From contig CAZWPK010000003.1 in NCBI GenBank assembly GCA_964635905.1, positions 2,459-66,458 on the forward strand: a stretch of 64,000 nt of DNA, given 5' to 3'. Both the position numbers and the translations under genes were made by a program. Positions 1 through 64,000 of this stretch are shown here, piece by piece (position 1 is the first letter of the stretch; each line of letters begins with the position of its first letter). Below the pieces are notes generated by a model, which searched no databases, was not told the origin of the DNA, and was given only the letters and a program-made list of their open reading frames with translations. This DNA comes from an uncultured Pseudomonadales bacterium (GTDB lineage: Bacteria; Patescibacteriota; Microgenomatia; UBA1400; UBA12028).

Positions 1-1433
1 GAAACCAAGTTTGTTCCAGTGGTCCGCTGCTCAGAAGTAAGCTTGTAGGTCTCCTTATTTCCTCCATTTTCGATCCGCACGCCATAGGTCGCCTTTCCAT
101 TGTCTGCCATAAATGTAAATGGCTGCCCACTGGTCAAGAATTTATGGAGATTTAACTTGTAACTAAAAACTCCTTGTACAAGCTGCACTGTTTCTATTCC
201 TACTGCGCTTATGGATTGGGAGACGTTAGTGGGCTGAATGCTCAGTTCTAAAGCATTATTCACTGGCGCATTTGCAGAGCTAATCCGTACCCCACTTCGC
301 ACGCTTCCACTCCCCAAAACTCGGAATTTTGTCGAGAGATTGGTGTCATTAAAACCATCTACAAAGGCCACAGCAGAACATGTGCTAGAAAGTTGCGGAG
401 TGGGCTTTGGAGTTGTTGTAGGCGTCAATGGGCTGGTTGACACGGGTGTTGCTGTTACCGTTTTACACTCACAGGTCCCCTGTCCATTCTCCGTTAATCC
501 TCCACAACAAGCTGGTCGAGTTGGTTTTCCACCAACATAGAGTCTATTCACACCATCTCTGGTACAAATATTTTCCGGCTTACTTGCATCCCAACTACAT
601 TTGGCAACATAGGTACTAGTGACACAGCACGTATTATTGATGTTTGAACATGAGCCGTTTCCAGGCATCAATCCTGCCATTCCACAAGCATAGGAAGCGC
701 TTGAAGCTGGATCTTTGTATACACAAACACCTGAAGGACAGTTATTGGCGAGTGCAACAGGAGTTGCACTCGTTACTGGACATGCGGACACATTTGTTTC
801 ACAGCTTAATTTTCCATTACTGCATTTTAACTGTTGACCTGCGGTACAACCTCCTACAGCACAACCTAAAACAGCATTACTTTCGCGACAAAATACTCCG
901 GTTCCAGTATCACCCCAATAACATTGATCAACTCGACAGGAGGCTGATTGGGAAACACACCGAACAACACCATCATTAATATTGTCAGGGTAATATCCTT
1001 GTGAACATGCGCTAATTACTAAATTCTGCGATGAACACCTGTATGAATTGGGTGTTCCATTTTCAACCGAAATTACACCTGTTGGACAGGCTGGAACAGT
1101 ATTGGGATCCAGACATAGTCCTGGAGTCCCAAGTGTTGGATTTGCCGGTACATACACATATCCATTCGAACACACATAATAACCTCGAATTGGAGCTCCT
1201 GTTGCATCAGCAATTGTACATTCAACCGAGTTTAGGATTGCGGGGGTCCCAAAAATTCTGGCCCCTGCGGGACATGCACTTAGCACTGGAGTTTGTGCTC
1301 GCTGAATCAAGCTTTGATCTTGAGCAGCAGCAACGATTGATAATCCCACACCGACAAGAACAAAAAAGAACACAATCATTTTTGACCACAGCTGCTTTGG
1401 AGAATTTGAAAAACGAGAAGACTTTTTTCGCAT
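1..1433 (-). CDS. Cysteine-rich secreted/surface protein, partial (its 3' end lies beyond window position 1)
   Basis: I translated the minus strand by hand from the ATG at 1433 and it stays open with no stop down to position 1 (at least 477 aa). It starts MRKKSSRFSNSPKQLWSKMIVFFFVLVGVGLSIVAAAQ, a signal or anchor-like hydrophobic segment. About 34 Cys follow over ~300 aa (for example CPAGARIFG, YYVCSNGYVYV, CCGGLTENGQGTCEC). Then comes a Pro/Thr linker (TPVSTSPLTPTTTPKPTP) and a C-terminal domain that is not Cys-rich. The ORF track omits it because it has no stop inside the window. The overlapping plus-strand ORFs (238..1435) are low-complexity antisense artefacts. Confidence 0.55.
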   Translation of the reverse strand, partial: MRKKSSRFSNSPKQLWSKMIVFFFVLVGVGLSIVAAAQDQSLIQRAQTPVLSACPAGARIFGTPAILNSVECTIADATGAPIRGYYVCSNGYVYVPANPTLGTPGLCLDPNTVPACPTGVISVENGTPNSYRCSSQNLVISACSQGYYPDNINDGVVRCVSQSASCRVDQCYWGDTGTGVFCRESNAVLGCAVGGCTAGQQLKCSNGKLSCETNVSACPVTSATPVALANNCPSGVCVYKDPASSASYACGMAGLMPGNGSCSNINNTCCVTSTYVAKCSWDASKPENICTRDGVNRLYVGGKPTRPACCGGLTENGQGTCECKTVTATPVSTSPLTPTTTPKPTPQLSSTCSAVAFVDGFNDTNLSTKFRVLGSGSVRSGVRISSANAPVNNALELSIQPTNVSQSISAVGIETVQLVQGVFSYKLNLHKFLTSGQPFTFMADNGKATYGVRIENGGNKETYKLTSEQRTTGTNLV

Positions 1434-1516
1434 AGAAGTAACGAAATAGCGATACTACTTTTACAATGAGGGAATCAAATATCAAAATCAAGCAGGAGTC
1501 TGAATCATCAAGAGAA

Positions 1517-3850
1517 TTAGAGCTTGGCGCGAACTGCAGTTTCTTGCTCCACCAGATCTCTTGGCTTCCCATATTTCACTCGAGAAAGCTCTCGAATCAG
1601 TTCTGCCCGTTTCGGATCCATCATTTTACGCTCGGCGTCTACATCACGGGTGAGATTCATACTAAATGGTGGCACAGGTTCATTACTGACAATCGTTTTG
1701 ATATAGACGTGAAATTTCTCAATATTGGTCAAATCTGTCTCACTAAAGGTGGGAGCAAACTCATGCTGCAAAAAGTTTGCATCAGGCACACCTACGCGAA
1801 AGGTCACCATAGAACCTACGTTTCCAAATACTGCGTTTTTTACATTTTCTTCAATCTGTGCCACAAACTGATTAGCCACGATTAAATTCAGGCGATACTT
1901 TCGAGCCTCTGACAGAATAACTGCAAAGTCATCAGTGGCGTAATTCTGAAACTCATCAACGTAGAGGTAAAAGTCTCGTCGCTGTTCCATTGGCATATCT
2001 TGTCTGCTCATAGCTGCCGTTAAGATTTTAGGCACAAGAATCAAACCTAAAAACTTTGCATCCTCTTCTCCTAACTTCCCTTTAGAAAGATTGACCAACA
2101 AGATCTTCCCATTATCCATGACGTCGCGGAAATTAAAGGCGCTTTGGCTCTGTCCGATGATGTTTCGCATCACTTTATTGGTAATGAACTTTCCAAACTT
2201 ACTTACGATATAGTCCAAGACTTCTGATTTGTGAAAATCTGAGGTTTGCGCGATTTGATCGGTCCAATAGCGACGAACTACGGGATCTTTTACTTTAGGT
2301 AACAGCTCTTGCACATATTTTTGATCCGTTAAACAACGAACGAGTTCAATGAAGGTGGCCCCTGGCTCGGCCATAATCGTCAACATGGCATTACGGATAG
2401 CGTGTTCGAAACGAGGACCAATAATACCTGTCTTATGGGGGTCATAGAGCTTGTACATGAGCGCGATAATGGAACCTACCACAAAGTGCATTTGCTCTTC
2501 CGTCTCAGCTTCCATGATGTTCATTCCCATGGGTCGCTCTGTATCCGAAGGATTAAAGTAAATCACTTCTTCTGCACGTTCTGGAGGCATTAACTGCAAG
2601 ATGTCCTCCACAAGTTCACCATGCGGGTCCAATACAGCTAGACCTTTTCCTGCTCGAATATCTTGCATGATCATGTCTTTGAGAAATTCAGATTTCCCCG
2701 TACCGGTTTTTCCTACAATGTACATGTGACGTTGACGATCTTTTTCGGCGATGTAGATCTCTTTTTTCTGTCCTCGATACATACTGCTTCCCAAACGCAA
2801 ACCGCTAGTTGGAATGCTTGAAGGAGCTGGGGCGGACTTTGCCTTTAACCAGTTAATATGATGTGTCTCTACTGTCTTGTTGGGAAAGTGCAGCACCGTT
2901 GCTAGTTCCTCTGAGTTCAAAACAAAAGTGCCACGATTAAACAACGGCATGTAGCGATAAATGAAATCGATCATGAATAATTGTTTAAAGAGGATCGATC
3001 CCTTTTTAAATGAATTTGTCGGACTACTAAACTGTGCAAAGGCTCCAATAATGTTGTTTAGATGAGAATTAGCTCTTCGTGCATCGGTTGAATTAACAAC
3101 GATGCGAAGCGAGATCAAAAACCCTGGTTTTCCCGCTTTGGTATCAATGGCATCTAGCTTTTTGGGATCATGCGTATAACTTGCTTTTTCTGGATCTGAT
3201 TCTTTCTTTTTAGTGTTGGCAACGTAGCGTTCGCCCGCTGCCTGCCAGCTACTGCTGGCAGGCTGCAAACAGAATTGCATCACGGCCCCTTCACCATCAT
3301 CCATTTTCGATAATGCAGATGTAATTAAGGACAACCCGTCCGTTGGTAGATCCTTATAGACCTTGATCGGATAAAAGGTGGGACTTGCCAACGTTAACGA
3401 CGCAAAAGCAACTTTTCCTCCCGAAGAAAAAATATTGTATTCGTCGACTTCTTCAATTTCCGCAGATGGATACGCACCATAAATTTGTTTCTCGATTAGA
3501 TCTTTTAAATCCGCAGGGGTTGTGACATAAAAAGCAATATTTTCTTTTAGCGCTACAACTTCAAAAGTGAAATGCTCTTCTGATCGGAGTAAAGAGGTAA
3601 AACCTTCATTTTTTAAGCTATAGAGTGCCGCAAACATTTGCTCTGCAGCATCAATTTTGATTTCGTTGTCTTTAGGCAATAAAACTTTGAGCACTTTAAA
3701 TCCAAGCGAGTATTTCTCTCTGGTTCTAAAGCGAAGCCACTGTAACACCATGTATACCAAAATCGCCCCGAAAATTAAGGGGACTAACACCATCACCAAC
3801 AGTGTAGTGACAGAGGTTGCAGCTAGCGCGAGTTCGACTTCGGGTTGCAT
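1517..3850 (-). CDS. Type IV secretion coupling protein-like ATPase (VirD4/TraD/TraG family, FtsK-HerA superfamily)
   Basis: The 777-aa protein has N-terminal TM segments (TLLVMVLVPLIFGAILVYMVL). Walker A is YIVGKTGTGKSEF and Walker B is FYLYVDEFQNY. The T4CP-like region is EARKYRLNLIVANQFVAQIE. The ATG start was checked. Confidence 0.7.
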   Translation of the reverse strand: MQPEVELALAATSVTTLLVMVLVPLIFGAILVYMVLQWLRFRTREKYSLGFKVLKVLLPKDNEIKIDAAEQMFAALYSLKNEGFTSLLRSEEHFTFEVVALKENIAFYVTTPADLKDLIEKQIYGAYPSAEIEEVDEYNIFSSGGKVAFASLTLASPTFYPIKVYKDLPTDGLSLITSALSKMDDGEGAVMQFCLQPASSSWQAAGERYVANTKKKESDPEKASYTHDPKKLDAIDTKAGKPGFLISLRIVVNSTDARRANSHLNNIIGAFAQFSSPTNSFKKGSILFKQLFMIDFIYRYMPLFNRGTFVLNSEELATVLHFPNKTVETHHINWLKAKSAPAPSSIPTSGLRLGSSMYRGQKKEIYIAEKDRQRHMYIVGKTGTGKSEFLKDMIMQDIRAGKGLAVLDPHGELVEDILQLMPPERAEEVIYFNPSDTERPMGMNIMEAETEEQMHFVVGSIIALMYKLYDPHKTGIIGPRFEHAIRNAMLTIMAEPGATFIELVRCLTDQKYVQELLPKVKDPVVRRYWTDQIAQTSDFHKSEVLDYIVSKFGKFITNKVMRNIIGQSQSAFNFRDVMDNGKILLVNLSKGKLGEEDAKFLGLILVPKILTAAMSRQDMPMEQRRDFYLYVDEFQNYATDDFAVILSEARKYRLNLIVANQFVAQIEENVKNAVFGNVGSMVTFRVGVPDANFLQHEFAPTFSETDLTNIEKFHVYIKTIVSNEPVPPFSMNLTRDVDAERKMMDPKRAELIRELSRVKYGKPRDLVEQETAVRAKL

Positions 3851-3864
3851 ATCAAAAAGAACTG

Positions 3865-4434
3865 TTAATCCTTGCTATATTCTACTTGTCCACCCAACTT
3901 TTTCATCAGATATTTACACCATTCCGATAACCAGCGGACACTATCGTTTACGTTCTTTGACAGTCCCTTTTTCGCATCGGTTTCTCCTAAGGGAAGCACA
4001 TACACCGGTTGGGCGGCAGCAGGAGCAATTGTTGATGCAAGCGCATTGGGATCTGCGATTACAACTTCATCAAGTTTCCCTGGCTGCTCACCACGATTGA
4101 CTTTTTCCATCCAGCTCGCAACTTCTACGGGAATTGGTTCTGTTTCAAAGGAATCACTCCCTGCCATTTCTACAAAGCCAGCAACTTCAGAGGAAATGGG
4201 ACCAAGTTCTTTTCCGCGTGGTGACGAAATTGGAGTAGGTGTAGGAGTAACTGTCGCTGCAGCATCTAAGACTTGTTGGGCTAATGCCGGCGATGGGGCT
4301 ACTTGACTTGTTAAACCATCTGCCACTGGGACTGATGCGATGGTTTGTGCTGGCACCATCGGAGCTGGAACTGGTGAGACGCTCGTAGCGCTAGGTTGCA
4401 CTGGTACTTGGGCAGAAGGATCCATACGGTTCAT
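3865..4434 (-). CDS. Hypothetical protein, Pro/Ala/Val-rich N-terminal half
   Basis: This 189-aa ORF has its ATG at 4434. It lies immediately upstream of the T4CP-like gene, 14 nt away on the same strand. The N-terminus is low-complexity (PVQPSATSVSPVPAPMVPAQ) and the C-terminus is a more ordinary domain. Confidence 0.4.
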   Translation of the reverse strand: MNRMDPSAQVPVQPSATSVSPVPAPMVPAQTIASVPVADGLTSQVAPSPALAQQVLDAAATVTPTPTPISSPRGKELGPISSEVAGFVEMAGSDSFETEPIPVEVASWMEKVNRGEQPGKLDEVVIADPNALASTIAPAAAQPVYVLPLGETDAKKGLSKNVNDSVRWLSEWCKYLMKKLGGQVEYSKD

Positions 4435-4475
4435 GATAACATGAATGCCTTACCTAAGAACATGGAGCAGAATCT

Positions 4476-5129
4476 CTAATTTTGGTAGGCTTCTGCGTTA
4501 AAATTCCTCGTCACGACCTCTCGAACGTCCACAGGGACTCGAATTCCCATATACTCGAGAGCACTAGCGACAGCTTCTAAAGGTAGCCCAACAACATTAG
4601 AAATACTTCCCTCTACGCGTCTGACAAAGCGTTTGGCTCCTCCCTGGATTGCGTATGCCCCCGCTTTCCCAAATGATTCTCCTGTTGAAATGTATCGATC
4701 CAAATCTTCGTTGCCTAATTCAAAAAATTCTACCGTAGACTTCACTGCCTCGCTATATTGCTGCCCGGTTAAAGGGTCAAGAAGCATAAAGCCAGTTACC
4801 ACCATATGCTTTCGACCTGATAACTGACGCAGGATAGATCTTGCATCGTCTAAATCTTTTGGCTTGCCAAATACAGTATCGTCTAAAAACACTGCGGTAT
4901 CCGCACCAAGAATAATGGGTTGATCATTGGAAGTCTCTGCTAATTTATCAGCCACAGCGAATGTTTTCCCTGCGGCAATCGTTAAGACATAATCGGTTGG
5001 TTCGTCAAGTTCACCGAAAACCACGTCTTCCTCGGGAAAATCACTAGGCATCGTCTCGAAAGGAACACCTAAGAACTCTAACAGGTCTTTGCGACGCGGT
5101 GATGTTGACGCTAATAGGAGTGATCGCAT
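4476..5129 (-). CDS. maf: Maf-like nucleoside triphosphate pyrophosphatase
   Basis: The start MRSLLLASTSPRRKDLL and the GKAGAYAIQG motif are present. The ATG was checked. Confidence 0.85.
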   Translation of the reverse strand: MRSLLLASTSPRRKDLLEFLGVPFETMPSDFPEEDVVFGELDEPTDYVLTIAAGKTFAVADKLAETSNDQPIILGADTAVFLDDTVFGKPKDLDDARSILRQLSGRKHMVVTGFMLLDPLTGQQYSEAVKSTVEFFELGNEDLDRYISTGESFGKAGAYAIQGGAKRFVRRVEGSISNVVGLPLEAVASALEYMGIRVPVDVREVVTRNFNAEAYQN

Positions 5130-5185
5130 CCGAATATCCTACCATATGCTCCTAAACCTAGACGTAACACTACTTTATTTGTAGG

Positions 5186-6589
5186 ATGAATAAACACATG
5201 CGCAACCACCCAAAAAGTAATCACTTACTTTTTCAACTTCTTCCGGTTTTCTTCTTAGTGATCGTCTTAATACTTAGCATTTCAAATATATCTTCAATTC
5301 GGCAGTTTTTAATTGGGGCGCTGGGTGAAGAAGCTAATATTCAGATTCTCACAGCAACCGATATGGGAACGCTGGAAAAACCTTGGAACAACTTTGCTCA
5401 AGGCGGAGAACGGAAAGACTGGAGTATCATCCCCATACGCAGTTCGGTTCGAGCACTTTCTCCTAATTACATTCGCATTGACCACCTTTATGATTTTTAT
5501 GACATCGTCAACAAGAATGGTTCCACACTAACGTTCGATTTTTCTAAACTCGATGTCATGCTGCAAGAAATCCAGTCTGTGTCCGCAACTCCGTATCTTT
5601 CCTTATCCTATACGCCTCCAGCGCTGGCTCCCAATGGGGATATCACCGCTCCACCCGATTGGAACGAATGGAAAATTGTTGTTCAAAAGACCATTGAGCA
5701 TGTGAGCGGAACTCGAGGAATCTCGAATGTTTATTATGAGGTATGGAATGAACCAGATTTGTTTGGGAATTATAAAACGTACGGCGACAGAAATTATTTA
5801 TCCATGTATAAAGCAGCAGCACAAGGTGCACAAAACGCACGAGTGTCGACACCGTTTAAAATCGGTGGTCCTGCTTCAACCGCGCTCTACAAAAATTGGT
5901 TCGATGCCCTCCTCCAATTATCAATTGAAGAAGAACTCCCGCTCGATTTTTTCTCGTGGCATCGCTATAGCAGAGACATTAATCAATACCGTGACGATGT
6001 CAGCAAAGTGCAAGAATGGCTGACAAACTATCCGCAACGATCTTCATTGGAACTTCATCTATCTGAGTGGGGACATGATTCAAATATTGATTCCGGATAT
6101 GACACCACTTTTGGGGCAATTCATACGATGGCCGTCGCTACGGAATTAATTGGAATGGTGGATAAAGCATTCGTCTTTGAAATTCAGGACGGTAACCATC
6201 CTGAAGGAAAGATTCGCTGGGGACGGTGGGGACTACTAGACTCGTCAGGCCAGCCTAAACCTCGCTATGCCGCCATGAATTTTCTAAATAGGTTAGAAGG
6301 AAATCGAGTTCCCCTCTTGGGGAAAGGAAGTTGGGTTAAAGGGGCTGCGAGTCGAAACGGCGACACCATCAACGCGCTGATTATCAATTATGACGCGAAT
6401 GCAGCACACTTTGAATCGGTTCCAATAACCTGGAGAGATATTGTGCCAGGGAGCTATGTTATTGAACAACAGTTTTTTGGCGGTTCTCTGAGTCGAACGA
6501 CGGTTTCCACAACCTCAGCGCAGCTACAAACCGTCATTCCTATGCCAGTCAACAGTGCCGTCTTTTTGCGTCTAACTCCTCAACGATAA
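5186..6589 (+). CDS. Membrane-anchored glycoside hydrolase, clan GH-A (GH39/GH5-like)
   Basis: The protein has an N-terminal TM segment and a YYEVWNEPDL motif, the catalytic acid/base NEP of clan GH-A. It is 467 aa. Confidence 0.55.
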   Translation: MNKHMRNHPKSNHLLFQLLPVFFLVIVLILSISNISSIRQFLIGALGEEANIQILTATDMGTLEKPWNNFAQGGERKDWSIIPIRSSVRALSPNYIRIDHLYDFYDIVNKNGSTLTFDFSKLDVMLQEIQSVSATPYLSLSYTPPALAPNGDITAPPDWNEWKIVVQKTIEHVSGTRGISNVYYEVWNEPDLFGNYKTYGDRNYLSMYKAAAQGAQNARVSTPFKIGGPASTALYKNWFDALLQLSIEEELPLDFFSWHRYSRDINQYRDDVSKVQEWLTNYPQRSSLELHLSEWGHDSNIDSGYDTTFGAIHTMAVATELIGMVDKAFVFEIQDGNHPEGKIRWGRWGLLDSSGQPKPRYAAMNFLNRLEGNRVPLLGKGSWVKGAASRNGDTINALIINYDANAAHFESVPITWRDIVPGSYVIEQQFFGGSLSRTTVSTTSAQLQTVIPMPVNSAVFLRLTPQR

Positions 6590-7170
6590 TTTGCTTTATT
6601 TTTTCCTTCTTTTTTTGAAGTCCCCGTGTTCAACACGCCTTCGATATCTCCAACAAACGCGCGGATCACTGATCGATCCGCACGAGCGAGCTGCCGCTGA
6701 ATGCTTATTTCTAACTCAGCGGGATTCACTTTTTCAAGCATGCGCTCCAACTCCTCGTCATTTTCTAGAATTCCCATTTTCTCTTGTACTTTAACCAACA
6801 TTTCCAATGTTTTGGTAATCTCTTGTTCCGCAATGATATTTAATCGAAGATGTAGTTCTTCTCGCAAGGTTGCGATTTGGGCTGCCCTGTTTTGGGAAAT
6901 TAATACAAAAATCGATAACATGATTGCCTCTAATGAAACAAACATTGTCAACAATCCAAACGGAAAGGGATCAAACACAGGGATTCCTGGAACTAGACCA
7001 ATATTAATCCCTACCCATACTGCAAAAAGAGCGATATTGAGGTATAAAAATCCTGGATTTCCCGTAAGAGAGGTTAAGTTGTCCGCAACAACCGTTGACC
7101 AGCTTCGATTCCGAAGCGACTTTGCTTCAAGTGCTTCAAAGATTTGGCGATGTGTATGAAGTGTAGACAT
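6580..7170 (-). CDS. DUF1003-family membrane protein
   Basis: The 196-aa protein has two TM helices followed by a coiled-coil tail. I recognised the DUF1003 pattern by eye. Confidence 0.5.
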   Translation of the reverse strand: MSTLHTHRQIFEALEAKSLRNRSWSTVVADNLTSLTGNPGFLYLNIALFAVWVGINIGLVPGIPVFDPFPFGLLTMFVSLEAIMLSIFVLISQNRAAQIATLREELHLRLNIIAEQEITKTLEMLVKVQEKMGILENDEELERMLEKVNPAELEISIQRQLARADRSVIRAFVGDIEGVLNTGTSKKEGKNKANYR

Positions 7171-7182
7171 AGTGATGTGTAC

Positions 7183-8289
7183 CTATTTTAAATTTTTTTC
7201 AATTAGTTTTTCGATGTTCTTTTTAAACCTCTCTTCGGAAAACTGACTTGCGTGTTTTTTGATTTGCTCATACTCCCACGTTTGTGATTTTTCAGCTTCA
7301 ATAGCCTTCCATAACCCGTCTTCGGATAAGTCTTCAAAAAGGATGCCTGTTCGATTGGAAATGACTGTCTCTATTGGTCCTCCGGAGTTGTGGGCTATTA
7401 CTGGTGTCCCTGCCATCATACTTTCTACGGGCACGATTCCAAAGTCTTCATCTTTAACCGGGTATAAAACAGCAATTGCTTCAGAATAGAGCGTTGATAA
7501 CGCTGCATCATTGACCGCACCTAGAAACTCCACCGTTGGTCCCGCAATTGCACGAAGCTTCGATTCCATCGCTCCAGTTCCCACGATTTTCAGTGGCAGT
7601 TGATGTGTAGTGGCCATCCGCACCACTAGTTCGGGATTTTTTGCGAATGCAAGTCGGTTGACATATAAATAATAGGATCTGATGACTTTCTTTGAAGGAG
7701 AAGAAGACAGTGACACTGGTGGATAGACGACTACAGCATCGCGCTTATAGAACTTCAAAATCCTTGACTGTGTTTCTTTAGAATTCGCAATCATCACATC
7801 GGGACGCTGCGCCGTAAGGTAATCAATCGAGCGTAACCGATAATTAATCATCTCTCCCACTAGTCGGATGAATGGATTCTTTTTCCAGTTGGTTTGTGTC
7901 GCATATCCATAGAGCGAACGCGGAGGGGTATGACAGTAACAGAGATGGAGTGTCCTCGGGCTCGTGATCACTGCTTTGGCCATATACATGTTTGTAGATG
8001 AAATCACCACATCAAAACCAGAAAAATCAAATGACTCAAAAAAGTAGGCAGCAAACAATCGCAGCGGTGAAAAAAGTTTTCTCATGAAGGGAAGACGCGC
8101 GCCACTACTTTCGATGATGTTCCAATCTTTGAAGCGTTGCCAGTGCTTTCCCATCGCCGTAGGGTCAACGAAGGCGGTATAGACTGGAGCGTCGGGAAAC
8201 AGTGCATGGAGTGACTCTACCACTCGTTCAGCACCACCATATTCTCTTAAATAGTCATGGACAATCGCGATCCGTAAAGGCTTCTCCAT
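7183..8289 (-). CDS. Glycosyltransferase family 4 (GT-B fold)
   Basis: The C-terminal motif EDFGIVPVESMMAGTPVIAHNSGGPIETV is typical GT4/GT1. The track start at 8322 is a GTG, and I re-placed it at the ATG at 8289 (MEKPLRIAIVHDYL). Confidence 0.8.
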   Translation of the reverse strand: MEKPLRIAIVHDYLREYGGAERVVESLHALFPDAPVYTAFVDPTAMGKHWQRFKDWNIIESSGARLPFMRKLFSPLRLFAAYFFESFDFSGFDVVISSTNMYMAKAVITSPRTLHLCYCHTPPRSLYGYATQTNWKKNPFIRLVGEMINYRLRSIDYLTAQRPDVMIANSKETQSRILKFYKRDAVVVYPPVSLSSSPSKKVIRSYYLYVNRLAFAKNPELVVRMATTHQLPLKIVGTGAMESKLRAIAGPTVEFLGAVNDAALSTLYSEAIAVLYPVKDEDFGIVPVESMMAGTPVIAHNSGGPIETVISNRTGILFEDLSEDGLWKAIEAEKSQTWEYEQIKKHASQFSEERFKKNIEKLIEKNLK

Positions 8290-8395
8290 GGCTTCATTGT
8301 ACCATCGTACGCGCCAAAGCACGTGTTAATACCCTAGCTTCTAGGCTCTGGATTATGTTTGTTATTTTCCCGGATACAACGTTAAAATAGACACC

Positions 8396-9682
8396 ATGCC
8401 ACAAACACAGCGACGGGTCGGGATCTATGCTTGGGGTGGTCCGGGGACAGTTCGCCTATTACAAACCAAATACCCTAACCCCAAGATTGATGACGCATCT
8501 TTTCTTCAGCTCTACGACTTAACAACGCTTTCGCAACTAAAAAAGCTTTTTGGCGTCACCGATGCGTGGGTTACCTATTCATGGGGTTTTTCCGAGGAAA
8601 AAGAACAAGAAGATTATTCTTTTTTACGAGACCGTCTACCAATTTTTAAACAACTTGGAATTAAAACGCATGCCTACGTTCAAGGTTTAAATGTCGTAAC
8701 ACAAGATTTTTGTGATCAGGATCTATTTTGCCGAGATGGCTGGGGTGCAATCGTGCCGTATAGCAAAGGACGCTCGTTTATCTGCCCGAATAATCCCGCG
8801 GTGCTTTCGTTACTACGCCACCGTGTAACACAAGCAAGTAAAGAAAACACCGACGGAGTCTTTGTTGATAATATCCTTTTTGGTCTCCCTCCCTTCACGG
8901 TGCATTCAGATATTTTGCCGTTTTTTGGATGCTCTTGTCGTCATTGCCAAAAAAAGTTTGAATCAGAATTTGGGTATCCTCTTCCTCTCAAGGAGAAACG
9001 CGACAATCAAATTTCAGATTATTTAGTTTTTCGAGAAAATAGTGTGTCACGACTTCTTGAGGCTTTGGCTGCTATTGTCCATAACCATCAAAAAGAGTTT
9101 GGCATCAATCTGTATGACCCCTACTTAAGAAATGACGTTCTCTTCTATGGGTATCGCTTAGAAGCGATACAACCTTTTCTTGACTACTTGTTAATCGAGA
9201 ATCATTCCTTACCCTCACAATCAAATCAGAACAATGCTCACTTGCTTCCCTTGATCTTGAATTCGAATAAACCCGTCTTTATCGTCTCCTATAAAAACGG
9301 GATTGGCTTTGAACGTCAATTCAGTCAGAACGATTTTAATGCGATTGCAAGTGAGAGTGATCAGTTAGGGTATCAGCCGTGTTATAAGGTCACCGAGTTC
9401 ACAACGAATGGGAAATGGCACACCCTCGATTGTCGCCAGATTAAAACAGTACAACCACAACGTCAAACAACTACCACAAAAGTGTCTTTACCACAGCGTC
9501 TTCAATGTAGTAAAAGGCGCGATCGAGCCCTGATTCAACTCGTACAAAAACATGTCAGCGCCGCCTCTAGTCTTATCCATGAAAAGAAATGGATTTGGGC
9601 AGTCGCATCAAGAACAGGCGTGTATAAAAATCAGCTTAAAAAAACCCGACTCTACACCCCTTTTCAGGGAGTGGAAAGATAG
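8396..9682 (+). CDS. Hypothetical protein (possible TIM-barrel glycoside-hydrolase-like)
   Basis: This 428-aa ORF has its ATG at 8396 and runs divergent to the GT4 gene. I saw no confident motif. The GHL-like assignment is a guess. Confidence 0.4.
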   Translation: MPQTQRRVGIYAWGGPGTVRLLQTKYPNPKIDDASFLQLYDLTTLSQLKKLFGVTDAWVTYSWGFSEEKEQEDYSFLRDRLPIFKQLGIKTHAYVQGLNVVTQDFCDQDLFCRDGWGAIVPYSKGRSFICPNNPAVLSLLRHRVTQASKENTDGVFVDNILFGLPPFTVHSDILPFFGCSCRHCQKKFESEFGYPLPLKEKRDNQISDYLVFRENSVSRLLEALAAIVHNHQKEFGINLYDPYLRNDVLFYGYRLEAIQPFLDYLLIENHSLPSQSNQNNAHLLPLILNSNKPVFIVSYKNGIGFERQFSQNDFNAIASESDQLGYQPCYKVTEFTTNGKWHTLDCRQIKTVQPQRQTTTTKVSLPQRLQCSKRRDRALIQLVQKHVSAASSLIHEKKWIWAVASRTGVYKNQLKKTRLYTPFQGVER

Positions 9683-9692
9683 TGACACGCTA

Positions 9693-11339
9693 TTAGTCTT
9701 GCATAAAAACCGGCAACACTAATGGCGTTCTGCCAATAATGTCCGTCATACGTCGGGAAACTTGCTTTTCAATGCTTCGTTTAATCGTTTGTTCATCTCC
9801 ACCGAGTTGAATTGCTGACTGGGTTTCTTCCTTAATTGCAGTCACCACTTCGTCTGCCTGACGCATAAAAACAAACCCTCGTGATACAACTTGCGTTTGC
9901 TCTGGGTGATATCCCTGACTATCCTTTGGAATAATCACCACAACCATTCCTTCTTCCGCCATCTGTTTTCTGTCAGCCAACACAACGGTTCCCACATCTC
10001 CAACCCCTAATCCATCCACCATTAATGATTTCAAATTCAAGGTTTCACCCTTTTTTGCTTGACCCGACTCAAACTCAATCACTTGTCCGTCGGTGGGAAG
10101 CAATATCTGATGGTTTTTATATCCCATTTTTAAGGACATCCGTTCGTATTCAATCCGATGACGATCGCTCCCTCCAATTGGCATCAGATACTTCGGTTTT
10201 GTTAACGCCATCAGCAGTTTCTGTTCCGTTGCACTTGCGTGTCCACTTGTGTGCAGTCCTGTGTCAACATCTGAATACGCCACATCAATACGATTTCGAG
10301 AAAGCTCATCGATTGCTTCGTAAACATTATTTTCATTTCCCGGAATTGGCTCAGTGGCAAAAACTACTTTATCATTGGGTTTAATCGCCAGCATTGGATG
10401 TTCACCAGAAATCGCTCGAACTAATGAGCTTCCAGGCTGACCTTGACTGCCTGCTACACATACGACGAGATCTTTATCCGCATACTGATCCATTTTCTTT
10501 TTATGGACGATCATGCTTTTAGGGATATTGAGAACGCCAAGCTGCAACGCAATCTCTACGTTTTGTTCTACCGATCTTCCCACAAATACTAACTTTCGAT
10601 CGAATTCCTGGGCAACTTCAGCCAACAGCTGAATGCGGTGTAAGTTTGACGACATCAATGTAACGATATATTTACCTTCACACGCTGTAATCTCTCGAAC
10701 AAAAGATTCATACAACATCTCTTCCGATGGAGCCCAACCGGTACGTTCCACGCGTAAACAGTCCGATAGTAAGCACAGAACCCCACGTTCCCCTGCCTGC
10801 GTCATTGCCGCAAAATCTGGAAGTTTCCCATCAACTGGGGTAAGGTCAAACTTGAAATCAGAACCATGGTACACAATACCCTCTGGTGTATCGATCACGA
10901 TGTGGGTGGTGTGCGGAATGGAATGTGTCACATGGACAAATTCTGGTCGAAAACTCCCTAAAGAAATGGGTTTTGTATAGGGGGCAACGAATACCTCTTT
11001 ATTTATTCCTCCATCTTGTAGTCTGGCCATCGCAAAGTTTGCGGTCAGCTCAGATCCATAGATTGGAAAGTCTGGAAGTTGAGAAATGATATAGGGCAAT
11101 GCAGCAATATGATCGTCATGACCATGCGTCAGACACATACCAACGATCGTCGCACCCTCATTCACTCGCTTGAGAACATATGAAACATCAGGAATTAGAA
11201 CGTCTACTCCTAACATAGATGTTTCCGGGAAGCCAATTCCACAGTCTACCAATAAAATGTCATCCTCATACTCATAGGCAAACATGTTTTTGGTAACATT
11301 TCCCATTCCACCTAAGGGAATAATTCGTAATTTACTCAT
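9693..11339 (-). CDS. rnj: Ribonuclease J (metallo-beta-lactamase/beta-CASP)
   Basis: The protein has an HGHDDH motif, starts MSKLRIIPLGGMGNVTKN and has a beta-CASP region. The track start at 11432 adds a 31-aa extension (MCYHTTITT...) that I consider unlikely. I placed the ATG at 11339. Confidence 0.85.
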   Translation of the reverse strand: MSKLRIIPLGGMGNVTKNMFAYEYEDDILLVDCGIGFPETSMLGVDVLIPDVSYVLKRVNEGATIVGMCLTHGHDDHIAALPYIISQLPDFPIYGSELTANFAMARLQDGGINKEVFVAPYTKPISLGSFRPEFVHVTHSIPHTTHIVIDTPEGIVYHGSDFKFDLTPVDGKLPDFAAMTQAGERGVLCLLSDCLRVERTGWAPSEEMLYESFVREITACEGKYIVTLMSSNLHRIQLLAEVAQEFDRKLVFVGRSVEQNVEIALQLGVLNIPKSMIVHKKKMDQYADKDLVVCVAGSQGQPGSSLVRAISGEHPMLAIKPNDKVVFATEPIPGNENNVYEAIDELSRNRIDVAYSDVDTGLHTSGHASATEQKLLMALTKPKYLMPIGGSDRHRIEYERMSLKMGYKNHQILLPTDGQVIEFESGQAKKGETLNLKSLMVDGLGVGDVGTVVLADRKQMAEEGMVVVIIPKDSQGYHPEQTQVVSRGFVFMRQADEVVTAIKEETQSAIQLGGDEQTIKRSIEKQVSRRMTDIIGRTPLVLPVFMQD

Positions 11340-11466
11340 ATAAGGAGCCCCTTTCAAAACACTACGTTCCCAAAATTTTAACCTTGGGTTCTTGAAAAAT
11401 GATACAGTTGTAATGGTTGTATGGTAGCACAATCTTGATGATTATCTCTGGTAGTACTCATTACTG

Positions 11467-12093
11467 TTAAAATAACGCTTCTTTAATTTCCTCTTCCTTT
11501 GACTTGGCTCCAGATTTTATCCACTCAAGAATTTTAGGCAGTTTATCAAAGTCCCGTTCGAAAGCTTGTCGCATCGCAGTTGACCGTAACGCTGCCGCAG
11601 GATGATAGAGCGGGTAGACAAAATTGTTGCTATTATTCCAAGTTACCTTAAATACTCGACCATGAATCTGTGAAATTTTTGTATCTGGGAAGAATTTCCC
11701 CATCGAAAACCGTCCTACAGTAACAATTAGTTTTGGATTAATAATCGATATTTGACTGTCCAAAAAAGGTCGACAAGCCTCAATCTCTTCTGGGGTGGGA
11801 TCGCGATTTTCCGGTGGACGGTGTTTAACCACGTTGGCGATAAAGACATCCGCTTCCAAAAAACCCACACGACGGATATTGGTTCGAAGTAATTGTCCGC
11901 TTCTCCCCACAAACGGGCGTCCAGAAAGATCCTCATCTTTCCCTGGTGCTTCCCCAATAAACAACAACTCTGCATCGGGATTTCCTTCTCCCGGTACACA
12001 CTTGGTTGCAGACTTTGCGAGATCATACTGTAATTCAGAGGCCATTGTGGTGGCTAATTTCTCCAAAGCGAGTTTTTTTTCTGTAGGCGTCAT
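11467..12093 (-). CDS. Uracil-DNA glycosylase, family 4
   Basis: The GEGNPDAELLFIGEAPGKDEDLSGRPFVGRSGQLL motif is typical of family-4 UDG. Confidence 0.85.
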   Translation of the reverse strand: MTPTEKKLALEKLATTMASELQYDLAKSATKCVPGEGNPDAELLFIGEAPGKDEDLSGRPFVGRSGQLLRTNIRRVGFLEADVFIANVVKHRPPENRDPTPEEIEACRPFLDSQISIINPKLIVTVGRFSMGKFFPDTKISQIHGRVFKVTWNNSNNFVYPLYHPAAALRSTAMRQAFERDFDKLPKILEWIKSGAKSKEEEIKEALF

Positions 12094-12142
12094 GAGGATT
12101 AATCTAACAAATATATGGGGAAAAAGAAACTAATCGCGATAG

Positions 12143-12844
12143 CTATTGGGATCCATAGACAAGTAATGCCATTCCCCAAAAAGCGTGACTGACAACAACT
12201 GAGGAGATGCTTCGTGTTCTCAAAAACAATATTGCTTGACCAAAAGCAAAAAATGCTAATAACAGGAGTGGAGAAAATGCGCCAGACAGGCCTGATCTAA
12301 ACAACAGCACGGGAGCATGAAATAGGATAAAGAGTAGTGTTGTAAGAGCGCTTGAAATCCATTCATTCTGAAATCTTTCTTCCAGGGTAGGGAGAATTAA
12401 GCCATAAAAGAACAATGATTCCCACCATGCCGTCATAAAGGCTAAACCAAATTCACTCCAAAAACGCGAGGCGGTAAAAAGATGCGGAATAAAAACACTA
12501 CCTCGACCAACGGCGCTGGAAACTAAGGCAACAAACGCGAATAGGCCACCGATTGCTAGTCCTTGAAAGGCACCGTTCCAGAATTGTCGACTTTCCAATC
12601 CAAAGAAAGCGGTCGGCTTCTTGGAATATCGCATATACGCCCAGAGAGGTCCACCAAAGATAATCCCCTTAAAAAAGATTTCATCAAACCATACCGGCTG
12701 ATGCACAAAAGCGCGGTATAACAATAAAGAGACAAAACTAAAACAAACAACCGAAACAAAAAAGACTTGGAGCTGGGCTGGTGACAGTTTGTCTGGAGTA
12801 GTCGACAAAGAGTTTGAAGTGAGCATAAGCTTTCCTTCAATCAT
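12143..12844 (-). CDS. CPBP-family intramembrane metalloprotease (CAAX protease/Abi)
   Basis: The protein is multi-TM with an EExxxR-like motif (PTLEERF) and His motifs (LFHAPV, SHAFWG). The track start at 12862 is a TTG. I placed the ATG at 12844. Confidence 0.65.
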   Translation of the reverse strand: MIEGKLMLTSNSLSTTPDKLSPAQLQVFFVSVVCFSFVSLLLYRAFVHQPVWFDEIFFKGIIFGGPLWAYMRYSKKPTAFFGLESRQFWNGAFQGLAIGGLFAFVALVSSAVGRGSVFIPHLFTASRFWSEFGLAFMTAWWESLFFYGLILPTLEERFQNEWISSALTTLLFILFHAPVLLFRSGLSGAFSPLLLLAFFAFGQAILFLRTRSISSVVVSHAFWGMALLVYGSQ

Positions 12845-12879
12845 CCTACGACATGAAGACAAAGCTGTCTATGTGAATT

Positions 12880-13506
12880 CTATTGCGTCCCTTTTAGAAG
12901 GGATAACACCTTTTTTAAAGTTTGCTCACGGTTCGTGCTATAGGTATCAATGACGAGATCATAGAGTTCAGGCCGCCAAAAATTAATGAGATCCTCTTTG
13001 GAGCAGATTCCGGGTTCTACTACCCATTGTGTCCATTCTTTTGCATACATCCGACTCCACTTGCTCAAATTTTGATCATAGCGACTTCGCATGTTTTCTT
13101 TTGCTTCCTGAGTGGTGACATCATCGCGATTCACTATTCTGTCAATTCGGATCGCATCATCACTACAAATAACCAAAACCTTTAAAACATTTTGAAGCCC
13201 TTGTGCTAAGAATCCAGAAAGCCACGACTCAATAATCCATTTTTCCTGCGTATCTAGTTTATTACGCATATCCATGTCAACTTGACGATCAAAGTCATCA
13301 CTATAGTGAGAGCTATCATGATGCAACCCTTTTTGCTGCTCAAAGGAGCCATGTTCTAGTGCGTATTGACGCATAAACTCCCCACCCGAAAACCCTCTCC
13401 AGCCATCCATTGAGAGTTCTTCTCGTAATAATCGCAACAACGTTGTTGATCCGCCGCCTGGTAAACCTGAGATTGTAATGTTTTCGTACTTATAGTGATG
13501 ATCCAT
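12880..13506 (-). CDS. Cytidylate-kinase-like family protein with a degenerate P-loop
   Basis: The N-terminus reads ITISGLPGGGSTTLLRLL. This is a Walker-A-like glycine loop in which Ser replaces the conserved Lys (GGGSTT instead of GxGK[ST]T). The protein is 208 aa. Confidence 0.45.
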   Translation of the reverse strand: MDHHYKYENITISGLPGGGSTTLLRLLREELSMDGWRGFSGGEFMRQYALEHGSFEQQKGLHHDSSHYSDDFDRQVDMDMRNKLDTQEKWIIESWLSGFLAQGLQNVLKVLVICSDDAIRIDRIVNRDDVTTQEAKENMRSRYDQNLSKWSRMYAKEWTQWVVEPGICSKEDLINFWRPELYDLVIDTYSTNREQTLKKVLSLLKGTQ

Positions 13507-14062
13507 ATCCCCTCTTTTGTTTGGATGGTTGTGCAGCTATTGTACTGCTTTTTGAAAAAAACTCGCTTTCTCTTAAATTATTTCCACAGCGCACAGCCTC
13601 TGTCATTGCTTCACTCAGCTGAAGAAGTTTTTCTTTGGCCACTGTCAAAGGCATGGGAATTTCATCATCAAAATAAAAGTGAAAGATACGATTTCGACAT
13701 TCAACCCAAGCATCCCAAATTAAGCGTGCAGTTTTGGGTGAACACGCACGTTCTAGATCATCATAAAACCACCATTCATCCTTATGTTGTGGTGAAATAT
13801 CGGGATTTAGGGCACGTCCAATCCGAAATTTATGATCTTGATACCCTTTTTTTGGTAAAATTCCCATCTGATGTAAGTAGGACTTAATAAAGCCTTCATA
13901 CGCTTTTGCCATTGGGAACACAACAAAAGAGTAACTTGCAAACGACGAATGTAAACGGGTTTCTCGATCGTAGAGCTCTTGAGAGATTACCACGAGTCGT
14001 TGACCATGGTCGGGCAAAAACGGAAACCATGATTCTTGCTGAAATGATAAAAGAGTTGACAT
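13490..14062 (-). CDS. Hypothetical alpha-helical protein (possible HEPN-like Rx4-6H motif)
   Basis: This 190-aa ORF has its ATG at 14062 and overlaps the downstream kinase-like gene by 17 nt. It contains an RNRIFH motif. Confidence 0.35.
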   Translation of the reverse strand: MSTLLSFQQESWFPFLPDHGQRLVVISQELYDRETRLHSSFASYSFVVFPMAKAYEGFIKSYLHQMGILPKKGYQDHKFRIGRALNPDISPQHKDEWWFYDDLERACSPKTARLIWDAWVECRNRIFHFYFDDEIPMPLTVAKEKLLQLSEAMTEAVRCGNNLRESEFFSKSSTIAAQPSKQKRGYGSSL

Positions 14063-14152
14063 GCAGTAGATTAAACACGACTCCGTCCGTAGTTGCTAGG
14101 AATAAACTGGTGAAAGGAGGCTTTCACCAGAGATATCTGGTACAATCTTTCT

Positions 14153-16636
14153 ATGAAACGAAGTAGTTCCTCCGCAACAGAACCAGCAAGCAAGAACTCT
14201 AGAAAAGCTGCGCGGTTCGTACTTCTTCCCATCCTATCAATGTTCAAAACTACTCTTAAAAAAATGATACGTTTGATACCAAATCGACGTAAACGTCAGT
14301 CATTCTTCTCCCGTCGTCCTTTTTCTCATGGGCCTCACAACAACACCTCGAGTTTACCCAGTAAGACACAGCGCTCATCCCCAGTAAAATTTGTTTCCTT
14401 ACGGTTAATCCTCTTTATTGTTATAACAATCCTCGCCGCTACTCTGTTGGGTGCGATTGCGTTCTTTTTCAAAGATCTCCCCTCTCCCACCACCCTCCGT
14501 GGGACTGATTACCCTGTTAGTAGTAAAATTTTGGATCGAAATGGAAATTTGCTCTACGAGATCTATGCAGACAAAAACAGAACTCCAATAAAACTGTCTG
14601 ACCTTCCTCCACATGTCTATCAAGCTTCCATAGCGATTGAAGACCAGCGTTTTTATCACCATTTTGGTTTTGATCTCGAAGGTATTGCTCGAGCACTTCG
14701 CAATACTATTTTCAAACAACGACTACAAGGTGGTTCCACAATTACCCAGCAATTAGTAAAGACGACACTCTTAAATAGAGAGCGAACAATTCAGAGAAAA
14801 ATCAAAGAAGCCGTTCTCACAGTCTTAACAGAAATCATGTATAACAAAGACGATATTCTGGAAATGTATTTAAACCATATCCCGTATGGTGGGACAGCGT
14901 ACGGGATAGAATCAGCAGCAAGAACCTTCTTTGACAAGTCAGCCAAGGACCTCACTCTTTCGGAAAGCGCACTACTGGCCGGTCTACCGCAAGCACCTAG
15001 CACCTATTCTCCATTTGGAAACAAGTCGGAACGGGCGAAAACCAGACAGAAAGAAGTTCTTCGCCGAATGATTGAAGAAGGTTACATTACCCAGGATGTG
15101 GCGGATAAAGCTTCTGAGGAAACGCTCCACTATGCCACCAATAAAATTGATATCAAAGCACCACACTTTGTTTTCTATGTAAAAGATTTGCTCGAAGAAA
15201 AATATTCTTCGTATGTCGTAGAGCATGGGGGGTTACGCGTAACAACCACTCTTGATTTATCCATCCAAGAAAAAGCGCAAGCTACGGTCGCCGCAGAATT
15301 GAAAAAACTTTCTCGCTATCGAGTTGGAAATGGCGCCGCACTTGTCACGAATCCTGGAACGGGAGAAATTTTAGCGATGGTCGGGAGTAAAGATTATTTT
15401 GATGCGACGGAGGATGGACAAGTAAATGTGACCATTCGAGAACGACAACCTGGATCATCGATCAAGCCACTAAACTATGTTACCGCAATGGAGCTCGGGA
15501 AAATCACCCCTGGCACAATGTTTCTCGATATTCCCACCTGTTTTCAGGTTGATGGGCAACCTCTGTACTGTCCAAAAAATTACGATGGGACATTTAAAGG
15601 TCCTACGCAGGTACGATTTGCGTTAGGAAATTCCAATAACATCATCGCTGTTAAAACCTTAGCGCTAAACGGAATTGAAAATTTTATTGCAACTGCCTCA
15701 GCAATGGGAATCTCAACTTGGAAAGATCAAAGTCGATACGGGTTATCATTAACATTAGGTGGTGGAGAAGTGACAATGTTGGACTTGGCTACAGCGTATG
15801 GAACGCTAGCGAATCAAGGAGTGCGTGTTAACCTCACCCCAATTCTAAAAGTAGAAGATTATACGGGAAAAGTGTTAGAGGAACACAATCCTCAAACAAC
15901 CCTTGATGAATTAAAAGATTTAACGACAGAGAATGCATCCCCTTCCGGCACGTTTGATTTGAGCAAACCCATCGAACGCGTCCTTCACCGAGCAAATGCG
16001 TATTTAACCTCTCATATCTTGCTAGACAACAACGCTCGAACGGGAGCATTTGGACCAAATTCTCAACTTGTCATTCCGAAACAAATTGTTTCTGTAAAGA
16101 CAGGAACCACGAATGATTTACGGGATAACTGGACCGTAGGGTACACTCCTGAAATTCTTACCGCCGTGTGGGTGGGAAACAACAATAATAGCCCAATGAA
16201 TAGATCACTTGTCTCTGGAGTAACAGGGGCTGCTCCAATTTGGAATGGGATTATGCGCGAAATTTTACGTGGCAAAAACGAGGTCTGGCCCGAAAAACCT
16301 GACGATGTCGTTTCCTCCAATATCTGTGTGACATCTGGGCTACTGCCGTCAACAGAAGGAGCGTGTCCAACGCGATCGGAATTCTTTTGGAAAGCAACAC
16401 TCCCAACCGCAAGCGATATTTTGACGAAAGAAGTTTGGATCAATCCCACAACAGGGCTACCTCCTAAAGAAGGTGAATCTACCGATGGATTACAGATCCA
16501 GCGACGCTTATTCTTATCGGATCCCTTAACAGCGGAATACTGTGTGGATTGTTATCCAGTCAGTACTGAAAGTGGGTCTCCGCAATACGGTCAGACCATC
16601 ATTCCTTTTGGTAAACGACGACAACGTAATGAATAA
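14153..16636 (+). CDS. Class A penicillin-binding protein (PBP1A-type transglycosylase/transpeptidase)
   Basis: GT51 motifs EDQRFYHHFG and GGSTITQQLVK are present. The transpeptidase motifs are SGSSIKP (SxxK) and KTGTTND (KTG). The protein has a TM anchor. Confidence 0.9.
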   Translation: MKRSSSSATEPASKNSRKAARFVLLPILSMFKTTLKKMIRLIPNRRKRQSFFSRRPFSHGPHNNTSSLPSKTQRSSPVKFVSLRLILFIVITILAATLLGAIAFFFKDLPSPTTLRGTDYPVSSKILDRNGNLLYEIYADKNRTPIKLSDLPPHVYQASIAIEDQRFYHHFGFDLEGIARALRNTIFKQRLQGGSTITQQLVKTTLLNRERTIQRKIKEAVLTVLTEIMYNKDDILEMYLNHIPYGGTAYGIESAARTFFDKSAKDLTLSESALLAGLPQAPSTYSPFGNKSERAKTRQKEVLRRMIEEGYITQDVADKASEETLHYATNKIDIKAPHFVFYVKDLLEEKYSSYVVEHGGLRVTTTLDLSIQEKAQATVAAELKKLSRYRVGNGAALVTNPGTGEILAMVGSKDYFDATEDGQVNVTIRERQPGSSIKPLNYVTAMELGKITPGTMFLDIPTCFQVDGQPLYCPKNYDGTFKGPTQVRFALGNSNNIIAVKTLALNGIENFIATASAMGISTWKDQSRYGLSLTLGGGEVTMLDLATAYGTLANQGVRVNLTPILKVEDYTGKVLEEHNPQTTLDELKDLTTENASPSGTFDLSKPIERVLHRANAYLTSHILLDNNARTGAFGPNSQLVIPKQIVSVKTGTTNDLRDNWTVGYTPEILTAVWVGNNNNSPMNRSLVSGVTGAAPIWNGIMREILRGKNEVWPEKPDDVVSSNICVTSGLLPSTEGACPTRSEFFWKATLPTASDILTKEVWINPTTGLPPKEGESTDGLQIQRRLFLSDPLTAEYCVDCYPVSTESGSPQYGQTIIPFGKRRQRNE

Positions 16637-16656
16637 TAGTGATTACTAACTCATTG

Positions 16657-17841
16657 ATGAAACGTTTTGCATTAATCGGTACACTTATTTCACTTGCCTT
16701 TCTACTGGGGATTGCGGTTGTTGTAGTCGTTACTAAAATTCCAACACGCTCAACTTCAGTTCCCCTGTTTTCTCAACCTGAATCTGAGAACACTGCAGTC
16801 GTAAAACCGTCGACAACTCCTTTTGTTGTGTATGGGTATCTGCCGTACTGGAATACAAATAAAGCACGTTTCCCTACTTCGATTACCCATGTTTCCTATT
16901 TTTCACTTACCATTCAGCAAGATGGGTCCTTACTTTCAGTTCCTAAAGAGAAGCAAGATCCCGGCTATCGTAAATTCCAACAGGGATACTTAACCACACT
17001 TAATGAGAACTTATCACCTGGCCAAAAAATTGAACTAACCCTCTCAATGATGGAACAAGAGGAAATCCCTGTTTTCATTCATAATCCCGACGCCCAACAG
17101 CGGCTTATTCAAGACGTACTTTCACTCCAAAAAGACTATCCTCTCTCCGGAATAAATATTGACATTGAATACAATGGGTCCGTCACTCCCACTCTGCAAA
17201 ACGATCTAGTGACACTATTATCCAATTTAAGAAAAGCAACAAAAGCAGTCGATCAAAATTTCTCTTTGTCGATGGCAGTCTATGGTGATTCTGGGAACTC
17301 ACATCGACTTACTGAACTTGCGCTAACAGCTCCCCACGTAGACTACATCGTGGTCATGACGTACGATTACCATCGTCGCTCATCTCCGCGTTCAGGCCCC
17401 GTATCTCCAGTCTATGGAAAAACGGAAGGAAAATGGGAAGGAGATATTATGGAAGATCTCCAGCGGATACGACAAAAAGTTCCCGCAGAAAAAATTCTGC
17501 TAGGCATTCCGTTTTATGGATATGAATGGTCGGTTGAGGACGCTTTTAATCCGCAATCGTTTACATTACCACGTAGTGGAGCTACGGCGAGTTACGAACG
17601 AGTTTTACAGCTTCTAGAGTCACCAGGTACGACAGTTTTTTGGGATAGCATTGCACTCTCTCCCTACTTACAGTATGAAAAGAATGGTATTACTCAACGA
17701 GTATACTATGATAATCCACTCTCCCTGTCCTATAAGCTTGACCTCGTCCGAAAGGCTGGTTTTGGGGGAATTGCGATTTGGGCACTTGGATATGAAGGCA
17801 ATTCCACTGATCTTTGGGACGTAATCACATCCAACCTATAA
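16657..17841 (+). CDS. GH18-family (chitinase-like/YaaH-like) secreted protein
   Basis: The catalytic-region motif LSGINIDIEY matches DxxDxDxE. The protein has a signal anchor (MKRFALIGTLISLAFLLG). The track start at 16639 is a GTG lying 2 nt after the PBP stop. The ATG at 16657 is preferred. Confidence 0.6.
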   Translation: MKRFALIGTLISLAFLLGIAVVVVVTKIPTRSTSVPLFSQPESENTAVVKPSTTPFVVYGYLPYWNTNKARFPTSITHVSYFSLTIQQDGSLLSVPKEKQDPGYRKFQQGYLTTLNENLSPGQKIELTLSMMEQEEIPVFIHNPDAQQRLIQDVLSLQKDYPLSGINIDIEYNGSVTPTLQNDLVTLLSNLRKATKAVDQNFSLSMAVYGDSGNSHRLTELALTAPHVDYIVVMTYDYHRRSSPRSGPVSPVYGKTEGKWEGDIMEDLQRIRQKVPAEKILLGIPFYGYEWSVEDAFNPQSFTLPRSGATASYERVLQLLESPGTTVFWDSIALSPYLQYEKNGITQRVYYDNPLSLSYKLDLVRKAGFGGIAIWALGYEGNSTDLWDVITSNL

Positions 17842-17897
17842 TTTCACTCCAACTCCCTATTTCAACTTCTTAATTGCTTTGCTAGTATTCGCCCAAC

Positions 17898-20351
17898 ATG
17901 GGTGAAAAAACTCTGGTTAATAACCATAAGAATCTATTCAGTTGGGTCGGAAAACCCCTATACTACCTACTATTATTAGTGGGGTTTATAATAGGAACGA
18001 TAATTTTTCTCTGCGTTAAATTCAGTTCGCGAATAATCCCAATCATCGTTTCGTCCAGTCGTTCTTTTTTCCACTTCGATCGGGAAATCTATCAGACTTA
18101 TAAGATTAAAACCCGCGGTGTTCTCCAGAATACTCGAGAGGGTGTTTTTTGGACACTGCAGCAGTTATTTCGGGTGACACGAAGAGTCCCTTCCTATACC
18201 CGTCATCTTTTTTCTCGTCCACTCTTCTCCCACCCCTACCTACTGCTCTTTAATAAAATCTGGTTACCTTTGGCAGTGTTCGGTATTGTGACTCTTTCAA
18301 TTGGTAATGTTTTTTTTGGCATCTATGATGGCGTTGTAAAGAACCTTCCTCAAGCATCGTTGCTACGCACTCATACGCCTCCGCTAACAACAAGAATTTA
18401 TGACCGCAACGGAATCTTGCTCTATAGCATTTTTAAAGATGAGAACAGAAGCTTGATCAAACTCTTTGAACTTCCTTCCTACCTCCCACAAGCATTCGTA
18501 TCCATGGAAGATCAGGAGTTTTTTGAGCATAAGGGAATATCATTTAGAGGACTAGCTCGAGCAGCTCAGGTTTTCTTTTTTGAACCGTGGCATACGGAAG
18601 GTGGCTCCACCATAACCCAGCAACTTGTAAAGAACATTTTTCTTACCAACGAACGAACTTTTTCCCGAAAACTAAAAGAAATGATTATTGCTATTCAAGT
18701 AGAGCGTGAATTTAGTAAAGAAGAAATTCTTGAAATGTATTTAAATGAAGTTTCTTTTGGTGGATCGATTTACGGCGTTGAAGAAGCTGCAAAAACGTAT
18801 TTTGGCAAGCATGCTAAAGAGCTTTCATTAGAAGAGAGTGCGTTTTTAGCAGGACTTCCTCAAGCTCCAAGCGTATACACCCCCTATGGGACGCACCCAG
18901 AATTGGGAATTGCACGGCAACAGGAGGTGTTACGACGTCTATTTGAAGATGGGAAAATCAGCGCGATTCAATTTGAGCAAAGTAAGACCACCCAACTTTC
19001 CTTTGTCCATACTAAAAACGACATCAAAGCCCCACACTTTGTCATGTATGTCCGAGAAAAACTTGCCAAAGAGCTTGGGGAACAGGTTGTGGCTCAAGGT
19101 GGGTTGGAGGTCTATACGACGCTGGATTTAAATCTTCAAACAAAGGTCCAAGATATTGTGACCAAAGAAGTCAATTCTCTAAAAAACTTACGTATCTCCA
19201 ATGGTGCAGCCTTAGTTACCGATCCTCGGACTGGAGAAATTTTGGCCATGGTCGGAAGTAAAGATTATTACGACTCCAAAAATGATGGGCAAGTAAATGT
19301 AACACAGCGACCACGACAACCGGGCAGTGCGATCAAGCCACTCACGTATGCGACCGCTTTTGAACGCGGCTTTACTCCTGCGACCTTAATTGAGGATAGC
19401 CCCCTAACAGTCGCCATTGCAGGCAGTAAGCCATACTCTCCGGTAAACTACGACAACTCGTACCACGGCAATGTCTCCGTGCGTCGGGCTCTGGCTTCCT
19501 CCTATAATATCCCCGCTGTAAAAACGCTTATGAGTATTGGAGTCCCTAATCTCATTGAAAAAGCAAAAAGTATGGGAATTTCTACCTGGACGAACCCTAC
19601 TCGCTATGGACTATCGATCACACTTGGTGCTGCGGAGGTCTATATGACGGATATGAGTGCTGCGTATAGTACGTTTGTGAATGGTGGAGTTACGGTCCCC
19701 CTTCAATATGTAAAAGAGATTAAAGATTCCTCTGGAAAGACCGTTGTCTATAATCCCTGTATCCAAACCAAAGCCCCTTGTGGAGGTAAAAAAACACTCG
19801 ATCCGCGGATTGCATACCAAATTGTCTCAATCTTATCTGATAATGTGGCTAGATCCCCTGCTTTTGGACTCCACTCCGTCCTCAATATCCCGAATCAACA
19901 AGTCATGGTAAAGACAGGCACCACCAATGGTTTGCGTGATAACTGGACTTTTGGCGGAACAACGGAGCGACTCGTGGCAACCTGGGTAGGGAATAATGAT
20001 AACTCTCCAATGAGTAAAGTAACCTCAGGAGTAATTGGTGCGAGTCCAATTTGGTCCAAAATCATGAACCAGCTTCTAGTTGAAAAATCCCCCCATGTGT
20101 TCCCCATCCCTGATGGAATTGTGAAAATGAGTATCTGTGGTTCAAGTGGAAAGATTGCCTGTGGAAACTGTGGTTCATCTTATGATGAATATTTCTTGCC
20201 CGGAACTGAACCGGCGATGGACTGTCGCTATATTGCCCAAGAAGAAAGTCAGAGTCCAGAACTAAAAACCGATGTAAACCACTTTGGGAACGCAACGAGT
20301 AATCCCACTATTGCCCCGCAAGTTAATCCAAGAAATCGTCAATCTCGATAA
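17898..20351 (+). CDS. Class A penicillin-binding protein (second PBP1A-type), with a long N-terminal membrane region
   Basis: GT51 motifs EDQEFFEHKG and GGSTITQQLVK are present. Transpeptidase motifs are PGSAIKP and KTGTTNG. The protein has two N-terminal hydrophobic segments. Confidence 0.9.
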   Translation: MGEKTLVNNHKNLFSWVGKPLYYLLLLVGFIIGTIIFLCVKFSSRIIPIIVSSSRSFFHFDREIYQTYKIKTRGVLQNTREGVFWTLQQLFRVTRRVPSYTRHLFSRPLFSHPYLLLFNKIWLPLAVFGIVTLSIGNVFFGIYDGVVKNLPQASLLRTHTPPLTTRIYDRNGILLYSIFKDENRSLIKLFELPSYLPQAFVSMEDQEFFEHKGISFRGLARAAQVFFFEPWHTEGGSTITQQLVKNIFLTNERTFSRKLKEMIIAIQVEREFSKEEILEMYLNEVSFGGSIYGVEEAAKTYFGKHAKELSLEESAFLAGLPQAPSVYTPYGTHPELGIARQQEVLRRLFEDGKISAIQFEQSKTTQLSFVHTKNDIKAPHFVMYVREKLAKELGEQVVAQGGLEVYTTLDLNLQTKVQDIVTKEVNSLKNLRISNGAALVTDPRTGEILAMVGSKDYYDSKNDGQVNVTQRPRQPGSAIKPLTYATAFERGFTPATLIEDSPLTVAIAGSKPYSPVNYDNSYHGNVSVRRALASSYNIPAVKTLMSIGVPNLIEKAKSMGISTWTNPTRYGLSITLGAAEVYMTDMSAAYSTFVNGGVTVPLQYVKEIKDSSGKTVVYNPCIQTKAPCGGKKTLDPRIAYQIVSILSDNVARSPAFGLHSVLNIPNQQVMVKTGTTNGLRDNWTFGGTTERLVATWVGNNDNSPMSKVTSGVIGASPIWSKIMNQLLVEKSPHVFPIPDGIVKMSICGSSGKIACGNCGSSYDEYFLPGTEPAMDCRYIAQEESQSPELKTDVNHFGNATSNPTIAPQVNPRNRQSR

Positions 20352-20555
20352 CTATACCCAGAACAAATACGATAAGAACAGAAACACTAGGAGAAAAAGA
20401 AGTGGCAACCATCGGGTAGGATCTTTCGGTTCATCGACACTTTTTTCCCGTTTCATCCGTTTCGATTTTTTTTCAGGCTTTTGTTCTTCTCCATCCGTTT
20501 CTTCAATTTCGTCTTTTTCACCTCGTTTTCGTTTTGTTTTTCCAGGAAGTTTCAT
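20352..20555 (-). CDS. Small Lys/Glu-rich tail-anchored membrane protein (hypothetical)
   Basis: The 67-aa product has a highly charged N-terminus (KTKRKRGEKDEIEETDGEEQKPEKKSKRMKREK) and a C-terminal TM (WLPLLFLLVFLFLSYLFWV). Its start overlaps the cmk stop by 4 nt. Confidence 0.3.
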   Translation of the reverse strand: MKLPGKTKRKRGEKDEIEETDGEEQKPEKKSKRMKREKSVDEPKDPTRWLPLLFLLVFLFLSYLFWV

Positions 20556-21256
20556 ACTTGGGTATTTTTCTGTAATAACTCAACTTTTTCAACAATAGCC
20601 GCAACTACTGCTTCAATAGATAGTGTGGTAGTATCCAAAACCCAGGCACCAGGAACCATTTGTAATGGATCTACGTCCCGTTCCATATCTCTTTTGTCAC
20701 GGTTCAGAAGATCTGCGTAGACCTGCGCGTAACTAATGTCTTGACCTTTCCCAAGCAGCTCCTCATGACGTCGTCGGGCGCGTTCTTGATCCTGAGCTGT
20801 CAGAAATATTTTCAAATTTGCATCCGGCAATACTCGAAAGGTGATATCTCTTCCTTCCATCACTACACTTTGTGTTTTCGCGATCTCTTGTTGCTGACGA
20901 ACAAGTTCAGCTCGTAAAACTTTATGCGTGGCAACAATCGAGGCTCCCATACTAACAGCTGGTGTTCGAATCGACCAAGAGACATCTTCTCCGTCAAGGA
21001 GAACGGTGCATTGACGACCATCGTTTTCTTCCTCAGTAGGGGGTCGCATGGAAATTTTGTGTTGGGTCACAATTTTCAACACCTTTGTATCATCTTCAAA
21101 CGGAATGGAGTTTCGATGCGCAAGGAGAGCAGAAACTCGATACATCGCTCCCGTATCAACGTACAAAAAACCTAAACGTTTGGCTACCAGCCGAGAGACA
21201 GTCCCTTTACCTGCGGCTACTGGCCCATCAATTGCAATCTGAAAAATTGACGACAT
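20552..21256 (-). CDS. cmk: Cytidylate kinase
   Basis: The sequence IAIDGPVAAGKGTVSRLVAKRLGFLYVDTGAMYR is diagnostic. Confidence 0.9.
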   Translation of the reverse strand: MSSIFQIAIDGPVAAGKGTVSRLVAKRLGFLYVDTGAMYRVSALLAHRNSIPFEDDTKVLKIVTQHKISMRPPTEEENDGRQCTVLLDGEDVSWSIRTPAVSMGASIVATHKVLRAELVRQQQEIAKTQSVVMEGRDITFRVLPDANLKIFLTAQDQERARRRHEELLGKGQDISYAQVYADLLNRDKRDMERDVDPLQMVPGAWVLDTTTLSIEAVVAAIVEKVELLQKNTQV

Positions 21257-21303
21257 ACAACTGACTATCTTAGCAAACTACCAGAGAGATAAGAAGTCCT
21301 GGT

Positions 21304-22212
21304 TTAGGAGGAAAACGTTAATAGACCTTTTTTAGCTCCCAGGTGTTGAACAACACTAGCGGCATTCTGCGTCCCTCGTAAAATGCATTCTTCAATACTC
21401 ATCTTTAAAAGTCTTCCCCCAACAAATCCACTAATAAACGCATCCCCTGCTCCTAATTCAGATACAGCAATGACTGGTTTTGCTAGATAAGGATAGCTTG
21501 ATCCGTTGGAAGAAACTTCTCCACCTTCTTTGCCTTTGGTAACAATAATTGTAGTTGCAATTTTGTTTAATGCGTCCTGATGATCGTGAATTTCTTCATA
21601 TTCAAGATCATTCACACAGACAATTTGGATACTGTTGTGAAGAACTTCACTTGATTGCAACACGACATCTTTTAGTTCAGCAGCGCTCGGATTCCAAGAA
21701 AGATGGATTCCTTTTTCTTTGGAAAATATGGCGATTTCTCGTACAAGGTCGGCATTCCCTATCGACGAAAGATGAATAGCCTGCACCTGTTCTAGTTGAG
21801 TGAAAGGAATATCTTTGTGTGACAGTTGTTTGGCTGCTCCTCGGAAAGTCATCGCGGAACGTGACCCATCACTTGCAACTAAAATTGCAGACATTCCGGT
21901 TCGTTCTTCTGCTTCTTCAACAATAAAGGATGTATCAACGTGTTCACGCTGTAGCTCGTCAATAATTAATTGCGCTGGGGCATCGATACCAATTTCCGCC
22001 ACGATTCCCGTACTAAATCCTTGTCGAGCAAACGCAACCGCTGTGTTTGTTCCGGCACCACCCGAACACAACATTGCGTCTTCAACATCTATCTTTCCTC
22101 CAGATATTTCACACAACATTAACTCTCCTGCCACTTGATGGGAAGAAAACCGGGAAGAGCGAAGAAGCACATCCAGAACTGCACTCCCAATGGTTACAAT
22201 ATCAAATGTCAT
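21304..22212 (-). CDS. PfkB-family carbohydrate kinase (ribokinase-like)
   Basis: The GGAGTNTAVAFARQG and LGAGDAFISGFVGG motifs are present. Confidence 0.8.
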   Translation of the reverse strand: MTFDIVTIGSAVLDVLLRSSRFSSHQVAGELMLCEISGGKIDVEDAMLCSGGAGTNTAVAFARQGFSTGIVAEIGIDAPAQLIIDELQREHVDTSFIVEEAEERTGMSAILVASDGSRSAMTFRGAAKQLSHKDIPFTQLEQVQAIHLSSIGNADLVREIAIFSKEKGIHLSWNPSAAELKDVVLQSSEVLHNSIQIVCVNDLEYEEIHDHQDALNKIATTIIVTKGKEGGEVSSNGSSYPYLAKPVIAVSELGAGDAFISGFVGGRLLKMSIEECILRGTQNAASVVQHLGAKKGLLTFSS

Positions 22213-22214
22213 AC

Positions 22215-22856
22215 TTACGCTGACAGTGCTGGAAGCTCTGAACTGTTTCCTTGTCTTCCACGCATTTCGTCTTCAAATTCATCTAAAATATAAAGTAGTT
22301 CCTGGGGAGTTTCTGCAATCTTAAACACACTTCTTTCTTGTTCTCCAAGTAAGAAGTGTTTGAACATTACCTCGATAACTTCATTCCAAAACTCTCCATA
22401 GAGAACAAAAGGTTTGTGATGGCCGTAATATAGATGAGCCAATAACCAAGCTGTCGCCCATTCCGACAAGGTCCCAGTTCCTCCTTTAAAAATGACGAAA
22501 CAGTCTGCGTTGTCCATTAAGGTAAACATTCTCTCGATATAATTTTTGGTTCGGATTTCCTTATGTGCGACGTTGTCTTCCGATCGTCCTTCAAAATTGG
22601 GCATATCTGTTGGGTACATCGTCACCGCGAGAGTATGTCCGCCAACGGAGCGCGCGCCTTGAGTAGCCGCCATCATTAATCCTGGTCCTCCGCCATCAAC
22701 AATCACTTTCCCTTCTTTAGCCAAGAGCTGAGAAACCTTAAATGCTTCTTTATAGACATCGTCGTCTTCGGAGATATCAGCCGATCCAAAAATTGCCACC
22801 CGTTTAAGATACGGTGAATACTTGGGCGTAGGAATATTGGAAGTAATATGCAACAT
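22215..22856 (-). CDS. LOG-family protein (TIGR00730 Rossmann-fold nucleotide-binding/lysine decarboxylase-like)
   Basis: The sequence VAIFGSADISEDD...GGGPGLMMAATQGA and an overall LOG-like architecture are present. Confidence 0.75.
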   Translation of the reverse strand: MLHITSNIPTPKYSPYLKRVAIFGSADISEDDDVYKEAFKVSQLLAKEGKVIVDGGGPGLMMAATQGARSVGGHTLAVTMYPTDMPNFEGRSEDNVAHKEIRTKNYIERMFTLMDNADCFVIFKGGTGTLSEWATAWLLAHLYYGHHKPFVLYGEFWNEVIEVMFKHFLLGEQERSVFKIAETPQELLYILDEFEDEMRGRQGNSSELPALSA

Positions 22857-22879
22857 AGAGTTTGAAAGACTCTACCAGT

Positions 22880-23536
22880 CTACTGATTAATTGATAGCTG
22901 TTCAACCGCGGCTTCAAGATTAGGAGCTTCCCAAAGAAAGCTTCCGACCACAAAAACAGAAGCACCTGCTTTGGAACAAAGAAGAATCGTCTCTGCATTC
23001 ATCCCGATGTCTACTGAAATCTCAAATGGAGTTTGTTGTAACTGGGCGATCTTCGTTAATTCTTTAATTTTTGACAGAACTACCTCTCCAGCAAAACGCT
23101 TTCCTTGTGCCCCAGCTTTGTTTCCCATCACTTGTACAACCGAGAGATGTTGCATAATTTGGGGATCTATCTCTTCAACTGGAGTATAGAGATCCAAAGA
23201 GAGACCTGTTTTAAAGCCGTAACTGGAAACATGCTCATAGAAATCTTTTTGAGAGGGCATGTGTTCTATTTGAGCGACAATCGACTTCACACCTGGGACT
23301 TGAGAGCATTCCACCACATCATTAATCGGATCATTGGTCATTAGATGGAATTCAATTTCTAGGTTATTGAGATTTACATCTAGAAAATCGATGGGGGTGA
23401 GCGTGATATTGTCGGCAAACTCCGGATCCACAATATCGATTTGGATTTTCTTAAAAGTTGTTTGTGTATGAATAATGTCTACTTGATGTTGTACTTCACT
23501 TTTTGAATCAGAAAGAATACCAGGGATAATTAACAT
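22880..23536 (-). CDS. rpe: Ribulose-phosphate 3-epimerase
   Basis: The start MLIIPGILSDS matches the PSILSAD-like region of Rpe, and a HLMTNDP segment follows. A TIM-barrel-like C-terminus reads VDIGMN...VVGSFLW. Confidence 0.7.
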   Translation of the reverse strand: MLIIPGILSDSKSEVQHQVDIIHTQTTFKKIQIDIVDPEFADNITLTPIDFLDVNLNNLEIEFHLMTNDPINDVVECSQVPGVKSIVAQIEHMPSQKDFYEHVSSYGFKTGLSLDLYTPVEEIDPQIMQHLSVVQVMGNKAGAQGKRFAGEVVLSKIKELTKIAQLQQTPFEISVDIGMNAETILLCSKAGASVFVVGSFLWEAPNLEAAVEQLSINQ

Positions 23537-23552
23537 ACATTCCTTTTAGGTG

Positions 23553-24002
23553 TTAGATCGAGTCCTCGATGGTGAGAATTTTGTCTATTCTACGCTGGTC
23601 TTTCTCTTGAGCCAAGAAAGACGTTTGCAAGAAGGCCGTCACAATCTCCTTGGCTTGCTCGATAGAAAGCCAATCTCCTGCAAGAGCTATGATATTAGCA
23701 TCATCATTACTGCGGGCGTGTTTTGCCCCTTCAACGCTATTGACTTGAACGGCTCGAATCCTTTTGGTCTTATTTGCGACGATTGCTACTCCTCCGCCAG
23801 ACCTGCAGATCACAATTCCTTTAGCGTTTTCTGGGTTAGCAACAACTTTAAGGGCAACAGCATGGGCAAAATCTGGATAATCATCCGTTGGATCTAAGCT
23901 GGTTGCTCCCATATCCTCAACAACAGTTCCATCTGTTGTTAACATTTTTTTAAGCTCTTCTTTCAAGAGGAATCCACCGTGATCTGCACCGATATATACC
24001 AT
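23553..24002 (-). CDS. rpiB: Ribose-5-phosphate isomerase B
   Basis: The motifs MVYIGADHGGFLLKEELK and CRSGGGVAIVANK are present. The track start at 24035 adds 11 aa. I placed the ATG at 24002. Confidence 0.85.
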   Translation of the reverse strand: MVYIGADHGGFLLKEELKKMLTTDGTVVEDMGATSLDPTDDYPDFAHAVALKVVANPENAKGIVICRSGGGVAIVANKTKRIRAVQVNSVEGAKHARSNDDANIIALAGDWLSIEQAKEIVTAFLQTSFLAQEKDQRRIDKILTIEDSI

Positions 24003-24097
24003 ATGGCAGAAGAATAATGAAATTAGGTTCAACAATCAAGTTAGAAAGATCTCATTTTTTAGTTTCTCTTCTCTTGATATACTACGTTTCCTTACGA

Positions 24098-24182
24098 GGA
24101 GAGGTCGCATAGTGGTCTAGTGCCACCGCTTGGAAAGCGGCTGTAGGTTTTCCTAACGAGGGTTCGAATCCCTCCCTCTCCG
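24098..24182 (+). tRNA. tRNA-Ser (anticodon GGA), type II with long variable arm
   Basis: Acceptor GGAGAGG pairs with CCTCTCC, discriminator G. The anticodon loop is TTGGAAA. The T-arm is GAGGG-TTCGAAT-CCCTC and there is a long variable arm. The gene is 85 nt. Confidence 0.85.
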
Positions 24183-24284
24183 CAAAAACTATAATCTTCA
24201 ACTCTTTTATCAATACTTTTCTATTCTCCGTTTCTACCACTACTCTTACATTACATAGTCATGCTAGTAGATGAGGAGATCACT

Positions 24285-24680
24285 ATGGCAAATCGACTAG
24301 TTAAAACAGTATTAAACCAAAGTGTTGACGGTGCAGATGTTTATCAAGAAGAGGTTGTTGACAACACTGTGGTGGATCCACAGTCTGCAAGAATATCCAA
24401 AACAAGACAAGTCGTCTGGTTTTTAGGGTATCTCATCTTAACCCTAATTAGTCTTCGTTTTATATTTTTACTATTGGGCGCCAGACGTATAGGCGTTGTT
24501 GATTTTATTTATGATCTAACAGCAGTATTCATTCTTCCATTTAGGGGGGTTTTTCCGTCTAATCAGATTGAAGGGTCGTTTTTTGACTCAGCCTCTCTCC
24601 TTGCATTAGTCATGTACTATCTACTCGTTTATCTATTAGATCAATTGATTCTCTTATTCACAAAGAGGAATATGGTGTAA
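24285..24680 (+). CDS. Small membrane protein, possibly YggT-family
   Basis: A GAGGAG RBS precedes the ATG at 24285 (MANRLVKTV...). The protein has two TM helices and a FILPFRG motif. Confidence 0.4.
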   Translation: MANRLVKTVLNQSVDGADVYQEEVVDNTVVDPQSARISKTRQVVWFLGYLILTLISLRFIFLLLGARRIGVVDFIYDLTAVFILPFRGVFPSNQIEGSFFDSASLLALVMYYLLVYLLDQLILLFTKRNMV

Positions 24681-24704
24681 AAGTGATCATGGAAATAGAT
24701 TCAA

Positions 24705-25076
24705 TTATTTTGCCTCTTTGGGTTCAGTTTTTCTTCTCTTAATTTTTTCTAATGTGTACATAATGCGTTCGTGCAAATTAATGTTTTTCATACGGGCAAA
24801 CCGTAGGATCGTTACCAACAAGTCTCCGAGCTCTTGATCATAGGATTCATCTGCTTGAGCCGCTAGGTTGGTCTTTTTACGACCATGTTCTGCTAAATAG
24901 GCTCTAGCCATCTCCCCCACTTCTTCCACCAACGACAAAATCATGATTGAGCCATATTCTTCAGAATATCGTTTTCCCTTATCAATATCAGAGAGCAAAT
25001 TAAAATATTCCGAGAACGGGGTTTTATGTAAAGGGAATTTAGTCTTTTTTTTCTTTATTTCTTGAGTATTATCCAT
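24705..25076 (-). CDS. MazG-like nucleotide pyrophosphohydrolase domain protein
   Basis: The small 123-aa protein has the EExxE...D pattern (LVEEVGEMARAYLAEHG...DQELGDLL). Confidence 0.6.
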   Translation of the reverse strand: MDNTQEIKKKKTKFPLHKTPFSEYFNLLSDIDKGKRYSEEYGSIMILSLVEEVGEMARAYLAEHGRKKTNLAAQADESYDQELGDLLVTILRFARMKNINLHERIMYTLEKIKRRKTEPKEAK

Positions 25077-25135
25077 AGTTTTTCCACTCCTTTTCCTCTA
25101 TTAATGCACAGGCTTTTCCTTCATTGCACACATCT

Positions 25136-25546
25136 TTTTCCACACGTGTGGATTTCTTTTATATGCATCTACACATACTTATAAACATCTAGCACCATAA
25201 ATTTGTATGCACTTTTCTTGAGTATCTTTCACTCTTCTTCACATTTTACCCACATGCCACATGTAGTACTTATCCAGAGAGCAAAGCTGTCTTTCCCCCA
25301 AAGTTATCCACGCTGTACCTTAGCAGCTCTACCGCTCTTTTTTCTCTTAAAAACCATCAAACCACCATGCTTTTTTCACATGATACGGTTTTTGGAGGAA
25401 AACTTTTCATCTGTGAGAGTTAGGCTGGGTGCTCCCGGCAGGAATCGAACCTGCATCTCAAGCTTCGGAGGCCCACGGTCTATCCATTAGCCTACGGGAG
25501 CAATAGGTGTAGTTTAACATTACCGTGCATTTCTATCTTATCCACA
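25136..25546. promoter_or_regulatory. Cluster of DnaA-box-like 9-mers flanking the tRNA-Arg gene, downstream of dnaN
   Basis: TTTTCCACA (25136-25144) sits inside a perfect 14-bp palindrome TCCACACGTGTGGA (25139-25152). The other boxes are TTATCCAGA (25270-25278), TTATCCACG (25304-25312) and TTATCCACA (25538-25546). The 25150-25200 stretch is AT-rich. Confidence 0.35.
25430..25501 (-). tRNA. tRNA-Arg (anticodon CCG, tentative)
   Basis: The minus-strand cloverleaf has acceptor GCTCCCG pairing with CGGGAGC and T-arm GCAGG-TTCGATT-CCTGC. The anticodon loop is CTCCGAA. The anticodon stem carries several G-U pairs. Confidence 0.65.
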
Positions 25547-25623
25547 TGTTAATAAACTCTGTGTATTACCCTCAACTATAAGAGAGGTTAATAGCGTGTT
25601 AACTGTGGAGAAAAGTGTGTGAA

Positions 25624-26727
25624 TTAGCGTTTAAAAGGCATGACCACTGTTAAATAGTTTTCTTGGTTTTCGGGTAGCAGGATGGCTGGTTTTAATTCTG
25701 AGTTCATACAAAACTCAACTCTGTCAGTTTTCATGTGTAACAAGGCATCGGTTAAAAACTTTGCATTAAACGAAATCTTTTTTGATTCTGTCGCGTTATA
25801 GGTTGAATCTAGGGTGACTTCATTCTCCCCCATGGTTGCACTTGTGGCTGCAACGGTTAGGTTTTTCCCTTCAAGGGTCATCGAAATGATTGAAGAGCTT
25901 TCTCTAGCGACAACCATGGTGGTTTTTAGGGCGTTTAACAAGTCTTGTCGATCAAGGAACGTTCGAATGAGGAATGAAGAAGGAATAATTTGATTATAGG
26001 GAGGGAAATCTCCTTCAGTCAGTCGAATTAGAATCTGAGTCTCCCCTGCCGCCATTCGTACCTGCTGAAGCTCTTTAGATACTCCAAATTCGACTGTGGC
26101 TGGCTTTGTTCGAGCAAGAGCTCTCAACACTTCTAAAAGGGTTTTTGCGTTGATTAAAACGTTAAATCCTTCATTTTCCATTTTCATCGGATAGTTTGAA
26201 ACAACGAGTCGATACCCGTCGGTTGAAACTATCGAGCACTGATCTTTTTGAAATTCGAAATAGACGGAAGCTAATACTGGACGTGTTTCGTCCAGACTGG
26301 CGGCATAGCCCGTTTGCTCCACAATGTCAAAAAAGTCTGTGGCAGGAAATTCCACTTTACTCGTGTTCAATTGGGGAAACGGTGGAAAGTCTGTAGCAGG
26401 AAAAGTTGGTATTTTTGCTTTAGCTCTAGCCTGTGTCAGACAGAGGTTGCCTTCAATAATCTCGCATTCTAGTGGTCCATGTGGCAACGATGAAATAAAA
26501 TCCGTAAACACTTTAGCTGGAACAACACATTCTCCCGACTGTTCTATTTTCCCTCCAATGCTCGTATGAAATCCTACTCGAAGATCAGTTGAACGAATAA
26601 TTAATTGTCCTTCAGTTGCTGAAAGGTAAATTCCTGAAAGGATAGGTAATTGGGGTTTAGAAGATATAAAACGCGATGCGTCCTGTATAGCTTTTAAGAC
26701 ATTTTCTTGTAATACGGTGAAGTGCAT
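25624..26727 (-). CDS. dnaN: DNA polymerase III beta sliding clamp
   Basis: The start MHFTVLQENVLKAIQDASRFIS...LSGIYLSA is diagnostic and three-domain length fits. The ATG was checked. Confidence 0.9.
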   Translation of the reverse strand: MHFTVLQENVLKAIQDASRFISSKPQLPILSGIYLSATEGQLIIRSTDLRVGFHTSIGGKIEQSGECVVPAKVFTDFISSLPHGPLECEIIEGNLCLTQARAKAKIPTFPATDFPPFPQLNTSKVEFPATDFFDIVEQTGYAASLDETRPVLASVYFEFQKDQCSIVSTDGYRLVVSNYPMKMENEGFNVLINAKTLLEVLRALARTKPATVEFGVSKELQQVRMAAGETQILIRLTEGDFPPYNQIIPSSFLIRTFLDRQDLLNALKTTMVVARESSSIISMTLEGKNLTVAATSATMGENEVTLDSTYNATESKKISFNAKFLTDALLHMKTDRVEFCMNSELKPAILLPENQENYLTVVMPFKR

Positions 26728-27039
26728 ACTCTTGCGTTCTTTTTACTTAGATATTAAATAGCAGTAGTTCTAGTAGGCGTGTGGAAATGTGTGTATCGTC
26801 AAAGTATACCAGGTTTAGTTTTCGAAAGACATTCGTGTGTATAGTAGGTAGACAAGTCCACTGAAAACCCTACACAAATGTCATTCGACGGTTGATAAGC
26901 CTAATGATTTTGTAGAACCATTCGGCAAATGTGTAAAGATAACTGTACACTTTCCACTGGGGAAGTGGAAAGACTTATCCCCAACTGTGGAATGTCTAGA
27001 GTAAGAGCTGTGTAATAAAAATGAAAAAAGAAGGATAAC
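26728..27039. promoter_or_regulatory. dnaA-dnaN intergenic region with DnaA-box-like motifs
   Basis: Motifs include TGTGGAAAT, TTATCCCCA, TGTGGAATG and GGATAACTT within an AT-rich 312 bp. Confidence 0.3.
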
Positions 27040-28473
27040 TTATTTACTACCAGAGATGCTTGCTCGGATTGCAGATAAACTAGTTTGTAGATCTGTTGAA
27101 GTTTCCAGTTTTAACTTTACTTTCTTGACGGCATGCATGATGCTGGTATGGTCTCTTCCACCAAACTCCATCCCCACTTGTACAAGAGAAATTCTCAAAT
27201 CTTCATACAAAATATACATTGCTAAATGACGATAATCGACAAGAGGCCGAGAACGTCGTGCACCTAAAAGCTGTGCGGTAGTGACTTTGAAGTGAGCGGC
27301 AACTGTTTTAATCACTTCTTTTGGTTTAACTGAGAGCTTTGTAATATTGGGAGTCTGTTCTTTGGAGAGAATGGATTTTACTAAGTCCATATTGATCTCT
27401 TTTTTCATCAAGGTATTCTGGCTGTGAAGCTGTGAGATGACTCCTTCAATTTTCCGGGCATTATCTACCATCGAGGCAATTTGCTGAGCACAATCCATTG
27501 GAACAATGACCCCTTTTGCTTCAGACTTGATTAAGACAATCGCTGTGCGGAGTTCAAACGTTGGTTGTTGGATATCGATGATCAGTCCTGCTTCAAACCG
27601 AGAGCGCAACCGGTCTTCTAGAAGCGTAATCTCATGGGGTGGTCTATCTGACGTAATAATAATTTGACCACCAGATTGAGAGACAGCGTTAAACGTATGG
27701 AAAAACTCCTCTTGAACCGCGTTTTTCCCAGCAATAAACTGAATGTCATCAATAAGTAAAACATTCACTTTCCTGTATTTTTCCTTGAATTGGAGTGTTT
27801 TTTTTGTTTGAATAGCGGCAACAATCTCGTTCGTAAACTCTTCACCAGCGCAATACAAAATATTTACTTGAGGATTGTCTTTCAAAATTGCTTGACCCAC
27901 AGACTGCATGAGATGCGTCTTCCCTACTCCTACTCCGCCATATAAAAAGAGAGGATTATAAGCAGTTCCAGGGCTCCTGGAAACCGCTTGAGCGGCTGCG
28001 TATGCCATTTCATTGGTCGTGGAAACTGCGAAATTCTCAAAGTTAAAATCGAGTCGAAGTTTAGCTTTTTGTAAGCTTAATTTAAAAGAATCTACCGTTG
28101 GTGCTGTGGAAAAGAGGGGGGTTGAGCTCTGGATAGGTTGGGAAGATGATTGTGGGGAATGTGTGGATAGAGTTACGGTTGGCTGGGTGGTTTCCTGAGG
28201 TTGAACCGCAGATTGCACTCTAAATTGTAAATCAACCTTCCTCCCAGTGATCCGATCAAGCGTCTCTTTCAAGGTTGCATAAAACCTGCCTTCGATCATT
28301 TGGATATGCATGGCTGTCGGTGCGCTAATCACGGCGATTGCATGGGAATCTCCTACTGCTCTGATTTCTGCAAGACTCGCCTTCTCTATCCACATGTGGA
28401 AATGTTGAGAAGACATGCTGATCTCCAGATCTGAGAGCGATTTTTTCCAAACATCAAACGGAACCATTTCCAT
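27040..28473 (-). CDS. dnaA: Chromosomal replication initiator DnaA
   Basis: The AAA+ Walker A (GGVGVGKTHL) and LLIDDIQF motif are present, with a C-terminal DNA-binding domain. Confidence 0.95.
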   Translation of the reverse strand: MEMVPFDVWKKSLSDLEISMSSQHFHMWIEKASLAEIRAVGDSHAIAVISAPTAMHIQMIEGRFYATLKETLDRITGRKVDLQFRVQSAVQPQETTQPTVTLSTHSPQSSSQPIQSSTPLFSTAPTVDSFKLSLQKAKLRLDFNFENFAVSTTNEMAYAAAQAVSRSPGTAYNPLFLYGGVGVGKTHLMQSVGQAILKDNPQVNILYCAGEEFTNEIVAAIQTKKTLQFKEKYRKVNVLLIDDIQFIAGKNAVQEEFFHTFNAVSQSGGQIIITSDRPPHEITLLEDRLRSRFEAGLIIDIQQPTFELRTAIVLIKSEAKGVIVPMDCAQQIASMVDNARKIEGVISQLHSQNTLMKKEINMDLVKSILSKEQTPNITKLSVKPKEVIKTVAAHFKVTTAQLLGARRSRPLVDYRHLAMYILYEDLRISLVQVGMEFGGRDHTSIMHAVKKVKLKLETSTDLQTSLSAIRASISGSK

Positions 28474-28768
28474 AAATATTAATCTTTTGAAGGAAGTAAG
28501 ACCTATGTTTTAATCATAGTTTTCCACATTATGCAAGCGTGGGATTGTAAATTGGATTTTCTCATCTAGAGGATATGCTGATTACAGGAGTTTTTTCTTG
28601 TGAATAAACACAGAGTTTGATCTGAATAAGTCTAGTGGAAAAACTGGGGACAATTCGGTTTTTATCTCAGGAGGTTCTTAGAATATCCACAACATGCCTC
28701 AAAATGGTGGAAATTGCCACATCTCAAACTTGCTGTTACAATACACCTCTCGTTTATAGGAGAAGTGT
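28474..28768. promoter_or_regulatory. Candidate oriC / dnaA promoter region with DnaA boxes
   Basis: TTTTCCACA lies at 28520-28528. TGTGAATAA is near 28598, ATATCCACA at about 28683-28691 and GGTGGAAAT near 28707. The region is the classic rpmH/dnaA intergenic position. Confidence 0.4.
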
Positions 28769-28912
28769 ATGGCAAAAACAAAACGAACTTGGCAACCTCG
28801 AAAGAAAAAACGCGTAAGAACACATGGCTTCTTAAAGCGAATGTCAACGCATTCTGGTAGAATGGTTCTCAAGCGACGTCGACTAAAAGGTCGAGCAAAA
28901 CTAACGGTTTAA
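28769..28912 (+). CDS. rpmH: 50S ribosomal protein L34
   Basis: The product is [47 protein letters not shown]. An AGGAG RBS sits upstream. The ORF track omits it because it is under 60 aa. Confidence 0.9.
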
Positions 28913-28920
28913 AGATCTAT

Positions 28921-29229
28921 ATGATCCCAAGAGAACTTCGACTTCCTTTACGAGGGAGTCCCGGTTTTTTCTCTTCAGCCTTAAAAAAAGAAAACAATAA
29001 ACTTCTTCTCTTTTTGAGTTCAGGTAGAGAAAATTTGGGTGCCGTTATTGTTCCCAAAAGGATCGAAAACAGCGCTGTTAAACGAAACCATCTCAAGAGA
29101 AAAATGAAATCAGCGTTACTTCCAATCTTACAATCAAATGCAAATATGCACATCGTGATCGTTGCAAAAAAGAAGACCTCAGTCTTGACTAATAATGAAC
29201 TCTTTTCCACAATTAACGAGCTACTGTAA
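28921..29229 (+). CDS. rnpA: RNase P protein component
   Basis: It follows rpmH. The basic motif is AVKRNHLKRKMK. Confidence 0.8.
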   Translation: MIPRELRLPLRGSPGFFSSALKKENNKLLLFLSSGRENLGAVIVPKRIENSAVKRNHLKRKMKSALLPILQSNANMHIVIVAKKKTSVLTNNELFSTINELL

Positions 29230-29428
29230 AAAGGGTTTAATCTCTTTAGTTTTAGTCTATAGAAAAGTACGCGTTATCTTGGACTACATCTATCTTGTGG
29301 TGTTTGGAGTAACCATTCACTGTAAACACACACCTTCCTGCAGTGAATATACAATCCGTGTAATTTCGAAGCATGGTACAATCAAGGGCACCTTTCTAGG
29401 CGTAAAACGTATCTTAACCTGCTGGTAA
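29195..29428 (+). CDS. yidD: Membrane protein insertion efficiency factor YidD
   Basis: The CKHTPSCSEY motif matches the CxxxPSCSxY signature. It is followed by HGTIKGTFLGVKRIL. The gene overlaps the end of rnpA. Confidence 0.7.
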   Translation: MNSFPQLTSYCKKGLISLVLVYRKVRVILDYIYLVVFGVTIHCKHTPSCSEYTIRVISKHGTIKGTFLGVKRILTCW

Positions 29429-29432
29429 TCCT

Positions 29433-30218
29433 ATGGCCTCTATTCAAGAAATTTCTCAAGCAATCCTCATTAATCCTCTTTTTGAATATTTGAAGTTTTT
29501 ATACGGTCAGACCGGCAGTTTTGGCATGGCCATCATCCTTTTAACGGTGTCTATACGGACTGTTTTAGTGCCTTTCACGCTTCCAACCCTGAGGTCCCAA
29601 AAGAAAATGAAGCTGCTAAAGCCTCAAATTGATCAATTGAAAGAAAAATTTAAGAAGGACCCCAAGAAACTACAACAAGCCCAAATGGAATTGTTTAAGG
29701 AACACAACATAAACCCGATTGCAGGTTGTCTCCCCTATATCGTGCAGTTGATTATCATTTTTGCACTCTATAACGTGCTGTCGCACTTTGTTTCCCGAGC
29801 TTCCTCTGAGGGACTTACAATAAACACGTGGTTTTTGGGATGGGATTTAGCTCATCCAGATCGTTTTTATATCATTCCAGTCTTGGCTGCCCTGACCCAA
29901 TTTGTTCTCTCACTCATGCTTCTGCCTGGGATTGAAAAACATGACTTAGTTCCAAACAACAGTAAAAAAGTGAAAGTTCAAACCGAGAATAAGCGAGAGA
30001 CTAATTCTCAACAGATGGCAGAAACAATGCAAAAACAAATGGTTTTTATGATGCCAATCATGACTGGACTTTTTGCACTTCGATTCCCTGCTGGACTCGG
30101 ACTGTATTGGATAGTCACCACAATCTTTAGTATTGCTCAACAATGGGTGATTTCAGGCCCAGGAGGTCTCAAAAATATCGTTTCCCAAGTTAAAAGTAGA
30201 CTGCCACTACAACAATAA
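29433..30218 (+). CDS. yidC: Membrane protein insertase YidC (short form)
   Basis: The protein has multi-TM 60-kDa-IMP-like topology, sits in the rnpA-yidD-yidC-jag context and has a basic C-tail. Confidence 0.85.
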   Translation: MASIQEISQAILINPLFEYLKFLYGQTGSFGMAIILLTVSIRTVLVPFTLPTLRSQKKMKLLKPQIDQLKEKFKKDPKKLQQAQMELFKEHNINPIAGCLPYIVQLIIIFALYNVLSHFVSRASSEGLTINTWFLGWDLAHPDRFYIIPVLAALTQFVLSLMLLPGIEKHDLVPNNSKKVKVQTENKRETNSQQMAETMQKQMVFMMPIMTGLFALRFPAGLGLYWIVTTIFSIAQQWVISGPGGLKNIVSQVKSRLPLQQ

Positions 30219-30230
30219 TTGAGGAGAATT

Positions 30231-30665
30231 ATGACAACACAAGATTTTGTACAGCAATTACTTGCCCACATGGGGATTGATTCCGCCACAGTGACGCTAA
30301 TCGATAGTGAAGAGAACTTAGAGGTCAACATCGCAGTTGATGAGACTGAAAGCGGCCTCCTAATCGGTCGTCATGCCGAGACACTCGAAAGTCTTCAACA
30401 TTTAGTTCGCCTTCTCTATCAAAAAGATATTGAAAAGCCAATCTCCGTCAATATTAACGATTTTCGACAAAAAAGAACGGACTATTTATCGGAGCTTGCC
30501 AGTCGAGTAGCAGAGCGTGTGATTTCTTCAGGCCGTCCGCAAACCTTGCGCCTACCAGCCTCAGAACGACGCATTATTCACATGGTACTAGCAGATCATG
30601 ATCAAGTTCGTACCGAATCGGAAGGCGAAGGCACCTACCGAGTTCTTAAAGTTTTCCCCAAATAA
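30231..30665 (+). CDS. jag: Jag/KhpB-like R3H/KH RNA-binding protein
   Basis: A GAGGAG RBS precedes the ATG at 30231. The track start at 30219 is a TTG. A C-terminal R3H-like region and the gene context support the call. Confidence 0.8.
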   Translation: MTTQDFVQQLLAHMGIDSATVTLIDSEENLEVNIAVDETESGLLIGRHAETLESLQHLVRLLYQKDIEKPISVNINDFRQKRTDYLSELASRVAERVISSGRPQTLRLPASERRIIHMVLADHDQVRTESEGEGTYRVLKVFPK

Positions 30666-30683
30666 TCCACAATGGTGGATAAA
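30663..30683. promoter_or_regulatory. Inverted pair of DnaA-box-like 9-mers
   Basis: TAATCCACA lies at 30663-30671 and GGTGGATAA at 30675-30683 (the reverse complement of TTATCCACC). They face each other 3 nt apart. Confidence 0.3.
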
Positions 30684-30688
30684 CAAAA

Positions 30689-30712
30689 GGACAGGCCTCC
30701 CTGTCCTTTTTT
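30689..30712 (+). terminator. Rho-independent terminator after jag
   Basis: The stem GGACAGG pairs with CCTGTCC around a 4-nt loop and is followed by TTTTTT. Confidence 0.55.
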
Positions 30713-30760
30713 AATGCCAAAAATTGCGCTTCAAAGAGACTAAGGGTACACTACCAATCT

Positions 30761-31168
30761 ATGACGTACCACATTCACACCGACGGAGGGTCTAGAGGTA
30801 ATCCAGGACAAGCTGCAATAGGATTTGTTATTCAAACTGAAGACGGTCAAACGGTGTTTGAAAAAGGAGAGAAAATTGGCATCACAACCAACAATGTAGC
30901 CGAGTATACTGCAGTGTTGTCTGTCTTAAAATACTTGACTGACTCCCCTGTCAAACCTTCCCTTGCGAAGTTCTTTCTTGATTCTAAGCTTGTGGTGGAG
31001 CAGATCAACGGGAACTATCAAATAAAACAGCCACATCTACAGTCCTTATGTCTTGAAATTTTACGACTTAAAAGAGCTCTTCCCTTCACTACCCTGTTCT
31101 CACATGTCCCAAGAAAAGAGAATGCTCAAGCCGATGCCCTCGTCAATTTAGCTCTTGACTCTTCCTAG
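30761..31168 (+). CDS. rnhA: Ribonuclease HI
   Basis: The start MTYHIHTDGGSRGNPGQAAIGFVI and the C-terminal ENAQADALVN region are diagnostic. Confidence 0.85.
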   Translation: MTYHIHTDGGSRGNPGQAAIGFVIQTEDGQTVFEKGEKIGITTNNVAEYTAVLSVLKYLTDSPVKPSLAKFFLDSKLVVEQINGNYQIKQPHLQSLCLEILRLKRALPFTTLFSHVPRKENAQADALVNLALDSS

Positions 31169-31394
31169 TCTTTCTGCACTCTTTTTTCCACTCAAGATTA
31201 AATAGCTAAGCTCAATGTTTTAGACGGATACATCCACCTTTTCCCCGTGTTATCCAGAATTAAAAAACGTGTCGGAACAGCGTAAGACATGTGTATAAAA
31301 CGAACAAAACAATAAAAGAGGTATTCGTGAAAGGTTGGCCTTATCAAACCTCGTCTTGCAGGGGGTGACTTCTGATGTGTAGGCTAACAAGGAT

Positions 31395-34049
31395 ATGGTC
31401 AAACGGTTTAGAACCACCATTGAAGATCAACCTCAAGTTCTTGTCATTGCTCCACAGGGGCAAATTGTGCAGGAGTTGTTAGAGAACCTTCGCGCTCTTC
31501 ACCTAGAAGGACAGTGGGTATCTCCAGAGGATCCGCTATTTGAACAGGGAAGTGTTAATCGTTTTTCAAAAGCTTTTGCCATTATTTGGTTGGATATGCC
31601 GGTGTTTGGTGATCAACAGTTAAAAAAATCCAAAGGCCTTCATCTAATCAACTCACTACAAAGCTTAAAAACACCAATTTATTATGTGTGCTTTGACGTA
31701 ACCCATAAACGTCAAAAAAAGTCGATTTCAATTGATCCTACGTGGGCGGGTGAGTACCTACAGCGTTTAGTAATTCAATCAGTTCCAAGTAGTTGTGTTC
31801 TTGAATACCAACACGTGTTCTATCCATTTGAAGGAGGATTGTCGATCGTTCAACGCTACATCAGTGAAAAAATTTCAGCAAACCTTAAAGGGACATTGGA
31901 AGGGGAATTCAATCCACTGTGGTATCAAACAGTTATTGAACATATTGTAAAAACCGTGTGTTCTACGGATCCAAAGTCTGGAAGGTGGGCAGGGGAGACG
32001 GAAATTACCCTAAGTGGCTTTGAACATGAACTTCGAAAATCACTACAGTTTCCATCCAGCCGGGGACAGAAACTTGAATTCCCGTATATTTTCCCCCAAA
32101 GTGAAACCCTTCCCACGTTACCAACAAGTGACATGATTTCTGAGGTCAGTCTCTCATTCCCAAAATTCTCATTTTTATCGAAGAACACCGACCAAAACAG
32201 TACCAAAGAGCCCGTTTCTGTCCTTCCTATCCCGAAGCGTGATCACACCAAAAAGGTTACGATTTCACCGTTGGTACGAAAACTTTTCTTGTTGCTGATT
32301 GTCGGAGGAGTGGTTTTGTATGGTGCGTTATCCCTAATTGTACTGACCAGTTTTAATCAGATTCGAACGGATATCGCAACGTATCTTGTCACAAACCAAC
32401 CCGATAAACTCCCCACTCGGCAACATCTTAGCTTAACAACAACCATCAACGAGTATCTTCCGATTCCCTATCAACTTATTGGAGTTTCTGTTTCCAGAAG
32501 GGAAGTGGGTCAGTTCTTGTCTCACATCGAGACTTTACGGGACGGAATGACGGAGTTTGAGATAGGAGATACGTACTCTGCACAGTTGTATGAAGAAATT
32601 GTAGGGAAACGTTCATCCTCTAATTTTTCTTCACTCAGGCAAGCGATTCAAGCCTACGATCGTTCTTATCAACAACTATCATCAATTCAAGCCAGAGTAA
32701 CCCCACAACAAGAGCTTTTAAACATCGTCGAAGGGTCGAGTGAATTCTCAACCCAGTTCCTTCAAGATATTAGTTCTATTCGAGAAAACCTGACAATTAC
32801 AAAAACATTCCTTTCTTCGCTAGAAACATTTTTATCCGCCCCCATTCGCAATGTAGCCATCGTTGTGGTTGAGCCCACATCCCAGCGTTCATTGGGCGGT
32901 GTCCCAAAAGAAGTAACGCTATTACGTTTTGAAAAGGGGCAATTATTTCAGACGCAGTCCTATCCAAGCGAGGAGTTAGACCAAATGTTGAAGGGAAGCG
33001 TTACCCCTCCTATCGAATGGAAAAATCTAGGAAAAGAATTTTGGAATCTTTCCGAAGGGGCATTTAGCCCCGATGGTCCAACTGCAGCAAAACAGGTTGG
33101 CTGGTTTCTCTCAAAACAACTTCAACAGGAAGTAGATGCGGTGATTGTAATCTCCACAGACGGTTTAGTACGACTACTAGGGGCCACTGGTGAAATTTCT
33201 GTAAACGGCGCATTCATTTCGTCGAACACGGGCAAAGTTTTTTTTGAGACATTATCACAACAGGAGCAAGATAACTCTGGTACTGGTTGGGGAAGGGTAG
33301 GAGAAGCTGTTGTCGCATCACTCCAGCAAAAGGAACAAATGCTGAAGGCAGCCCCAATTTTTAAATCTATCTTTGAGCAATCGCAAGGAATGATCTTTGT
33401 GAAAGATGCTTCGATTGCTTCTGCTCTCTCTCCCCTAGGCTGGGACGGGGCAATTGTGACCCCTTCATGTCCAACCACCTTTGCAAAATCAGACTGTCAA
33501 ATTGAATACGCTTCACTCTGGGAACATGAGTTTTCTGCAACTCCCAGCGCCATGGCGATTTCTCGAACGATGACGGAGGAAGTGGAGATTTCTTCACAAG
33601 AGATACTCCATCATCGAACCATCTTGTATCAACATACCGCGTTAGGATCGCAAAAGGACGCAACCTATCAAGCGTTGGTGAAGTTTATTTCAAGCAACAC
33701 TGCACAAATTGACTCCATTACTATTGGGACTGTTCCACTAAACACCTCTGACTACCAAATTAGCAACGAATTTGGAAAGACAGTTTTAACGTTTCAACTG
33801 CGTGTTCCACCAAAAGCCCAAGTACCAGTGGAAATTCGCTATAAGACCGATCTTATTCGTCCTGGAGGATCCTTGGTCTTTTACGAGCACAAACAAGTAG
33901 GAATGCCAGCAATTCCGCTCGTCTTGACCACCTCTTATCAAGGGGATTACTATCCAAAGACTATCGCCCCTGCAGCACGTATCGAAACAAACAAAGTAAC
34001 ATTCTCCGCTCTCCTCGATAGACACCGTATTTTCGCATTGGGTTTTTAA
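31395..34049 (+). CDS. Large bitopic membrane protein (hypothetical; DUF4012-like extracytoplasmic domain is a guess)
   Basis: The 884-aa protein has a single TM at about residues 295-317 (LFLLLIVGGVVLYGALSLIVLTSF). This splits a ~290-aa N-terminal domain from a ~560-aa C-terminal domain. Confidence 0.45.
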   Translation: MVKRFRTTIEDQPQVLVIAPQGQIVQELLENLRALHLEGQWVSPEDPLFEQGSVNRFSKAFAIIWLDMPVFGDQQLKKSKGLHLINSLQSLKTPIYYVCFDVTHKRQKKSISIDPTWAGEYLQRLVIQSVPSSCVLEYQHVFYPFEGGLSIVQRYISEKISANLKGTLEGEFNPLWYQTVIEHIVKTVCSTDPKSGRWAGETEITLSGFEHELRKSLQFPSSRGQKLEFPYIFPQSETLPTLPTSDMISEVSLSFPKFSFLSKNTDQNSTKEPVSVLPIPKRDHTKKVTISPLVRKLFLLLIVGGVVLYGALSLIVLTSFNQIRTDIATYLVTNQPDKLPTRQHLSLTTTINEYLPIPYQLIGVSVSRREVGQFLSHIETLRDGMTEFEIGDTYSAQLYEEIVGKRSSSNFSSLRQAIQAYDRSYQQLSSIQARVTPQQELLNIVEGSSEFSTQFLQDISSIRENLTITKTFLSSLETFLSAPIRNVAIVVVEPTSQRSLGGVPKEVTLLRFEKGQLFQTQSYPSEELDQMLKGSVTPPIEWKNLGKEFWNLSEGAFSPDGPTAAKQVGWFLSKQLQQEVDAVIVISTDGLVRLLGATGEISVNGAFISSNTGKVFFETLSQQEQDNSGTGWGRVGEAVVASLQQKEQMLKAAPIFKSIFEQSQGMIFVKDASIASALSPLGWDGAIVTPSCPTTFAKSDCQIEYASLWEHEFSATPSAMAISRTMTEEVEISSQEILHHRTILYQHTALGSQKDATYQALVKFISSNTAQIDSITIGTVPLNTSDYQISNEFGKTVLTFQLRVPPKAQVPVEIRYKTDLIRPGGSLVFYEHKQVGMPAIPLVLTTSYQGDYYPKTIAPAARIETNKVTFSALLDRHRIFALGF

Positions 34050-34114
34050 TTGTCTCCAGAGAGTGCCTGTGGTACAATCAGCTCTTACCAAATCAAGATA
34101 CTTGAAGGAATTGT

Positions 34115-34789
34115 ATGACTCAACAACGCCAGACCTTATTGGCAAAACCTCGTACCGTTATCGGACGACAGGTTAAACAACTTCGAACAGCTGGATTAAT
34201 CCCTGGCAACATCTACAGTAAAGGTCAAGAATCGCTGGCCTTAAGTGTTGATGCCAAAACCTTCTTAAAGACGTATAGTCAAACAGGTGAGACTGCTTTA
34301 GTGGACTTGACAGTTGAAGGTGAAACCAAAGCACGACCCGTTCTCGTCCGTGGAGTTTCCCGACATCCAGTCTCAGGCACAATCATCCACATTGATTTCC
34401 ATCAAGTGAACTTAAAAGAAAAGATCACCGCCATGATTCCGGTGGAATCAATTGGTGAATCTGAAGCGATCAAGAATGGTGGAGTATTAGTGCTCCCTTA
34501 CAGTGAAATTGAAGTAGAAGCCTTGCCAACCGATCTTCCAGAGAAATTTGAAGTTGATATTTCTAAATTAGCTGCAATTGGCGATACCGTTACCATTGCT
34601 GATCTTTCCTATAATCGTCAAGCAGTTGAGATTCAGTTAGCGCAAGATGATGTGGTCGCAACGGTGCAAGCTCAAGAAGAAGAGCAAGTAGAAGAAGTCG
34701 TAGCTGAACCTGTCGAAGTGGAACTAACCAAGCAGGGAGCAACGAAGGAAGAGGAAGAAGCTGCAGCAACAGAAGCAAAAGCAGAATAA
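34115..34789 (+). CDS. rplY: 50S ribosomal protein L25 / general stress protein Ctc with acidic C-terminal tail
   Basis: The start reads MTQQRQTLLAKPRTVIGRQVKQLRTAGLIPGNIYSKGQESLAL. The tail is Glu/Ala-rich. Confidence 0.85.
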   Translation: MTQQRQTLLAKPRTVIGRQVKQLRTAGLIPGNIYSKGQESLALSVDAKTFLKTYSQTGETALVDLTVEGETKARPVLVRGVSRHPVSGTIIHIDFHQVNLKEKITAMIPVESIGESEAIKNGGVLVLPYSEIEVEALPTDLPEKFEVDISKLAAIGDTVTIADLSYNRQAVEIQLAQDDVVATVQAQEEEQVEEVVAEPVEVELTKQGATKEEEEAAATEAKAE

Positions 34790-34812
34790 CTCTTTACATT
34801 TTGACTCAATAA

Positions 34813-34837
34813 AAGGACAGGGAAACTTGTCCTTTTT
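34813..34837. terminator. Bidirectional intrinsic terminator between convergent genes
   Basis: The hairpin is AAGGACAGG-GAAA-CTTGTCCTT with a GNRA-type loop. A T-run follows on the plus strand and an A-run on the minus strand. Confidence 0.45.
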
Positions 34838-34846
34838 AGTATTCAA

Positions 34847-35239
34847 TTATAAAAACTTTTCTTGAGCAGTTTTCACAAGCACAGAATTGGGATCAAGGCG
34901 TTGGAGTTCTTGTACGACCGAATCAATGGTAGCTTTATCATGAAGCCGGTAGGAAATTTCTGCCAGAGAAAATAAGACATCCCTGGATGTGGGGTGGGAT
35001 TGACGGAGCGTCTCAAGTTTCTGTTTTTCCAAATAGAGCGTATCTATCTGAGACTGTAGGGAGGAGCGCTGCTGTTCATATGCAAGATGCTTCGTTTGGT
35101 ACGTGCTAACTCCCACAATGAGCCAGAAACCGATCAAAATACTGAAGACAAAGATGCCTTTTTTCGCAACAACTACCGCGGGTGCCGTAAGAATGCGCAC
35201 TACTGTAAGGGTCCAGAAAAACCAGAATCGCAATTGCAT
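34847..35239 (-). CDS. Hypothetical membrane protein (two TM helices plus coiled coil; FtsB/DivIC-like possible)
   Basis: The ATG at 35239 gives MQLRFWFFW.... The track start is a TTG at 35281 that overlaps the end of valS. Confidence 0.35.
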   Translation of the reverse strand: MQLRFWFFWTLTVVRILTAPAVVVAKKGIFVFSILIGFWLIVGVSTYQTKHLAYEQQRSSLQSQIDTLYLEKQKLETLRQSHPTSRDVLFSLAEISYRLHDKATIDSVVQELQRLDPNSVLVKTAQEKFL

Positions 35240-35265
35240 GATAAAAGTATAGCAGTCAATGTCCT

Positions 35266-37560
35266 CTAGGGAGATGGCCAAGAGCTGGTAATCAAGTAGT
35301 CTTCCGTTACCAAACCGTTGTTATTCCACTCCTGCCAGATTGCTTCAGTCACGAAGGGGATAAATGGATGCAGTAGCTTAAGACAGGTCATGAAAACCGT
35401 TGTTAACACATAAAAGGTTACGGCTTTATCCTCACGTGACTTCGTCTGTTCCAAGTAGTCACTGGCAAAGCGATTCCAGACAAAATCATAGATTCCTAAT
35501 GCAGCATCAGAGAATCGATACGCTTCAAGCTGGGTGGTTGTCTCTGTTACAAGTTTTTCCAGTTCGGAAAGTAGGGCAGAATCCTCTGGTGTAATCTTTT
35601 CGTTGGCCGTCGGATCCAACGTTTCGGGTTTAGAAAGCACAATAAAACGTGCGATATTCCAGAGTTTGTTGCTAAAGTTTCGGTATCCTCGGACTTTGTT
35701 TTCAGACAGGGCAATGGGATTTCCCGGTGCGGATCCTGCTACTAACGCAATCCGTAATGCATCAGCGCCATATTTTTGGACTAAATCAATAGGGTTGATT
35801 ACATTCCCTTTACTCTTACTCATCTTCGCGCCTTTTTCATCGGTGACCATGGAGTGAAGGTACACGGTAGAGAAGGGAACTTCTCCAGTGCGATAGAGCC
35901 CAAACATCAACATTCGAGCAACCCAAAAGAATAGAATATCCCACATTGTATCGAGGACTTGAGTAGGATAAAAGCGTTTGAAGTCATTCCCATCGGGAAA
36001 CCCTAACGTTGTTAACGGCCACTGTCCTGAAGAAAACCAAGTGTCAAACGTGTCCGTTTCAGGAAGGAAATCTTCCCCAGGAGAAGAATCTGAGACCACA
36101 TAGGTCGCTCCTACTGGTGCCCGCAATGTCTGGAGACCAGCTTTGATTTCATCCAGTGACACTGGGGAGGAGGACTGATGGTAAAGTTCTTCAATTGTTC
36201 CCGAGATTCGTTCGTTGTTTGCGTTTAAGAACGTGACGTGTACTAACGGGTTATCCGTGACGTTATACCAGACCGGGATTCGAATGCCCCATACAATCTG
36301 TCTTGAAATTGGCCAGTCGCGAATGTTCTCCATCCACTGAAAATAGGTTTGTTCAAAGCGTGCGGGGACAAAGGTCACTTTTTTCTCTTTTGCAGCTTTA
36401 ATGGCTGGTTTTGCAAATTCTTTCGTAGATACAAACCAGTTCGGCATGACCATGGGTTCAATATCGCCGCCAGTTTTGTAGTCTACGGCAACGTTGTGCA
36501 CATAGTTTTCATCAATCTTCTCCATCATTCCGTTTGCAATCATGTCTTCCACAACAAGCTTTCGTGCTTCCATGACTTTCTTGCCATGGTACTTTTGGGC
36601 ACGAGCGACATATTTTGGATCGGCACTAGCGATATTTTCTGGAGTCAAAAAGTAACTTAGATCCATGCGACCAGAAAAGTCGATAATAGGGGTAACGGGG
36701 AGGTGGTATCTCTTGCCCAGGGCAAAATCATGTGCGTCATGGGCTGGCGTCACTTTCATTACCCCTGTTCCAAACTCCATATCCATCTCTTCGTCAGCGA
36801 TCACATCCATTTCTACCGTCCCAAGTAAACTTTGAAACGAGATTTTCTTTCCAATCCACTCTTTGTAGCGTGGGTCGTCGGGATGCACTGCCACTGCGGT
36901 ATCGCGAAATTTTGTTTCCGGTCGAGCGGTGGCAATCACAAACGGTCCATACTTGATGTAATAGAGTGCGTCTCTGCGTTCCACATACTGCACTTCCAGA
37001 TCAGAGAAGGTGGTTCCCGATTTGGGAGAGTAGTTCACGATATAGTTATCGCGATAGACGAGACCATCGGTTACCATTTGTTGGAAGGTATCGTAGACAA
37101 CACTGACCACTTTTTTGTCTAACATGAACGTAGAGCGCGACCAATCACAGGAAAAACCCAATGACTTGAGTTGATCAAAGATGACCCCAGAATTGTCTTG
37201 AACAAACTGATGAATATCTTTATAGAGTGTCTCCCGATCAAACTGGAAACGAGACTTTCCTTGTTTGCTTAAGTGCTTCTCATACACATACTGGGTTTCA
37301 AAACCCGCATGATCCGTTCCCGGTAACCAAAGGGTGGGTTGTCCCAACATACGATGGTAACGAACCAAAATGTCCTCAATCACAAACATGGCATGTCCTG
37401 CATGCAGAGAGGCGTTCGCATTGGGAGGAGGTAACAAGATGGTATACGGATCTTTAGAGGTATCAGCGTTTAGCTGCGTGTCTGGATTAAAAGCTCCGGA
37501 TTCTTCCCAAAGTTTATAAATAGTGGACTCGTGGTCTTGAGGAGAAAAAGTTGAGGTCAT
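35266..37560 (-). CDS. valS: Valyl-tRNA synthetase (short form without C-terminal coiled coil)
   Basis: The HIGH motif (PPPNANASLHAGHA) and KMSKS motif (KMSKSKGN) are present, along with editing and anticodon-binding regions. The protein is 764 aa. Confidence 0.9.
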   Translation of the reverse strand: MTSTFSPQDHESTIYKLWEESGAFNPDTQLNADTSKDPYTILLPPPNANASLHAGHAMFVIEDILVRYHRMLGQPTLWLPGTDHAGFETQYVYEKHLSKQGKSRFQFDRETLYKDIHQFVQDNSGVIFDQLKSLGFSCDWSRSTFMLDKKVVSVVYDTFQQMVTDGLVYRDNYIVNYSPKSGTTFSDLEVQYVERRDALYYIKYGPFVIATARPETKFRDTAVAVHPDDPRYKEWIGKKISFQSLLGTVEMDVIADEEMDMEFGTGVMKVTPAHDAHDFALGKRYHLPVTPIIDFSGRMDLSYFLTPENIASADPKYVARAQKYHGKKVMEARKLVVEDMIANGMMEKIDENYVHNVAVDYKTGGDIEPMVMPNWFVSTKEFAKPAIKAAKEKKVTFVPARFEQTYFQWMENIRDWPISRQIVWGIRIPVWYNVTDNPLVHVTFLNANNERISGTIEELYHQSSSPVSLDEIKAGLQTLRAPVGATYVVSDSSPGEDFLPETDTFDTWFSSGQWPLTTLGFPDGNDFKRFYPTQVLDTMWDILFFWVARMLMFGLYRTGEVPFSTVYLHSMVTDEKGAKMSKSKGNVINPIDLVQKYGADALRIALVAGSAPGNPIALSENKVRGYRNFSNKLWNIARFIVLSKPETLDPTANEKITPEDSALLSELEKLVTETTTQLEAYRFSDAALGIYDFVWNRFASDYLEQTKSREDKAVTFYVLTTVFMTCLKLLHPFIPFVTEAIWQEWNNNGLVTEDYLITSSWPSP

Positions 37561-37568
37561 GAAAAGAA

Positions 37569-37769
37569 CTACCGCACACTTTGAGCAAACGCTTGTAATG
37601 ATTGGAATGGAATGGATTTTAGTCTAGGATCTTGGATAAATGAGGATAAGTTCGATTCGTCTCGTCTCTTGGCAGCAACTAACGCAATTAGAACTTTTAA
37701 TTGATCAGCTGAAGCTTCTGGGAAACTATTTTTTACAACGACCTCTGGAGCGATTTCGTTTGTTCTCAT
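37569..37769 (-). CDS. Small upstream ORF before valS (hypothetical, 66 aa)
   Basis: The ATG is at 37769 with an AGGAAG motif upstream. The stop lies 8 nt before the valS ATG. Confidence 0.2.
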   Translation of the reverse strand: MRTNEIAPEVVVKNSFPEASADQLKVLIALVAAKRRDESNLSSFIQDPRLKSIPFQSLQAFAQSVR

Positions 37770-37851
37770 AGGCTTCCTATTTTACCGCTAAACGCCATAA
37801 ACGTCACCTATCTTGCGAAGAAGGGGTAAAATACTGGTAAGGAGAATTTGT

Positions 37852-38610
37852 ATGTTGCTTTTTCTTGTTGTTGTCATTGCGGTTGCATTATTATTCTGGC
37901 TTACTTCCCTCAAGCAAATTAATCAGTTTGAACGTGGAGTTGTGTACAGCTTTGGAAGATTTACTGGAATCATGGAACCAGGTTGGCGTTTCATGTGGCC
38001 GTATGTTCAACAAGTGACCAAAGTAGATATCAGAACCAAGGCAGTAGAAGTTCCGAAGCAGGAAGCCATTACCAAAGACAATGTACAAGCGAAAGTTACG
38101 GCTGTTATTTACTACAAAGTAGTTGATCCAGCCAAAGCCATCAATGAAGTCGAAAACTATTACTATGCAGTCTCACAGTTAGCACAAACGAGTATGCGTA
38201 ACGTGATTGGTTCGACAACTTTGAATCAGCTCCTCGCAGAGAAGTCTCACATTGCAGAACAAATTCAAAAAGACATTGATCGAATCTCGACCAGTTGGGG
38301 AGTCGATGTCCAAGCAGTGGAACTCAAAGACATTGAGCTCCCAGAATCAATGATCCGGACAATGGCCAAGCAGGCAGAAGCTGAACGTGAACAGAAAGCC
38401 ACAATCATTGCCTCCGAAGGGGAAGTGATTGCTGCAGAAAACCTAGCTAAAGCTGCTCAGATGATGTCTGCATCTCCAGGAGCACTACATCTGCGAACAT
38501 TAAACTCAATTAATGATATTAGTTCCGATCAAAGTAACACTGTCGTCTTTGTAACCCCAATAGAAATTCTACGTGCTATTGATGGGTTTACAAAAACTAT
38601 TCAGAAATAA
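37852..38610 (+). CDS. SPFH/band-7 (stomatin/prohibitin-like) membrane protein
   Basis: The SPFH core (EVPKQEAITKDNVQAKVTAVIYYKV...) follows an N-terminal TM. An AGGAG RBS precedes the ATG at 37852. The track start is a TTG at 37813. Confidence 0.8.
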   Translation: MLLFLVVVIAVALLFWLTSLKQINQFERGVVYSFGRFTGIMEPGWRFMWPYVQQVTKVDIRTKAVEVPKQEAITKDNVQAKVTAVIYYKVVDPAKAINEVENYYYAVSQLAQTSMRNVIGSTTLNQLLAEKSHIAEQIQKDIDRISTSWGVDVQAVELKDIELPESMIRTMAKQAEAEREQKATIIASEGEVIAAENLAKAAQMMSASPGALHLRTLNSINDISSDQSNTVVFVTPIEILRAIDGFTKTIQK

Positions 38611-38616
38611 TTAGTT

Positions 38617-38886
38617 TTATCTTCGACCGAGGAACGTTCTTGCAAACCAACCTGGGGGCTTTGGGCTAAAATTCAATCGGTCTGAATGATCACCTCTATC
38701 AGAGTTATCAAATTTACCTTCAGTACTAACCTGACCACCTTTTGTTCCATTGTCGAGATTATCAAGAATTCTATTTCCGGCAATATTTACAGCTTTTGTA
38801 CTTGCTGCATGATCAGCCCTGCTTAAAGCATCTGCATTAGCAGCGTCTTGACCACTAATTTCTCCATCATGTCTTCCAAATGGCAT
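38617..38886 (-). CDS. KGG-repeat-like small stress protein (hypothetical)
   Basis: The product reads MPFGRHDGEISGQDAANADAL...GTKGGQVSTEGKFDNSDRGDHS. An AAAGGGGA RBS precedes the ATG at 38886. The track start is a TTG at 38904. Confidence 0.4.
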   Translation of the reverse strand: MPFGRHDGEISGQDAANADALSRADHAASTKAVNIAGNRILDNLDNGTKGGQVSTEGKFDNSDRGDHSDRLNFSPKPPGWFARTFLGRR

Positions 38887-38938
38887 ATCATCCCCTTTTC
38901 TCAAATATGTTACTTACAATCCAACATAACACAAAAGT

Positions 38939-40591
38939 TTATTGTGGTCCACGCAAATACACAGCTCTCCACGGAACATAGGTGGTTTTAAAGGTTTGTT
39001 CTTTCTTCTCTCCAGATGGATACGTCACCACATAGTCAAAGGAAGTGTTTAATCCAGGGGCTGCATATTCCACTTGTTTAATTTGACCAGGTTTGAGTGT
39101 GGGATCGTCTTGATAGACGGCGGCTGGAGCTGGTCGAGCACCCCATTGTTTATAATTTACGATTTCTGCTTTCCTCCCATCAGATTTACCATACAGCTCC
39201 ACATACATATATGTTTTTTTCGCATTGGCTACCGCGTTGATCAGAATTGGGGAATCAGTGTCGTTAACGAATCGCAAATCCGGATGTGGCGCATACACTG
39301 TGGCATCAAATCCAGGTTTACTGTTTTGCTCATAGTAGCTCACACGATACGAGTGACCACGCCGCTCGGTAATGGGAAGACCAGCATTCAGGATGGCACG
39401 AAAGAGAGTGGAGGAGACTTGGCAAACACCACCACCATCTCCGAGAACTGTTTGTCCTTCCTTGATGACATACGCTGGTTTAAAGCCAGTTTTGGCAGAC
39501 ACATCCCCTAAGAAGGCATTAAAGGAAAAGGTTTCTCCCGGTTGAATCAGCTTTGCGTGGATTTTTGAGGTGGTGAGTCCCACGTTATGGATACGATTCG
39601 CAATGGAGTGGGAGTAGGTACTTTCTCCAAAACCGATCTTTTCTTCGATCCCAATCGTGTTGGTTGAGGCAAGTGCGGTTTTTGGAGCCTGCGTCGTCAA
39701 TACCAGCGCAATCGGTTTTGGTTTTTCTCCCTGCTCAATTTTCTCTAGCGCTTCTTGAAGTAGTTTTTTGTTTTCGTTGGAATCCACACCGATTCCATCT
39801 TTTGGCGCAACGAATTTGGTCACAATACCATTGTCAATTGATAATTCTGGTTCGATAGGTACTGTACCAATATCTTTGGTGATGGAATCAAAAATTGTTT
39901 CCATGGCGCTGGTGGAATATCCGGTAGGAAGGGTAAGCAAGGAGAAGAGTTCAGACTGCGACAAACTTCGCGTGTAGTTTTTTGCTTGAAGAACTACTTT
40001 TGCACCCACAAACAGCTTTGCTCTATTCTCGGATGCGCTGAGCTGGTCCGGTGAAAGAACAGTTCCTGTTTCTAGAGTGACAATGGACGCGCTCGAGCTG
40101 GCATTTAGTTTGAGTGCTGCGATTATTTGTTGTGTTGCCTTGCGGTTGACTTCAACACCACGCTCACCTGGAGTAATGGTGTAGATCGGGGATTTTTTTT
40201 GATCCACCGTGATAGCGGGTGCAATCGCTGGTGTATCAATTGTGCGTGCAATTTGATCGATCCAACTTAAGACTTTTACTGTATCCAAGGGGTTATTTGG
40301 CAACGTTTCATCTGCAGAGAAAAGCAACTGTTTGATGATATCCACACCGTGTCGACTGGGCAGAAATTTGGTAATGGAGTCCTCCGAGGTTAGTGAAGCA
40401 CTCGGCGTAGCAAATTGTTGGTCTTGATAGTTAAGTGTGACCGTGGTTGGAAGAGTGGAGAGATCGTAATTTGCCTGACTGGATTGTTGACTGGCGGTAA
40501 ATGCGCCATCCGCAAAGGAACCGATGACAAACAACATCCCGATGATGATCACAACTGAAAGGAGAATGGTGAGGGGTTTTTGGCGTTGCAT
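38939..40591 (-). CDS. VanW-family protein with N-terminal signal anchor
   Basis: The VanW-like core is LIQPGETFSFNAFLGDVSAKTGF...GGGVCQVSSTLFRAILNAGLPITERRGHSYRVSYY. The likely start is the ATG at 40591 (MQRQKPLTILLSVVIIIGMLFV). The track gives a longer ORF, to 40768. Confidence 0.7.
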   Translation of the reverse strand: MQRQKPLTILLSVVIIIGMLFVIGSFADGAFTASQQSSQANYDLSTLPTTVTLNYQDQQFATPSASLTSEDSITKFLPSRHGVDIIKQLLFSADETLPNNPLDTVKVLSWIDQIARTIDTPAIAPAITVDQKKSPIYTITPGERGVEVNRKATQQIIAALKLNASSSASIVTLETGTVLSPDQLSASENRAKLFVGAKVVLQAKNYTRSLSQSELFSLLTLPTGYSTSAMETIFDSITKDIGTVPIEPELSIDNGIVTKFVAPKDGIGVDSNENKKLLQEALEKIEQGEKPKPIALVLTTQAPKTALASTNTIGIEEKIGFGESTYSHSIANRIHNVGLTTSKIHAKLIQPGETFSFNAFLGDVSAKTGFKPAYVIKEGQTVLGDGGGVCQVSSTLFRAILNAGLPITERRGHSYRVSYYEQNSKPGFDATVYAPHPDLRFVNDTDSPILINAVANAKKTYMYVELYGKSDGRKAEIVNYKQWGARPAPAAVYQDDPTLKPGQIKQVEYAAPGLNTSFDYVVTYPSGEKKEQTFKTTYVPWRAVYLRGPQ

Positions 40592-40664
40592 GCAGTACCA
40601 CGTTACTTCTGGTAGTGTACAATAGTACCAAGTTATTGTACCTGGTAACAATCCCACACTCACT

Positions 40665-42089
40665 ATGGAAAACGTGCCGACTTCTTCAACCCCTCCTGTA
40701 ACTGAATCTGTAGCGGAAGCAGTACCCGCTTTTGAGCCCCAAAAGCCTCCTCGCCCGTCATTACCCACCTTGCCGATTAAAAAGATAGTTATGGTTGTCG
40801 GAGTTTTGATTGTCCTCTTGCTTGTCGGGGTCGGAGCGATGTTTGCTCTGCGGATGGTGCAACAACGTCAGACGGCGCAGACCGATTCCAATCGTCAGAT
40901 CTCCTTAACTTACTGGGGACTTTGGGAAACCAACGATGCCTTAACGTCCGTTATCAAAGAATTTGAAAATCAAAACCCTGGGGTAACGATTCAATACTCT
41001 CCCCAATCTGCAAAAGATTATAACGAACGACTCCAAAGTGCCTGTGCACGATCACAGTGTCCCGATATCTTTCGTTTCCATTCAACCTGGACTGCTTCTT
41101 ATACCCAGAAGGAGTTATTAGCCCCAATTCCCGCAAAAGTCCTTTCCGCTAGTGCGTTTAACGAGCGCTACTATCCCTTCATGAGCACTGATCTGAAGAC
41201 CGCGCAGGGATATATGGGAATGCCGGTAATGTTAGATGGATTGGGTCTTTACGTGAACAAACGCATGCTGACTTCTTCAGGGAAGTCGGTCCCTGTAACC
41301 TGGGACGAGTTGCGCACCTTAGCTCGAGAGCTCACGGTACGCAATCAAGATGGTGCCCTTGAACGCGCAGGTATTTCTTTGGGAAGTGCAGAAAACGTGG
41401 ACCACTTTTCCGACATTCTTGCCATCTTAATTCTCCAAAATGGAGGGAACCCTGGAAAGCCGACGGAAGGAACTTTAGTGAGTGATGCGTTGACCTTTTA
41501 TACTCAGTTCTTCAAAGAAGATAAAGTGTGGGACGAAACCCTTCCCAATTCTACGTATGCCTTTGCCATTGAAAAATCAGCGATGTTGATAGCTCCTTCT
41601 TGGAGATCGTATGAAATTCGACAAATCAATCCGAATTTCGAATTTGAAATCTATCCTATCCCGCAGCTACCCGGGGATCCGGTAAACTGGGCAACGTACT
41701 GGGTAGAAGGGGTGTCTAAACAGTCGAAGGAACAAGAAACTGCTTGGAAATTCTTGGAATACCTTTCGCGTACGGAGACTCTTGAAAAACTTCATACCGG
41801 CATGAATGCCCAGCGCTTGCCTGCTGAGATTTATCCGCGTAAGGATATGGCAGACAAATTAATCAATGATAAATATATGGGTGCCTATGTCCGTCAGGCA
41901 TCAACAGCGAAGAGCTGGTATTTAGCTTCTCGAACCTTTGACAAAGGGATCAATGATGAACTGATTGCTTCCTACAAAGAGGCAATTACCTCTGTCAATA
42001 AAGGGTATGGGAGCCGACTAGATGACGTGATTAAGGCATTGGACGCAAGCGTAAGTACGGTACTGCAAAAGTACGGTATCCGTCCGTAA
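40665..42089 (+). CDS. ABC transporter extracellular solute-binding protein (family 1, sugar-type), membrane-anchored
   Basis: The protein has an N-terminal TM and the region LTYWGLWETNDALTSVIKEFENQNPGVTIQY. Confidence 0.65.
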   Translation: MENVPTSSTPPVTESVAEAVPAFEPQKPPRPSLPTLPIKKIVMVVGVLIVLLLVGVGAMFALRMVQQRQTAQTDSNRQISLTYWGLWETNDALTSVIKEFENQNPGVTIQYSPQSAKDYNERLQSACARSQCPDIFRFHSTWTASYTQKELLAPIPAKVLSASAFNERYYPFMSTDLKTAQGYMGMPVMLDGLGLYVNKRMLTSSGKSVPVTWDELRTLARELTVRNQDGALERAGISLGSAENVDHFSDILAILILQNGGNPGKPTEGTLVSDALTFYTQFFKEDKVWDETLPNSTYAFAIEKSAMLIAPSWRSYEIRQINPNFEFEIYPIPQLPGDPVNWATYWVEGVSKQSKEQETAWKFLEYLSRTETLEKLHTGMNAQRLPAEIYPRKDMADKLINDKYMGAYVRQASTAKSWYLASRTFDKGINDELIASYKEAITSVNKGYGSRLDDVIKALDASVSTVLQKYGIRP

Positions 42090-42268
42090 GCTACTTGGGT
42101 GTACTTACTTCCCAAGCTTCTCTGAATGAAATAATTCACGCAGATATACCGCACTATCTCCGCATGGGTTTTTGACTCTGGTACGATGTCTGGACATTGT
42201 GTGTCTATCTTGTGGGTTTGCTCGAGACAAATGATATACTATCCATTCTATTTCTAGTTTAGTTACGT

Positions 42269-42781
42269 ATGCCTTTTACTTACCCACCCTACCTCAAACC
42301 GCTGGAATACTACTCTTACACCCCACAAAAGGAAGTTATTGACCGTGCCAATCAGGCAAAAGAGAGCGGCAAGAAGATTGTGATTACTTCTGGAGTGTTT
42401 GATTTACTCCATGAGGCGCATCAAGCGTATCTTAAAAAAGCCAAGGAGCAGGGAGACTGGCTCATTGTGTTACTGGAATCAGATCTTCGCACGAAAGAAT
42501 TAAAAGGGGAGGATCGCCCGGTTTGGAACCAGGACAAGCGGAAAACAGAAATTCTGAAATTGGGCTTTGTCGATGATGTTCTTATTTTGCCTCCAGAATT
42601 TAAAAATCCTCTGCGTTATGAAGAAATCGTGATCCTGCTTGCTCCAGATGTCTATGCAGTTTCTGCAAACTCTGTTGCTCTCGATCACAAGACAAAGATG
42701 ATGCAAAAATACAATGGAGAAATGCGGATTGTGTTAGAAGCAGTAGAAGGAGTGTCTACAACTGAACTGTTAAAGAAGTAA
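42269..42781 (+). CDS. Cytidylyltransferase-like nucleotidyltransferase (HxGH family)
   Basis: The sequence IVITSGVFDLLHEAHQAYL carries the HxGH-type motif. The overall fold resembles RfaE domain II or glycerol-3-phosphate cytidylyltransferase. Confidence 0.6.
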   Translation: MPFTYPPYLKPLEYYSYTPQKEVIDRANQAKESGKKIVITSGVFDLLHEAHQAYLKKAKEQGDWLIVLLESDLRTKELKGEDRPVWNQDKRKTEILKLGFVDDVLILPPEFKNPLRYEEIVILLAPDVYAVSANSVALDHKTKMMQKYNGEMRIVLEAVEGVSTTELLKK

Positions 42782-42866
42782 AGTTTCGTCCAATCTTCTG
42801 CTTGAGTTTCTTCTGGTTTTTTTCTACGCTGTAGCTCTGCCAAAAACAGTTTGGCAAAGGAGTTGT

Positions 42867-43457
42867 ATGCGACAAGTTTTCTTTGATGTTGAAACCAAAA
42901 ATACCTTTGATGATGTGGGGGGATATTTTCCTAGTAAATTAGCTCCCTCTTTTGTGGGTGTCTGTGTTCGGGATGGAGCTGAGGGGGAAGGGGAAATGAT
43001 TCAAATCTGGGAGAATGACTTTTCCAAGCTCTGGCAGCTATTTGAAACAGCAGATCTGATCGTGGGATTTAATAGTATTAATTTTGATATGGAGGTCTTA
43101 CGGCCTCTCTATCCTGGGAACGTTGACGATTTTCCTCATTTAGACTTAATGGTTCGCTTCAAGGAAGCCACAGGTCATCGTATTTCACTGGATAGTATAG
43201 CTTTGGAGACATTGGGACGAGGAAAAACAGGTCATGGATTAGATGCGATTAAGTACTACAAAGAAGGTCGTCTTGATGAACTCGCCAAGTACTGTTTGAT
43301 GGACGTGGCGATAACGCGAGACATCTATGATTGGGGACGGGCCAAAGGAAGTCTAAAGTTTAAAAACAAATGGAACCGTCTCATTGAATCTCCCATCGAC
43401 TTTTCCTTTAATGCGCCACAGTTTGCAGGGACACAAATGACCCTACTAGGTATTTAA
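42867..43457 (+). CDS. RNase-H-like/DEDD 3'-5' exonuclease-like protein (hypothetical)
   Basis: FFDVETKNTF matches an Exo I DxE motif and GFNSINFDMEVL looks like Exo II. An AAAGGAG RBS is present. Confidence 0.45.
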   Translation: MRQVFFDVETKNTFDDVGGYFPSKLAPSFVGVCVRDGAEGEGEMIQIWENDFSKLWQLFETADLIVGFNSINFDMEVLRPLYPGNVDDFPHLDLMVRFKEATGHRISLDSIALETLGRGKTGHGLDAIKYYKEGRLDELAKYCLMDVAITRDIYDWGRAKGSLKFKNKWNRLIESPIDFSFNAPQFAGTQMTLLGI

Positions 43458-43466
43458 GAACACAGC

Positions 43467-43949
43467 ATGACTCTTTCTTCTAAACCAGCCAAACGTTGTC
43501 ACACTGTGTGTGCCTGGGCGGTTGATCAAGATCGAGTCTTGTTGGTCCAGCATAAGAAATTGGGTATGTGGTTGGCACCAGGTGGGCATGTGGAAGAGAA
43601 TGAATTACCACATCAGGCTGCCATTCGAGAGTTTAAGGAAGAAACTGGGTTAGACTGCACGATTCTGTCCCCCAATAGTTCTTTTGTTTCAGAATCGACA
43701 GAATATTTACCACTGCCGATGTTTTGCAATTTACATACCGTCAACAAACCCCGAGGGGACGGGTTTTGTGAGCAGCATTATGCCTGGGGATATGCAGTTC
43801 GAGTTCAAGGCGACACGACTCCAACCTCAACGGACGACGGGGTAACGGATATTGCCTGGGTCAAGCGGGAAGATCTATCTAACTATTCCTTAACAGCCGA
43901 AATTCTCCAAGAAGCACTCTTCATGCTAAATCATTTCCCATCCCATTAA
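43467..43949 (+). CDS. NUDIX hydrolase
   Basis: The Nudix box GGHVEENELPHQAAIREFKEETGL is present. Confidence 0.8.
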   Translation: MTLSSKPAKRCHTVCAWAVDQDRVLLVQHKKLGMWLAPGGHVEENELPHQAAIREFKEETGLDCTILSPNSSFVSESTEYLPLPMFCNLHTVNKPRGDGFCEQHYAWGYAVRVQGDTTPTSTDDGVTDIAWVKREDLSNYSLTAEILQEALFMLNHFPSH

Positions 43950-43997
43950 TTTGGGGATATCCGGTATAATTGTCCCTCTAGAAAAGTAAAGGGTTCT

Positions 43998-44747
43998 ATG
44001 GGGAAACTTACAATTCAAAACCTTCACGTATCGATTCAAGATAAAGAAATCCTTCACGGCGTAGATTTGGAGATTAAACCAGGAGAGATCCATGCGGTCA
44101 TGGGTCCTAATGGGAGTGGAAAGAGTACGCTTGCCTATACCTTAGCAGGTCACCCTTTTTATTCCATTACCAAAGGTTCTATTCAAATGGATGACGAGGT
44201 TCTCAATGAGAAGTCTCCCGATGAACGCGCAGTTTCAGGTCTCTTTCTTGCCTTTCAATATCCTACAGAAGTAGCCGGGGTTCGGGTGAATAATTTCTTA
44301 AAGGTTGCTTATCAGCAACGCTTTGCCAATGATCCGTCAAAGAAATTTCCTACCGTTCTCGCTTTTCGAAAACATTTAGAGTCCCTCGCAGAGAGTCTCA
44401 ATGTCAAAAAAGAGTTACTCACACGGGGGTTGAATGAAGGCTTTTCAGGTGGAGAAAAAAAACGATTAGAAATTCTCCAGATGGCCGTCTTAGAACCAAA
44501 ATACGCCATCTTAGATGAGACCGACTCAGGACTCGACGTGGATGCCATTCAAGCTGTAGCAGCGGGAGCAAAACAAATTGTCAAAGAGCATCACACTGGA
44601 GTATTAATTATCACGCATTATCAACGTATCTTGCAGTTCTTGGAACCAGATTTTGTTCACGTGATGGTCAATGGCAAGATTGCCCAGAGTGGGGGACGAG
44701 AGTTTGCCCAGGCTTTAGAAAAAGACGGTTACAAAAAGTATATCTAA
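43998..44747 (+). CDS. sufC: Fe-S cluster assembly ATPase SufC
   Basis: The ABC ATPase has Walker A (GPNGSGKST), an LSGGEKKR signature and an ILDETDSGLD motif. Confidence 0.9.
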   Translation: MGKLTIQNLHVSIQDKEILHGVDLEIKPGEIHAVMGPNGSGKSTLAYTLAGHPFYSITKGSIQMDDEVLNEKSPDERAVSGLFLAFQYPTEVAGVRVNNFLKVAYQQRFANDPSKKFPTVLAFRKHLESLAESLNVKKELLTRGLNEGFSGGEKKRLEILQMAVLEPKYAILDETDSGLDVDAIQAVAAGAKQIVKEHHTGVLIITHYQRILQFLEPDFVHVMVNGKIAQSGGREFAQALEKDGYKKYI

Positions 44748-44755
44748 CACACCAC

Positions 44756-46186
44756 ATGTCAAGATTTGCCTCAAAACACACCGATACACTCACCGATCAA
44801 GCGATTCCGGATGATTATGCCGCGGGTTTTTCCTTTCCTACCGATTCCTATGCCTTCATCAGCAAACCAGGATTAAGCAAGAGAGTGGTGGAAGAACTAT
44901 CGCATATCAAAGAAGAACCAGAATGGATGTTGGAGTATCGTCTCAAAGCACTGGAACACTTCAATGCTATGACTGTTCCCACCTGGGGAGCTGATTTGTC
45001 TGGCATTGAGTATGAAAAAATCCATTATTACCTCCGTCCCACGGACAAGTCCGTAAGCTCCTGGGATGATGTGCCCAAGGATGTCAAAGCCACCTTTGAT
45101 AAGTTGGGTATTCCGCAGGCTGAACGCGAAGTACTTGCTGGAGTTAAAGCCCAGTATGACTCGGAAGTTGTCTACGGTTCATTACAAAAAGTTTGGGAAA
45201 ACGAAGGGGTCGTCTTTCTATCGATGGACGAAGGGCTTAAGCAGTATCCAGATTTAGTACAACAGTATTTCGGTAAAATTATTCCTGCGGCGGATAATAA
45301 ATTTGCCGCCCTCAATGCGGCTGTGTGGTCCGGAGGATCCTTTGTCTATGTTCCTAAAGGGGTTCAGGTCAAGATGCCACTTCAAACCTACTTCCGAATC
45401 AACTCTCCCTATGCCGGTCAGTTTGAACGAACACTGATCATTGTGGATGAAGGAGCGAGTGTGCAGTATGTGGAAGGATGCACGGCTCCCTCATTTTCCA
45501 CCAACTCCTTACATTCCGCCGTCGTGGAGATTTTTGTGAAAAAAGGGGCACGGTGCCAATACACCACCATCCAAAACTGGTATAAAAATATTTACAACTT
45601 GGTTACCAAGCGTTCTCATGTGGGTGAAGAGGGAACAATGGTCTGGACTGACTTTAACATGGGCAGTAAAGTCACCATGAAGTATCCCGGTTTCATATTA
45701 GCTGGTAAGGGTGCACGGGGAGAGACTCTCTCGATGGCATTAGCGGGGGCAGGACAGCATCAAGATACTGGTTCCAAAGCTATTCATTTAGCCCCACATA
45801 CAAGTTCTACGATTATCTCGAAATCGATTAGCAAGGACGGTGGACGAACCAGTTACCGAGGCATGGTAGTGGTAAGTCCTGCGGCAACCCAGAGTAAAAA
45901 CACTGTTGTCTGTGACGCAATGCTTTTAGATTCCATATCCCGGTCGGACACCTATCCAACTGATCGTATTCTCAATGATCAGGTTGAGATTCAGCATGAG
46001 GCAACCGTGAGTAAAATTGGAGACGAGCAGCTCTTTTATCTGATGAGTCGAGGAATTAGTGAAGAAGATGCGCGGAAGATGATCGTCAATGGATTCATTG
46101 ATGACTTGGTGCGCAAACTTCCCTTAGAGTATGCGGTGGAAATGAACCGACTCATTGATCATGAGATGGAGGGCAGTATTGGCTAA
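44756..46186 (+). CDS. sufB: Fe-S cluster assembly protein SufB
   Basis: The protein is 476 aa and follows sufC. A conserved SufB beta-helix C-terminus is present. Confidence 0.9.
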   Translation: MSRFASKHTDTLTDQAIPDDYAAGFSFPTDSYAFISKPGLSKRVVEELSHIKEEPEWMLEYRLKALEHFNAMTVPTWGADLSGIEYEKIHYYLRPTDKSVSSWDDVPKDVKATFDKLGIPQAEREVLAGVKAQYDSEVVYGSLQKVWENEGVVFLSMDEGLKQYPDLVQQYFGKIIPAADNKFAALNAAVWSGGSFVYVPKGVQVKMPLQTYFRINSPYAGQFERTLIIVDEGASVQYVEGCTAPSFSTNSLHSAVVEIFVKKGARCQYTTIQNWYKNIYNLVTKRSHVGEEGTMVWTDFNMGSKVTMKYPGFILAGKGARGETLSMALAGAGQHQDTGSKAIHLAPHTSSTIISKSISKDGGRTSYRGMVVVSPAATQSKNTVVCDAMLLDSISRSDTYPTDRILNDQVEIQHEATVSKIGDEQLFYLMSRGISEEDARKMIVNGFIDDLVRKLPLEYAVEMNRLIDHEMEGSIG

Positions 46187-46187
46187 T

Positions 46188-46688
46188 ATGAAACCGATTC
46201 AGCCCGAGGCAATCCTTACCACAGTTACCCACGATGCAACAAAACTGACTCTCACACAATCGGGAAACTATCGAGTGGAGATTGTTGAGAGTGGCGCAAG
46301 CGTGCAGATTGATGGTCGATTTTTAACGCGTCAATCCGAAGAAATTCATATCAACTTAACCATCGTACATAAAGCTGCGCACACCCGTGCGAACACCATG
46401 CTTAAAGGAGTAGCCTTAGGATCCAGTAAAATCCGTTTTTTTGGACGCATTATTATCGAGGAGAATTGTGGGGATACGCAATCGTTTCTGGAAGAACGTA
46501 TTTTGCTTCTTTCCGATTCCGCAAAAGTGGAAGCTATTCCAGAGTTAGAAATTTTAACGGATGATGTGAAGTGCTCCCACGCGGCGAGCATTTCAAGAAT
46601 TCCTCAGGAGCATCTCTTCTATTTGCAAAGCAGAGGCATCCCATTAAATAAAGCTCAAGACCTAATTGTTGAAGGATTTTTGGAGTAG
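46188..46688 (+). CDS. sufD: SufD, short form (C-terminal beta-helix region only)
   Basis: The ATG lies 1 nt after the sufB stop. The C-terminal region reads HAASISRIPQEHLFYLQSRGIPLNKAQDLIVEGF, typical of SufB/D. The protein is only about 166 aa. Confidence 0.65.
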   Translation: MKPIQPEAILTTVTHDATKLTLTQSGNYRVEIVESGASVQIDGRFLTRQSEEIHINLTIVHKAAHTRANTMLKGVALGSSKIRFFGRIIIEENCGDTQSFLEERILLLSDSAKVEAIPELEILTDDVKCSHAASISRIPQEHLFYLQSRGIPLNKAQDLIVEGFLE

Positions 46689-46715
46689 GTGCAGGCTTCT
46701 TGATACAATACAGGA

Positions 46716-47945
46716 ATGTTTGACCCTTTATTGCTTCGAGCGGACTTTCCCATTCTTTCCAATCCCCATCCCAGTGGACATCCATTGGTGTACTTGGATA
46801 GCGCTGCCACCAGTCAGAAGCCTCAAGCCGTCATCGATGCAATCGTAGAGTATTACAAGACAAGTAATGCCAATATTCATCGTGGAATTCATTTCCTAGG
46901 GGATCAATCAACCAAGAATTGGCATGCCGCCCGACAGACTGTCGCTTCTTTTTTTGGGTGTAGTGAAGAGGAGTTGGTGTTGGTTCGCAATACCACCGAA
47001 GCGCTCAATGCCATCGCGATCTCCTGGGGAGAACAGCATCTTCGTGCTGGTGCGACTATTCTGGCCACACAGCTGGAACACCACAGTAATTTAGTCCCCT
47101 GGCAGCAGTTATGTAAACGTAAAGGAACCTCTCTGGAACCAATCCCGGTATTGCCAGACGGCACCTTGGATCAAGCATGGTTGGAGCATCGGCTAGAAGA
47201 TACTAGTCGTCCGGTTCAATTACTTGCGCTGTCCCATGTGTCAAATACCCTGGGTACGATCAATCCCATCCAAGAAATGGGAAAACTGGCAAAGAAACAT
47301 GGAGTAACGGTAGTCGTTGATGGAGCGCAGGCTGCACCACACCTTCCAATTCGCTTTGACAGTCTACCGGTAGATTTCTACGCAGTGTCGGCTCATAAGA
47401 TGTTAGGTCCAATGGGAATCGGTGGATTATTAGTGAAGAAAGACGTACTCACAACTCTTGAGCCCTGGTTGTTCGGGGGAGGCATGATTGATCGGGTTGA
47501 GGACACAAGAGCAACGTTTGCAGAAGATCTGGTTGATCGTTTTACTGCAGGTACCCCAGACGTTGCGGGAATTGTAGGGTGGGCTGCTGCGTGCACGTAT
47601 CTTGAGGGTTTGGGGATGTCTCATGTTGCGGCACACGATGAACAACTTGTTATGTATGCAATCGAACAGTTAGCACATAATAGTCGTGTCAAGTTGGTAG
47701 GACCACGATCACAGCGCTGTGGATCGGTAGCTTTTGTGTACGAGGGAGTTCATGCCCACGACGTTGCTCAAATCTTAGATAGCGAGGGAATAGCGGTTCG
47801 TTCTGGTCATCACTGTACGATGCCACTGCATACTCATATGAAGTGGGGAGCAACGACGCGGATTAGTTTTAATGTATATACCTCGACAGCCGATATTGAT
47901 TGTTTAGTAGAAGCCCTCTCTAAAGTAGACACTATTTTTTCCTAA
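46716..47945 (+). CDS. sufS: Cysteine desulfurase SufS (class V aminotransferase)
   Basis: The PLP-lysine region reads VDFYAVSAHKMLGPMGIGGL and the C-terminal RSGHHC motif is present. Confidence 0.85.
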   Translation: MFDPLLLRADFPILSNPHPSGHPLVYLDSAATSQKPQAVIDAIVEYYKTSNANIHRGIHFLGDQSTKNWHAARQTVASFFGCSEEELVLVRNTTEALNAIAISWGEQHLRAGATILATQLEHHSNLVPWQQLCKRKGTSLEPIPVLPDGTLDQAWLEHRLEDTSRPVQLLALSHVSNTLGTINPIQEMGKLAKKHGVTVVVDGAQAAPHLPIRFDSLPVDFYAVSAHKMLGPMGIGGLLVKKDVLTTLEPWLFGGGMIDRVEDTRATFAEDLVDRFTAGTPDVAGIVGWAAACTYLEGLGMSHVAAHDEQLVMYAIEQLAHNSRVKLVGPRSQRCGSVAFVYEGVHAHDVAQILDSEGIAVRSGHHCTMPLHTHMKWGATTRISFNVYTSTADIDCLVEALSKVDTIFS

Positions 47946-47947
47946 CT

Positions 47948-48319
47948 ATGGATGATCTGTATTTAGACACCATTCTTGATTTGTATAAACACCCGCAGCA
48001 TGCCGGATGGCTAGCAGAAGACCCAATGTACCTACGAAAGTGCGCCTCTGCGATCAATGCAAGTTGCGGAGATCATTTTGAAGTGGCACTTCATATTCAG
48101 GATCACATCATCAGAGATGCAAAATGGCGTGGGCAGGGGTGTGCTATTAGTTCTGCTGCGATGGATCAAGTATGCGGATGGATGATTGGGAAAGACGTTT
48201 CAGCGTTGCAATCACTTACAAAGCAGACAATCTTAGAGCTTCTAGGACTGGACACGATTATCCCAGCAAGAGAGAAATGTGCTTTCTTATCACTGCATTT
48301 GCGGTTTATTGACGATTAA
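47948..48319 (+). CDS. sufU: SufU/IscU-like Fe-S scaffold/sulfur acceptor
   Basis: The NifU-like N-terminus has conserved Cys (SCGDHFEV, GQGCAISSA). Confidence 0.75.
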   Translation: MDDLYLDTILDLYKHPQHAGWLAEDPMYLRKCASAINASCGDHFEVALHIQDHIIRDAKWRGQGCAISSAAMDQVCGWMIGKDVSALQSLTKQTILELLGLDTIIPAREKCAFLSLHLRFIDD

Positions 48320-48536
48320 CAAATGTTACTAGAGGTTCGATCGCGCTGATTATATCCGTAACTGCCTTTTCAGCTTTTTCCTCGTCTCCAACCACCTGAC
48401 ACTTTAAGAAAGGTCTATCCATTGAAAGTCGTAGGGCACCTTCGTGCTTTGTTAAGATTTCTTCAGCTTTTTTTAAAACCATCGTTCCTGCTGCTTGATC
48501 ATGTGATCTAAAAAAAAGAACAATCTCTTTGGCCAT
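48306..48536 (-). CDS. Small hypothetical protein (about 76 aa)
   Basis: A GGGAAAGG RBS precedes the ATG at 48536 (MAKEIVLFF...). The track start is a TTG at 48569. The ORF overlaps the sufU end convergently. Confidence 0.3.
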   Translation of the reverse strand: MAKEIVLFFRSHDQAAGTMVLKKAEEILTKHEGALRLSMDRPFLKCQVVGDEEKAEKAVTDIISAIEPLVTFVNRQ

Positions 48537-48728
48537 GGTTGCCTTTCCCATAGCTAAGCTACTCCACAAAATGCATAGTGAAGTTGTTTAGATATGTACC
48601 ACTCCTATTGGAAATACTGGTGCTATTTTCACTCTGGATCGAAGATGTGTCAACCCTATATCTTTAGCAATGCTTTTTAATGTTTTGTCTGCTGGAGAAG
48701 CATAGCCGCGGAGGGTATACTACCGCGT

Positions 48729-49298
48729 ATGTACATTGCTGTTGGCTCTACGAATGTTGTTAAAATCAATGCAGTTATTCAAGCGGTAACGCATGAATGG
48801 CCCGATGCGGTGATAGAGGGCTTTGATACCGATACCGGAGTATCAGCACAGCCGCGCTCCGATCATGAAACTTTTTTAGGTTCTCGTAATCGAGCCAGTC
48901 GTGCACTGGAAGCGATGCTGGCTAGTAAGGGGGACAGTATCCCTACCGATAATTCTGAGCTGTTAGGTGTGGGACTTGAAGGAGGAGTGGATGAAACAGA
49001 GGACGGGATGCTCAATGTCGTCTGGTGTAGTGTGGTTGATCGGGAAGGCCGCTTCTTTTCATCCTCGGGGGCACGTTTCCTACTCGACGATGAGTTGGCC
49101 TCTAGAATTCTGATGGGCGAGGAGATGGGTCCGATCATGGATACTTTGATTCAAGACAAGGATGTCAAGAAAAAACAAGGGATGATCGGAGTCGTCACTC
49201 AGGATTTTTTCTCCCGAACCGATGAATATGCATCCATTGCTCGGTTAACAATTGGCTTGTGGTTTGGCCGAAACTGGCGACAAAAATATCAAATTTGA
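48729..49298 (+). CDS. Inosine/xanthosine triphosphatase family (YjjX/DUF84 non-canonical purine NTPase)
   Basis: The start MYIAVGSTNVVKINAV matches the YjjX N-terminus. Confidence 0.65.
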   Translation: MYIAVGSTNVVKINAVIQAVTHEWPDAVIEGFDTDTGVSAQPRSDHETFLGSRNRASRALEAMLASKGDSIPTDNSELLGVGLEGGVDETEDGMLNVVWCSVVDREGRFFSSSGARFLLDDELASRILMGEEMGPIMDTLIQDKDVKKKQGMIGVVTQDFFSRTDEYASIARLTIGLWFGRNWRQKYQI

Positions 49299-49313
49299 TC
49301 TATACTTACAAAC

Positions 49314-50027
49314 ATGCCTATTTCTCAGTACACTGCAAAGCTTTCTGACCGGATCACTATTGGAGGAAAATTCATTCATCTCCACTTAGAACTCCTCAGT
49401 CCCAACAAGATTACCTTTACAGCGGGCCAGTATCTATTACTTAACTGTCCGACAACTCCACAAAAGCGACAATACTCCATTGTGTCTGCACCTCGACTGG
49501 ATCACGCGATAGAACTTTTAGTGGAAGTCATCCCCAACGGGCAGGCCTCAGGATATCTAAATAATCTTGCCCTTGGAGCAGAAGTGAGTTTTTATGCTCC
49601 AGCTGGTGAATTTACAATTTCTCCCCAAGTCAATCAATTGCAAGAACCATTAGTGTTTGTCGCAACAGGGTCGGGAATTGCACCCTTTCGAGCCATGATT
49701 TTAGATCAGTTACGGACACAAGAAACGACGCGTCCCCTTCATTTACTCTGGGGAATGCGCCATGCAGACGAGCTGTTTTGGTTGGACCAGCTAGAGGAGC
49801 TTCATGATAATTTCAAGAATTTTACCTACCATATCGTCTTGTCACAGGCTCCCGACGAATGGACGCTCTGTCGTGGACATGTCACGGATTGTCTGGGTGT
49901 TCATGACCTGCTCCCGGATGCGCAGTATTATCTGTGTGGAAGCACAAAAATGATTACGGATGTGACACAAGTCTTACAGACTCGTGGAGTAACTCCCGAC
50001 AAGGTTCATTTCGAGAAGTTTATATAA
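49314..50027 (+). CDS. FNR-like oxidoreductase (FAD-binding and NAD(P)-binding domains)
   Basis: The FAD-binding RQYSIVS motif (RxYS) and the NAD-binding VATGSGIAPFRAM motif are present, followed by YLCGSTKM. Confidence 0.7.
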   Translation: MPISQYTAKLSDRITIGGKFIHLHLELLSPNKITFTAGQYLLLNCPTTPQKRQYSIVSAPRLDHAIELLVEVIPNGQASGYLNNLALGAEVSFYAPAGEFTISPQVNQLQEPLVFVATGSGIAPFRAMILDQLRTQETTRPLHLLWGMRHADELFWLDQLEELHDNFKNFTYHIVLSQAPDEWTLCRGHVTDCLGVHDLLPDAQYYLCGSTKMITDVTQVLQTRGVTPDKVHFEKFI

Positions 50028-50039
50028 GAAAGGCATTCT

Positions 50040-50333
50040 ATGGCAGATAGCGCCACCATCACTCCTGTAACGACGGACGAATCGGTTGCTCCCGCAGATA
50101 AAAACAAAGGTCCAGGAAAATATAAAGTAAAAGTCTTGCGTCCCAAGTGTATTGGAGCAGCTTCCTGTGTGGCCATTGCCCCAAAGGTGTTTGGCTTAGA
50201 TGCAAAAAACTTAGCGTTCGTTATCTCTGAAGATGAATTAGATGATATTAAACTCTTGGCTGCCCAGAGTTGTCCCACGGCTGCTATCGTGGTTGAAGAT
50301 ATCGAGACAGGGTCACAAGTGTGGCCGATGTAA
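50040..50333 (+). CDS. Small ferredoxin (single [4Fe-4S]-type)
   Basis: The Cys ligands CIGAASC....AQSCP follow a thermophile-type mono-cluster ferredoxin pattern. The protein is 97 aa. Confidence 0.7.
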   Translation: MADSATITPVTTDESVAPADKNKGPGKYKVKVLRPKCIGAASCVAIAPKVFGLDAKNLAFVISEDELDDIKLLAAQSCPTAAIVVEDIETGSQVWPM

Positions 50334-50447
50334 TCATGTTTGTTGGTTTATTGATTAATTGCATTCCACTACTGCAATAGTATTCTGCTGCTTTTACGCA
50401 CGTAATACGCTATGATGACAACGGAAATTTAGCCAAGGATGCATATT

Positions 50448-51389
50448 ATGACAATTGTGCTTACAGGTTCCATCGCCATGGATCGGATTATGAGTTATGC
50501 CGGACGCTTTGCGGATGTCATTCAACCGGACAAATTACATATTTTGTCACTATCAGTCCTTCTCTGTGATTTGCAGGAAACGAAAGGTGGGGTGGCTGCC
50601 AATATTGCCTATACCTTAGCTCTCCTGGGGGAGAGACCAATTTTGTATGGTTCGGTAGGGCCGAATGCTTCAGGATATATGGATGAGTTGGCAAAACTAG
50701 GGATTGACGTATCTCTGGTGCATTATTCTTCGTTACCGACTGCAAGTTTCTCGGTAATTACCGATGTTGCAGACTGCCAAGTGGGTGGCTTTTATGCAGG
50801 TGCAATGAGTGATGCAAAAAGTCTTTCTATAGAAGAATTTAAAGATCATGATGTGTTTGTCGTCATTTCACCGCATGATCCCGATCAAATGGCGGTGCAG
50901 GTGGAAGAGTGTAAGAAATTAAGCAAACGCTACTGTTATGATATCGGGCAGCAAGCGACGAATGTCGCTGCCAAAGACATCAAAAATGGAATCGAAGGTT
51001 GTGAACTCTTAATCGTCAATGACTATGAGATGGGAATTATCCAGCAAAAGACCGGCTGGACGCAGGATAAAATCGTCACCATGATTCCAACTTGTGTAAT
51101 CACGCTGGGTGAGAAGGGCTGTGTCGTTTGGCATGAAGGGAAACAGCGGATGATCCCGGCAATCAAAGATGTAAAAGTTGTTGATCCAACGGGGGCCGGT
51201 GACGCATTTCGCGCTGGATTTTTGTATGGATATCTACGACAAGTAGAACCCACTGTCTGTGCGCAAATTGGAGGCACATCTGCCTCGTTTGCCATTGAGG
51301 CCTCTGGAACTCAAACGCATCATTTTACTCGAGAGCGCTTTAAGGAGCGTTATGAATCCGCGTTTGGATCAACATCAGTATTGCAATAA
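50448..51389 (+). CDS. PfkB-family kinase, likely adenosine kinase
   Basis: The DPTGAGDAFRAGFLYG motif is present. An AAGGA RBS precedes the ATG at 50448. The gene sits immediately upstream of the SAHH gene. Confidence 0.65.
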   Translation: MTIVLTGSIAMDRIMSYAGRFADVIQPDKLHILSLSVLLCDLQETKGGVAANIAYTLALLGERPILYGSVGPNASGYMDELAKLGIDVSLVHYSSLPTASFSVITDVADCQVGGFYAGAMSDAKSLSIEEFKDHDVFVVISPHDPDQMAVQVEECKKLSKRYCYDIGQQATNVAAKDIKNGIEGCELLIVNDYEMGIIQQKTGWTQDKIVTMIPTCVITLGEKGCVVWHEGKQRMIPAIKDVKVVDPTGAGDAFRAGFLYGYLRQVEPTVCAQIGGTSASFAIEASGTQTHHFTRERFKERYESAFGSTSVLQ

Positions 51390-51403
51390 TTTAAAGGGAA
51401 TCT

Positions 51404-52717
51404 ATGTCACAAAAAACAACGGACTACAAAGTAAAAGATATTTCATTGGCAGAGTGGGGACGCTCGGAAATCACCTTAGCCGAACATGAGATGCCGGGAT
51501 TGCTTGCCCTTCGAAAAGAATTAGGCAAGAAGAAACCCTTAAAAGGAGCGCGGATTGCCGGCTCTCTCCACATGACCATTCAAACTGCCGTGCTCATTGA
51601 AACCTTAGTTGCATTGGGAGCAGAAGTGCGTTGGGCATCCTGCAACATCTTTTCAACCCAAGATCATGCCGCCGCAGCGATTGCCAAAGCTGGAATTCCG
51701 GTGTTTGCCTGGAAAGGGGAAACAGAAGAAGAGTACTGGTGGTCAACCGATCAGATTTTCAATTTTGTCGATAAGAGTGGCAAGCTCGTGGGACCCAATC
51801 TGGTTGTTGATGATGGATTTGATGCAACGTGGTGGTTACATGAGAAGCGCTCGGAACTGCTCGCAAACATTAAAGGTGTCTCGGAAGAAACCACTACAGG
51901 AGTTCACAAACTGACCAAGTTATTTGAAGAGGGTAAACTCAAAATTCCCGCAATTAATGTGAACGACTCGGTTACCAAGTCAAAATTCGACAATATCTAT
52001 GGGTGTCGAGAATCGCTAGTGGACGGAATTCGTCGAGCTACCGATATCATGTTGGCAGGAAAAGTAGCATTGGTTGCAGGATATGGAGATGTAGGTAAAG
52101 GGAGTGCCCAGAGTCTGAAAAACAACGGGGCTCGGGTCATTGTTACTGAAATTGACCCTATTTGTGCATTACAAGCAGCGATGGAAGGGTATGAGGTGAA
52201 ACGAATCGAGGAAGTAATTCCCGAGGTGGATATTTTTGTGACTACAACAGGATGTAAAGACGTGATCACACTCGAACACATGAAGAAAATGAAAGACACG
52301 GCAATTGTCTGCAACATCGGACATTTTGACGTCGAAATTCAAGTTGAGAAACTCAATCACGCAAAAGGAGTTACTAAAACCACCATTAAACCTCAAGTTG
52401 ATCTCTACACATTCCCGGATGGTCATCGTATTCTTTTGCTTGCAGAAGGACGTTTGGTCAATTTAGGTTGCGCTATGGGACACCCCTCGTTTGTGATGAG
52501 TAATTCCTTTACCAATCAGGTGTTAGCACAGATCGAACTTTTCACCAAAGACTATCCAATCGGTGTCCATCGTTTGCCCAAAGAACTGGATGAAAAAGTC
52601 GCGGCTCTCCATTTAGAGCATATCGGAGTGCATTTAACGACGTTAACCAGAGAGCAGTCAGAATACCTTGGGGTAGCTGCAACCGGACCGTATAAGCCAG
52701 ATCACTATCGCTATTAA
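51404..52717 (+). CDS. ahcY: Adenosylhomocysteinase
   Basis: The start [23 protein letters not shown] and the NAD-binding [10 protein letters not shown] motif are present, with a conserved C-terminus. Confidence 0.9.
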
Positions 52718-52798
52718 ATTGCAGCTGTTTTTCAGAGAGGAATACTACACTTATCTTACAAACGTACGTTAAAAAAGCATAGTGTACAATGAACCCTT

Positions 52799-53431
52799 AT
52801 GAAAAATCTTGGTTTACTCATAGGCTCACTCGTTATCACCTTAATTGCAGTCGTGGCCGTTGCGTTTTTGTTCACGCGCAAAGTAAATGCCCCCATTGTT
52901 CCAGCCGATCCACAAATTCTGCTGGGAGAGAGTTTAAATACCAAAGGTAACCCAACTGCGAAGGTCACCGTTGTGGAGTTTTCCGATTTTCAATGCCCTT
53001 CCTGCAAAGCGATTCAACCATTAATTGATGACATTTATTCCAGTGCCTCCGATAGTGTCAAAATCGTCTACCGACACTATCCCTTACGGACCATTCATCC
53101 GAATGCTTTGGCTGCAGCCAAAGCCGCCCAAGCTGCCGGAAAGCAAAATAAATTCTTTGACTATCACGACAAACTCTTTGCTGTACAAGAGGAATGGGCT
53201 GAGGAGTCAGACCCTATGGGAAAGTTTGAGCAGTACGCAACCGAACTTGGATTAAATATCGATCAATGGAAAAAAGACGTGGCGGATAAGGCAATCGAGG
53301 ATATCGTATTGAAGGATGAAGCCGATGGAAACACGCTCGGTGTCGACTCCACGCCCACCATTTATGTAAACAACGTAAAAACTGATCTAAACGATGTTTC
53401 CAGTGCGGTCTCTCAAGCATTAGCCCAGTAG
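52799..53431 (+). CDS. DsbA-like thioredoxin-fold thiol:disulfide oxidoreductase, membrane-anchored
   Basis: The protein has an N-terminal TM, a CPSC active site within EFSDFQCPSCKAI, and a DsbA-like helical insert. Confidence 0.7.
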   Translation: MKNLGLLIGSLVITLIAVVAVAFLFTRKVNAPIVPADPQILLGESLNTKGNPTAKVTVVEFSDFQCPSCKAIQPLIDDIYSSASDSVKIVYRHYPLRTIHPNALAAAKAAQAAGKQNKFFDYHDKLFAVQEEWAEESDPMGKFEQYATELGLNIDQWKKDVADKAIEDIVLKDEADGNTLGVDSTPTIYVNNVKTDLNDVSSAVSQALAQ

Positions 53432-53507
53432 AATAGTCAACTTCCGTACCAGATACGCCTCTTTTGTAGGGGGAAGTTTAGTGTATTGCACAAAACCCGT
53501 AATCGCC

Positions 53508-53540
53508 CCTTGACGTGCCAGAGTAGAGTTGCTATTGTGA
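53508..53540 (+). promoter_or_regulatory. Candidate sigma-70-type promoter upstream of the 53602 small gene
   Basis: TTGACG is followed by a 17-nt spacer and TATTGT. Coordinates are approximate and the prediction is weak. Confidence 0.25.
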
Positions 53541-53601
53541 AGCTCATTAGTCTGGTACCTCAAGGAATCCAGGCAAATAGTAATCTAATAAAGGAGGGAG
53601 C

Positions 53602-53811
53602 ATGGCAGCAACGCTTCCGTATAAGAATTCTAAAGGTCAAACTTATTTTCTTCACACACGTGAAGTAAAGTTGAAGAATGGTCGCATTCAGCGCATTTAC
53701 TACTTTGCTCGTGATGAAAGAGAAGGGTTGCTAACTGAAGTCCCTCAAGGATATCAAGTAGTTGAAACCAAGAGAACTGGAATGCCTGTTTTAAAAAAGG
53801 CTGATAAATAA
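53602..53811 (+). CDS. Small conserved hypothetical protein (69 aa)
   Basis: A strong AAAGGAGGGAG RBS precedes the ATG. The product reads MAATLPYKNSKGQTYFLHTREVKLKNGRIQRIYYFARDEREGLLTEVPQGYQVVETKRTGMPVLKK. Confidence 0.5.
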   Translation: MAATLPYKNSKGQTYFLHTREVKLKNGRIQRIYYFARDEREGLLTEVPQGYQVVETKRTGMPVLKKADK

Positions 53812-53838
53812 GTTTGTTTCAAATAGATAGTGTACGAT

Positions 53839-53866
53839 AGAGGACCACCTTAAACGGTGGTCCTCT
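53839..53866 (+). other. 11-bp perfect-stem hairpin (possible terminator/attenuator lacking a U-tract)
   Basis: The 11-bp stem AGAGGACCACC pairs perfectly with GGTGGTCCTCT around the loop TTAAAC. Confidence 0.4.
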
Positions 53867-53884
53867 TGATAGAATAGGGATTGT

Positions 53885-54211
53885 ATGCAGATTACGTCAC
53901 CATTAATTTATGAACGACTAAAAACCGTGATGGATCCGGAACTCAACATTAATATCGTAGACTTAGGTCTAGTGTATGGAGTGGATATCACCCAAAATGA
54001 TCCAGCCTCTCCGGCAACGGTTGTCATCACGATGACGCTCACGACACCAGGCTGTCCGTTAGCGGCAACTTTTGAAACGATGATCAAAGATGCATTGTGG
54101 GGAATTGAAAGCTTAGATGTGGATCATGACCTGAAACTCAACTTAACGTTTGACCCCCCGTGGGTCTCTGACATGATGAGTGAAGAAGCCAAAGCAGAAC
54201 TCGGGCTATAA
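53885..54211 (+). CDS. DUF59/MIP18-family Fe-S assembly protein (SufT-like)
   Basis: The start LKTVMDPELNINIVDLGLVYGV and the PGCPLA motif are present. Confidence 0.75.
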   Translation: MQITSPLIYERLKTVMDPELNINIVDLGLVYGVDITQNDPASPATVVITMTLTTPGCPLAATFETMIKDALWGIESLDVDHDLKLNLTFDPPWVSDMMSEEAKAELGL

Positions 54212-54243
54212 CGGAATCTTCATGGTAAAATAAGATGTCTTTG

Positions 54244-54315
54244 GCGCCCATAGTTTAATGGATAGAATAGGAGTTTGCGGAACTTCTGATCCAAGTTCGA
54301 TTCTTGGTGGGCGCA
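54244..54315 (+). tRNA. tRNA-Arg (anticodon GCG, tentative)
   Basis: Acceptor GCGCCCA pairs with TGGGCGC, discriminator A. The T-arm is CCAAG-TTCGATT-CTTGG. The anticodon stem GGAGT pairs with ACTTC around the loop TTGCGGA. Confidence 0.7.
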
Positions 54316-54332
54316 CCCTTGGATTTTTTAAA

Positions 54333-54422
54333 GGAGGGGTGCCTCGAGCGGCTTATGGGCCAGGTTTCGAAAACCTTGGGGGGCGTAACAGCTCCACGTG
54401 GGTTCGAATCCCACCCCCTCCG
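54333..54422 (+). tRNA. tRNA-Ser (anticodon CGA), type II
   Basis: Acceptor GGAGGGG pairs with CCCCTCC, discriminator G. There is a long variable arm and a T-arm GTGGG-TTCGAAT-CCCAC. The anticodon loop is TTCGAAA. The gene is 90 nt. Confidence 0.7.
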
Positions 54423-54469
54423 CAACTTTCATTTATATATTCAAAAAGTAGAACGTGACGAAAAACTAT

Positions 54470-56179
54470 ATGGCACGACGTGTTGAAGAAAACCGGTGGA
54501 ATCAGTTTCTACGCACTATTTTGCCAGAATCTGGAACACCTCAGGAAGTCGTCACTGATGACAATATTCTTGAGCAGTGGAGGAAGATTGTTCCCCAAAA
54601 CAGATTTGGTGAGGTCTCAGCAACGCTTGGTCGTGATACATTTCGCTCAGAATTTGAACGGGCGCTTCAAGATGGTACTCTAGAGGAATTTTTAATAGAA
54701 CAACTCTCAAAACCAAATCCATATACAGGTATCTATGTTGTGCGCTCAGCTCCTGAAGTATTAACTTCGGCTGCTGATAAAGATGTTCAAGCTCTGCATC
54801 AGCCAACTTTTTTACACGAGCTTTTAACAAAACTTTCAACATTTGAGGATGAACTGCAGAAGAGTGGTATGCCATCTATTTTTATAGAAGAATATCAGCA
54901 TAAAGCTGCGGCAATTCGGCAATTTATACAGGCAGCTATCTCCATCGGTACCCCAGAGTTTACACAGTACCAACAGTCTGTGAAAGCTTGGGAAAAGTTA
55001 TTAAATGTGAAAGACCAATCTTCATCGAGAGAATTAAGATTACCTTATGAAGAGCAATCGTTACGGATTTTGCAGGCAAACAAAGAATCTAAGCCCGTCT
55101 ATACCTCTGTGACACAAGTGTTAGAAGAAATCTGGCATTTGAGTGATTCTGAAAAAGAAGCAATAGAGTTTGATACATTAACCCCCGAATCAACAAAACT
55201 ATCAGTAGCGCAAGGCAAAGCTCTTTTTAGAAATATTCTCAATCGAATTGGGTTAACAGACTGGGAGGTAGAAGAAACGTCCAGCTCTGCAATCAACGTA
55301 ACTGCGCAGGCTAAAAAGATTGCTTTCCCAAGATCGCGAGTGCTTACTGCGGACAGTGCTGCTTTTGTTGTTGCGCACGAATTTATTCACGTAATCCGTG
55401 GTGCAAATGGAGCAAAACAGGATTGTGCATTGTTGGAATCTGGGATGGAAGACTATTTACCTACAGAAGAAGGATTAGCAACATTATCCGAGATGATCAT
55501 GGGACAGCCATTTGGTCATCGAAGACAAGTGCTTTTTGCAGCACGATATTATGCAGTGGCTCAAGCCCTAAAGGTTGTAAAGGATAGTGATTCACATACC
55601 TTCAAGGCCAGACATTCCATTCAGGAAATCTATGATGAGTTAGTTGGTTTTCAGGTTGATCCTGAAGACGCTGCTGATCTTGTTTGGCGGATTTTTCGTG
55701 GAACTTCGCTTACAAGACAAGTAGTGAATACTGGAGTAACCTACAGTGATGGTACTTCGGTGATGGTCGCTGAGACATTTACCAAAGACGCTGTCTACTT
55801 TATCGGTCAAATGATGATGTTTGATACTGTTAAAGCGGTGATGCCAGTTCTCAAAGAAGAAATGGCAAAAAAAATTATCACGTCATCCGAGGATTTTTCA
55901 GATCGAGTACTTGCAAGGATTGGTCGTGCCATTGCTTTGACGGTGACCGATCAGAATGATCAAATACCATCCCAAGTGTTAAGCAAAGAAATGTATGATG
56001 AGTTTACTAAACTCGGAAGAGCAGCCCTCTTATCAATTCTGCAATATTATTTGCCTGGCAAAATGACCTTAGAAAGTTTAAGCGATCCCGAGAGTGGCTG
56101 GCAACCAACTATTCATCGAGAAAATTTAATTGAGTATTCTAGAATCTTCCAACCTCACACCGAAAACCTTCGAGAATAG
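54470..56179 (+). CDS. Hypothetical HExxH protein resembling the DUF1704 / QEGLA-motif putative carboxypeptidase family
   Basis: VVAHEFIHVIRG supplies the HExxH and TEEGLATLSEM is QEGLA-like. The ATG is at 54470. The track start is a GTG at 54455. Confidence 0.45.
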   Translation: MARRVEENRWNQFLRTILPESGTPQEVVTDDNILEQWRKIVPQNRFGEVSATLGRDTFRSEFERALQDGTLEEFLIEQLSKPNPYTGIYVVRSAPEVLTSAADKDVQALHQPTFLHELLTKLSTFEDELQKSGMPSIFIEEYQHKAAAIRQFIQAAISIGTPEFTQYQQSVKAWEKLLNVKDQSSSRELRLPYEEQSLRILQANKESKPVYTSVTQVLEEIWHLSDSEKEAIEFDTLTPESTKLSVAQGKALFRNILNRIGLTDWEVEETSSSAINVTAQAKKIAFPRSRVLTADSAAFVVAHEFIHVIRGANGAKQDCALLESGMEDYLPTEEGLATLSEMIMGQPFGHRRQVLFAARYYAVAQALKVVKDSDSHTFKARHSIQEIYDELVGFQVDPEDAADLVWRIFRGTSLTRQVVNTGVTYSDGTSVMVAETFTKDAVYFIGQMMMFDTVKAVMPVLKEEMAKKIITSSEDFSDRVLARIGRAIALTVTDQNDQIPSQVLSKEMYDEFTKLGRAALLSILQYYLPGKMTLESLSDPESGWQPTIHRENLIEYSRIFQPHTENLRE

Positions 56180-56314
56180 GTGAAATAGCGATTAGGTGGG
56201 GAGGTTGGAAGGGACGTGATGACAACTTTTTCCCAATGTGGACGCTTTCAGGTGGATATCTATAAATAAAATCCCAACTCAATTTCTCTTTGATTCTTGT
56301 ATGCTAGTAGATAG

Positions 56315-56971
56315 ATGAAGAAGACATTTCTTACCATTATATCCATTATTGCTGTTCTCATTTTAATCATCTTCTTACGTTCGTTGTTTCCTGAAGAGTA
56401 TGTCCAGGAAGTCATCTTTAAAGCTGGTCCTTTGGGACCGTTAGTGTATATTCTTCTATCGATTGCGGTTTATATCTTTGCCCCTTTTTTGGCACCTCCA
56501 CTAGTGTATGTGGGATACTATGCCTTTAGTCGGAATGTGGTTTGGTACGCAAGTATTGCGTCATTTATCTGTTTCTTTACCAATTTTTGGATAGCACGAT
56601 TATGGGGACGATCCTGGGTGGAAAGAATGGTGGGAAAGAGCGTGATGAAAAAGGTGGACTTAACAAGCAAAAACTATGGATTGACGACATTATTCTTCTT
56701 GCGAGTTTTTCAAGGAGGGATGAACGACGTCATTTCGTATGTTGGGGGATTAACGACCATTCCATTTCGTTCCTATTTAATAGTGTCGACGTTTGGCCTA
56801 CTACCCGGAGCAGTATTATGGTATTGGCTTTCACTGGCGGTGCATGATTCTGTAGAGTTTTTTGTGGTCAGTACAGCAATGTCTTTTTTCCTCTCAGGCT
56901 TGTTTTTGGGAGCAACCTATTTTATTCACACGATGCGTCAACGTCGGCCGCATTCACATTCTCGAACGTAA
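56315..56971 (+). CDS. DedA/TVP38/TMEM64-family membrane protein
   Basis: The protein is multi-TM with the DedA-like segment GLTTLFFLRVFQGGMNDVISYVGGLT. Confidence 0.7.
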   Translation: MKKTFLTIISIIAVLILIIFLRSLFPEEYVQEVIFKAGPLGPLVYILLSIAVYIFAPFLAPPLVYVGYYAFSRNVVWYASIASFICFFTNFWIARLWGRSWVERMVGKSVMKKVDLTSKNYGLTTLFFLRVFQGGMNDVISYVGGLTTIPFRSYLIVSTFGLLPGAVLWYWLSLAVHDSVEFFVVSTAMSFFLSGLFLGATYFIHTMRQRRPHSHSRT

Positions 56972-57062
56972 TGTCATTCTGGAGTAGTAACTGCATGACC
57001 ATCTTCCGTTTCGTTGGGTTGGCTGTCAGAGTTTGGTATGAGACAATAGCCGATTCAAAGCT

Positions 57063-58103
57063 ATGAAGACAGCCATTTCACCCAGCAAATATGGAGTTAT
57101 TATTGCGAAAGGATTCGCAATTCTTGCCGTGATTACGGTCCATACGCTTGCAAGCCTACCTCCGAGTATTTATACCGTAGTACAGACGGTGGATTTAGCG
57201 ATAGCGATTGATCAACTAACTCGATTTAGCGTTCCGTTGTTTGTCGCATTATCTGGATTTGCTTTAAGTAAGAAATATGAGAATACGGTTGTACCGGCAG
57301 TATCATTTTACTGGAGCAGGCTGCAGAAACTGTTTCCACTCTATCTTCTTTGGAGTCTACTCAGCATCTGGGTACTCTCGTTTTCAAAATCTTGGTCTGC
57401 TGGAGGACCATCGCATCCGATTTGGCTGCGATTACTACGAGGGGAAGCAGATTACCAGTTCTATTTTGTTCCCATGATCTTGCAACTCTACGCACTTTTC
57501 CCCTTGATTCTACGCATCGTTTTCAAGTATCCCGTGTTATCGTTGGCTGGAGCAATGAGTCTCCAGTTGACTGCTTTTTGGGTCTTTCGGCAGCAATTAA
57601 CCCATCAACTGGAACTTCCGTTCAATGCCAGTGATCAACGTCATTATTTGTTATTCGTGTCCTGGATTGGCTATTTTGTGTTGGGGATGGTTTGGGCACA
57701 CTGGGAATCAAAAAAGCACCTTTCCCGTTGGCTTCCGTTGTGGATGGCTGGGGTAATTGGGTCGTACTTAGTGATTACTTGGAGTGGGATTAGTCAAATC
57801 AAACTGGGATTGGATCCTATCTTGGCACTTCGCTTTACTCGACCAGAGATTGTTGTCTTCGCGACCAGTGTGATTCTGATGTTTCTGTCCGTAAAGGAAA
57901 AATTCATCTCTAATTCTTCGCTACTGACCCCAATCTATTGGGCAGGGAAACATTCGTATCTCCTGTTTTTGTCGCATACGGTACTGTTACGCATCGTTGT
58001 GGGGTATAAAGAAGCTACTGTTTCCACCCAAGTACTTCTATCAGCTTTGGTTGTCTGGGGCGTAGGATGGATGCTCTCGATAGCGTATCGGCATAGTGAA
58101 TAA
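57063..58103 (+). CDS. Acyltransferase family 3 (OafA-like membrane O-acyltransferase)
   Basis: The protein has about 10 TM helices, an N-terminal AKGFAILAVITVH segment and acyl_transf_3 topology. Confidence 0.7.
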   Translation: MKTAISPSKYGVIIAKGFAILAVITVHTLASLPPSIYTVVQTVDLAIAIDQLTRFSVPLFVALSGFALSKKYENTVVPAVSFYWSRLQKLFPLYLLWSLLSIWVLSFSKSWSAGGPSHPIWLRLLRGEADYQFYFVPMILQLYALFPLILRIVFKYPVLSLAGAMSLQLTAFWVFRQQLTHQLELPFNASDQRHYLLFVSWIGYFVLGMVWAHWESKKHLSRWLPLWMAGVIGSYLVITWSGISQIKLGLDPILALRFTRPEIVVFATSVILMFLSVKEKFISNSSLLTPIYWAGKHSYLLFLSHTVLLRIVVGYKEATVSTQVLLSALVVWGVGWMLSIAYRHSE

Positions 58104-58131
58104 GAATACAATTTGCGGTACACTAGTACGT

Positions 58132-58695
58132 ATGGACAGACCCACGACCGAAACCCCAGAAACAATTCCACCAATAGATACCCTAGATCAGCACCAAGAG
58201 CGGATTCTCTACGAATGGGTTTCTGCGTCACGACCGTATAAGAAACGCGATCGAGAGTTCTATACCACCATTGGGGTGATTGTCTTTCTCGTCTCTCTCA
58301 TCTTGTTTTTTGCTGGCCAGTTCCTCTTTATTGCTGTCGTAGTGAGTGCAGCGTTTGTGGCCTATGTCTTAAACACCATCCCTCCGGATAACGTTCATAA
58401 CGCGATTACCACGTTTGGCATTCGATCAGGACAGCAGCTCTTCTATTGGGAGGAGTTAGGACGTTTCTGGTTTACCGAAAAAAATAAGACCTCGATGTTG
58501 CATGTGGAGACAGCCCGGGCATTCCCAGGAGTCCTGGTCTTATTGCTCCAAGACATTTCTCAGGAAGAAGAACTAAAGAAAATAATTCTCAAATACACGG
58601 TGTTTGAAAAGCCTAAGGATACTTGGGTCGACAAAGCCACTCTGTGGATGCAAGAAAAATTCCCCTTAGAAAAAGACGATCAATCTTCAACGTAA
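58132..58695 (+). CDS. Hypothetical membrane protein (two TM helices, then a ~110-aa soluble domain)
   Basis: The ATG is at 58132 (MDRPTTE...). The track start is a GTG at 58096 that overlaps the acyltransferase end. Confidence 0.35.
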   Translation: MDRPTTETPETIPPIDTLDQHQERILYEWVSASRPYKKRDREFYTTIGVIVFLVSLILFFAGQFLFIAVVVSAAFVAYVLNTIPPDNVHNAITTFGIRSGQQLFYWEELGRFWFTEKNKTSMLHVETARAFPGVLVLLLQDISQEEELKKIILKYTVFEKPKDTWVDKATLWMQEKFPLEKDDQSST

Positions 58696-58743
58696 CGTCA
58701 CAAACTATTTACCGATACGAAATATTTTTCGTCTACGTTCCTG

Positions 58744-60684
58744 TTAGCTTTGTGGTGGGGTTGGAGGTACCAGTTCACTCGGGTTATATCCCGTTTCAGC
58801 AACTTCCTCAGCTTGTTCCTGCGCCTGTGATTCTTGCTGTGCAAACGCTTCTTGGCGCTTGCGTAGTAGCTCTTGGGGATCCGTGGTGATGAGTGCATGT
58901 TCTTTCTCACTGGCAATGACACGAATGGCAACGTGGTTTTGTCCGGCAAAGAACAGCCCTTCTCCAACATCTGCTGCCATGAGTAACCGACGTTCACCCT
59001 CTGAAAGGAAGAACACTTCCGTAAGACGGGGAATCGACGCTGAGGACTGTTTCATCAAGAACTGTATGGAGGAGTTGGTAACGATGGGTTTTCCATATTC
59101 AGAGACCAAAAAGTCTTCCACGTCCTGGGTGATCGTTGTGATACCCAAGTAGTATTTTCGTGCGCGTTTGGCCAAGGAGTGCAAAAAGGAAGCGCTGTCC
59201 GGATGCTTCATGAAGTACCACGCCTCATCCACAATCAAGATACGCTTTTTTAAGGTCTTCTTGATACGTGTCCAGATAAAATCCAAGATCATGAACATTG
59301 CGATTGGGCGCAACTCGTCTTCGAGTTCCTTGACGGAGAAGACGGTGAAGTGGTTGGTCAAATCAAAGTTTGATTTACGATCAAAGATACCTCGAAAGGA
59401 ACCTTTTACAAACTTTTCGAGTCTAGCCGCTAGATTAGCAGCATCGGGTGTTTCCATGCCGATTAACGCCTTATACAGGTCTTCTAGTAGCGGAGGCTCA
59501 TTGCTTTGGGTCGCAGGATCCGGAGTAATGCCTTTTGATTTATATGCAGCCACCAGTGCTTGATCTAATACGGCATCCTCGGTGGGAGATAAACTTCCAA
59601 TCATGACACGGAGGAGAGAATGCAAGTTGATAATCTTAGTGCCTAATTCATTTTGACCTTCTTCATAGACAGAAGACAAATCAAAGGGATTGATTTTGAC
59701 ATTAGAATTGAAACTAAAGTTAACATATTCTCCACCAACTGCATTACACAAGTCTTCATATTCATGCTCAGGGTCTAGAATCAAAATGTCGGCTCCAAAC
59801 ATGAGTTGTCGGTAGGCTTCTAACTTCACAAAATAGGATTTTCCTGCACCGGACTTTGCAAACACCACCATGTTGGCATTCTCCATCGAGAAGCGATCAA
59901 AAATGACCAAGGAATCATTGTGTTCATTAATGCCGTACACAATGCCTTGTTCTTGGGTCAACTCAGAGGATGTAAAAGGGAACGTCGTTGCCAGAGAAGT
60001 TGTGTCCATGTTACGGACATAACTTAGCTTGTCTACTCCAGTGGGAAGGGTGGTTTTGTACCCTTCCTCCATTTGGAGTGTGGCGCTTTTACTAATGATT
60101 AAGAGTGATCCTAACGTCGATTGAACTTGTTTGGTGACTCGATCGAGTTCTTCTAGGGAGTGGGCCGAGATCGTAATGTAGAGCCCGAATTGGTAAAAGC
60201 GCTCGGCGCCTTTAGCCAGTTGTTCCTGGATTAATCGAGCATCCTCCAATTTGATTTCCGTATCGATGTTTCCAATTTTTCCTTGTTTTAAATCCGATGA
60301 TAGTTCCGCTTCCATTTCTGTAATCTTGCGACGTAGATCTTGCAAAATTTTGGCACTGTCGACAGGGAAGATGTACATGGAAATATCCATGGAATGGGGG
60401 AAATTGATTAAGGGGGAGAGCCAGTTTGCCGGAACCGAACGTGGATATCCAGAGATGAACAGTGTACGAGTATAGGTGGCATTAATGCGTTGGTAGGTAA
60501 AGTCAACTTCGATAGCTTCTGGCGCAATGATATCTAAGATACTCACTAGCCCGGATGAGAATTTTGCAATTTCTGCGTTCAATTCTTCTGCCTGTGAGGG
60601 AACTGGGGTTGCTGGGGTGCCAGTGGATCCAGTTGGGGTTGTAGGAGGTGATTTCTTTAATAACGAAAATAAATTAAGTGCCAT
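58744..60684 (-). CDS. VirB4/TraC/PrgJ-like type IV secretion ATPase
   Basis: Walker A is VVFAKSGAGKSYF and Walker B is RILIVDEAWYF. The VirB4-like N-domain reads DIIAPEAIEVDFTYQRINATYTRTLFISGYP. The N- and C-terminal tails are Pro/Thr-rich. Confidence 0.8.
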   Translation of the reverse strand: MALNLFSLLKKSPPTTPTGSTGTPATPVPSQAEELNAEIAKFSSGLVSILDIIAPEAIEVDFTYQRINATYTRTLFISGYPRSVPANWLSPLINFPHSMDISMYIFPVDSAKILQDLRRKITEMEAELSSDLKQGKIGNIDTEIKLEDARLIQEQLAKGAERFYQFGLYITISAHSLEELDRVTKQVQSTLGSLLIISKSATLQMEEGYKTTLPTGVDKLSYVRNMDTTSLATTFPFTSSELTQEQGIVYGINEHNDSLVIFDRFSMENANMVVFAKSGAGKSYFVKLEAYRQLMFGADILILDPEHEYEDLCNAVGGEYVNFSFNSNVKINPFDLSSVYEEGQNELGTKIINLHSLLRVMIGSLSPTEDAVLDQALVAAYKSKGITPDPATQSNEPPLLEDLYKALIGMETPDAANLAARLEKFVKGSFRGIFDRKSNFDLTNHFTVFSVKELEDELRPIAMFMILDFIWTRIKKTLKKRILIVDEAWYFMKHPDSASFLHSLAKRARKYYLGITTITQDVEDFLVSEYGKPIVTNSSIQFLMKQSSASIPRLTEVFFLSEGERRLLMAADVGEGLFFAGQNHVAIRVIASEKEHALITTDPQELLRKRQEAFAQQESQAQEQAEEVAETGYNPSELVPPTPPQS

Positions 60685-60692
60685 ACAGGTCC

Positions 60693-61856
60693 TTACACGG
60701 TATCTTTGAGTACGGTTACATCTGGAGTGGGTTGGTTAAGAGCTGCTGGCTGATTAGGATCCAACGTACTGATCTCTTCTTGAATAGAAGCTGACGTGGT
60801 GGTTGCTTGTGGAGTGGTTCCCACGGATACCGTTTCTAGGGCGGGTAATTGGGGAGGAGTCAAACGAATGGAGGGAAGCTCGGAAAATTCCTGAGGCAAC
60901 GACACTACAACCTCTTCTTTCTCTGGGAGTGCTGGTGTGGGCAGACTTGGTGTTGCTTCGGGAGTAAGCGGCGCTGGTGGTTGTAGATTTTCTGTCGCCA
61001 CTGGGGTAGGCAATGGTGTTGGGATGGGTTGTACAGGAGGAGTTTCAACCACAGGTGTGGTCTCTGGTGCAGGTACAGTGGTAGGTGTTTGTACTGGCTT
61101 GGATACCGCGCTAACTGGCAACGGGACAGCGGTTTCTGCTGCAAACTTCGCCTGTAGCACAGGGAGTGGGGCGATATCGGCTTCAACCAATGGAGAAGAA
61201 TACTCGGAAGGGTTGGTTACATGCATCCCATCGGAGGAATCAGGATTGTACATGGTATAGAACAGTTGAATTAATTCTTGCGTAGAGAGCTGACGAAGCG
61301 ACAATCCAATCCGAGCAAACTGATGGACTAAGTGGTCTCGTCGGGGGGCAAGGTTGGTGAGGGCTTTTTCTAATACGGTGCCTTTGTCCAGAGTTTCCGG
61401 TGCTTTTTTATTCATCCCAGGGATGAAAGTGGCGCCAGAGATGATTCCTCCCTCAATGGCGGTATACGTGATCACGATATAGAATTTCTTCTCTAACACG
61501 TTGCGCTCTTGTACGAGCTCTTCTACAAACTGTCGATAGTCTTTGATGTTGCGTTTATTGACGGGGTTATACGCCTTGAGTTCGGCTTGATGCAAGAGTT
61601 CCAAATACGACGTGACATCTTTTCGCTGAGATCGAATCACGATTTCAATTGGGAACGATAGCGAGTTGAGAAGGGCGGCATAGGCATAGATTGCAGCATC
61701 CTGTTCTTCTTCGGAGTAAAGGTCAAAATTGATTGCGGTTGAATTTAAGACCATGGAGACCGCGCCATCACGAAGCAGAAGTACATCGTTGGTGATATCA
61801 AACAGTTCTAGATATTTTTGCGTCGTTGATTGGAGGGCATTGGATTGGTTGATCAT
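60693..61856 (-). CDS. T4SS-associated hypothetical protein with a ~160-aa Pro/Thr/Val-rich C-terminal region
   Basis: The ~230-aa N-domain reads LLLRDGAVSMVLNSTAINFDLYSEEEQDAAIYAYAALLNSLSFPIEIVIRSQRKD. Its start overlaps the upstream gene's stop in an ATGA arrangement. Confidence 0.5.
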   Translation of the reverse strand: MINQSNALQSTTQKYLELFDITNDVLLLRDGAVSMVLNSTAINFDLYSEEEQDAAIYAYAALLNSLSFPIEIVIRSQRKDVTSYLELLHQAELKAYNPVNKRNIKDYRQFVEELVQERNVLEKKFYIVITYTAIEGGIISGATFIPGMNKKAPETLDKGTVLEKALTNLAPRRDHLVHQFARIGLSLRQLSTQELIQLFYTMYNPDSSDGMHVTNPSEYSSPLVEADIAPLPVLQAKFAAETAVPLPVSAVSKPVQTPTTVPAPETTPVVETPPVQPIPTPLPTPVATENLQPPAPLTPEATPSLPTPALPEKEEVVVSLPQEFSELPSIRLTPPQLPALETVSVGTTPQATTTSASIQEEISTLDPNQPAALNQPTPDVTVLKDTV

Positions 61857-62977
61857 GATGCTTGAATGAGGATAGGTTCTACTACTTGATTATTCAGGAC
61901 TAAAGATTGGTTGTCAAAAAGACTTCCATCTTTCTCGACACTAATCATGTATTCGCCCTTATCTAAGGGGGTGACAACTGCAAACTGACCTAAGGTATTG
62001 GTTTTTAAGGCACGTACGGGGGTGTGATCGGCAGCTTTGGAGATCGTTACAATGGCATTTTCCAGAATTTTTCCATCCGAAGAAACAACCATCCCAACCA
62101 CCATGTTAGGAACGGTAGGTTTACTGGGGAAAGGCAAGGAACTTAGAGTTTGAACTGGTTTTAATGTTTGACCCGGGAAAGAATTTGATACCGTTGGTTT
62201 TACCACAGTAAATTCTCCAGATAGTGCAGGGTTTGAGGCAGAAATTGGAGAGGCAGGAAGGGAAATTTCCGTATGTGTTTTGTAGCCAACGGGTTGAATT
62301 TGGGGAACCTGCACATCCGTTGTGCCGACACTATCGTTGTGTTCTTTGGAAATGACGGATTCACTAGGAACTGCGACCTCGTTATCAGATTCTAAAATAC
62401 GAGCAGACACAGGAAGCGTATTCTCGGTTTTTGTAGGCAGCGGTATTTTCATGGCTTCTTGAATGGGTACTGTTGTTGGTTGCGGGGTAGGTGCGATGGA
62501 GGGATTTTCAAATAATGCCAAAATTGCTTGGGCTTTAAGATCATCCGCATCCGGTTGGGAAGACATTGAGGCAGAGGGAAGTGTGGTTAAAAATTCTTTG
62601 ACTCGTGAGTCTCGCAAGGGGCGATAATCTACTTTAGGCGTAGTGTCTAAATTTGTCGGGACTTTGTACTCAAAGACATCTGGAATGGTTTGTGTCTTTT
62701 TCCAAAAGAACATGGTTGGCTGATAGATCGAGCGAATGAAGGCTAGAAACCAGCGATCCAATGGACGTCCTTCCAGAGGAACAAAGGCAAGCGCTAACCC
62801 AGTAAGACCAACAATCGCCATGAGGGGATACTTAATAAACACGGGAAGGTTTGTCATGTTAATGACAACCGCTAAGATGACACCACCCGCAATTTCCATA
62901 AATTGCTTGAGTGTCATCTGACCGATCAGATGAAATTCATATCCCGTGACGTTTTGGGGTACTGGATGTTCTTGCAT
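61853..62977 (-). CDS. PrgI/VirB3-like membrane protein with a long low-complexity C-terminal extension
   Basis: The first ~95 aa have PrgI-like two-TM topology (LIGQMTLKQFMEIAGGVILAVV...LMAIVGLTGLALAFVPLEGRPLDRWFLAFI). The remaining ~280 aa are Pro/Ser/Thr/Val-rich and end in a small beta-rich domain. Confidence 0.55.
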   Translation of the reverse strand: MQEHPVPQNVTGYEFHLIGQMTLKQFMEIAGGVILAVVINMTNLPVFIKYPLMAIVGLTGLALAFVPLEGRPLDRWFLAFIRSIYQPTMFFWKKTQTIPDVFEYKVPTNLDTTPKVDYRPLRDSRVKEFLTTLPSASMSSQPDADDLKAQAILALFENPSIAPTPQPTTVPIQEAMKIPLPTKTENTLPVSARILESDNEVAVPSESVISKEHNDSVGTTDVQVPQIQPVGYKTHTEISLPASPISASNPALSGEFTVVKPTVSNSFPGQTLKPVQTLSSLPFPSKPTVPNMVVGMVVSSDGKILENAIVTISKAADHTPVRALKTNTLGQFAVVTPLDKGEYMISVEKDGSLFDNQSLVLNNQVVEPILIQAS

Positions 62978-63061
62978 GGGAAAATGTTGGCTATGATGAC
63001 TTCTTTATGATACCAGATGAGTGGTAGACAGCCAATCCAGTAGATTTAAAAAGAGTGTCGT

Positions 63062-63634
63062 TTACTCTTGTAAACCAAACGGATGGGATTTCATTTCCAT
63101 TTCGGTTAAGTTTTTCCCAATTGTGGTGTCAAACTGTGCCTGCGTCATTGGGGGGAAGTACCAGATTGAGAAAACGGCGGTGTCGTTTCCAATGATTGCA
63201 GTTCCCTTTGACGGATACACGTCCATTGAATAGGTGATTCCCCATTCTTCGGAATATCTAACAGCTTCGGGCTTACCTAATTTCTCTTTCAGCGTGGTAA
63301 AAGTTCCACTCTCGGAGGCCGAAATAAAGCGCTCGATCACTTGAGCTCGGTCGTTTTCTAGGACAACAACGTTGGGATGCCGGGCAAATACTGACGGGTA
63401 ATCATATTTTTGAGCAGAGCCGACTTGAGAAATTTGCAGAGGGACACCCATGGCTGCAATTACTGCTTCCGAGTCACTTCGACCGGGCTCAATAGCATTC
63501 CAGGTATTAAATTCCGTGGTTGGTGGCAGTGATGATTCCGGCGTAAAAAAACGAAAAACAATTGTCAGAATCAAAACTCCAACTAAAACAAGGATGTACC
63601 AACGACGTTTGAGAAGCAACAATAGTTTATTCAT
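63062..63634 (-). CDS. Membrane-anchored hypothetical protein (190 aa)
   Basis: A signal anchor (WYILVLVGVLILTIVF) precedes an extracytoplasmic domain. The start lies 1 nt after the upstream gene's stop. Confidence 0.4.
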   Translation of the reverse strand: MNKLLLLLKRRWYILVLVGVLILTIVFRFFTPESSLPPTTEFNTWNAIEPGRSDSEAVIAAMGVPLQISQVGSAQKYDYPSVFARHPNVVVLENDRAQVIERFISASESGTFTTLKEKLGKPEAVRYSEEWGITYSMDVYPSKGTAIIGNDTAVFSIWYFPPMTQAQFDTTIGKNLTEMEMKSHPFGLQE

Positions 63635-63635
63635 A

Positions 63636-64000
63636 TTATAAAGAGTTGGGTGGTGGATTCCCTCCAGCTAGATTATCGCGAATCCATTGATAGCGTAATG
63701 GGAAAGTTGAACTCATATCCGAGACACTACAGCCAGGCTTGGTCAGTTGAGGATAGTATTTATGCACAAAAAAGACAGCAATGGATTCGGCAAAGTCTTC
63801 TCGATCAGGAATTCCACTGCTGCCCAGTGAGTATGTACAAATTTGGCGCTCGGCGCCAACTGCCTGCAAAAATTGCTGCAGGATTGAACCTCGGGTTTGA
63901 ATCTGATGGCTAAGCTCATGGACAATAGTTCGTCGTGAATCAGTGATACTCGCGGCTACTGCTAAGTTATACATTGCAATGTTGTTCCCTGAACTGGAAC
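63636..64000 (-). CDS. Putative zinc metallopeptidase domain protein, HExxH (DUF4157-like), partial (its 5' end lies beyond the window)
   Basis: SRRTIVHELSHQIQ resembles the DUF4157 motif GRRLLAHELAHVVQQ. The reading frame stays open upstream of the internal Met at 63974 as far as the window edge. Confidence 0.4.
   Translation of the reverse strand, partial: SSSGNNIAMYNLAVAASITDSRRTIVHELSHQIQTRGSILQQFLQAVGAERQICTYSLGSSGIPDREDFAESIAVFFVHKYYPQLTKPGCSVSDMSSTFPLRYQWIRDNLAGGNPPPNSL

Follow-up and report, generated by a model that had tools for sequence, protein, structure and literature searches.

The left end of the window, i.e., the whole analysed stretch of 64,000 nucleotides, carries three minus-strand genes, each of which was judged real. 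The first encodes a small Ala/Pro-rich protein of 189 aa (positions 3865..4434) and lies 14 nt upstream of the second, the gene of a membrane-anchored ATPase of 777 aa (1517..3850). An intergenic spacer of 83 nt (1434..1516) with a block common to four orthologous loci (CATTCCCTCATTGTAAAAGTAGTAYCGCTATTTCGTT) separates the ATPase gene from the third frame (3..1433), which represents the first 477 codons of the gene of a 550-aa Cys-rich protein. This frame is open from the ATG at 1433 to base 3, and a stretch of this length would be open by chance with a probability of ~7e-13 at the local base composition. The last 73 codons are located outside the window; they were recovered, together with the stop codon and a tRNA-Ile gene, by extending the window by ~370 nt via a 2.8-kb contig that carries the full protein (P0001, locus L001).

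Most of the gene-level claims of the preliminary description were confirmed. The Ala and Pro content of the upstream protein is 12.2% and 11.6%, respectively, and the motifs quoted for the ATPase are located at residues 380 (GKTGTGKS), 631 (VDEFQN), and 648 (EARKYRLNLIVANQF). The Cys-rich frame of at least 477 aa lies on the ATPase strand; it was missing from the supplied ORF list because it passes the window start, as had been proposed, and what is listed on the plus strand at 238-1435 consists of antisense shadows. The hydrophobic N-terminal anchor, Pro/Thr linker, and separate C-terminal domain can all be seen in the translation. The count of ~34 cysteines, however, was too high: the in-window part has 29, and the full protein has 30.

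The ATPase has one long hydrophobic segment at its N-terminus (residues 4-41), followed by an alpha/beta domain of ~300 aa (Pfam DUF8128) and a nucleotide-binding domain (NBD) with Walker A at 380 and Walker B (VDEF) at 631. An all-alpha region (~451-579) is inserted into the NBD, as in the TrwB-like fold. The combination of PF26449, PF10412, and PF01935 at a length of ~777 aa is found in the 100% identical protein P0005 and in all 120 listed homologues. The DUF8128 assignment originates from precomputed annotation and is absent from the Pfam scan of the ATPase itself. PGAP names the DUF8128-TrwB_AAD_bind family [quoted passage not shown]; the literature search returned nothing on DUF8128, nor on CPR plus DUF87.

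According to the HMM scans, the suggestion that the ATPase is VirD4/TraD-like holds: Pfam TrwB_AAD_bind scores 37.9 bits over residues 368-684 against a gathering score of 20.5. The best NCBIfam matches are TraD and the VirD4-like CD1115 family, with scores far under the respective cutoffs (50.8 vs 366 for SXT_TraD, 44.2 vs 250 for conju_CD1115, and 17 vs 521 for TraD_Ftype), and DotL and TrwB are the only matches of the sequence-profile search in PDB. Membership in the VirD4/TraD/TrwB coupling-protein lineage is thus supported. As for VirB4, the ATPase has no CagE_TrbE_VirB match in Pfam, reaches 16.1 bits vs 643 for TIGR00929, and shows TM-scores of ~0.3 to VirB4/TrwK ATPases. When its family is compared by hhalign with the window's own VirB4, the P-loop alone aligns, so that this comparison gives no support to homology between DUF8128 and the VirB4 N-domain. 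The full-length similarity to TrwK reported by Foldseek is taken as a lead only. A defence-system reading was dropped because PADLOC gave only generic P-loop matches (HerA and mad8).

In comparison with VirD4, TrwB, and TraD (Pfam TrwB_AAD_bind; structures 1e9r for TrwB, 6sz9 and 7ovb for DotL, 8dol for Cag-beta), the ATPase carries the extra ~300-aa DUF8128, which separates the anchor from the ATPase domain, and has a single hydrophobic segment, whereas type IV coupling proteins (T4CPs) usually have two TM helices directly before the NBD. Both features depart from the canonical T4CP plan. It also differs in being encoded by a chromosomal core gene with dN/dS of ~0.01 rather than by a mobile-element gene, and in having no adjoining relaxase or Mpf genes.

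More than 5,648 homologues of the ATPase were found, the best 120 of which are at least 69% identical and nearly all 774-785 aa long. At an identity of at least 58% the protein occurs in 212 genome loci of Woese-, Pace-, Levy-, Roizman-, and Chisholmbacteria, and identity across Microgenomatia is 58-70% or more. Its dN/dS is 0.006-0.011 at dS of ~2. Within the syntenic block the ATPase has the highest identity (97-98%), followed by RNase J (96-97%) and Maf (78%); its level of conservation equals that of RNase J, and housekeeping genes flank it. By these measures, it is a vertically inherited core gene outside any mobile element or T4SS cluster. The label of a second T4SS locus in the preliminary description therefore finds no support, the neighbours being Maf, GH39, DUF1003, a glycosyltransferase (GT4), and RNase J. 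Among the neighbouring genes inspected there is no other T4SS component and no relaxase or mating-pair-formation gene, and no relaxase was detected among the 33 window proteins scanned with Pfam. The window also contains no second T4CP-like ORF.

The protein encoded directly upstream is acidic (pI 4.6) and has no TM segment. Its first ~110 aa are of low complexity and rich in Ala, Pro, Ser, and Val (V 11.6% and S 10.1% of the whole protein), and a conserved stretch of ~60 aa (PV.VLP....KKGL...V.DS.RWL.EW..K..KK) forms the C-terminal part. No match was obtained in Pfam, NCBIfam, PHROG, or PADLOC, and all homologues are labelled "hypothetical protein". The gene has dN/dS of 0.08 and, according to an iterated HMM search, is located directly upstream of the ATPase gene in 58 of the 80 loci; judging by this sequence record, it is a conserved partner of the ATPase. 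Small acidic proteins encoded beside a coupling ATPase, and presumed to bind it, include CagZ with Cag-beta and IcmS/W with DotL. The likeness of the 189-aa protein to CagZ and IcmS/W lies in these same features and is an analogy only.

The ATPase also has relatives in phages. It matches phrog_5156 with an E-value of 8e-95, and the homology to gp156 of Bacillus phage G and its relatives in CP-51, SP-10, and JL extends over ~85% of the length, with the N-terminal domain included. Identity is ~21-23%, and the structural comparison with gp156 gives TMq of 0.67. In phage G the gp156 gene directly follows a gene annotated as VirB-like, and gp155, the neighbour of gp156, matches the ATPase model in Foldseek (E 9e-14), which hints that the family pairs with a VirB4-type ATPase.

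A T4SS cluster does exist in the window (58744..62977, minus strand), ~55 kb from the T4CP-like ATPase and on the far side of dnaA/dnaN (25.6-28.5 kb), which lie between the two. It comprises a VirB4-like ATPase (58744-60684; P-loop_TraG 99 bits, CagE_TrbE_VirB), a 387-aa protein with no family match (60693-61856), and a PrgI/VirB3-family protein (61853-62977; PrgI 34 bits, gathering score 27). Orphan T4CP homologues have previously been reported in Patescibacteria (Quinonero-Coronel et al. 2025, PMC12102498): 5,713 VirD4-type homologues are counted in 2,918 of 3,035 genomes, i.e., they are nearly universal in the phylum, and only 148 are near virB4. The layout described there, with a VirD4-type gene away from a dnaA-near virB4 cluster, is the same as here. 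In addition to what the passages of that paper considered here contain, the present analysis adds the DUF8128 architecture, the small partner, linkage to tRNA-Ile(UAU), and the extreme conservation.

We consider it probable that the locus consists of a conserved two-gene module, the small protein and the ATPase, with a lineage-specific surface-protein gene behind it that is unrelated to the two. The module would combine a small acidic, largely disordered cytoplasmic protein with a single-pass membrane ATPase carrying the extra DUF8128, and, as a gene pair, would belong to the vertically inherited core of Microgenomatia (Patescibacteria/CPR). The ATPase may assemble into a membrane-bound ring and spend ATP to recruit a substrate (protein or DNA) or feed it to the Patescibacteria T4SS, which is chromosomal, lacks a relaxase, and is represented here by VirB4/PrgI at 58.7-63 kb. 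By analogy with CagZ and Cag-beta, the 189-aa protein might bind the ATPase as an adaptor or regulator.

The main alternative to feeding a T4SS is exaptation of the ATPase and its partner to a housekeeping role independent of the T4SS, for example, translocation of DNA or nucleoprotein in uptake or division, or other membrane translocation, with the likeness to T4CPs reflecting ancestry only. The extreme conservation of the ATPase is typical of an essential core function, its gene is never beside virB4 in the loci considered here, DUF8128 is absent from classical T4CPs, and full-length homologues occur in large Bacillus phages without a classical conjugation apparatus. In PMC12102498, the authors could not rule out exaptation of orphan T4CP homologues. 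The same paper, however, notes that t4cp genes are frequently distant from virB4 in bona fide systems, phage gp156 follows a VirB-like gene and has a neighbour matching the ATPase model, and no direct support exists for any alternative function. We regard exaptation as a serious candidate that is nevertheless somewhat unlikely. PMC12102498 also reports that in Southlakia epibionticum the T4CP homologue is non-essential, whereas the T4SS genes are essential, an observation that runs against a T4SS-coupling role.

As for the third gene, the full protein has 550 aa if translation begins at MRKKSS; with the second Met as start it has 532 aa. It starts with a basic N-tail (MRKKSSRFSNSPKQLWSK) and a hydrophobic anchor (~14-40) with AAA-Q after it, continues with a juxtamembrane QDQSLIQRA motif, a variable Cys-rich region, and a conserved Cys module (C.W..C..DGVNR.Y..PTRPACCGGLTENGQGTCEC), and closes with the Pro/Thr linker and an all-beta C-terminal domain ending in DRFTSSCL. 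No LPXTG-like motif with a TM segment and basic tail is present at the C-terminus. Under rule-based assessment, the basic tail, the single hydrophobic segment at 14-40, the 30 cysteines, and the Pro/Thr linker agree with Sec export, and the protein is likely a Sec-exported surface protein with a predicted Sec-type N-terminal signal or anchor. In the paralogue P0125 the same TM segment and QDQSLIQRA motif are preceded by an N-terminal region of 190 aa, an arrangement that speaks for an uncleaved anchor. No family match was found in Pfam, NCBIfam, PHROGs, or PADLOC, and the profile search in PDB gave one chance match (E 0.27). The AF2 model, built from 4 sequences, is poor (pLDDT 40), and the term adhesin is therefore based only on architecture and evolutionary pattern.

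An exhaustive HMM search among 1.84 billion representatives returned four matches to the Cys-rich protein, and the databases hold four orthologues and one paralogue family. The N-terminal Cys region and the C-terminal domain have no relatives among these representatives; the Cys module of ~55 aa alone recurs (P0125-P0127). The gene has dN/dS of 0.19-0.25 vs three orthologues, and every cysteine column is invariant in the four-sequence alignment, by which measures it is a real gene. It evolves ~20 times faster than the ATPase gene, and its modules form a mosaic with segment identities of 92%/47% vs 48%/92%.

The preliminary description had suggested that the Cys-rich protein might be a substrate, adhesin, or pilus-tip-like component of a second T4SS, encoded with its ATPase. 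The two genes are indeed on the same strand and 83 nt apart; no terminator, sigma-70 promoter, or other signal above shuffled expectation was found in the spacer by the consensus scan, and the genes may therefore be co-transcribed. Synteny is also retained in the four closest genomes. The adjacency, however, is restricted to loci with an ATPase at least 97% identical and is lost at 89% ATPase identity or below. One step further away, in relatives with an ATPase 85-89% identical, the gene directly after the ATPase gene is tRNA-Ile(UAU) or a different one. This tRNA gene follows the Cys-rich gene in L001, L002, and L006, and directly follows the ATPase gene in L007, L010, L016, L017, and others (30 of 78 loci), while other genes take this position in L008-L012 and beyond. 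The block in the spacer, aligned by eye among the four orthologous loci, may serve the Cys-rich gene as promoter or 5' leader, which would suggest a control region of its own. The gene of the L006 paralogue has the opposite orientation and belongs to an island that encodes other surface proteins, among them more Cys-rich ones and one ending in LPKAG plus TM (sortase-type); the window itself contains neither a paralogue of the Cys-rich protein nor one of the L006 island proteins.

A Sec-type signal or anchor points to Sec export and cannot be reconciled with a coupling protein that recruits its substrate in the cytoplasm, which tells against a T4SS substrate. A pilus-tip role finds no support either, given the restricted adjacency and the absence of further T4SS genes nearby. 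The phyletic pattern largely refutes a functional link to the ATPase, and we consider such a link very unlikely. Since adjacency is confined to the closest relatives, an ordinary exported surface protein, not ATPase cargo, is probable. Of the earlier proposal, the exported-looking, disulfide-rich, and modular character stands, and the adhesin stays plausible. It is scarcely credible that the T4CP label is mistaken and the ATPase an ordinary DNA translocase of the FtsK/SpoIIIE or HerA type, since FtsK_SpoIIIE reaches 19.8 bits (gathering score 24) and matches nothing but the P-loop, the multi-TM (four-TM) N-terminus is absent, and NCBIfam HerA scores 14.5 bits vs a cutoff of 970.

A surface or adhesin-type protein specific to this lineage, and not a T4SS substrate, is the most likely identity of the Cys-rich protein. 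Under the two-gene-module reading, its gene would have been inserted between the ATPase gene and tRNA-Ile(UAU) in one genus-level clade. The product would be Sec-exported, N-terminally anchored or signal-cleaved, disulfide-rich, modular, and located at the cell surface, with modules shuffled between lineages. Its most likely role would be host contact or an adhesin-type function at the surface of an epibiotic cell, and it would be neither cargo nor a structural part of the ATPase machinery.

A more speculative proposal, which we offer tentatively and hold to be rather unlikely, is that the DUF8128 ATPase and its acidic partner form a Patescibacteria-wide, near-essential membrane translocation module, as slow to evolve as RNase J and exapted from conjugation machinery, sharing ancestry with a module of large Bacillus phages and handling a non-conjugation substrate (e.g., host macromolecules, in uptake or delivery at the epibiont-host interface). 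Independently of this, the tRNA-Ile(UAU)-flanked site would be a hot spot at which strains exchange mosaic disulfide-rich host-contact proteins.

Patescibacteria are dependent on hosts, and their T4SS is essential in the only species that is genetically tractable; the locus bears on the question of what role the nearly universal orphan coupling-protein homologues play. The Microgenomatia homologue is among the most constrained proteins of its neighbourhood and has an extra domain and a fixed small partner, facts that provide handles for complex structure prediction, co-occurrence analysis, and genetics. As for the Cys-rich protein, annotation as a T4SS substrate should be avoided; it is an example of the strain-variable, modular surface protein expected for host contact.

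Positions 1-4434 of the window are filled by three co-oriented minus-strand genes. The ORF listing gives a 189-aa protein (3865..4434) and the 777-aa ATPase (1517..3850), and translation reveals a Cys-rich frame running from an ATG at 1433 to base 3, 477 codons without a stop (chance probability ~7e-13 at the window's base composition). The latter is missing from the ORF track, as had been pointed out, because the listing omits frames that leave the window; the plus-strand ORFs at 238-1435, regarded as antisense artefacts, are indeed its shadows. Since its dN/dS is 0.19-0.25 and all cysteine columns are invariant in the four-sequence alignment of orthologues, the frame is a real gene. The observations of the preliminary description are thus confirmed, including the ATPase motifs GKTGTGKS, VDEFQN, and EARKYRLNLIVANQF (residues 380, 631, and 648) and the Pro/Ala-rich upstream protein (A 12.2%, P 11.6%, V 11.6%, S 10.1%), apart from a small fix to the cysteine count, which is 29 within the window and 30 in the full protein rather than about 34. 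Its interpretation is supported in part.

The ATPase is a T4CP-like protein, in agreement with its proposed VirD4/TraD-like nature. According to Pfam, TrwB_AAD_bind matches residues 368-684 with 37.9 bits (gathering threshold 20.5) and DUF87 reaches 34 bits (23.2). NCBIfam ranks TraD families and the VirD4-like CD1115 family highest, each falling far short of its equivalog cutoff, and in the PDB sequences a 58-member family profile matches DotL and TrwB alone. The AF2 model (pLDDT 73.9) consists, in order, of a long N-terminal helix serving as anchor, an alpha/beta domain of ~300 aa, a RecA-like domain, and an all-alpha insertion at approximately residues 451-579. TrwB heads the structural comparison with a tabulated figure of 22.3, followed by the DndH C-domain (21.1), DotL (20.8), the VirB4 C-terminal domain (20.7), HerA (17.9), FtsK (12.7), and TcpA (12.6). 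A plain FtsK/SpoIIIE translocase is therefore rejected on both sequence and structure: FtsK lies far behind TrwB, and Pfam FtsK_SpoIIIE yields 19.8 bits, under its threshold of 24, with the P-loop alone covered. In contrast to canonical T4CPs, the protein has an additional N-terminal PF26449 (DUF8128) domain, which is listed in the precomputed annotation of a database protein identical to it. Full-length Foldseek search of the PDB ranks TrwK/VirB4 best (E 1e-14, TM ~0.3) with T4CPs behind (1e-9), a ranking that hints at a VirB4-like two-domain layout. This stays a lead, because hhalign of the ATPase family against the window's own VirB4 aligns the P-loop alone.

The title of a "second T4SS locus", however, does not hold. 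The genes around the ATPase encode Maf, a GH39 glycosidase, DUF1003, a glycosyltransferase, RNase J, UDG, and PBPs, with no relaxase, VirB4, VirB6, or VirB8 among the neighbouring genes examined, and the ATPase itself is very strongly conserved. Its dN/dS is 0.006-0.011 against three relatives with saturated synonymous sites (dS ~2), and it is the most conserved protein of the shared syntenic block: identities to the homologous loci L002/L003 are 97-98% for the ATPase, 96-97% for RNase J, 85-87% for the DUF1003 protein, 84% for GH39, 79% for GT4, 79-80% for the upstream 189-aa protein, and 78-79% for Maf. In the farther relatives L007 and L008 the ATPase is still 86-89% identical, while Maf is down to 52-55%. 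More than 5,648 homologues have E below 1e-10, under names such as Candidatus Woesebacteria, Pacebacteria, Levybacteria, and Microgenomates, which assigns the window to a Microgenomatia-type bacterium of the Patescibacteria (CPR); the best 120 of the homologues show 69-100% identity, nearly all being 774-785 aa long. Within GTDB species genomes, 212 loci could be confirmed, of which the best 80 were kept, spanning 58-97% identity. The ATPase gene is a core gene and not a T4SS locus. The records of many GTDB contigs bearing it are titled, for instance, "uncultured Pseudomonadales", "uncultured Gammaproteobacteria", "Vitreimonas sp.", "Desulfotomaculum sp.", or "Thermoanaerobaculum aquaticum", probably through taxonomic mislabelling or contaminated bins in the public records.

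The genome's real T4SS cluster is located at 58744-63634 (minus strand) and is presumably the "first" locus implied by that title. It comprises a VirB4-like ATPase (58744-60684, minus; P-loop_TraG 99 bits, CagE_TrbE_VirB), a 374-aa PrgI/VirB3-family protein with a CarboxypepD_reg-like C-terminus (61853-62977, minus), and two minus-strand proteins of 387 and 190 aa without family match. Its layout and nearness to dnaA agree with Patescibacteria T4SS as portrayed in PMC12102498. The window annotation places dnaN at 25624-26727 and dnaA at 27040-28473 (both minus), and YidC lies at 29433-30218. Cumulative GC skew reverses at ~33 kb (minimum near 32-34 kb), which makes it probable that the region of the replication origin lies within the window. 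It also encodes class A penicillin-binding proteins of 827 and 817 aa (Transgly+Transpeptidase) around a 400-aa GH18 glycosidase (14153-20351), an 884-aa protein with DUF4012 (31395-34049), and a 574-aa protein with a 59.6-bit Pfam match to MATCAP, microtubule-associated tyrosine carboxypeptidase (54455-56179).

As for the Cys-rich protein, an identical database entry (P0001) and locus L001 supplied its complete sequence, 550 aa counted from MRKKSS; this upstream start is favoured because the basic N-tail is kept in all orthologues. The tail is followed by a single hydrophobic segment (residues 14-40), a juxtamembrane QDQSLIQRA motif, a variable Cys-rich region, a conserved Cys module (C.W..C..DGVNR.Y..PTRPACCGGLTENGQGTCEC), a Pro/Thr linker, and a C-terminal all-beta domain of ~200 aa bracketed by two cysteines, so that the anchor, PT-linker, and distinct C-terminal domain described earlier are all present. 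The TM+QDQSLIQRA element is probably a membrane anchor and not a cleaved signal, since in the paralogue P0125 it sits behind an N-terminal region of ~190 aa. Pfam, NCBIfam, PHROGs, PADLOC, and PDB gave no matches, and a set of 5.8 billion proteins contains only four orthologues. Besides these, searching 1.84 billion representatives exhaustively by HMM returned only the P0125 family and two proteins having the ~55-aa Cys module alone in common. Familiar in kind, the protein belongs to a new and very narrow orphan family.

Identities along the protein are mosaic: P0001 and the orthologue P0002 share 92% in the N-terminal Cys region and 47% in the C-terminal domain, P0002 and P0004 share 48% and 92%, respectively, and the central Cys module shows 78-83% in all pairs. 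This pattern points to segments with different histories and to modules exchanged between lineages. Assemblies from several samples break within ~60-210 nt of the gene end, a place where strains may be heterogeneous. With a structural model of such low confidence (pLDDT 40) that it gives no help, the role is read from architecture and evolutionary pattern, which fit a cell-surface protein that is stabilised by disulfides, varies between strains, and is of the host-contact or adhesin type. In the Woesebacteria locus L006 (JAGOVC010000010.1), two further Cys-rich surface proteins lie past tRNA-Ile (11110-14137, minus): one of 426 aa with 31 Cys, three knottin-like repeats (CxxxDCPSxxxCxxGxCR-type), and an LPKAG+TM sortase-like end, and a 580-aa paralogue with 33 Cys that has the TM+QDQSLIQRA anchor and DGVNR...CCGGL module in common. 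The end of L002 also carries a fragment of the 426-aa protein.

Among 85 loci, the Cys-rich gene is downstream of the ATPase in L001-L006 only, all with an ATPase identity of 97% or more. In those reaching far enough (L001, L002, L006), tRNA-Ile(UAU) is right behind the Cys-rich gene, and in L007 (ATPase 89% identical), L010, L016, L017, and many others it is right behind the ATPase. The simplest reading is insertion of the Cys-rich gene between the two in one genus-level clade. Export of the protein stands, while the suggestion that it is a substrate or pilus-tip partner of the ATPase fails: its Sec-type N-terminus speaks against its being recruited by a cytoplasmic coupling protein, and the link is recent synteny, nothing beyond. 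The 83-nt spacer (1434-1516) yielded no terminator or promoter prediction. Comparison with the corresponding spacers of L002, L003, and L006 shows the block CATTCCCTCATTGTAAAAGTAGTAYCGCTATTTCGTT ahead of the Cys-rich gene in all four with almost no change, though synonymous sites of the flanking genes are saturated (dS ~1-2); from its conservation, it could serve as a promoter or leader.

A conserved partner is the 189-aa-type protein, which an HMM seeded with the window's copy and iterated places directly upstream of the ATPase on the same strand in 58 of the 80 loci with enough upstream sequence, usually within ~30 nt and sometimes overlapping. It is acidic (pI 4.6), lacks a TM segment, and has a low-complexity N-terminal half; conservation lies in the ~60 residues at the C-terminus (PV.VLP....KKGL...V.DS.RWL.EW..K..KK). 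No family library searched gave a match. CagZ and IcmS/W are small acidic T4CP-binding proteins, and by analogy the 189-aa protein may be an adaptor or regulator. In many Microgenomatia (L001-L085) the tRNA-Ile(UAU) gene, on either strand, shows linkage to that of the ATPase: it lies within 300 nt downstream in 30 of 78 loci and in more at up to 2.5 kb. Phage relatives exist as well: phrog_5156 matches the ATPase (E 8e-95), and full-length relatives in large Bacillus phages share the two-domain layout (DUF8128 + T4CP-like). The phage G homologue gp156 (L086; JN638751.1 90859-93336; TMq 0.67, 85% of query covered) directly follows gp155, annotated VirB-like. Other full-length homologues occur in phages CP-51, SP-10, JL, and Staley, several phage genes being wrongly annotated as MsbA-like permeases.

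The family and its orphan placement are already known from Quinonero-Coronel et al. 2025 (PMC12102498), with which the placement of the window's ATPase agrees: 5,713 VirD4-type T4CP homologues are counted there in 2,918 of 3,035 Patescibacteria genomes, just 148 of them near virB4, the Southlakia epibionticum homologue is noted as non-essential, and exaptation is left possible by the authors. This published picture is modestly extended by the partner's conservation, the extreme constraint on the ATPase, and the relatives in phages.

Follow-up and report, generated by a model that had tools for sequence, protein, structure and literature searches.

A probable core operon of the Patescibacteria-clade type IV secretion system with an exchangeable giant-protein and partner cassette

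The closest described relatives of the locus analysed here belong to the Patescibacteria-clade type IV secretion system (T4SS), a vertically inherited monoderm machine derived from the MPF-FATA class. As described in Wang 2023 (PMC10633639; SEML1_0006-0019 of Southlakia epibionticum) and surveyed in Quinonero-Coronel 2025 (PMC12102498), the system is chromosomal, its CPR-type VirB4 adjoins TrsD-like and PrgI/VirB3-like genes, no relaxase gene adjoins it, the coupling-protein homologue is distant, and VirB6 and VirB8 are reported as undetectable in Microgenomatia; the same component set, without a relaxase and in the origin-proximal part of the chromosome, is what PMC12102498 describes. PMC10633639 reports the T4SS as essential for growth on the host in Saccharibacteria (Southlakia), and essentiality for Microgenomatia would be an extrapolation from a Saccharimonadia species with a differently organised locus. 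As candidates for what is transported, the literature names proteins sent out to the host cell or host macromolecules taken in. The conjugative staphylococcal plasmids of the pGO1/pSK41 type (trsC-trsD-trsE-trsF-trsG, an MPF-FATA subclass) encode a small membrane protein, TrsD and a ~670-aa VirB4 in that order, with TrsD made as its own polypeptide and related to the N-terminal part of VirB4, and include a cell-wall hydrolase in the operon. The closest VirB4 outside the CPR, at 37.6% identity and likewise short (621 aa), lies in a T4SS-like locus on an 898-kb replicon of Pontibacillus sp. ALD_SL1 (L090), where a 274-aa protein encoded upstream matches the CPR TrsD profile (E=1e-37), a 116-aa PrgI-like protein is found further upstream, and a 1050-aa M23 protein adjoins.

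The window, meaning the whole 64-kb stretch of DNA analysed, ends in five tightly packed, co-directional minus-strand open reading frames (58744-64000), whose coordinates bear out the arrangement with ATGA and 1-nt junctions given by an earlier sequence-only reading. The operon runs from a giant protein through a membrane-anchored partner, a PrgI/VirB3-like protein and a TrsD-like protein to VirB4. Counted from the VirB4 side, its junctions are 8 nt of spacing, an overlap of 4 nt (ATGA), and gaps of 84 nt and 1 nt. We put the probability that this is the chromosomal core operon of a Patescibacteria-clade T4SS at roughly three in four. Such operons have already been published, and the copy in the window is an ordinary member except for its swappable giant and partner pair. 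The presence of VirB4 together with a PrgI/VirB3-like protein upholds the earlier proposal of a T4SS-like module in a CPR genome, in agreement with PMC12102498, PMC10633639 and PMC11665869.

The last gene (58744-60684, minus strand) encodes a 646-aa ATPase with visible Walker A (FAKSGAGKS) and Walker B (RILIVDEAW) motifs. It passes the 325-bit cut-off of NCBIfam NF045971 (CD1110 VirB4; 385 bits, E=6.7e-115), matches PDB 4ag5, a solved VirB4, at E=8e-48, and is also hit by the Pfam models P-loop_TraG, AAA_10 and DUF87. The initial assignment to the VirB4 class is thus sound, and the suspicion that the protein might instead score as FtsK or HerA found no support. Its closest homologues, 70-100% identical, are nearly all from Patescibacteria, including Woesebacteria, Cerribacteria and Saccharimonadia. 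The protein spans positions 171-734 of the 752 in NF045971 and, judged by this coverage, is a short form without roughly the first 170 positions of the long CD1110-type VirB4.

The 387-aa protein encoded next to it (60693-61856, minus strand) had been described as unknown, a label that we replace with TrsD/TraC-like partner of VirB4. Residues 25-133 match positions 15-123 of the CD1110 VirB4 profile (E=5e-5) and residues 33-133 match positions 129-237 of the Mbov_0397 VirB4 profile (E=1.9e-7). The Pfam TraC-like family PF26593 is matched by the identical protein in L006 and L007 and by the orthologues in L002 and L004. The TrsD-like protein and the ATPase match different parts of the CD1110 profile, which complement each other without overlap, and the conserved globular domain (residues 1-220) corresponds to the N-terminal piece that the short VirB4 is without; no similarity was detected between the 387-aa protein and the patescibacterial VirB4 itself (hhalign probability 0.4%). 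The remaining residues (221-387) form a poorly conserved tail that includes the most proline-rich 60-residue stretch of the window (33% Pro). The link to staphylococcal TrsD is made solely and weakly by the NCBIfam model NF041427 (E=1.3e-4), and the CPR TrsD profile misses staphylococcal TrsD in a local search.

The third core protein (61853-62977, minus strand, 374 aa) carries a PrgI domain in residues 1-100, with a match to Pfam PF12666 over residues 5-87 (34.0 bits against a gathering score of 27) and a two-helix hydrophobic hairpin at residues 21-64 by hydropathy, as the earlier call of a PrgI-like, two-helix N-terminus had it. That call also included a Pro/Thr-rich extension of ~280 aa; the extension is present, with a poorly conserved, proline-containing linker at residues 161-280 (at most 17% Pro per 60 residues), but it is not uniform, and residues 281-374 form a conserved CarboxypepD_reg-like beta-sandwich. 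The match to PF13620 (E=1.4e-5) is under that family's cut-off, and both PF12666 and PF13620 were matched by all 23 family members scanned. Positive charges after the second helix of the hairpin would place the beta-sandwich in the cytoplasm; domains of this type are usually extracytoplasmic, which is at odds with that placement.

In 60 of 63 species loci the PrgI and TrsD genes immediately precede VirB4. Profiles recognised all five genes in 45 of 49 related species loci, and the other 4 have the same layout with divergent versions, so the block is indeed conserved as a unit among relatives. The architecture had been called non-canonical, which is right in comparison with classical T4SSs but not among the related species sampled, where it is the standard layout. 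The core order PrgI-TrsD-VirB4 also equals trsC-trsD-trsE of a staphylococcal pGO1-like plasmid. Between the genome of the window and L002, DNA identity is 82%, while identity reaches 98% for the VirB4 protein, 98% for the PrgI domain and 99% for the TrsD domain; the linkers stand at 64-87% and a neighbouring acyltransferase at 79%. Conservation of the globular domains in the three core proteins far exceeds that of their neighbours, and by these identities the three proteins are under strong purifying selection.

No polytopic VirB6-like gene adjoins the operon by a hydropathy scan, and no relaxase domain was found among the ~31 window proteins scanned with Pfam (of 71 called ORFs, the other ~40 being mostly small), in line with the earlier remark that neither is visible. 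As relaxase and VirB6 are absent beside the module, it is probably not a conjugation machine. In the window we found neither a VirB6-like polytopic protein nor one resembling VirB8, and no array of VirB2-like pilins, which leaves the channel itself unaccounted for in the portion of the genome inspected (the 64-kb window plus 4.4 kb). The window thereby differs from described Patescibacteria-clade loci in showing no VirB2-like array; such arrays adjoin the operon in 5 related loci. The Pontibacillus cluster differs in having a 9-helix, 779-aa VirB6-like protein and pilin-like genes of its own, a PrgI protein without an extension, no BLIP-like partner, and an M23 giant that is encoded downstream and anchored N-terminally. 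The staphylococcal systems, unlike the operon described here, are plasmid-borne and conjugative with a MOBQ relaxase, their TrsC has 135 aa and no C-terminal domain, and their hydrolase is a 358-aa CHAP protein encoded downstream.

The fifth frame (63636-64000, minus strand; ORF listed as 63636-63974) is open at the window edge and holds the C-terminal 121 codons of a far larger gene. Contig L006, 100% identical to window positions 59269-64000 (4732 nt), reaches 4.4 kb beyond and carries the full gene at L006:1163-4774, encoding 1203 aa. The HExxH motif noted at first is real (HELSH, followed downstream by EDFAE), but it belongs to the tail of a membrane-spanning protein and not to a complete small gene. 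The full protein is predicted to consist of ~620 soluble residues, a Gly/Ala-rich hydrophobic stretch at ~628-830, a beta-rich domain and the zincin domain, and in every giant of more than 1000 aa a hydrophobic region, mostly rich in Gly/Ala, likewise comes late and precedes a C-terminal domain. Across 17 homologues, the zincin residues H, E, H, E and E never vary. Among solved structures, M34 Pro-Pro endopeptidase and lethal-factor-like proteins come nearest, with a weak E=0.0045, and Pfam ATLF is matched by 5 of 17 family members; both the zincin assignment and its M34/PPEP-like character are weak. It matched no peptidoglycan-specific family. The DUF4157-like label proposed for it does not stand, since PF13699 reached E=0.028 only when the 207-aa C-terminal segment was scanned alone and was matched in no other family member.

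The partner gene (63062-63634, minus strand) encodes 190 aa, anchored by a single N-terminal transmembrane helix. Its ectodomain has two repeats, each a helix plus four strands, in a DUF4309/BLIP-like fold, and the protein is not VirB8-like. All 16 HExxH-only giants pair with this partner type and all 42 M23 giants with a ~334-aa type, making 58 of 58 classifiable loci concordant and none discordant, and the only feature common to the two partner types is the transmembrane anchor motif. On the VirB4 tree the cassette changes type at least 12 times. Where it has been replaced, the boundaries are clean: 4.46 kb of DNA on one side and 4.97 kb on the other do not align, and the flanks have 82-86% identity. 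Two genomes with 98% identical VirB4 proteins differ completely in the cassette, at 26% identity for the giants and 14% for the partners. The giant protein and its partner behave as an exchangeable two-gene cassette that is swapped as a unit among relatives. In the available portions of PMC10633639 and PMC12102498, we found neither the cassette, nor the covariation, nor the fusion of PrgI to a beta-sandwich.

Under the preferred reading, a T4SS core operon, homologous T4SSs suggest that a VirB4 hexamer would be held at the cytoplasmic membrane face by the PrgI hairpin and the TrsD domain and would power assembly and transport through an envelope-spanning channel. From its anatomy, the giant protein may cross the membrane by its Gly/Ala-rich segment and present the beta-domain and the peptidase (a zincin in the window genome, M23 in many relatives) outside the cell, the number of membrane passes and hence the side of the C-terminus being read from simple hydropathy alone. 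It would then take the wall-opening role that VirB1-type hydrolases have elsewhere, and possibly fill part of the missing VirB6 role. Like VirB1-type and PrgK/TraG-type hydrolases, it would be a membrane-tethered, putatively wall-active enzyme of a monoderm T4SS operon, and its relatives share M23 (LytM-like) domains with PrgK. In contrast to those hydrolases, the giants reach 1050-1680 aa, begin with a long region that looks cytoplasmic and carry a Gly/Ala-rich membrane segment in the middle, the domain in the window is a zincin of uncertain family instead of a lytic transglycosylase, CHAP or M23 domain, and each giant is paired with a type-matched partner. Southlakia has separate peptidase and lysozyme genes downstream, whereas the wall enzyme here is upstream and part of a giant membrane protein. 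Because ectodomain type matches peptidase type, the partner probably binds its cognate peptidase and controls or neutralises it; an inhibitor, a chaperone and a structural adaptor would each fit the covariation.

The same data tentatively allow another view, which we consider a minority possibility, in which giant and partner are not structural parts but an effector and its immunity protein, the peptidase attacking the host envelope or competitors while the BLIP-like partner shields the producer's own wall. Cassette exchange would then retune host range. The perfect covariation, the repeated switches, the clean-edged replacement and the low identities beside a nearly invariant VirB4 all fit this, as do the structural neighbours of the partner, which include beta-lactamase inhibitor proteins and type VI and Rhs immunity proteins, and the two class A PBPs encoded in the window, by which the producer makes its own peptidoglycan. 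Nevertheless, the whole giant protein is replaced and not its C-terminal domain alone, and the giants have no conserved N-terminal trafficking module of the polymorphic-toxin kind. The long membrane-embedded segment speaks against release or translocation, and within one cassette type giant and partner (72-87% identity) diverge no faster than ordinary neighbouring genes, of which an acyltransferase has 78%. BLIP-like folds are general binding modules, and for YjgB/DUF4309, the best structural match of the partner, we know of no function.

Somewhat less probable still is that the module imports host DNA, RNA or nucleotides across the epibiont envelope, for which the ComB T4SS of Helicobacter and the archaeal Ced system would be the models for DNA. 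The literature raises uptake as a candidate, given that Patescibacteria have no nucleotide synthesis and Southlakia can do without ComEC (PMC11665869), and a 2026 preprint (10.64898/2026.06.21.733656) links host-RNA feeding in a cultured representative of the Patescibacteria (Minisyncoccota) to possible T4SS pili. The lack of a relaxase in the scanned genes agrees with this, as does the distance of 55 kb to the only coupling-protein homologue of the window, a VirD4-like protein at 1517-3850. The ATPase does match CedB (E=1.5e-12) and CedD (E=6.7e-6) among NCBIfam models, but these weak matches are far under the family cut-offs (47 bits against 700) and so reflect only the common VirB4-like ATPase fold; moreover, the five genes contain no nucleic-acid-binding or nuclease domain, and the direction of transport is not readable from sequence.

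As for the chromosomal setting of the proposed T4SS core operon, dnaA and dnaN lie ~30 kb away, housekeeping genes flank it in the same order in relatives, its GC content equals that of the rest of the window, and no integrase was found among the window genes scanned; by these comparisons the operon is chromosomal and vertically inherited. That these genes are the transfer machinery of an integrated conjugative element, whether intact or decayed, is very improbable, since the CD1110-type VirB4 (as in clostridial and enterococcal conjugative elements), the trsC-trsD-trsE-like gene order and the VirD4-like homologue are outweighed by the syntenic flanks, the uniform GC content, the lack of relaxase and integrase in the scanned genes, the rarity of transfer between classes in the published phylogeny (PMC12102498), and the recurrence of the operon in species after species with a VirB4 better conserved than its neighbours, the reverse of what decay or mobility would produce.

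The one intergenic gap of appreciable size holds a promoter-like site (63007-63035, minus strand; TTGGCT, 17 nt, then TATCAT with a preceding TG), which lies 30 nt upstream of where the PrgI-like gene starts. The site is possibly an internal promoter of the conserved three-gene core, and is weak evidence because such sites occur in the region at chance level (8 observed against 7.7 expected). Its -10 part lies within the stretch alignable to L002, downstream of the cassette boundary.

The block at 58744-64000 consists of five minus-strand genes, which in transcription order encode the C-terminal end of a giant protein (63636-63974; listed at 112 aa, with 121 codons up to the window edge), an anchored partner protein (63062-63634; 190 aa), a PrgI/VirB3-like protein (61853-62977; 374 aa), a TrsD-like protein (60693-61856; 387 aa), and a VirB4 ATPase (58744-60684; 646 aa). 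The first two genes are separated by 1 nt and the second and third by 84 nt, the third and fourth share a 4-nt ATGA overlap, and 8 nt lie between the fourth and fifth; the GC content of the operon is that of the rest of the window. The sequence-only reading had interpreted this block as a type IV secretion system (T4SS) module, and that interpretation was right: the module is real, with VirB4 and PrgI passing their profile cut-offs and the block conserved.

The ATPase was matched by the NCBIfam model NF045971 (VirB4-like CD1110 equivalog) at 385 bits against a cut-off of 325 (E=6.7e-115) and by Pfam P-loop_TraG and AAA_10, and a PDB search retrieved the solved Thermoanaerobacter VirB4 (4ag5, E=8e-48). 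Its Walker A motif (GAGKS, approximately residues 279-283) and Walker B motif (DEAW, approximately residues 486-489) are both invariant in 12 homologues. The alternative of an FtsK/HerA ATPase is excluded, as no FtsK/SpoIIIE match was obtained and alignment to the HerA central domain is confined to residues 272-337, around the P-loop. Thousands of very close homologues were found, the best 120 being 70-100% identical; the named records among these 120 are almost all Patescibacteria, also known as CPR (Woesebacteria, Cerribacteria, Paceibacteria, and Saccharimonadia), and the closest named record among the matches listed is a Woesebacteria genome at 96% identity.

The alignment of the ATPase to the CD1110 profile begins only at position 171 of 752, and the protein is therefore a short VirB4. 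The polypeptide does not contain the full-length N-terminal domain, with Pfam CagE_TrbE_VirB scoring 20.1 bits, just below its cut-off of 21. The missing N-terminal part is encoded by the upstream TrsD-like gene, which lies between the VirB3-like gene and virB4 and is related to the VirB4 N-terminus by profile match: residues 25-133 of its product match positions 15-123 of the CD1110 VirB4 profile, and residues 33-133 match positions 129-237 of a mycoplasma ICE VirB4 profile. We considered whether the TrsD-like protein might be a paralogue of the ATPase’s own N-terminal region, and rejected this because the protein has no similarity to patescibacterial VirB4 (profile of 23 family members); the two genes thus cover complementary parts of a long VirB4. 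The match to the TrsD/TraD family itself is weak (NF041427, 21.9 bits against a cut-off of 200, E=1.3e-4), and Pfam PF26593, “TraC-like”, is recorded for the identical protein on the window genome’s own locus record (L006) and on L007, as well as for the orthologues on the relatives’ loci L002 and L004. Conservation of the TrsD-like protein is confined to residues 1-220, the remainder being a variable Pro-rich tail that includes the most Pro-rich stretch of the window. PDB searches with TrsD as a single sequence and as a profile returned nothing, and a PHROGs search returned one weak terminase match (E=1.7e-4) that is probably spurious. Poorly conserved Pro-rich or acidic disordered tails are found on the VirB4, TrsD-like, and PrgI-like proteins alike, and TrsD and VirB4, at least, lack both a signal peptide and a membrane segment.

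The N-terminus of the 374-aa protein bears out its PrgI-like label, passing the Pfam PrgI profile (PF12666, 34.0 bits against a gathering score of 27) and carrying a two-helix membrane hairpin with hydrophobic segments at residues 21-39 and 46-64. Each of the 23 relatives scanned matched PrgI with E<=0.01, the best value being E=4.7e-11; the length of the protein is well outside the approximately 90-130 aa of the PrgI family. The remainder had been described as a Pro/Thr-rich extension, and this stands only in part: residues 161-280 form a poorly conserved linker, and residues 281-374 form a conserved domain that matches the beta-sandwich family CarboxypepD_reg, below the cut-off in the window protein. 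As a CarboxypepD_reg-like domain was also found in 23 of the 23 relatives scanned (best E=2.6e-8), the fusion of PrgI to a beta-sandwich is a family-wide trait. With regard to the side of the membrane on which the beta-sandwich lies, a cytoplasmic location is predicted from the hairpin and the positive charges after it, and the type of domain suggests the outside. A PDB search with the PrgI profile returned nothing useful.

The HExxH protein had been taken for a gene of its own, and is instead the C-terminal end of a 1203-aa protein. The frame meets no stop codon before the window edge, and the full gene is present on L006, which is 100% identical to window positions 59269-64000 and runs 4.4 kb beyond the edge; a divergently transcribed gene for a tRNA-binding-domain protein precedes the giant gene there. 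The giant protein begins with approximately 620 residues that lack a hydrophobic segment, followed by a Gly/Ala-rich uncharged stretch (approximately 628-830), a beta-rich region, and the zincin domain. All giants longer than 1000 aa share such a late hydrophobic segment, mostly Gly/Ala-rich, and a PHROGs search with the Gly-rich segment retrieved one unnamed family. In the zincin domain, the H, E, and H of the HExxH motif and the two Glu residues of a downstream E-x-F-A-E (ExxAE) motif are invariant in 17 homologues. Among solved structures, the zincin profile comes closest to the M34 Pro-Pro endopeptidase and lethal-factor-like domains, at a weak E=0.0045 with the motifs aligned to those of PPEP-1, and Pfam ATLF is matched by 5 of 17 zincin members (best E=0.0081). 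The earlier assignment to DUF4157 (now eCIS_core, PF13699) did not hold up: the initial Pfam scans gave no hit, the 207-aa C-terminal segment taken alone from L006 reached only E=0.028 and 15 bits (cut-off 22), and none of the other members was matched.

A single-sequence search with the 190-aa partner found three close relatives, and a profile found approximately 1100 representatives at 50% identity, the best 150 of which are 147-227 aa long. In a confident AlphaFold2 model built with 16 diverse sequences (pLDDT 81.8), a membrane helix precedes two helix-plus-four-strand repeats, and the best matches in a fold search were DUF4309 and BLIP-like folds. The partner was also considered as the missing VirB8-like scaffold, and this was rejected since the model has no NTF2-like fold and VirB8, TcpC, and PrgL are absent from the fold-match lists. 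Likewise, the suggestion that the 190-aa and HExxH frames are frameshifted halves of one gene, made because L002 has a single 334-aa gene at that position, was discarded, as the DNA is unrelated and L006 has two intact genes.

For conservation among relatives, one genome per species was scanned, giving 80 loci, and iterated profile searches were run on their reading frames. The order of giant protein (1050-1680 aa), anchored partner, PrgI-like, TrsD-like, and VirB4 is kept almost everywhere. In 60 of the 63 loci with enough DNA, the PrgI and TrsD genes immediately precede VirB4, and all five genes were found in 45 of 49, the remaining four having the same layout with versions missed by the profiles. 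The doubt attached to the sequence-only reading, that the block might not be conserved as a unit in relatives, therefore falls away. Between strains, identity is 96-98% for VirB4, 95-98% for the PrgI domain, and 96-99% for the TrsD domain, much above that of the surroundings. At the DNA level, window positions 58744-62977 are approximately 82% identical to L002, with a VirB4 protein identity of 98%.

The giant protein and its partner do not follow this pattern. L002, whose flanking DNA is 82-86% identical to that of the window genome, has 4.97 kb between these flanks where the window genome has 4.46 kb, and the two stretches do not align; the boundary lies approximately 40 nt upstream of the PrgI start. 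Within its 4.97-kb stretch, L002 encodes a giant of 1268 aa that carries an M23 domain, along with a 334-aa partner, and between the two genomes the giants are 26% identical overall and the partners 14%. Zincin-only giants pair with the approximately 190-aa partner type (16 loci) and M23 giants with the approximately 334-aa type (42 loci), both with no exceptions. The approximately 334-aa type had no significant Pfam or PDB match (best DUF4901, E=0.022, 2 of 22 members), and the two partner types share only a membrane-anchor motif (hhalign probability 93.6% over 30 columns). On a rough neighbour-joining VirB4 tree of 61 taxa, the type of cassette, meaning giant plus partner, changes at least 12 times, which is supported by two sister pairs that differ in type. 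Rapid point-mutational divergence of these two genes was rejected as the cause: within one type, giant and partner are 72-87% identical between strains, like ordinary neighbours (78% for the adjacent acyltransferase), and replacement by recombination therefore accounts for the differences. The arrangement is like that of toxin/immunity pairs in having a variable C-terminal enzyme domain and an adjoining type-matched small protein (16 and 42 loci concordant, 0 discordant), and unlike it in that there is no conserved N-terminal trafficking region, the N-terminal regions of the giants being barely alignable across the family.

We therefore offer, tentatively and with a probability of roughly three in ten, the reading that the first two genes may be an exchangeable specificity cassette, often swapped by recombination within a conserved T4SS operon, which would set which host envelope is breached, with the partner acting as self-protection or as a switch. 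In composition, the cassette would possibly be a membrane-spanning giant with an outward-facing zincin or M23 peptidase together with a cognate anchored binding protein, either BLIP/DUF4309-like or of the unrelated approximately 334-aa type. By comparison with solved and studied T4SSs, VirB4 would be a membrane-docked hexameric motor, and VirB3 and the VirB4 N-terminal region would make the membrane contact. The anatomy of the giant protein suggests that it may span the membrane and expose its peptidase, which could then open the wall, whether the producer’s own or the host’s; the partner, whose conserved anchor would keep it in the same complex, may bind the matched peptidase. Protein export and the import of host nucleic acid are both candidates for what is transported and in which direction. 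Should the cassette track host identity, it would serve as a marker by which host range could be read from the sequences of uncultured epibionts.

Wang et al. (2023) reported an unusual T4SS in the Saccharibacteria epibiont Southlakia epibionticum, whose epibiotic growth requires it; the system is most like Gram-positive conjugation systems, and neither coupling nor relaxase proteins are recognisable in it (PMC10633639). The survey of Quinonero-Coronel et al. (2025) found VirB4 in 2,417 of 3,035 genomes, mostly in one clade nested in MPF-FATA, with TrsD as the most abundant partner and few relaxases; it also reports PrgI/VirB3 homologues, VirB2-like pilin arrays, and proximity to dnaA, with detectable VirB6 scarce in Microgenomatia and VirB8 scarce throughout the phylum (PMC12102498). 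A 2024 perspective presents the Patescibacteria system as the first T4SS shown to be essential for its carrier, with a role that is “completely unknown” (PMC11665869), and a 2025 review calls it a newcomer to the T4SS superfamily. The operon described here is chromosomal, its TrsD and VirB3 homologues adjoin virB4, and no relaxase was found nearby among the window ORFs scanned, as in the Patescibacteria clade; it is a typical member of a published system, and so the finding itself is a rediscovery. The locus is thus no new kind of system and is rather a clean, compact five-gene version from Microgenomatia, where VirB6 and VirB8 escaped detection. What is added is the corrected gene assignments and the cassette observation, a testable handle on specificity; the details that can be tested are the split of VirB4 into TrsD and a short ATPase, the constant fusion of the VirB3 homologue to a beta-sandwich, and the exchange of the cassette between near-identical machines. 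No description of the giant/partner cassette, of its covariation, or of the PrgI beta-sandwich was found by term searches or in the portions covered of PMC10633639 and PMC12102498.

Outside Patescibacteria, the same split is known from pGO1-type plasmids, and a staphylococcal plasmid has the genes in the same order, with a small membrane protein followed by trsD and a 670-aa VirB4. The closest non-CPR relative of the operon is found in Pontibacillus sp. ALD_SL1 (locus L090, NZ_CP062975.1 349328-365067), which has the best plasmid-borne VirB4, 37.6% identical to the window ATPase as against the 70-100% of CPR homologues. This locus encodes a 116-aa PrgI-like protein, a 274-aa protein matching the CPR TrsD profile (E=1e-37), a short VirB4, and a 1050-aa M23 protein, along with pilin-like genes and a 9-helix 779-aa protein. 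It follows that the split VirB4 and a giant M23 protein either predate the CPR clade or are shared more widely than it. The Pontibacillus replicon is an 898-kb, non-mobilizable element of a Bacillota species, and the operon relative lies next to flagellar genes.

Conjugative MPF-FATA systems have a relaxase, a coupling protein, and VirB6 in or close to the gene cluster, and the window operon differs from them: the window ORFs scanned yielded no relaxase domain, no polytopic VirB6-like gene adjoins the operon, and the sole coupling-protein homologue found is 55 kb away. This VirD4-like protein of 777 aa (1517-3850, minus strand) matches both Pfam TrwB_AAD_bind, a T4SS coupling protein family (37.9 bits; cut-off 20.5), and DUF87; its neighbours have no relaxase domain, and the adjoining gene encodes a 189-aa protein with a Pro-rich N-terminus (3865-4434). 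A profile built from small-gene arrays in two relatives’ loci (L054 and L063) found no VirB2-like pilin genes or arrays among the window genes. Such arrays, of two to eight small genes, occur in L054:482-2711 and L063:172-2860, and also in L065, L066, and L081; in the two arrays inspected the genes encode 114-187 aa with 2-3 hydrophobic segments each, the L054 and L063 arrays being positioned divergently upstream of the giant gene. Arrays of this type fit the VirB2-like pilin arrays reported for Patescibacteria.

The window also contains dnaN (25624-26727), dnaA (27040-28473), and yidC (29433-30218), and its cumulative GC skew falls to a minimum at approximately 33 kb, to the right of these genes, and rises thereafter; this suggests that the chromosomal replication origin of a Microgenomatia-type CPR bacterium falls inside the window. 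Approximately 30 kb to the right of dnaN/dnaA/yidC is the T4SS operon, which, being on the minus strand, would be head-on to replication. The genes at 14153-20351 and 38939-40768 include those for two class A penicillin-binding proteins, a family 18 glycosyl hydrolase, and a VanW-like protein, so the organism builds and remodels its own peptidoglycan, which bears on any self-protection role of the partner protein. A gene for a 574-aa MATCAP-like metallopeptidase (54455-56179, plus strand) adjoins a tRNA-Arg/tRNA-Ser pair (54244-54423), and looks like a strain-specific insertion because it is missing at that position in three close relatives’ loci (L002, L091, and L092). We would like to note that, among loci L010-L087, many record titles read “uncultured Pseudomonadales bacterium” and one “Limisphaerales” despite a Patescibacteria-type operon, and these look like mislabels.
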